Source of the DNA: Phycicoccus sp.
GTDB taxonomy: Bacteria > Actinomycetota > Actinomycetes > Actinomycetales > Dermatophilaceae
Reading direction: 5' to 3'
Length of the DNA: 25,549 bases
Assembly: GCA_035702545.1 (NCBI GenBank)
Contig: DASSQJ010000159.1
Coordinates: 1-25,549 of the forward strand
Shown: positions 1-25,549 of the stretch, piece by piece
How positions within the stretch are numbered: position 1 is the stretch's first letter
Layout: the number at the start of each line of letters is the position of its first letter
Program-made: the position numbers and the translations under genes
The notes under the pieces: generated by a model
Database searches by the model: none
Told to the model about the DNA's origin: nothing
What the model saw: only the letters and a program-made list of their open reading frames with translations

Positions 1-460
1 CGAGGAGAAAGGCCTCGAACTCGTCGTCGGCGCGGTCGACCTCGTCGACGAGGAGGACCGCCGGCGACTCGCGCAGCGCCCGCAGGACGGGGCGGGCGAG
101 GAGGAACCGTTCGTCGAAGAGGTCCGCCTCGAGGGCGCGGACGTCGCGGGGACCTCCTTCGACCGCCTCGAGCGCCCGGACGTGGAAGATCTGGCGGGGG
201 AAGTCCCAGTCGTAGAGCGCCTGGCTGGCGTCGATGCCCTCGTAGCACTGGAGCCGGATGAGCGGCAGGTCCATCGTGTCGGCGAGCGCCTCGGCGAGGG
301 CGGTCTTGCCGGTCCCCGGCTCGCCCTCCATGAGCAGCGGGCGGCCGAGCCGCAGGGAGAGCCACGCCACGGTCGCGAGGGCGTCGTCGGCGAGGTAGCC
401 GACGCCGCGGAGGGCCTCGGCGAGGTCGCCGGCGGAGGCGAACGTGGTCCGGGGGTCCAT
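1..460 (-). CDS. MoxR/CoxD-type AAA+ ATPase (5' part; runs off the left edge)
   Basis: Hand translation from ATG at 460: MDPRTTFASAGDLAEAL...LLMEGEPGTGKT (Walker A)...RLQCYEGID..ALYDWDFPRQ...LLVDEVDRADDEFEAFL (Walker B). QCYEG and DEVDRADDEFEAFL are typical of CoxD-like MoxR proteins. Not in the supplied ORF track. Confidence 0.9.
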   Translation of the reverse strand, partial: MDPRTTFASAGDLAEALRGVGYLADDALATVAWLSLRLGRPLLMEGEPGTGKTALAEALADTMDLPLIRLQCYEGIDASQALYDWDFPRQIFHVRALEAVEGGPRDVRALEADLFDERFLLARPVLRALRESPAVLLVDEVDRADDEFEAFLL

Positions 461-558
461 GCCGACAGCATCACCCACGATCGGTCCCGAGGGAAGGATG
501 TGGTCCGCCGCTCCCGTCACTCCCCCTTGGCAGCCGACGCAGCACCCGGTCCCCCGCG

Positions 559-897
559 TCAGAGCAGGCGGCTCAACGCGGAGGCGACCTCGGCGAGGGC
601 GAGCGACCCGAGGACGACCGCCATCGCGCCGGGCAGCCGCCCGTCGGCGAGGACCGAGAAGGCCGGCTCGCCCGGGTGCGGGCGGGCCAGCCGGCGGGCG
701 CGCAGGGCGTCGGCGGCGACGAAGCCGGCGAGCGCCGAGACGAGGAGGGTCGGCACGACCACCACGGGACCGAAGCTGGCGAGGGTCAGCCGCCCGATCG
801 CGAGCGCCCCGACGAGCAGGGCGAGGCCGGTCCGGCGCCAGGCGAGGGCGGTGCGCTCCTGCTGGAGCCCGGGGTCGCGGGGGGCGGGCTCGGTCAA
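559..897 (-). CDS. DUF202 small membrane protein (YidG-like partner)
   Basis: C-terminal part of ORF 559..1176: DPGLQQERTALAWRRTGLALL followed by three hydrophobic helices. The TTG start at 897 overlaps the upstream TGA (TTGA at 894-897). Confidence 0.8.
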   Translation of the reverse strand: MTEPAPRDPGLQQERTALAWRRTGLALLVGALAIGRLTLASFGPVVVVPTLLVSALAGFVAADALRARRLARPHPGEPAFSVLADGRLPGAMAVVLGSLALAEVASALSRLL

Positions 898-1274
898 CCG
901 CCGACGCCGTTCACGAGGGCGCTGACGGCGAGGACCACCCCGACGATCGCGACGGTGACGAGCACGATGGCCATCGCCGGGTTGGGCGGCAGCGCGGTCT
1001 CCGTGCGCATCGCGTGCTCGGTGCGCGCCCACCCGCGCCAGGCCGAGAAGGCGACGAGGAGTCCTGCGACGGCGAGGAGGGCCGACATCAGGTACTGGAC
1101 GGTGTTGTTCAGGGGGAGGTCGAGCGCGTCGAGGGCGGCGGCACCGGCGAGCAGGGCCAGGCCGGTGCGGATCCACGCGAGGAAGGTTCGCTCGTTGGCG
1201 AGCGAGAAGCGGGGGTCCGGGTCGGTCCCGTGGTCGTAGACCCTCGGCGGCCAGCGGCGCTTGTCGGCGGTCAC
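894..1274 (-). CDS. DUF202/YidH-family inner membrane protein
   Basis: DPDPRFSLANERTFLAWIRTGLAL signature and three TM segments. GTG start at 1274 is preceded by CATGAT plus 6 nt. Confidence 0.88.
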   Translation of the reverse strand: MTADKRRWPPRVYDHGTDPDPRFSLANERTFLAWIRTGLALLAGAAALDALDLPLNNTVQYLMSALLAVAGLLVAFSAWRGWARTEHAMRTETALPPNPAMAIVLVTVAIVGVVLAVSALVNGVGG

Positions 1275-1281
1275 AGGGCCA

Positions 1282-1926
1282 TCATGACGGACCGCCGGTG
1301 GGGCGCCGACGCGGACCCGGCCCCTTCCCCTGGGACGCGGCCCGGAGGGCGTCCGGGGTGTCGAGGTCGGCGCCGGTCGCGAGGTCGCCGCACTCGACCG
1401 GGGTCGCCGGGTGGCCTGCGAGGTGCACCCGGGCCCCCCGGTCGCCGCGGGCCGAGCCCCGGACACCGGCCCAGTGGTCGCGACCGAGGAGCACCGGGTG
1501 CCCGGGCCGACCGTCGTAGGTGGCGCGCGCCAACGCGGCACGCGGCGCGTCGCCGGCCGCTGCGAGGACCCGTCGGTGCACCGCTGCGGTGACGTCGGGG
1601 AGGTCGACGAGGGTGACGAGGACCGCGTCGACGCCGTCACCGCCCGGGCCGGCGAGGTGCCCGAGCCCGGCCCGGAGGGAGGCCCCCATCCCCTCCTCCC
1701 AGCCGGCCGCGACGACGACCTCGGCCCCGACGGACACCGCGAGGGGAACCGCCTGCTCCGCAGCGGCGCCGACGACGGCGATCACCCGGTCCAGGCCGCC
1801 CTCGTGGAGCCGGGCGACGGCCACCTCGAGGAGGGTGGGCCCGTCCGCCGTGAGGCGCACGAGCGACTTGGGGCCCCCCATCCGGCGACCAGCGCCGGCG
1901 GCGAGGAGCAGCCCGACCGTCGTCAC
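1282..1926 (-). CDS. MocA/MobA-like nucleotidyltransferase (probable molybdenum cofactor cytidylyltransferase)
   Basis: N-terminal LLLAAGAGRRMGGPK nucleotide-binding motif, plus GMGASL, LVDLP and GHPVLLGR. Confidence 0.85.
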   Translation of the reverse strand: MTTVGLLLAAGAGRRMGGPKSLVRLTADGPTLLEVAVARLHEGGLDRVIAVVGAAAEQAVPLAVSVGAEVVVAAGWEEGMGASLRAGLGHLAGPGGDGVDAVLVTLVDLPDVTAAVHRRVLAAAGDAPRAALARATYDGRPGHPVLLGRDHWAGVRGSARGDRGARVHLAGHPATPVECGDLATGADLDTPDALRAASQGKGPGPRRRPTGGPS

Positions 1927-1979
1927 GGGCGCCAGCCTGCCACCCCGGCGCCGTCGGCGCGGCAGGCTACGGTCGACGG

Positions 1980-3086
1980 ATGGTGCTCGAGCTGTCCCGG
2001 CGCGACGCCCGCCGGGTGGCGGTCCGCGGCCAGCTGCTCACGGCATCCCGGCCCACCGACGCGCTCGAGGTGGTCCGCGCGCTGGGCCTGGTCCAGATGG
2101 ACCTCACGGCGGCCGTCGCGCCCAACGCCGACCTCGTCCTCTGGAGCCGCCTGGGCCGCTCCTACGCGCCGGCCGACCTCGACGACCTGCTCGAGGCGCG
2201 CGCGGTCGTCGAGGTGCAGGGGATGCTGCGGCCCGCCGAGGACGTCGCCCTGTACCGGGCGGAGTGGGCGGCCTGGCCCGGACCGGGGCCGCTCCGCGAG
2301 TGGCAGGTGTCGCTGCGCGACTGGCTCGCGGCGAACCACGCGTGCCGCGAGGACGTCCTCCAGCGCCTCCGGGCGGAGGGGCCGCTCCCCGCCCGCGCGC
2401 TGCCCGACACGTGTGCCGTGCCGTGGCGGTCCTCCGGCTGGACCCACCACAAGAACGTCCAGCGGCTGCTCGACCTCCTGGAGGCCCGTGGCGAGGTCGC
2501 GGTGTCCTCGCGGGAGAACCGCGAACGGGTGTGGGACCTCGCCGAGCGCATCCACCCCGACGTCGCCGCCGTGCCGCTGGAGGAGGCGCTGGCCGAGCGC
2601 GACCGCCGCCGCCTCGCCGCCCTCGGCATCGCGCGGCCCCGGGCGACGCAGACGCAGGTCGAGCCGAACGACGTCGGGACCGCCGGGGTCGAAGCGGTGG
2701 TCGAGGGGGTCCGCGGGAGGTGGCGAGTCGACCCGGCCCTCCTCGACGAACCGTTCCGCGGACGCACCGCCCTGCTCTCCCCCCTCGACCGGCTGGTCTT
2801 CGACCGGCGGCGGCTGCTCGAGCTCTTCGAGTTCGACTACCAGCTCGAGATGTACAAGCCGGCCGCCGCCCGGCGCTGGGGGTACTTCGCCCTCCCCGTG
2901 CTCCACGGCGACCTGCTCGTCGGCAAGGTCGACGCGACGACCGACCTCGACGCCGGCGTGCTGCGCGTCGACACGGTGCACTGGGACGTCGAGCCCAGCC
3001 GCGCGCTGGAGGAAGGGGTGCGCCGCGAGCTGGCCTCGCTCGCGGGGATGATCGGGGTGGAGCCGCGCACGGGCGGCCTGGCATGA
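1980..3086 (+). CDS. YcaQ/AlkZ-like (HTH_42) DNA crosslink-repair glycosylase
   Basis: LVQMD (QxD catalytic motif), LVLWSRLG, RVWDLAERI and LLSPLDRLVFDRRRL..LFEFDYQLEMYKP...RRWGYFALPVL..D.LVGKVD. Confidence 0.88.
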   Translation: MVLELSRRDARRVAVRGQLLTASRPTDALEVVRALGLVQMDLTAAVAPNADLVLWSRLGRSYAPADLDDLLEARAVVEVQGMLRPAEDVALYRAEWAAWPGPGPLREWQVSLRDWLAANHACREDVLQRLRAEGPLPARALPDTCAVPWRSSGWTHHKNVQRLLDLLEARGEVAVSSRENRERVWDLAERIHPDVAAVPLEEALAERDRRRLAALGIARPRATQTQVEPNDVGTAGVEAVVEGVRGRWRVDPALLDEPFRGRTALLSPLDRLVFDRRRLLELFEFDYQLEMYKPAAARRWGYFALPVLHGDLLVGKVDATTDLDAGVLRVDTVHWDVEPSRALEEGVRRELASLAGMIGVEPRTGGLA

Positions 3087-3565
3087 GCGGCGACGGCGCG
3101 CCGGCGGTCGTCATCCGCGGCGCGGTCGCGACCGACCTACCGGAGCTGAGGCGCGTCTACCGGGAGGCCTCGCTCGGCAACGCCGGGGACGCCCCGATGC
3201 TGCTCGCCCGTCCCGAGCTGCTCGTCCTGGCGGGCGAAGGGGTGGCGGAGGGTCGGACCCGGGTGGCCGTACCGGGCCGCGACCCGCGCGCGCCCGTCCT
3301 CGGCTTCGCGACGTCGGCCGTTGCCGCGGACGGCGAGCCCGAGCTCGAGGACCTGTTCGTCGACCCGCGCTGGCAGCGACGCGGCATCGCCCGACTGCTG
3401 GTCCTCGACGCCGCACGATCGGTCCGCGAGACGGGACACCGGCGGCTGTGGGTCACGGGCAACCCGCACGCGCTGGGCTTCTACCGCGCCGTCGGCTTCC
3501 TCGGGGACGACGCCGTCGCAACCCTCCTCGGCGAGGGCCTCCGGCTGCACCTCGACGTCAGCTGA
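3083..3565 (+). CDS. GNAT-family N-acetyltransferase
   Basis: LEDLFVDPRWQRRGIARLL (acetyl-CoA-binding motif A) and NPHALGFYRAVGF. ATG at 3083 overlaps the glycosylase TGA (ATGA). Confidence 0.85.
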   Translation: MSGDGAPAVVIRGAVATDLPELRRVYREASLGNAGDAPMLLARPELLVLAGEGVAEGRTRVAVPGRDPRAPVLGFATSAVAADGEPELEDLFVDPRWQRRGIARLLVLDAARSVRETGHRRLWVTGNPHALGFYRAVGFLGDDAVATLLGEGLRLHLDVS

Positions 3566-4142
3566 ACGGACGTCCCTGCGGGTGGAGGAACTCGGCGGGG
3601 TCGAACTCGTCGATGGGGATGACCCGAACCCGCGGGAGCTGCTCGTTGAACGCGTGGACGTCGTACTCGAGGTCGAGGACCTCGAGCCCGTCCTCGGCGA
3701 GCTCGACGAAGCCGTGGTTCCGGAACTCGACGAACCCCGCGACGCCGACGCGCCGTCCGTCGAGGAGGTCGCGCACCTGCCCGACGAAGTCGCCGTCGTT
3801 GCTGACGAGGACCACGTCGGCGTCGTGGTGGCGGAGCTCGGCGAGGGTCCGCTGGATCGCGATGTCGACGACCTTCTCGCCGGGCGCCCCGGAGAGCGCC
3901 ACGGGCCGGTAGCCGATGGCGAGCAGCGCCTGGACGAAGGTCATCGGCAGCTCGTTGTTCGCGGCGAGGAAGAACAGCCCGGTCGCCGGCTGGCCCCACC
4001 GCTCGCGGGTGAACTGGAGCAGCCGCTCCCACCGCGGGCGCTCCTCGGGCCGGGGCCGCCGGCCGAGGATGCTCGTCCCCAGGGTCGCGTCGATGTTCTC
4101 GCCGTCGACGAGGACGTAGGTCTGGCGCGGTTCCTCGGACAT
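3558..4142 (-). CDS. NYN-domain (PIN-fold, LabA/DUF88-like) protein
   Basis: YVLVDGENID, EKVVDIAI and VLVSNDGDF acidic catalytic motifs. Leaderless TAGGCT-N7-ATG start. Confidence 0.85.
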   Translation of the reverse strand: MSEEPRQTYVLVDGENIDATLGTSILGRRPRPEERPRWERLLQFTRERWGQPATGLFFLAANNELPMTFVQALLAIGYRPVALSGAPGEKVVDIAIQRTLAELRHHDADVVLVSNDGDFVGQVRDLLDGRRVGVAGFVEFRNHGFVELAEDGLEVLDLEYDVHAFNEQLPRVRVIPIDEFDPAEFLHPQGRPFS

Positions 4143-4149
4143 GGCAGGG

Positions 4150-4155
4150 AGCCTA
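4150..4155 (-). promoter_or_regulatory. -10 hexamer TAGGCT, leaderless promoter of the NYN gene
   Basis: TAGGCT lies 7 nt before the ATG at 4142 and there is no Shine-Dalgarno. Confidence 0.6.
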
Positions 4156-4166
4156 CGGGCAGACGC

Positions 4167-4203
4167 ACGGCGGCCCGGCTCCGCGAAGGAGCCGGGCCAC
4201 CGT
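4167..4203 (-). terminator. GC-rich hairpin terminator after the 5'-nucleotidase gene
   Basis: Minus strand ACGGTGGCCCGGCTCC-TTCGC-GGAGCCGGGCCGCCGT forms a 16-bp stem with one G-U pair, 16 nt after the stop at 4220. No U-tract. Confidence 0.75.
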
Positions 4204-4219
4204 CCGCGAGCAGGACCGG

Positions 4220-5989
4220 TCAGTTCTTGGTGATCCGGTCCAGCGGGCCCGGCGTGTACGGCGAGACGTCGCCGAGGTGGTTGGCGAAGGCGTCGATGTC
4301 GAGACCGCCGAAGTACTTGTCGGTCGCCTCCTTGAACACCGGGAAGCCGTCACCGCCGTCGGACAGGAAGTTGTTCGTGACGATGCGGTACGACGTGGTG
4401 TCGCCGATCGGGGCGCCGTCCAGCGTGACCGTCCCGAGCGTGGTGCCCGAGTAGGTGTAGGCGAACCCGTCGCTGACCTGAAGGACCTTCGGGGACAGGG
4501 CGTTCACCCCGCTCCACTGCTCGGTCAGGAGGGTCTTGATCTGGGCGCCCGTCATCGTCATCGACACGAGGTAGTTGTTGAACGGCTGGACCGTGAACGC
4601 CTCGCCGAACGTGACCTGGCCCGGGGCCTCGCCGTTGGACACCTGGTTGTAGGAGAGGTCGGCGCGGATGCCGCCGGGGTTCATGAAGGCGATGACCGGC
4701 TCCTGCCCGCCGGTGACGACCGAGGGGTCGGCGAGCTGGGCGTCGGCGATGAGGTCACCGAGCTGGGACTCCCCGCCCGCGTTCGGGGTTCGGGTGACGT
4801 CCTGGGTGATGCTGCCGAGGACGGTCGCGGCGATCGGCTCGACGAGCGTGTTGTACCGCTCGATGATCGAGGTCTGGACCGGGTCCTTGGGGACGTCCCG
4901 GGTGACGATCATGTTGCTGCCGGCCACCGAGCTGCGGACGATGTCGTTGGTCCGCCGGTCGTACGTGACCGACGTGTCGGTGTAGAGCCGGCCGAAGGAG
5001 GAGGCCGAGGTGACGAGGCGGTCCTGTCCGGCTGGGTCCTTGACGTCGCAGACGTACGGCTGGTGGGTGTGCCCCGTGATGACCATGTCGATCTCCGGGT
5101 CGAGGTTCTTCGCGATGTCGACGATCGGGCCGGAGAGCTCGCCGCCGCCCTGGCAGGTGTAGTCGAACGGCTTGTTCGACGTCGGGAAGCCGCCCTCGTG
5201 GACGAGGACGACGATCGCGTTGACGTTCTTCTTCTTCAACTGCGGCACGAGGGCGTTCGCGGTCTCCACCTCGCCGCGGAACTCCAGGCCTGCGATGCCC
5301 GAGGCGGTGACGATGTTCGGGGTGTCCTTGAGCGTCATCCCGATGAAGGCGATCCTCGCGCCGTTGCGGTTGATGATCGTGTACGGCGGGAGCACGGTGT
5401 TGCCCGTCGAGGTCTCGATGACGTTGGCCGCGAGGTACTGGAAGTCGGCACCGCCGAAGGAACCGTCGGGGCACGAGTTCTGGTTGGCCTGACCGTCGCC
5501 GTCGTCGATGCAGCCCCCGGCCTGGAGACGCTGGAGCTCCTTGTAGCCCTCGTCGAACTCGTGGTTCCCGACCGCGGAGGCGTCCAGGTGCAGGGCGTTC
5601 ATCGACTCGATCGTCGGCTCGTCGTGGAACGCCGCGGAGAGCAGCGGGCTCGCGCCGACGAGGTCGCCCGCGGCGACGGTGATCGAGTTCCGGTGGCCCG
5701 CACGGGCGTCCGCGAGGTGCGTGGCGAGGTACTCCACCCCGCCGGCGTCGACGTTCCCGGTCTCGGTGAGGATCCGCCCGCTCGAGCCGCTCGGCGGCTG
5801 GAGGTTCCCGTGGAAGTCGTTGAAGGAGAGGATCTGGATGTCCATGAGCGGGCCCTGGGCGTTGGGCGAGGCGTTCGAGCCTCCCGCGGGAGCGGCGGTG
5901 GCCGGCGCGGAGAGCGCGGTCGCGGCAAGCGCGGCGGCGCAGGCGCCCGCGAGACCGGCTCCCGCGAGCCGGCGGGTCAGGTGTGACAT
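4220..5989 (-). CDS. Secreted 5'-nucleotidase / bifunctional metallophosphatase (UshA-like)
   Basis: Signal peptide (TRRL, Ala-rich, A-T-A cleavage), NDFHGNL, AGDLVGASP, GNHEFD, GHTHQ, then a C-terminal 5'-nucleotidase domain (NPGGIRADL, QPFNN, TNNFLSDGGDGF). RBS AAAGGGGA. Confidence 0.93.
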   Translation of the reverse strand: MSHLTRRLAGAGLAGACAAALAATALSAPATAAPAGGSNASPNAQGPLMDIQILSFNDFHGNLQPPSGSSGRILTETGNVDAGGVEYLATHLADARAGHRNSITVAAGDLVGASPLLSAAFHDEPTIESMNALHLDASAVGNHEFDEGYKELQRLQAGGCIDDGDGQANQNSCPDGSFGGADFQYLAANVIETSTGNTVLPPYTIINRNGARIAFIGMTLKDTPNIVTASGIAGLEFRGEVETANALVPQLKKKNVNAIVVLVHEGGFPTSNKPFDYTCQGGGELSGPIVDIAKNLDPEIDMVITGHTHQPYVCDVKDPAGQDRLVTSASSFGRLYTDTSVTYDRRTNDIVRSSVAGSNMIVTRDVPKDPVQTSIIERYNTLVEPIAATVLGSITQDVTRTPNAGGESQLGDLIADAQLADPSVVTGGQEPVIAFMNPGGIRADLSYNQVSNGEAPGQVTFGEAFTVQPFNNYLVSMTMTGAQIKTLLTEQWSGVNALSPKVLQVSDGFAYTYSGTTLGTVTLDGAPIGDTTSYRIVTNNFLSDGGDGFPVFKEATDKYFGGLDIDAFANHLGDVSPYTPGPLDRITKN

Positions 5990-6087
5990 GTGTGTCCCCT
6001 TTGACGGTGGTGTGACCTGCCTGTGGGAGGCCCGATCTGCAGGACCCTAGACCTGCGGGGACGGTACGCGGAAGCCCCGAGTGCCGG

Positions 6088-11604
<5,517 letters not shown>

Positions 11605-11611
11605 GCGGCCG

Positions 11612-11617
11612 AGCCTG
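11612..11617 (-). promoter_or_regulatory. -10 hexamer CAGGCT, leaderless promoter of the carboxylase
   Basis: CAGGCT-N7-ATG with no Shine-Dalgarno. Confidence 0.5.
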
Positions 11618-11630
11618 CCACCGATCCGCG

Positions 11631-11646
11631 GTGACTCGCGAGTAAC
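11631..11646. promoter_or_regulatory. 16-bp near-perfect palindrome GTGACTCGCGAGTAAC, candidate operator
   Basis: 14 of 16 positions are self-complementary, with a perfect 10-bp core ACTCGCGAGT. It lies in the 81-bp divergent intergenic region over the expected -35 of the carboxylase promoter. Confidence 0.55.
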
Positions 11647-11685
11647 GGCCGGGCCGCCGCCCGCACGGCGTGCCACACTTCGGTC

Positions 11686-12588
11686 GTGCGCGGACGGTGG
11701 GTGGACGAGCTCATCGTCCGGACCCGGCGTGAGGTCGACGACCTGCTCGCGCGCGCTGACCGGCGGCCGGTGCTCGGCGTCACCCTGCGGATCGTCCGCG
11801 ACCTGCTGAGCATCGACGTCCGCGACCGCATCTTCGGGCTCGCCGGTCAGTCCTTCCTCGCCCTCGTCCCGCTGATGATCATCACGGCCGGCCTGATCTC
11901 GGTGCGGGACGAGGCCGGGCTCGCCGACCTCATCAACGCCCGCCTCGACCTCGACGCGCAGACCGCCCGCACCGTCGAGGTGCTCTTCTCGACCCCGACG
12001 GCGAAGGGGACCGCCTCGGTCCTCAGCGTGCTCATCCTCCTGCTGTCCGTCAACAGCTACGCACGCACGATGCGCCGCAGCGTCGAACGGCCGTGGCACC
12101 TCCCCAAGGCCGGCTGGCGGGCGCAGGCCCACGGCCTGGCCGCGATCCTCGTCTTCATCGCCATGCATTTCTCCATCGCCCTCGTCGCGACCGCCTGGCG
12201 GGGAGGCCCCGCGACGACCGCGGTGCCGGAGGTCGTCGTCCAGACCCTCATGCTCGTCGGCTTCTGGTGGGTCATCACCTTCCTCCTCGCGGCCCGGCGC
12301 ATCTCCTGGCTGCACCTGCTGCCGGGCGCGGTCGCCGGCGGGATCGCCCAGTCCGTGGCGGGCTGGTGGAGCGTCACCTTCCTCCCCTCGATCCTCGAGC
12401 GGCAGACGAGCCGGTACGGGGTCATCGGCGTCTCCCTCGGCATCGTCACGTGGCTGCTCGTCGCGAGCGGCATCACCGTCGGGGTGGGCATCGTCGGAGC
12501 CCGGATCGCGCGGGCCGCGGGATGGCTCACGGTGGAGGAGGAGCAGGAGCCACCGGAGTACCCCGTGGGTCCCCTGTCCGTTCCCTGA
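11686..12588 (+). CDS. YihY/virulence factor BrkB family membrane protein
   Basis: AGQSFLALVPL early helix, about six TM segments, LLPGAVAGG and RYGVIGVSLGIVTWL. CACACT-N6-GTG start. Confidence 0.8.
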   Translation: MRGRWVDELIVRTRREVDDLLARADRRPVLGVTLRIVRDLLSIDVRDRIFGLAGQSFLALVPLMIITAGLISVRDEAGLADLINARLDLDAQTARTVEVLFSTPTAKGTASVLSVLILLLSVNSYARTMRRSVERPWHLPKAGWRAQAHGLAAILVFIAMHFSIALVATAWRGGPATTAVPEVVVQTLMLVGFWWVITFLLAARRISWLHLLPGAVAGGIAQSVAGWWSVTFLPSILERQTSRYGVIGVSLGIVTWLLVASGITVGVGIVGARIARAAGWLTVEEEQEPPEYPVGPLSVP

Positions 12589-12608
12589 GCCGGTGCGCCG
12601 GCCGGCGC

Positions 12609-13787
12609 TCAGCCCGTCGACTCGGTCCGCGCCGGCGTCGGCGACTCCTCGCCGTGCGGTGGCTCGTCGGCGTCGTCGTCGTCCCGGGGGGCGACGAGCT
12701 CCGCGACCTTCTCCTCCGTGGCGGGCGAGAGCTCGTAGCGACGCTTGTAGATCTCGAGCATCGCCATGACCGTCGCCGCGACCGGCACGCCGAGCAGCGC
12801 GCCGGAGAGGCCGAAGAGCTGGGCGCCGAGCAGCGCCGCCCCGAAGGACACGGCGGGATGGAGGTCGACGGCGCGCGCGGAGATCCGCGGCTCGATGGTG
12901 AGGTTCTCGACCTGCTGGTACGCGATGCCCCAGATGAGCGCGTAGACACCGAGGAGCCAGTTGCCGGACGTCAGGCCGACGACGACCGGCAGGGCGATGG
13001 AGATGTAGGTGCCGATGTTCGGGACGAACTGGGCGACGATGCCGGTCCACAGGGCGAGGGGCAGCCAGTACGGCAGCCCGATGACCGCGAAGACGATCGC
13101 GCTGCACACCGAGTTGATCGCCGCGAGGACGATGCGGGCGGCGATGTAGCCGCCGACCTTGATGCGGGTGAGGTCCCAGGCGGCGAGGAACGGCACCTGG
13201 AGGTCCGGCTTCATCCGGCGGGCCAGCCAGTTGCGCAGCCTCGGCATCCCCGCGGAGATGTAGAAGACGAAGAAGGCGAGGACGAAGAGGCCGAAGGCGC
13301 TGGAGATCAGGCTGACGACGAAGCCGATGAGCGCGAAGGCGGCGTCCTGGGCGTAGCCCGCGAGGTCCCCCGGCGCGACGCCGATCTGGTCGAACAGGGT
13401 GTCGAAGGTCAGGGAGGCCCCCGTCACCCGGTTGACCCAGGCGAGGGCGTCCGAGGCCATACCGGGGATCGCCTTGACGAGCTCGACGAGCTGGTTGACG
13501 AAGAGGGCGCCGAACGCGGCGACGAACCCGAGGAAGGCCAGCCCGGCGAGGATCATGACCAGCCCCGTCGCGAGGCCCCGCCTCATCCGCTCCGCCAGCT
13601 TGGCCACGACGGGCTCCATGGCGAGGGCGATGAACCACGCCATGACGACGTTGTAGATCAGGGTGTTGCCGCGCCAGAAGACGAAGGCGACGAACGCGAC
13701 GAGCGCGAGGACGGCGACGACGAGCCAGGTCCGGTGCCACAGCGGGTTGTCCCGGAACCTCGGCGCGCCGGCCGCGGTCGCCTCCAT
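12609..13787 (-). CDS. AI-2E (PerM/TqsA) family transporter
   Basis: AWFIALAMEPVV, AQFVPNIG, YQQVENLTIEPRI...VDLHPAV and GAQLFGLSGALLGVP. ATG at 13787 is preceded by TACATT-N7. Confidence 0.9.
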   Translation of the reverse strand: MEATAAGAPRFRDNPLWHRTWLVVAVLALVAFVAFVFWRGNTLIYNVVMAWFIALAMEPVVAKLAERMRRGLATGLVMILAGLAFLGFVAAFGALFVNQLVELVKAIPGMASDALAWVNRVTGASLTFDTLFDQIGVAPGDLAGYAQDAAFALIGFVVSLISSAFGLFVLAFFVFYISAGMPRLRNWLARRMKPDLQVPFLAAWDLTRIKVGGYIAARIVLAAINSVCSAIVFAVIGLPYWLPLALWTGIVAQFVPNIGTYISIALPVVVGLTSGNWLLGVYALIWGIAYQQVENLTIEPRISARAVDLHPAVSFGAALLGAQLFGLSGALLGVPVAATVMAMLEIYKRRYELSPATEEKVAELVAPRDDDDADEPPHGEESPTPARTESTG

Positions 13788-13794
13788 GGGGGCA

Positions 13795-13800
13795 AATGTA
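13795..13800 (-). promoter_or_regulatory. -10 hexamer TACATT, leaderless promoter of the AI-2E gene
   Basis: TACATT lies 7 nt before the ATG. Confidence 0.6.
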
Positions 13801-13867
13801 GGGCTCGCGGCGCCGGCCCCGCAGGAGCAGCCGGCACTCGGGGCGCCGTGGTCCCGTGAGCGCCGGG

Positions 13868-14683
13868 TCAGGTCGTCAGCGGGGCGTGGCGGTTGACGTC
13901 CTTGTACAGCAGGTACCGGAACGGTCCGGGTCCGCCGGCGTAGCAGGCCTGCGGGCAGAACGCGCGCAGCCACATGAAGTCGCCCGCCTCGACCTCGACC
14001 CAGTCCGTGTTGAGCAGGTAGACGGCCTTGCCCTCGAGGACGTAGAGCCCGTGCTCCATGACGTGGGTCTCCGGGAACGGGATGGCGCCCCCGGGCTGGA
14101 AGGTGACGATGTTGACGTGCATGTCGTGGCGGAGGTCGTCGACGTCGACGAACCGGGTCGTCGACCAGGCGCCGTCGGTCCCCGGCATCCCGGCGGGCTC
14201 GACCTCGCGCTCGTGCGTCACGAAGGCCGGGGGCGCGCCGAGCCCGTCGACCGGCCGGTAGGCCTTGCGGATCCAGTGGAACGTCGCCGTGTCGCGGGTC
14301 GGGTTGTGCACCTGCCACGACGAGGAGGGGGGGATGTAGGCGTAGCCGCCCGGGCCCATCGGGTGCGGCTGCCCGTCGAGCGTCAACGTGACGGACCCAC
14401 CGACGACGAAGAGGACGCCCTCGGCTGCGGGGTCCGGCTCGGGGCGGTCCGCGCCCCCACCGGGAGCGACCTCGACGAGGTACTGGCTGAAGGTCTCCGC
14501 GAACCCCGACAGGGGGCGCGCCAGGACCCACAGCCGGGTCCGCTCCCACCCGGGGAGGTACGAGGCGGTGATGTCGCTGAGGGTGCGCCCCGGGATGACC
14601 GCATAGGCCGTCGTGAAGACGGCGCGGTCCGTGGTGAGCGCGGTCTGGGGCGGCAGTCCGCCCCGGGCGACGTGGTAGCTCAT
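13868..14683 (-). CDS. Allantoin-catabolism bicupin (bifunctional allantoicase/(S)-ureidoglycine aminohydrolase type)
   Basis: GGLPPQT..TTDRAVFTTAYAVIP, LWVLARPLSGFAETFSQY, HDMHVNIVTF, ETHVMEHGLYVLEGK and YLLYKDVNRH. ATGA overlap with allB, RBS GAGGAGAGG. Confidence 0.9.
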   Translation of the reverse strand: MSYHVARGGLPPQTALTTDRAVFTTAYAVIPGRTLSDITASYLPGWERTRLWVLARPLSGFAETFSQYLVEVAPGGGADRPEPDPAAEGVLFVVGGSVTLTLDGQPHPMGPGGYAYIPPSSSWQVHNPTRDTATFHWIRKAYRPVDGLGAPPAFVTHEREVEPAGMPGTDGAWSTTRFVDVDDLRHDMHVNIVTFQPGGAIPFPETHVMEHGLYVLEGKAVYLLNTDWVEVEAGDFMWLRAFCPQACYAGGPGPFRYLLYKDVNRHAPLTT

Positions 14684-16017
14684 CGGTGTCCTCTCCTCAG
14701 CAGTCGTCCGCGGGGCGCGGCCTCGTCGACGGGACGTCCGCGCAGCCAGGTCTCCCGGACCACGCCGGTGAGCCGCCGACCGTCGTAGGCGCAGACCGGG
14801 TTCCGGTGGTGCAGCCTCGCTGCGTCGACGGTCAGCGGCTCGTCCGGGGCGAAGCGCACGAGGTCGGCGTCCGCGCCGACCTCGATCCGACCCTTGTGGG
14901 TGAGGCCGACCCGGTCGGCCGGGCCACGGGCCATCCACCCGACGACGTCGGCGAGCGAGTGACCACGGTCCCGGGCTCCGGTCCACACGGCCGGCAGGGC
15001 GAGCTGGAGGGACGCGATGCCACCCCAGGCGAGACCGAAGTCCCCGCCGCCCTCCGCCTTGAGCTCGGCCGTGCACGGCGAGTGGTCGGAGACGACCAGG
15101 TCGACCTCGCCGGCGCCGAGAGCCTCCCAGAGCCGCTCCCGGTTGGCGGCCTCGCGGATCGGTGGGCAGCACTTGAGCTCGGTGGCACCGTCCGGGACGT
15201 GCTCGGCGTCGAAGGTCAGGTAGTGCGGACAGGTCTCGACGCTGACGTCGGTGCCGGCGGCCCGCGCCTCGCGGAGGAGGGGGACGGCGCCCGCGCTGCT
15301 CAGGTGCGCGATGTGTACCCGGCCGCCCGCGGCGGATGCCTCGCGGAGGACCCGGGCGATCGCGGCGTCCTCCGCGGCGGGCGGGCGGGACGCGAGGAAG
15401 CCGGCGTAGCGCCGTCCGGTCAGTGCTCCGGGGTCGAGCCGGTCGCCGTCCTCGGCGTGCACCATGAGCAACGCGCCGAGGGCCGCCGTCCCCCGGACGG
15501 CGGCGGCGAACCCCGTCGGGTCGAGGTGCCCGAACTCGGCGACCCCCGAGTCGACGAGGAAGCACTTGAACCCGAACACCCCCTCGTGGTGCAGGGGCGC
15601 GAGGTCGTCGAGGTTCCCGGGGACCGCGCCGCCCCAGAAGCCGACGTCGATCCCCACCCGGCCCGTGGCCACCCGCCGCTTCTCGGCGAGCGCGGCCACC
15701 GTCGTGGTCGGGGGGACGGAGTTGAGCGGCATGTCGAGGATGGTCGTCACGCCCCCGGCGGCTGCCGCCCGGGTGGCGCTCTCGAAGCCCTCCCACTCGG
15801 TGCGGCCCGGCTCGTTGACGTGCACGTGGGTGTCGACGAGCCCGGGCAGCAGGACCTCGTCGTCGTCGAGGGTGACGACGCGCCGCGCCATGGGAACCGC
15901 GTCGTAGGCGGTGATCGTCGCGACCTGCTGGCCGGCGACACCGACGGCGGCCGGGGCCTCGGACCCGTCGAGGACGACGCGTCGGGCCCGGACGACGACG
16001 TCGAGCTCAGCTGCCAC
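14680..16017 (-). CDS. allB: Allantoinase
   Basis: PGLVDTHVHVNEPGRTEWEGF, AAAAGGVT..DMPLNSVP, FKCFL, HIAHLS, ETCPHYL, KCCPPIR and VSDHSP amidohydrolase motifs, in a purine-catabolic operon. GTG start at 16017 is inferred. Confidence 0.93.
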   Translation of the reverse strand: MAAELDVVVRARRVVLDGSEAPAAVGVAGQQVATITAYDAVPMARRVVTLDDDEVLLPGLVDTHVHVNEPGRTEWEGFESATRAAAAGGVTTILDMPLNSVPPTTTVAALAEKRRVATGRVGIDVGFWGGAVPGNLDDLAPLHHEGVFGFKCFLVDSGVAEFGHLDPTGFAAAVRGTAALGALLMVHAEDGDRLDPGALTGRRYAGFLASRPPAAEDAAIARVLREASAAGGRVHIAHLSSAGAVPLLREARAAGTDVSVETCPHYLTFDAEHVPDGATELKCCPPIREAANRERLWEALGAGEVDLVVSDHSPCTAELKAEGGGDFGLAWGGIASLQLALPAVWTGARDRGHSLADVVGWMARGPADRVGLTHKGRIEVGADADLVRFAPDEPLTVDAARLHHRNPVCAYDGRRLTGVVRETWLRGRPVDEAAPRGRLLRRGHR

Positions 16018-16312
16018 GGTAGGTGGAGTAGCCGTAGGGGCTGAGGAGGAGCGGCACGTGGTAGCGCTCGTCGGCCCCGTCGAGCGTGACGACGACGACG
16101 ACCTCGGGGTATAACCCGCCGCGGTCGCCGAGGTCGAAGCGCAGCACGACCGCGCCGGCGGTCGGGGGGAGGGGCATCGCCGCGACCCGGCCGTCGTCGT
16201 CGGTGACGCCCCGGCCGATGAGCTCACCCTCGCGCGTCTCCGCCCGGACGGGGATGCCGGCGGCGGGCCGGCCCGCCGCCAGGTCGAGGACGTGGGTGGA
16301 CAGGACACTCAC
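16007..16312 (-). CDS. uraH: 5-hydroxyisourate hydrolase (transthyretin-like)
   Basis: LSTHVLD..GRPA, TDDDGR and the C-terminal YHVPLLLSPYGYSTYRGS signature. Confidence 0.95.
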   Translation of the reverse strand: MSVLSTHVLDLAAGRPAAGIPVRAETREGELIGRGVTDDDGRVAAMPLPPTAGAVVLRFDLGDRGGLYPEVVVVVTLDGADERYHVPLLLSPYGYSTYRGS

Positions 16313-16749
16313 AGTGCCGCCTCCAGTCGGAGCAGTGCGATCTCTCGCAGGTTGTCGACGGTCTCGGCCCGCTCGGTGGCCTCGTCGTTGCCGAGCCTGC
16401 GCTCCAGCTCGGCGAGGACCTCGTCGGCGTCACGGCCCGCCGCGCGGATGAGGAAGACCCGCCCGAAGCGGGCCTCGTACGCCGCGTTGCCGGCCGCCAG
16501 GCGGGCCCGGACGTGCGCCGACGTCCCCACCCCGGCCTGCTCGCGCTGGGACTGCGCGCCGCCGCGCTCGCCGATCCGGGGATGACCGGCGAGGGCCTGC
16601 ACGAGCTCGTCGTCGGTGAGCACCTGCGCCGCGCGGTCGGCGGCGGCGAGGAGGGCTGCCCGCGACTCGTACGGCTGCCCCGCCAGCACGTCGTCGACCC
16701 ACCGGGGCACCGCGAGGCAGGAGGTGAGCACCTCCGGCGTCGTCCGCAT
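16309..16749 (-). CDS. uraD: OHCU decarboxylase
   Basis: ALAGHPRIGE, SQREQAGV, NAAYEARFGRVFLIRAAGR and LREIALLRL. Located between uricase and HIU hydrolase. Confidence 0.93.
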   Translation of the reverse strand: MRTTPEVLTSCLAVPRWVDDVLAGQPYESRAALLAAADRAAQVLTDDELVQALAGHPRIGERGGAQSQREQAGVGTSAHVRARLAAGNAAYEARFGRVFLIRAAGRDADEVLAELERRLGNDEATERAETVDNLREIALLRLEAAL

Positions 16750-17636
16750 CAGCAGAACCCCGCGACGCCGAGCCAGGCGTCCGCAGCGGGTCGGGCACCG
16801 TCGCGCAGGACCTCGGCCTCGATGAGCCCGTAGGGACGGTCGGCGGCGATGAACACCTCACCGTCGTTGGTGAGGTCCTCGACGCGGAAGCCGCTGAAGT
16901 CGACGAGGAAGTGGTGCTTGTTGGGTGCCGAGAAGCGCACTTCGGACACCGACGGCTCCGCGTCGAGGACGGCGCAGCCCATGGCGTAGAGCGTCTCCTG
17001 GAGGGCGTGCGAGTAGGTGGCCGCGAACGTCCCCGTCAGGGTCGAGAGGACGGCCCGGTACGAGTCGTTCCAGTCCACTCCCTCGGCGCTCGAGTGCCGC
17101 CACCGAGCGACGAGTGACGTGGACAGGATCCGATCGTCCGTCTCGGCGAGCGTGGTGAACTCGTCCTTGAGGAACCCCTTGAACTCCGAGCCGGTCGAGC
17201 TGAGCACGACGAGGTCGCGCAGCCCCGAGACGACGTGGGTCTCGTCGCGGCCCACGGTCACCACCGCGGTGCGGACCGGGCCGCCACGCCGGATGAACGA
17301 GTGGTCCCCCAGCCGGTCCCAGTCGTGCTGCTCGACGCGCACGTCCGCGTGCGTGGCCGCCGGGCACGCGTCGAGCAGGCGCCGGCCGAGCGCGAGCCCG
17401 TAGTCCTCCGGCGACTCGATGCCGTGCAGCTTGGCGTAGGCGAAGGCGGTGTTCTTCTGGGTGTCGGTCGGGAGGACGGCCGCCTGGTTCCCCTCGGTGT
17501 GGGCGGCCGCGAACTCGCCTCGGAGCGAGGTCGACACCGTGAGGTCGCGGATCTCGTGGCGCGCCGTGTCCCGGACGATGCGGACGACCCGGCTCTCGGC
17601 CTTGCCGTACCGGTTGGCTCCGAGGGTGTGGGCCAT
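16749..17636 (-). CDS. pucL: Factor-independent urate oxidase (uricase)
   Basis: NRYGKAE, VLPTDTQKNT, STGSEFKGF, TDDRILST, LQETL, PNKHHF and DRPYGLIEA. Confidence 0.95.
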   Translation of the reverse strand: MAHTLGANRYGKAESRVVRIVRDTARHEIRDLTVSTSLRGEFAAAHTEGNQAAVLPTDTQKNTAFAYAKLHGIESPEDYGLALGRRLLDACPAATHADVRVEQHDWDRLGDHSFIRRGGPVRTAVVTVGRDETHVVSGLRDLVVLSSTGSEFKGFLKDEFTTLAETDDRILSTSLVARWRHSSAEGVDWNDSYRAVLSTLTGTFAATYSHALQETLYAMGCAVLDAEPSVSEVRFSAPNKHHFLVDFSGFRVEDLTNDGEVFIAADRPYGLIEAEVLRDGARPAADAWLGVAGFC

Positions 17637-18914
17637 CTAGACCTCCTGGGGTCGGTGGTGGGCGAGCGCACGAAGGTCGGCCCGACCGAGGCCCGCGCCG
17701 GCCTCGACCTCGCGCTCCTCGACGGCACCACAGTCGAGGCCGCGCAGCAGGTACGTGGCGAGGGCGCGCGCCGTGGCGGGCTCGTCGGCGATCGTCGCCA
17801 TCGTCCGCGCCCGGTAGTCGGCGAGACGGGCGAGGGCACCAGCAAGCCCTTCGCGGTAGAAGGAGTACGTCGCGGCGTACCGCGTCGGCAGCTGCGCCGG
17901 GTGGAGGTCCCACCCCTGGGGGAACCCCCGCTCCAGGGAGCGCCGGACGAGGCGGTGGTGGGTGGCCCAGCCGTGGGCGACGGCGTCGGCACCCCCGACG
18001 GGGAGGATGTTGGTGGACCCGTCCGAGAGCCGGACGCCGGTCCCCGCGGCCGCGGCCTGCATGACGAGCTTGGCGTGGTCGGCCACCGGGTGCTCGAGCG
18101 ACTGCTGGCCGGCGGCGATCCCGCAGGACGCGGAGTAGTCGTAGGTGCCGTAGTGCAAACCGGTGAGGCGCGGGCCGGCGGCGTGCACCATCCGGGCGAC
18201 GAGCGCCGTGCCGTCGGGCCCGAGGACCGACTGGGGTGTCTCCACCTGCACCTCGAACCGCAGGACTCCCGGGCGCAGCCCGAACGCCTCCTCGAGGCGC
18301 CCGCACGCGTGCACCATCGCGTCGACCTGGTCGACGCTCGTCACCTTCGGGAGCGTCACCACCCAGTTCTCCAGGCTCGCCCCGAGCTCGACGAGGGCAC
18401 CGACGTGGGCGGTCAGCGTCCGCACCGCGCGTTCCCGGGTCGGGCGCTCGAGGCACTTGACGCGGATGCCTCCGAACGGCGCGGCGCATCCGCGGACCTG
18501 CGCCTGGGCCATCGCCACCGCGGCCCGGACGGCATCGGCGTCCTCGTCGGCGTCGGTGCGCCCGACGTAGCCGTCCTCGAAGTCGACGCGGACGTCCTCG
18601 ACCGGCTCACGGCCGAGCTTGTCGCGGACGCGCGCCACCACGTCCGCGTCGGCGACGAGGGCGGCGAACGCGTCGGCGTGCGCGTCGAGGGTCGTCAGCG
18701 CCTCCCGCCCCCACGTGGGCACGGTGTCGACGCCGAAGCGGTCGGCCGGCACGTACACCGTGTGCACCGGCTGCCTGCCCTCGCGTTCGCCGGGGTAGGA
18801 CGCGGCCCGGGCCGCGTCGGCGGCCGCGAGGCGCGCGTCGAGGTCGGCGGTCAGCGAGGTGGCGAGCGCCGCTGCGAGCGCGGCGGCCGAGGGACCGGCG
18901 GTGGGGTCGGTCAT
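17637..18914 (-). CDS. HpcH/HpaI aldolase / citrate-lyase-beta (CitE)-fold protein, function unassigned
   Basis: [45 protein letters not shown] and [11 protein letters not shown] correspond to CitE-like DLED/PKV/ET/G..D motifs. ATG at 18914 overlaps the glcB TGA, and its TAG abuts the uricase ATG. Confidence 0.8.
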
Positions 18915-21097
18915 CGGCGGACCGGCCCTCGGGCGGACTTCACGGCCCGGCGGTGCCGGTGGAGGATCGGCTCGGTGTAGCCGGACGGCTGGTCGAGCCC
19001 CTCGAGGACGAGGGCGCGGGCCGCGGCGAACGCCTCGCCGTCGTACGTCGGTCCCATCGGCAGGTAGCCCTCCCCGGCCTGCTGGCGGTCCACGACGTCG
19101 GCCATCCGGCGCAGCGACTCCTCGACCTCGAGGGCGGTGACGACGCCGTGGTGCAGCCAGTTGGCGACGTGCTGGCTGGAGATGCGGCACGTCGCCCGGT
19201 CCTCCATGAGCGCGGTGCCGTGGATGTCCGGGACCTTGGAGCAGCCGACGCCGTCGTCCACCCATCGCTTCACGTAGCCGAGGATGCCCTGCAGGTTGTT
19301 CTCGAGCTCGGCGACCCGCTCGTCGGGCGACCAGGACGGGTCGTCGGCCAGGGGCACGGTGAGCAGCTGCTCGAGCGTCGTCCGTCGCCCGCCCGCCAGG
19401 TCGCGCTGACGAGCCGCGACGTCGACCCGGTGGTAGTGGAGGGCGTGCAGCGTCGCCGCGGTGGGTGAGGGCACCCAGGCGCACGAGGCGCCGGCCTCCG
19501 GGTGGGCGACCTTCTCCTCGAGCATCGCGGCCATCTCGTCCGGCATCGCCCACATGCCCTTGCCGATCTGCGCCCGACCGCGGAAGCCGCACGCGAGGCC
19601 GATGTCGACGTTCTGGGCCTCGTAGGCGCGGATCCACTCGGTCGACCTCATCTCGCCCTTGCGGATCATCGGGCCGCCGTGCATCGAGGTGCGCAGCTCG
19701 TCGCCCGTCCGGTCGAGGAAGCCGGTGTTGATGAAGGCGACCCGCCCCCGTGCCTCGTGGATGCAGGCCTTGAGGTTGGCCGAGGTGCGTCGCTCCTCGT
19801 CCATGATGCCGAGCTTGACCGTGCCCCTCCGCAGCCCGAGCAGGTCCTCGACGGCCGCGAGGAGGTCGTCGGTGAAGCGGACCTCCTCCGGGCCGTGCAT
19901 CTTCGGCTTCACGACGTACACCGACCCGGCCCTCGAGTTGCGCAGCGTGTTCCGGCGCTGGACGTCGACGAGGCTGCCCAGGGCGGTCATGACGGCGTCG
20001 AGGATGCCCTCCGGCACCTCGTCGCCGTCACGGTCGAGGACCGCGTCGGTCGTCATCAGGTGGCCGACCTGGCGGACGAACATCAAGGAGCGGCCGGGGA
20101 GGACGACGGGGCCGTCGGGGCCCTCGTAGTGGCGGTCCGGTGCGAGTCGTCGGGTGAACGAGGTCCCCTCCTTGGTCACCTCGGCGCTGAGCGTCCCGCG
20201 GTTGAGGAGCAGCCAGTTGCGGTAGCAGGCGACCTTGTCCTCGGGGTCGACGGCCGCGACGGAGTCCTCGAGGTCCATGATCGTCGAGACCGCGGCCTCG
20301 AGCAGGACGTCCCTGACGCCGGCCGGGTCGTCCCTGCCGACCGGGTCGGCGCGGTCCACCTGGATCTCGACGTGCAGGCCGTGGTGCACGAGCAGGACCG
20401 CGTCCGGCGCGCGGGCGTCGCCCCGGTGGCCGACGAACAGCGTCGGGTCGGCGAGTCCGGTCCTGCCGTCGGGCAGCTCGACCCCGAGGACGCCGTCGGC
20501 CACGCCGTAGCCCTGCGCCTCGGCGTGGCTCCCCCGCGCGAGCGGGAAGTGCTCGTCGAGGAAGGCGCGGGCCCACGCGATGACGACCGCGCCGCGGGCC
20601 GGGTTGTACGACGCCCCGCGCTCGAGGCCGGGCTCCTCCGCCAGGACGTCGGTCCCGTAGAGCGCGTCGTACAACGAGCCCCACCGTGCGTTCGCCGCGT
20701 TGACGGCGAAGCGGGCGTTGAGCACCGGCACGACGAGCTGCGGCCCGGCCACGAGCGCGACCTCCTCGTCGACGTCGTGCGTGTCGATCGAGAAGTCGGG
20801 CGGCTCGTCGACGAGGTACCCGATGTCGCGCAGCCACCGGACGTGGTCCGCCTGGTCACGGACCGGGCCGGGGTGGGTGAGGTGCCACGCGTCGAGCTGC
20901 TCCTGCAGCCGGGCCCGGCGGGAGAGGAGGTCACGGTTGCGAGGGGTGAAGTCCGCGAGGACCTGCTCGAGCCCGCTCCAGAACGCGCCCTCGTCGATCC
21001 CCGACCCCGGCAGCGCCTCGTCGCGGACGAACGCGTGGAGCACCTCGGCGACCTGCAGCCCACCGACGCCGACCCGGCCCTGTCCCGGTGCGGTCAT
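18911..21097 (-). CDS. glcB: Malate synthase G
   Basis: [83 protein letters not shown] and LMEDRAT. 728 aa from the ATG at 21097, RBS GGGAGGGAGG. Confidence 0.96.
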
Positions 21098-21157
21098 CGC
21101 GCCCTCCCTCCCGAGCCTCGGCGCCCGGGTCTCGGGTCGACGGATCGGCAAGGACTC

Positions 21158-21186
21158 AACGTCCCTGACCAGCGACTCCTTGTCAA
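21158..21186 (-). promoter_or_regulatory. Housekeeping-sigma promoter of the glcB-uricase operon
   Basis: Minus strand TTGACA-N17-GACGTT: a perfect -35 and an nAnnnT -10, about 60 nt upstream of the glcB ATG. Confidence 0.7.
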
Positions 21187-21192
21187 CGCCCC

Positions 21193-21214
21193 GGCGCACC
21201 CCCGCGGGTGCGCC
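21193..21214 (-). terminator. Hairpin between the NTF2-like gene and the glcB promoter
   Basis: GGCGCACCC-N4-GGGTGCGCC, a perfect 9-bp stem 15 nt after the stop at 21230. No U-tract. Confidence 0.5.
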
Positions 21215-21229
21215 CACCCGCGCGCTCGG

Positions 21230-21628
21230 CTACTCCGGCGGGGCGCTGCCGTGGCGGTGGGCCACCCTCCACTCGCCGTCCTCGCGGCGGTAGACCTGGG
21301 TCGCACGCAGTGTGTACGTACGCGGCACGCCGTCGACGGAGGCCGAGGTGTGCTCGAACGCCACCGTGTACGCCGTGTCGCCACGGACCTCGGACTCGAG
21401 CAGCTCGAGCTCGAAGGACGTGCAGTCCGAGAAGCTCGCGGCGAGGTGGGCGAAGAGCTCGTCGAGCTCCTGCTGCCCCATCGCGTTCCGCCAGGCGCCG
21501 AGCACCGTCACCGGGTCCCTGCGCGACCAGAGAGCACGCCGCGGCCCTGCGTCCCCGTCGTGGATGGCGACCTCCGCGTCCCGGAGGTCGGACCGCACCC
21601 ACGCGATGAACTCCTCGTGCTCGGTCAT
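21230..21628 (-). CDS. NTF2/SnoaL-like (DUF4440-type) protein
   Basis: 132 aa with GDTAYTVAFEH and TLRATQVYRREDGEWRVAHRHGS, typical of the NTF2-like C-terminus. GACGAT-N7-ATG start. Confidence 0.85.
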   Translation of the reverse strand: MTEHEEFIAWVRSDLRDAEVAIHDGDAGPRRALWSRRDPVTVLGAWRNAMGQQELDELFAHLAASFSDCTSFELELLESEVRGDTAYTVAFEHTSASVDGVPRTYTLRATQVYRREDGEWRVAHRHGSAPPE

Positions 21629-21739
21629 GGGGCCGATCGTCCCACCGGTGTGAGGTTCCAGCCAGAGGCGGCGGGGCCGGTGCCTTCGAGCGGGATGCTG
21701 GACCCGGGCCGGGTCGTCCCCGGCCGGTCGGAGTGCACC

Positions 21740-22249
21740 ATGAAGGCCGTCGAGGCTGCCGTGCGCGTGGCCACCGGGCAGCCGGGTCCACCGCGGAGTG
21801 GGTGGCTGGCCTTCACCCTCGCGGGAGCGGCCGCGTTCTGGACGACCAACCTCGCCATCTCGCTGACCCCGGTGGCCGCCGCCTACCGCGCGGCGATGTC
21901 GATCGAGTACGTGGCCATGCTCGTCGAGGCAGCCGTGGGCGGCGTCGTCCTCGCGGGCGTCGTGGCGCTGCTGCTCGTGCGGTTCCCGCACCGGGTGCCC
22001 GGCACCGGCCCGGTCAGCAGGGCGATGCTGCTGGCGACCTGCGCACTGGTCGTCGTCACGCTCGCCCTCGAGGTGCCCGCGAAGCTCGGCGCGGATGTCG
22101 ACGACCCCTTCCGGTGGCTCCTCGTCGCCACGGCCTTCAACGCGATCCGCGTGCTTGCCCTCGGCCTCGCCATCGGGCTGGTGGCTCGTGCAGGCGAAGC
22201 CCGGCGCCGGAGCCCCCGGGCGGCAGAGAGCAAGGAGAGAACGTCATGA
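21740..22249 (+). CDS. Hypothetical membrane protein (about 4 TM)
   Basis: C-terminal part of ORF 19502..22249. ATG at 21740 follows GGAG, four hydrophobic stretches are present, and the stop overlaps the next ATG (ATGA). Confidence 0.7.
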   Translation: MKAVEAAVRVATGQPGPPRSGWLAFTLAGAAAFWTTNLAISLTPVAAAYRAAMSIEYVAMLVEAAVGGVVLAGVVALLLVRFPHRVPGTGPVSRAMLLATCALVVVTLALEVPAKLGADVDDPFRWLLVATAFNAIRVLALGLAIGLVARAGEARRRSPRAAESKERTS

Positions 22250-22965
22250 CCGTCACGACCACCGCGGGGACGACCGCCACCCCGAGCTCGTGGGACCGCA
22301 TGAGGGTCGCCCGGTGGGCCGGGGGCCTGTACCTCGCCTACATCCTGGCCAACGTGCTCGCCAGCCTGACCGGCCACATCGGGCTCAGTGACGCCCGGAC
22401 GCTGCGCGCGACGATCGCGGACGACGAGGCGATGTTCCGGGTCGGCCTCGTCGCGGCCCTCGCCTCGGCCCTGCTGTTTGTCGCCACCGCGTGGGCCCTG
22501 TACATCCTGCTCCGCCCCGTGGACGACGCCCTGGCCCTGCTGCTCCTCGTGCTCAACGCGGTGGGGGTGGCCGTCCAGTGCGCCAGCTACCTCCCGCTCC
22601 TCGCCGTGCTCGCCCAGGCCGAGGGCGGGGCGGACCTGGCGGGCCTGACCGGCCAGCAGCTCCACGGACTGGCGATGCTCTCGGTCACCACCCACCAGGT
22701 CGGCTTCGTCACCGCCCAGCTCTTCTTCTCCGCCTGGCTCTTCCCCCTCGGCTGGCTGGTGCTCCGCTGCCGGTTCCTCCCCCGGCTCCTCGGGTGGCTC
22801 CTCCTCCTCGACGGAGTCGCGGTCCTCGTCTGGTTCCTCCAGACGCTCCTCGCCCCGGAGTACCGCGCGATCAGCTATCCCTCCTGGGTCGTGGGCTTCG
22901 TCGCCGAGGTCGGACTCGCCCTGTGGCTCCTCGTCAAGGGCGCCCGTTCCGCGCCGAGCAGCTAG
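22246..22965 (+). CDS. DUF4386-family membrane protein
   Basis: ARWAGGLYL, FRVG, AWALYILLRPVD..LALL, FFSAWLFPLGWLV.RCRFLPRLLGWLL and AEVGLALWLLVKG. RBS AAGGAGA. Confidence 0.8.
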   Translation: MTVTTTAGTTATPSSWDRMRVARWAGGLYLAYILANVLASLTGHIGLSDARTLRATIADDEAMFRVGLVAALASALLFVATAWALYILLRPVDDALALLLLVLNAVGVAVQCASYLPLLAVLAQAEGGADLAGLTGQQLHGLAMLSVTTHQVGFVTAQLFFSAWLFPLGWLVLRCRFLPRLLGWLLLLDGVAVLVWFLQTLLAPEYRAISYPSWVVGFVAEVGLALWLLVKGARSAPSS

Positions 22966-23906
22966 TCGGGGAGCTCGCTCGGCAGCACCACGGCGTCGAC
23001 CAGCGCTCCGTTGCGGATGACGGTGACCTCCATCCGCCGTCCGATGGCCTCGCCGAACAAGTGCTTCTGCAAGGACTGCGCGTCCCCGAGGGGGGCACCG
23101 TCGATGGCGAGGACGAGGTCACCGGCGAGCAGGCCGCTGCGGGCGGCAGGACTGCCCTCGACCACCTCGACGATCCGGAGGGCGACCCGCTGGCGGTACC
23201 GCTCGGCCTGGGTGGGGGTCAGCCGCGCAGGAGTGCTCACGAGGCCGAGGTAGGCGCGCCGGACGCGCCCCTCGTGCATCAGCGCGCCGATGATGCGATG
23301 CGTCGTCGCGTTGATCGGGACCGCCATCCCCAGGCCGACTCCGGCGACGGCCGTGTTGATCCCCACGACACGACCCCGGCTGTCTGCCAGGGCACCCCCG
23401 GAGCTGCCCGGGTTGAGGGCGGCGTCGGTCTGGATGACGTCCTCGATGAGCCGGGCCGTCGTCCGGGTTCGGACCGGCATGCTCCGGCCGAGCGCGCTCA
23501 CCACGCCGGCGGTCACGGTGCCGGAGAGGCCCAGGGGGTTGCCGACGGCGACCACGAGGGAGCCGACGAGGAGCGAGCCCGCGTCGCCCAGCTCCGGCGG
23601 GGCAGGCACGTCCCGGTCCGCCCGGACCACCGCGAGGTCCGACAGCGGGTCACGGCCCACGACGTCGACGTGGGCCACGGTGCCGTCGGCGAACTCCGCG
23701 GTCCCCTCGGTGGCATCGCCGACGACGTGCGCGTTGGTGATCAGGTGCGAGTCGCTGGTGAGCACCACGGCCGAGCCCGCCGACTCCCCCCGCGACGACC
23801 GGATCCGGAGCGCGGCCACCTTCGGCGTCAACCGCGCCGCGACCGACGTCACGATCGCCGAGTAGGCATCCAGAGCGTGCGCCTCTGCCGCCGGGTCGGT
23901 GCTCAT
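22962..23906 (-). CDS. HtrA/DegP-like S1C serine protease with one PDZ domain, no export signal
   Basis: Triad motifs ITNAHVV, DPLSDLAV and QTDAALNPGSSGG; PDZ motifs RRAYLGL and GSPAARSGLLAGD. 314 aa from the ATG at 23906. Confidence 0.9.
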   Translation of the reverse strand: MSTDPAAEAHALDAYSAIVTSVAARLTPKVAALRIRSSRGESAGSAVVLTSDSHLITNAHVVGDATEGTAEFADGTVAHVDVVGRDPLSDLAVVRADRDVPAPPELGDAGSLLVGSLVVAVGNPLGLSGTVTAGVVSALGRSMPVRTRTTARLIEDVIQTDAALNPGSSGGALADSRGRVVGINTAVAGVGLGMAVPINATTHRIIGALMHEGRVRRAYLGLVSTPARLTPTQAERYRQRVALRIVEVVEGSPAARSGLLAGDLVLAIDGAPLGDAQSLQKHLFGEAIGRRMEVTVIRNGALVDAVVLPSELPD

Positions 23907-23913
23907 GGCGGTA

Positions 23914-23941
23914 CAACGAGCCCGGTGGTGGACGGGATTCC
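23914..23941 (-). promoter_or_regulatory. Possible SigR/SigH-type ECF promoter of the protease
   Basis: Minus strand GGAAT-N19-GTTG ends 7 nt before the ATG. The spacer is one nt longer than the usual GGAAT-N18-GTT. Confidence 0.4.
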
Positions 23942-24045
23942 GCCACTTCACCGAGGGCGGACCTCGCCCTGTCCGCCCCGGCCGCCCGACCAGCCGGTCG
24001 ACACGTTCATGGCTCCTTCTCAGGTACCGGCGCCACGATGGACCG

Positions 24046-24891
24046 GTGAGCACTCCTCCGCGGGAGCCTGCGCCGTCGCGTCGGCTCGCGCTCGGCGCCG
24101 GTGCGGTGCTCGGCGCCGGGGCGCTGCTCGGAGCGGCCGGGTGCAGCGGACCGGCCCCGGCGGCACCGGGCCCCAGCTCGGCAGCGCCCGGCACCGCACC
24201 GACCCACGAGCCACCGGCGACCGCCCAGCCGACGTCCGCGCCCGCCACGAGCCCCGTCCCGGACCCGCGCCCGTCCGTGGCGTCGTCGCGGGGTCCGGAC
24301 ATCGTCTCCGGCCCCGGGACCCGTGACGAGGTCGCCCTCACCTTCCACGGCCAGGGAGCGGCCGTCCTCACGGACGCGGTCCGCGCGGCGTGCCGGGAGG
24401 CCTCCGCCGCCATCACCGTCTTCGCCGTCGGCACCTGGGTGGACGCGGACCCGGCACTGGCCGTCGCCCTCCTCCGGGACGGGCACGAGGTGGGCAACCA
24501 CACGTGGAGCCACCAGCAGATGCCTCGGCTCGACCCCTCGGCCGCGCGCACCGAGGTCCGCAGGGGTCGAGACGCACTGACCCGCGCCCTCGGGAGCCCG
24601 GGCTGGTGGTTCCGGCCGTCCGGCACCCAGCACAGCACGGCGACCATCCGGTCGGCGGCCTGGGCGAACGGCTACGCCCGGTGCGTCTCCTACGACGTCG
24701 ACCCCCACGACTACCTCGACCCCGGCGCCAAGCTCGTCCGCACCCGGGTCCGGCGAGCCGTCCGCGCGGGGTCGATCGTGTCGCTCCACCTCGGCCACGC
24801 GGGGACCGCCGAGGCCCTCCCGGGGATGCTGTCCGACCTGGCCGCGATGGGCCTGCAGCCCGTCACCCTCTCCCGCCTCCTGCGCGACTGA
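24046..24891 (+). CDS. CE4/NodB polysaccharide-deacetylase-fold lipoprotein (atypical motif 1)
   Basis: SRR twin-arginine-like signal with lipobox AAGC, Pro/Ala/Thr linker, VALTFHGQG, GNHTWSH, WFRPSG, YDVDPHDY and IVSLH. CACGAT-N6-GTG start. Confidence 0.85.
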   Translation: MSTPPREPAPSRRLALGAGAVLGAGALLGAAGCSGPAPAAPGPSSAAPGTAPTHEPPATAQPTSAPATSPVPDPRPSVASSRGPDIVSGPGTRDEVALTFHGQGAAVLTDAVRAACREASAAITVFAVGTWVDADPALAVALLRDGHEVGNHTWSHQQMPRLDPSAARTEVRRGRDALTRALGSPGWWFRPSGTQHSTATIRSAAWANGYARCVSYDVDPHDYLDPGAKLVRTRVRRAVRAGSIVSLHLGHAGTAEALPGMLSDLAAMGLQPVTLSRLLRD

Positions 24892-24912
24892 GCCGGCGAA
24901 GGACCAGATGGC

Positions 24913-25549
24913 GTGCGCTCCCTCCTGACGGCCCGTCCGCGTCGCGCACGTGCTGCGCCCGCGCTGGCCCTGCTGCTCTCGTTGGCGGCCTGCACCTCGG
25001 GCGGCGCGGCCGGCTCGCCGGCATCGACGCGGCCGTCCCCGTCGACGGCGACACCGACCTCCACCGCGCCGGCGCCGTCTCCGTCGGCCACTCCCCCCGG
25101 TCCGGCGCCGGTGGACGTCTACGCGGGAACCGGCGCCGGCGACATCTCGCCGGTCGCTCGCGCGGCCCGCGCGATGGTGTATGTCCCCAACAGCCAGGCG
25201 AACACCGTCCAGCTGATCGACCCGCGCACCTACACCGTCGTGCGGACGTTCCGGGTCGGGGCCGAGCCGCAGCACGTCGTCCCCTCGTGGGACCTGACCC
25301 GGCTGTGGGTCAACAGCGACCACGGGAACCGGCTCACGCCCATCGACCCCCGCACGGGCAGGCCCGGCAGACCCGTTCCGGTCGACGACCCCTACAACCT
25401 GTACTTCACCCCGGACGGGACGCATGCCCTGGTGATGGCCGAGCGCCTGCACCGGATCGACGTGCGCAACCCGCACACGATGGCCCTGGAACGCTCCCTG
25501 CCGGTGCACTGCTGGGGGATCAACCACGCCGACTACACGGCCGACCTCG
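24913..25549 (+). CDS. YVTN/YncE-type beta-propeller lipoprotein (runs off the right edge)
   Basis: Hand translation from GTG at 24913: RSLLTARPRRARAAPALALLLSLAAC (lipobox), a Ser/Thr/Pro linker, then VYVPNSQANTVQLIDP, VGAEPQHVVPSWD, LWVNSD and DPYNLYFTPDG propeller repeats. Not in the supplied ORF track. Confidence 0.85.
   Translation, partial: MRSLLTARPRRARAAPALALLLSLAACTSGGAAGSPASTRPSPSTATPTSTAPAPSPSATPPGPAPVDVYAGTGAGDISPVARAARAMVYVPNSQANTVQLIDPRTYTVVRTFRVGAEPQHVVPSWDLTRLWVNSDHGNRLTPIDPRTGRPGRPVPVDDPYNLYFTPDGTHALVMAERLHRIDVRNPHTMALERSLPVHCWGINHADYTADL

Follow-up and report, generated by a model that had tools for sequence, protein, structure and literature searches.

A purine catabolism operon of Phycicoccus sp. 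encodes a route from urate to ureidoglycolate together with a malate synthase that consumes glyoxylate, and the question it raises is which protein joins the two by releasing glyoxylate from ureidoglycolate. In most Actinomycetota that degrade purines, Streptomyces included, no gene has been assigned to this step. The operon was analysed within a contig of 25,549 nucleotides (DASSQJ010000159.1; the window), in which a 425-aa protein of the Pfam family DUF6986, here P0001, is encoded between malate synthase G and uricase. Gene context and fold make it a candidate Mg2+-dependent (S)-ureidoglycolate urea-lyase (EC 4.3.2.3), an assignment that we hold to be probable with moderate confidence.

Operon structure and the ureidoglycolate step

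The coupled operon consists of seven genes, glcB, the DUF6986 gene, uricase, uraD, uraH, allB and a bicupin gene, the last being the final member of the string (Table 1). Coupling of the 425-aa gene on both sides, as proposed in a preliminary description of this DNA, can be read directly: its start codon, ATG at 18914-18912, shares bases with the glcB stop TGA (18913-18911) in an ATGA, and directly after its TAG stop (17639-17637) comes the uricase ATG (17636-17634), AGGAGG being contained in the final codons of the DUF6986 gene. The frame has a GC3 of 0.92-0.97 over the full gene length and is therefore coding. Further downstream, uricase and uraD overlap by 1 nt, uraD and uraH by GTGA, uraH and allB by 11 nt, with the allB GTG start lying within the end of uraH, and allB and the bicupin gene by ATGA. 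The glcB start, ATG at 21097, is preceded by GGGAGGGAGGG, and its leader holds a TTGACA hexamer from 21186, within the inverted repeat CAAGGACTC-N16-GACTCCTTG (21149-21182). Judged from sequence, hexamer and repeat are a possible promoter and operator; consensus scans over 12500-22000 found no promoters or terminators.

Table 1. Operon genes and leader, with the basis of each assignment
Feature	Position	Strand	Basis
DUF6986 gene (P0001), candidate ureidoglycolate lyase, 425 aa	17637..18914	-	PF22484, AF2 model, malyl-CoA lyase likeness
glcB, malate synthase G, 728 aa, glyoxylate consumer	18911..21097	-	NF002825, TIGR01345
Factor-independent urate oxidase (uricase), 295 aa	16749..17636	-	TIGR03383
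uraD, OHCU decarboxylase, 146 aa	16309..16749	-	TIGR03180; PF09349
uraH, 5-hydroxyisourate hydrolase, 101 aa	16007..16312	-	TIGR02962
allB, allantoinase, 445 aa, GTG start	14680..16017	-	TIGR03178
Bicupin (S)-ureidoglycine aminohydrolase, 271 aa, ureidoglycolate-forming	13868..14683	-	NF008373, NF040771
Leader, intergenic, 5' of glcB	21098..21229	-	sequence reading

By profile matches the gene set accounts for each step between urate and ureidoglycolate and includes malate synthase. GlcB scored 1148 bits against NF002825 (cut-off 565) and 1049 bits against TIGR01345, uricase 295 bits against TIGR03383 (cut-off 168), AllB 554 bits against TIGR03178 (cut-off 358) and UraD 154 bits against TIGR03180 (cut-off 139), with a match to PF09349 too; UraH, at 86.3 bits (E 1.7e-24) against TIGR02962, fell slightly below the cut-off of 87.45. 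The pathway first assigned to the neighbours thus stands, except that the cupin is not an allantoicase. It is a bicupin (S)-ureidoglycine aminohydrolase (496 bits against NF008373, cut-off 445) of a type that also goes under the NCBI name of bifunctional allantoicase/(S)-ureidoglycine aminohydrolase (477 bits against NF040771, cut-off 350). The bifunctional assignment derives from the name of the NCBIfam model and from the absence of a true AllC from both the host's own genome (75% complete) and four relatives; a literature search found no paper on this bifunctional bicupin.

A gene of the AllA type (PF04115) for the ureidoglycolate step was found neither in the window, as the preliminary description had pointed out, nor in the 75% complete assembly. 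As far as profile matches can tell, the step is otherwise unassigned here. A FAH-type lyase or an M20 ureidoglycolate amidohydrolase may be encoded elsewhere in the genome.

Family membership, predicted fold and catalytic residues

P0001 matches DUF6986 (PF22484) over its full length with 528.7 bits (cut-off 27; E 1.2e-158), residues 29-421 covering profile positions 1-407 of 408, and the genome search gives the same match. DUF6986 is a large Pfam family to which no function has been assigned, and one search returned about 7990 relatives; the protein was rightly called an orphan in regard of function, but not of family. No paper mentioning DUF6986 was found in a literature search whose coverage excluded subscription journals, and none mentioning SCO1083, presumably the tag of its Streptomyces coelicolor member. 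Neither publications since 2022 that deal with ureidoglycolate lyase nor those treating allantoin in S. coelicolor, or citrate lyase together with allantoicase, yielded anything on the family.

Membership of better known families was examined by profile searches. P0001 had no match to malate synthase (PF01274) at E <= 0.01 and none to AllA, and its predicted fold is a TIM barrel. Its sole NCBIfam match was to the L-malyl-CoA/beta-methylmalyl-CoA lyase model NF041626, with 22.8 bits far under the equivalog cut-off of 500.

The AF2 model of P0001 (pLDDT 96.4) was compared with solved structures by VIA-align, in which model residues 35-394 were aligned. The malyl-CoA lyase 4l9y was closest (Z 29.0, rmsd 2.3 Å over 290 residues), followed by CLYBL and CitE-like proteins (Z 27-28), malate synthase A (24.5) and malate synthase G (21.8). 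P0001 is thus predicted to have the TIM barrel and C-terminal lid of the CitE-like/malate synthase superfamily, in agreement with the CitE fold originally read from its sequence. The model's neighbours belong to the lid-bearing CitE/malyl-CoA lyase branch and not to the lid-less pyruvate aldolases. This bears on another Mg2+-dependent reaction at the ureide end, such as the aldol reaction between glyoxylate and pyruvate (4-hydroxy-2-oxoglutarate aldolase-like) or the splitting of some other 2-hydroxy acid derivative, e.g. an oxalurate-related one. A weak match to the HpcH/HpaI aldolases (25.9 bits) speaks for such a reaction, but the match is barely at the cut-off and the structural neighbours carry a lid.

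Residue conservation was counted over 62 diverse DUF6986 members. Asp111, Asp114, Arg151 and Asp259 are kept in all 62, and Glu113 and Glu225 in 61. The malyl-CoA lyase Mcl1 of Rhodobacter sphaeroides binds Mg2+ through Glu141 and Asp168, has a D-x-E-D motif (Asp42, Glu44, Asp45), a catalytic Arg76 and, in its lid, the catalytic Asp299 (PMC3832036). Glu225 and Asp259 align to the Mg2+ ligands of 4l9y in a profile alignment, and to those of the GlcB in the window by hhalign (probability 71%). In a profile alignment with the CitE-like protein 3r4i, D111-F-E113-D114 aligns to the DCEDG motif and Arg151 to the Arg within the GVRI motif. Asp377 (60 of 62), in a loop ahead of the lid helix 379-395, aligns to an Asp of 3r4i in the profile alignment and may be the counterpart of the catalytic lid Asp. 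As aligned, the Mg2+/2-oxoacid catalytic set of the superfamily is invariant or nearly so in DUF6986, which fits the chemistry proposed below.

The same features would also suit an enzyme that condenses glyoxylate with an acyl-CoA, or a malyl-CoA-type lyase, giving purine-derived glyoxylate a second outlet. A CoA substrate retains some probability because acyl-CoA enzymes make up all of the nearest solved structures (Z 27-29) and because DUF6986 keeps the lid and, in it, the acidic Asp377, and the sole NCBIfam match points the same way. The distance of that match from its cut-off argues against it, as does the residue lining the acyl pocket. In malyl-CoA lyases an Ala just before the Mg-binding Asp gives the propionyl group room, while malate synthase G has Leu454 at that position, limiting the acyl group; CoA itself is bound mostly through backbone and hydrophobic contacts (PMC3832036). 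The DUF6986 residue aligned to this conserved Ala is Tyr258, which is Tyr in 53 of the 62 members (Phe, 4; His, 2). Asp336 is invariant in the family, and Mcl1 has Ala at that position.

Distribution and gene context of DUF6986

The phylogenetic profile was drawn from 401 genomes, all of the host's phylum. DUF6986 was found in 35 of them, spread over 13 families, full-length except for one partial copy at a contig end. Allantoicase is present in 30 of these 35 holders, and the remaining five are exactly those that carry the bicupin; not one of the 352 genomes without either enzyme has DUF6986. The match is exact even within mixed families, the same 4 of 20 genomes in one (f16) and the same 1 of 24 in another (f22). 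Allantoicase and bicupin are non-homologous enzymes that both form ureidoglycolate, and confinement of DUF6986 to ureidoglycolate producers argues against the acyl-CoA reading.

The profile ties DUF6986 to the ureide pathway and not to one particular substrate, which leaves room for the other Mg2+-dependent reactions named above. Yet DUF6986 goes with either of the two routes leading to ureidoglycolate, and a genome (G386) in which allG and allH, of the oxamate branch, lie beside the bicupin gene lacks it. Together these observations point to the step from ureidoglycolate to glyoxylate, and we regard a different ureide-end reaction as quite improbable.

AllA was detected in only 10 of the 401 genomes and never alongside a full-length DUF6986; the one genome combining the two (G122) has a weak AllA match and only a partial DUF6986. 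By comparison, 49 of the genomes form ureidoglycolate. The assignment of DUF6986 to this step would, if true, close the gap. Four complete relatives share the bicupin arrangement (G163, G009, G394 and G111), and in these AllA was not found, AllD gave no match above cut-off, and urease is present in all. No match whatsoever to M20 AllC/UAH-like proteins was obtained in G009 (100% complete). Against the lyase assignment, fourteen ureidoglycolate producers do not have DUF6986, and no replacement enzyme was seen in three of them with complete or nearly complete genomes (G069, G137 and G150), suggesting that the step may need no dedicated enzyme or that allantoicase may cover it.

Gene order is in keeping with the profile. 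The DUF6986 gene lies directly upstream of the bicupin gene in G009, G394 and G111 and 1-3 kb from allantoicase in 12 genomes; at one locus it overlaps the allantoicase gene (L128) and at another it faces a complete allantoicase operon (L129). Among 80 related loci compared, 35 outside and 45 within the Streptomycetaceae, all 35 of the former have uricase, uraD, uraH, bicupin, allantoicase, xanthine dehydrogenase or malate synthase A nearby, and P0125 is a predicted fusion of DUF6986 with OHCU decarboxylase. The Streptomycetaceae loci speak against the assignment, since DUF6986 there comes after etfB-etfA and shows no linkage to purine genes, and so do about half of the distant members sampled, which have no purine context. 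Distant members from other phyla were sampled on 13 contigs, of which 4 have a purine context and 5 none, the remaining 4 being uninformative (3 too short, 1 without Pfam data).

A family III CoA-transferase gene precedes one of the distant members (L122) by 42 bp, as might be expected of an enzyme acting on acyl-CoA. No CoA ligase, CoA-transferase or propionyl-CoA gene is, however, labelled beside DUF6986 in the 35 purine-linked loci, and in the operon studied here and 11 other loci a coupled malate synthase already disposes of glyoxylate. Condensation of glyoxylate with another acyl-CoA, raised as one of two options in the preliminary description, is therefore less likely than the lyase, and we consider it unlikely.

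The 11 loci just mentioned have malate synthase A about 100 bp upstream of the DUF6986 gene, and this, with the ATGA coupling to glcB and the retained putative lid Asp, could indicate that the protein both cleaves and condenses, or that it channels glyoxylate within a complex with malate synthase. A bifunctional ancestor is discussed by Dembech et al. (PMC10120013). Against such a dual role, most Nocardioides-type loci have no adjoining malate synthase, the DUF6986 gene stands alone in Streptomycetaceae, and a DUF6986 protein that itself condensed glyoxylate would leave a separate malate synthase redundant; we give the dual role very little credence.

A ureidoglycolate lyase with a TIM barrel, the other option first put forward, is the candidate best supported computationally: neither AllA nor AllD turned up in the closest complete relatives, DUF6986 occurs only in ureidoglycolate makers, and eukaryotes provide a precedent (PMC10120013). 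What had been described as an unusual branch of purine catabolism looks instead like the common arrangement in the host's phylum. If true, the assignment would give a function to thousands of proteins that now bear the label 'aldolase', 'citrate lyase beta subunit' or 'DUF6986', and pathway reconstructions of how nitrogen and carbon are recycled in soil would be corrected.

Proposed reaction and comparison with known systems

The lyase reaction would take place on the TIM-barrel-plus-lid scaffold of the CitE/malyl-CoA-lyase/malate-synthase enzymes. The carboxylate and 2-hydroxyl of ureidoglycolate would chelate a Mg2+ bound by Glu225 and Asp259, with Asp111, Glu113 and Asp114 placing metal waters and Arg151. 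Arg151 may then accept the hydroxyl proton, as has been proposed for malyl-CoA cleavage, and the C2-N bond would break as urea departs, protonated by the lid Asp377 or the family-specific Asp336. The chemistry would be retro-Claisen, as in malyl-CoA lyase, but urea would replace the acyl-CoA enolate as leaving group. The freed glyoxylate would pass to malate synthase G, encoded immediately upstream, so that the operon overall would convert urate to malate, urea and ammonia.

Assignment of DUF6986 to this reaction would provide a second, independent example of an active site of the malate-synthase/CitE type that has been adapted to cleave a C-N bond. One may go further and regard DUF6986 as another, independently recruited class of ureidoglycolate lyase besides the AllA cupin, the FAH type and the eukaryotic enzyme derived from malate synthase. 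It would be the main enzyme of the last purine step in Actinomycetota and also in other phyla, e.g. Acidobacteriota, with bacteria and eukaryotes having converged from different branches of the superfamily on one Mg2+/glyoxylate-binding scaffold that expels urea in place of an acyl-CoA enolate; to this broader view we give slightly better than even chances.

The cupin AllA would share the proposed reaction and the pathway position with DUF6986, but its fold is unrelated. The same holds for the FAH-family ureidoglycolate lyase (KEGG K16856, Burkholderia), which catalyses this reaction on an unrelated fold and whose paralogues are ubiquitous. Malate synthase G is a distant homologue of marginal similarity (728 versus 425 aa), and whereas GlcB uses up glyoxylate with acetyl-CoA, the DUF6986 protein is proposed to yield it. 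Mcl1 (4L9Y), at 19% identity to P0001, aligns with DUF6986 in its D-x-E-D motif, its Arg, both Mg ligands (Glu/Asp) and a W-x-x-H-P-x-Q motif. P0001 has about 100 residues more, with residues 10-39 forming an N-terminal helix and about 57-105 a helical insert, and genes of the ureide pathway, not of CoA-ester pathways, lie near DUF6986.

The closest functional parallel is found in animals, where a malate-synthase paralogue, MSL of Danio rerio, is the ureidoglycolate lyase (Dembech et al., PNAS 2023; PMC10120013). DrMSL, a 62.5 kDa protein, belongs to the malate synthase A orthogroup, carries a peroxisomal signal and falls in a eukaryote-only clade (UGL) typified by about 560 aa and the substitutions Arg276Ile and Trp365Met (PMC10120013). 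P0001 lies outside this clade, given its other Pfam family, its 425 aa and the restriction of the published clade to eukaryotes. DUF6986 has in common with the eukaryotic UGL the superfamily scaffold and the proposed reaction, and both were traced through their association with allantoicase and uricase and keep the glyoxylate-binding site. They differ in that DrMSL is active without metal whereas both Mg ligands of DUF6986 are invariant or nearly so, and in that P0001, unlike DrMSL, has no PF01274 domain and is nearer to malyl-CoA lyase (Z 29) than to malate synthase A (24.5). Recruitment of DUF6986 would thus be independent of that of the eukaryotic UGL.

The DUF6986 gene and its operon

The 425-aa open reading frame under study has a third-position GC of 0.92-0.97 across its whole length, against 0.74 GC overall, and is therefore a real coding region. 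The translational coupling on both sides noted in the preliminary description is confirmed, as its ATG overlaps the stop codon of the upstream glcB in an ATGA (18911-18914) and the uricase ATG directly follows its TAG, with an AGGAGG within its last codons. The operon genes were called by NCBIfam equivalog models and reading of the junctions, and DUF6986 by Pfam. Every junction from glcB to bicupin is an overlap or abutment, and the bicupin passes both the model for (S)-ureidoglycine aminohydrolase and NF040771, named 'bifunctional allantoicase/(S)-ureidoglycine aminohydrolase'. Ahead of glcB lies a leader of 132 nt, which carries the hexamer TTGACA (from 21186) roughly 90 nt before the gene's start. 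An inverted repeat in this leader, CAAGGACTC-N16-GACTCCTTG (within 21149-21191), overlaps the hexamer in part and may be an operator; no regulator gene was seen within the window. The 5'-nucleotidase listed in the table could supply purine nucleosides to the pathway.

Features of the window, with model scores and cut-offs where available
Feature	Coordinates	Strand	Evidence or position
AlkZ-like DNA glycosylase	1980-3086	+	
NYN-domain protein	3558-4142	-	
5'-nucleotidase/metallophosphoesterase	4220-5989	-	
Single-chain acyl-CoA carboxylase	6088-~11604	-	
AI-2E-family transporter	12609-13787	-	~80 nt downstream of bicupin
bicupin	13868-14683	-	NF008373, 496 bits (cut-off 445); NF040771, 477 bits (cut-off 350)
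allB	14680-16017	-	TIGR03178, 554 bits (cut-off 358)
uraH	16007-16312	-	TIGR02962, 86.3 bits (just below cut-off 87.45)
uraD	16309-16749	-	TIGR03180, 154 bits (cut-off 139)
uricase	16749-17636	-	TIGR03383, 295 bits (cut-off 168)
DUF6986	17637-18914	-	PF22484, 528.7 bits (cut-off 27)
glcB	18911-21097	-	NF002825, 1148 bits (cut-off 565)
SnoaL-like/DUF4440 protein	21230-~21628	-	just upstream of the operon leader
HtrA-like trypsin-PDZ protease	22962-24647	-	

The acyl-CoA carboxylase (about 1840 aa) fills the C-terminal portion of an open frame of 2550 codons and combines biotin carboxylase, BCCP, ACC central region and carboxyltransferase domains in one polypeptide, a eukaryote-like architecture.

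The protein belongs to Pfam DUF6986 as a full-length member (E 1.2e-158), with a borderline HpcH/HpaI match only, and scores far below threshold on the NCBIfam malyl-CoA lyase model (22.8 bits, cut-off 500). The family is large: 7990 of 8000 scored candidates matched at E <= 1e-5, and the 50%-identity cluster representatives matching number 1896 at E <= 1e-3 and 501 at E <= 1e-30. Its Atlas clusters are chiefly from Actinomycetota and Acidobacteriota, and relatives are named 'DUF6986 family protein', 'aldolase' or 'citrate lyase beta subunit'. A named model for DUF6986 is absent from NCBIfam release 20, and a literature search found no publication on it.

Distribution and gene neighbourhood of DUF6986

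Among 401 genomes of the Actinomycetota (396 at least 90% complete; the same set searched four times), full-length DUF6986 (E < 1e-100) was found in 34, with a contig-end fragment in one more (G122), while allantoicase was present in 41, bicupin in 8 and AllA in 10. All 35 holders, spread across 13 families, make ureidoglycolate, 30 via allantoicase and the other five being exactly the bicupin holders; DUF6986 is absent from all 352 genomes without either enzyme. The association (Fisher p 2.5e-39) is overstated by this value since relatives are not independent. Inside mixed families the match is exact, involving the same 4 of 20 genomes in family f16 and the same 1 of 24 in f22. The tallies include one unpublished holder (G088), without which the result is 34/34; the unpublished G001, G048, G316 and G392 count among non-holders only.

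The preliminary description had noted that the ureidoglycolate step lacks a recognisable gene in the window and had suggested a check for anti-correlation with allA. AllA never occurs together with full-length DUF6986 in the 401 genomes, and AllA (PF04115) has no match in the window's own assembly (75% complete, 379 contigs). Four complete relatives with the same DUF6986-plus-bicupin arrangement (G163, G009, G394 and G111) lack AllA and have no AllD/Ldh_2 above cut-off; of the known enzyme types searched, none is therefore left for ureidoglycolate. True AllC is likewise missing from these four (best 224 bits, cut-off 598) and was not found in the own assembly, and thus the bicupin probably takes allantoate to ureidoglycolate by itself. 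G009 has zero M20 AllC/UAH-like matches, and urease is present in all four.

The bicupin gene lies directly downstream of DUF6986 in G009, G394 and G111, and allantoicase is 1-3 kb away in 12 genomes of nine families. Among 80 related loci with 10-kb flanks, all 35 outside Streptomycetaceae lie close to purine or glyoxylate genes (including Nocardioides, Actinocorallia, Terrabacter, Microlunatus, Arthrobacter, Pseudarthrobacter, Nonomuraea, Nocardiopsis, Amycolatopsis, Prauserella and Pseudonocardia), with uricase at most about 300 bp after DUF6986 in 18 and malate synthase A about 100 bp upstream in 11. The 45 Streptomycetaceae loci (L054-L120; Streptomyces, Kitasatospora and related) are unlinked to purine genes, Streptomyces showing a conserved etfB-etfA-DUF6986-LacI-ROK string and Kitasatospora-type loci another set of unannotated neighbours. 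All 11 Streptomyces genomes in the profile nevertheless hold both DUF6986 and allantoicase, the latter elsewhere in the genome.

A metagenomic protein (P0125, 578 aa) joins a full-length DUF6986 domain to a full-length OHCU decarboxylase domain in one predicted polypeptide, which may be a real fusion or result from a read-through call; further predicted fusions with allantoicase and with an amidohydrolase are possibly artefacts. Distant members (38-46% identity) have mixed contexts: one overlaps allantoicase (L128), one faces a complete allantoinase-allantoicase-uraD-uraH-PuuD-type operon (L129), two directly follow uraH (L124, L131), and purine context is absent in L038, L121 and L123. On an Acidobacteria-like contig that lacks purine genes (L122), a member of 41% identity (8001-9380) sits 42 bp behind a family III CoA-transferase, which hints that some branches may act on CoA esters.

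DUF6986 is missing from 14 producers of ureidoglycolate. The assemblies of seven consist of 340-810 contigs, and one has no more than a truncated allantoicase, at a contig end. In G386 (L126, G386:C14:15000-32000) the actinobacterial bicupin adjoins the oxamate carbamoyltransferase genes allG, encoding a fused FdrA-like/AllG protein, and allH, alongside genes for an allantoinase-like amidohydrolase and an MFS transporter. The set belongs to the anaerobic oxalurate branch, where the lyase is not needed. The bicupin of G368 adjoins an M20 amidohydrolase. G137 has neither DUF6986 nor AllA, and its string of class I/II aminotransferase, allantoicase and PuuE-type allantoinase (L125, G137:C1:2304000-2322000), with the urease accessory genes ureF and ureD close by, shows no visible candidate for the ureidoglycolate step; the case of this genus therefore makes it less certain that the step always requires an enzyme of its own.

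Predicted structure and active site

An AlphaFold2 model built from 62 diverse members (mean pLDDT 96.4, pTM 0.92) was ranked against known structures by Foldseek and VIA-align. Malyl-CoA lyases came first (4l9y, Z 29.0, rmsd 2.3 A over 290 residues, 19% identity), followed by human CLYBL (Z 28), the CitE-like 3qqw and 3r4i (Z about 27) and a haloarchaeal malate synthase (Z 26), with malate synthases A (Z 24.5) and G (Z 21.8) further down. Since malyl-CoA lyase, CLYBL and CitE-like proteins lead this ranking, with the lid domain included in the alignment, the CitE fold originally assigned is correct. Among Swiss-Prot models no reviewed protein with this fold assignment turned up, the best matches being malyl-CoA lyases and CitE (TM about 0.55). 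Compared with malyl-CoA lyase, the model has two additions, a helix at the N-terminus (10-39) and an inserted helical segment (about 57-105).

Shared by the CitE-like superfamily and the malate synthases (R. sphaeroides Mcl1 numbering) are Asp42, Glu44, Asp45 and Arg76, together with Glu141 and Asp168, which bind Mg2+, and Asp299 of the lid (PMC3832036). In profile alignments E225 and D259 fall on Glu141 and Asp168, and likewise on the Mg-binding residues of GlcB from the same operon; D111-F-E113-D114 and R151 fall on the matching motifs of 3r4i. D111, D114, R151 and D259 are invariant in the 62 members; 61 members have E113, 61 have E225, and 60 have D377, which is the candidate for the lid Asp. 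Specific to DUF6986 are an invariant Asp336 in GWDLHP, where Mcl1 has Ala, and Tyr258 (53 of 62 members) immediately ahead of the Mg-binding Asp. All malyl-CoA lyases have Ala at that position; malate synthase G has Leu454, which restricts acyl-group size (PMC3832036). These residues suggest that the Mg2+/2-hydroxy-acid site is intact and that the leaving-group pocket is altered. As every solved structural neighbour uses CoA and the lid is kept, the main rival function, an acyl-CoA-dependent glyoxylate lyase, stays alive.

A candidate ureidoglycolate lyase

We somewhat favour DUF6986 as a ureidoglycolate lyase. The family is tied to two non-homologous enzymes that share one feature only, their product ureidoglycolate, and is accompanied by malate synthases, the consumers of glyoxylate. 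Its scaffold is of a kind that holds glyoxylate-type ligands on Mg2+ and cleaves the bond beside a metal-bound hydroxyl; with urea as leaving group in place of an acyl-CoA enolate, this would be the ureidoglycolate lyase reaction. Exactly this functional switch was made by a zebrafish malate synthase paralogue, described by Dembech et al., whose UGL clade is confined to eukaryotes (PMC10120013). DUF6986 lies on a different branch from this eukaryotic UGL, closer to CitE and malyl-CoA lyase, and a bacterial ureidoglycolate lyase of this family would therefore have been recruited independently of the eukaryotic enzyme.
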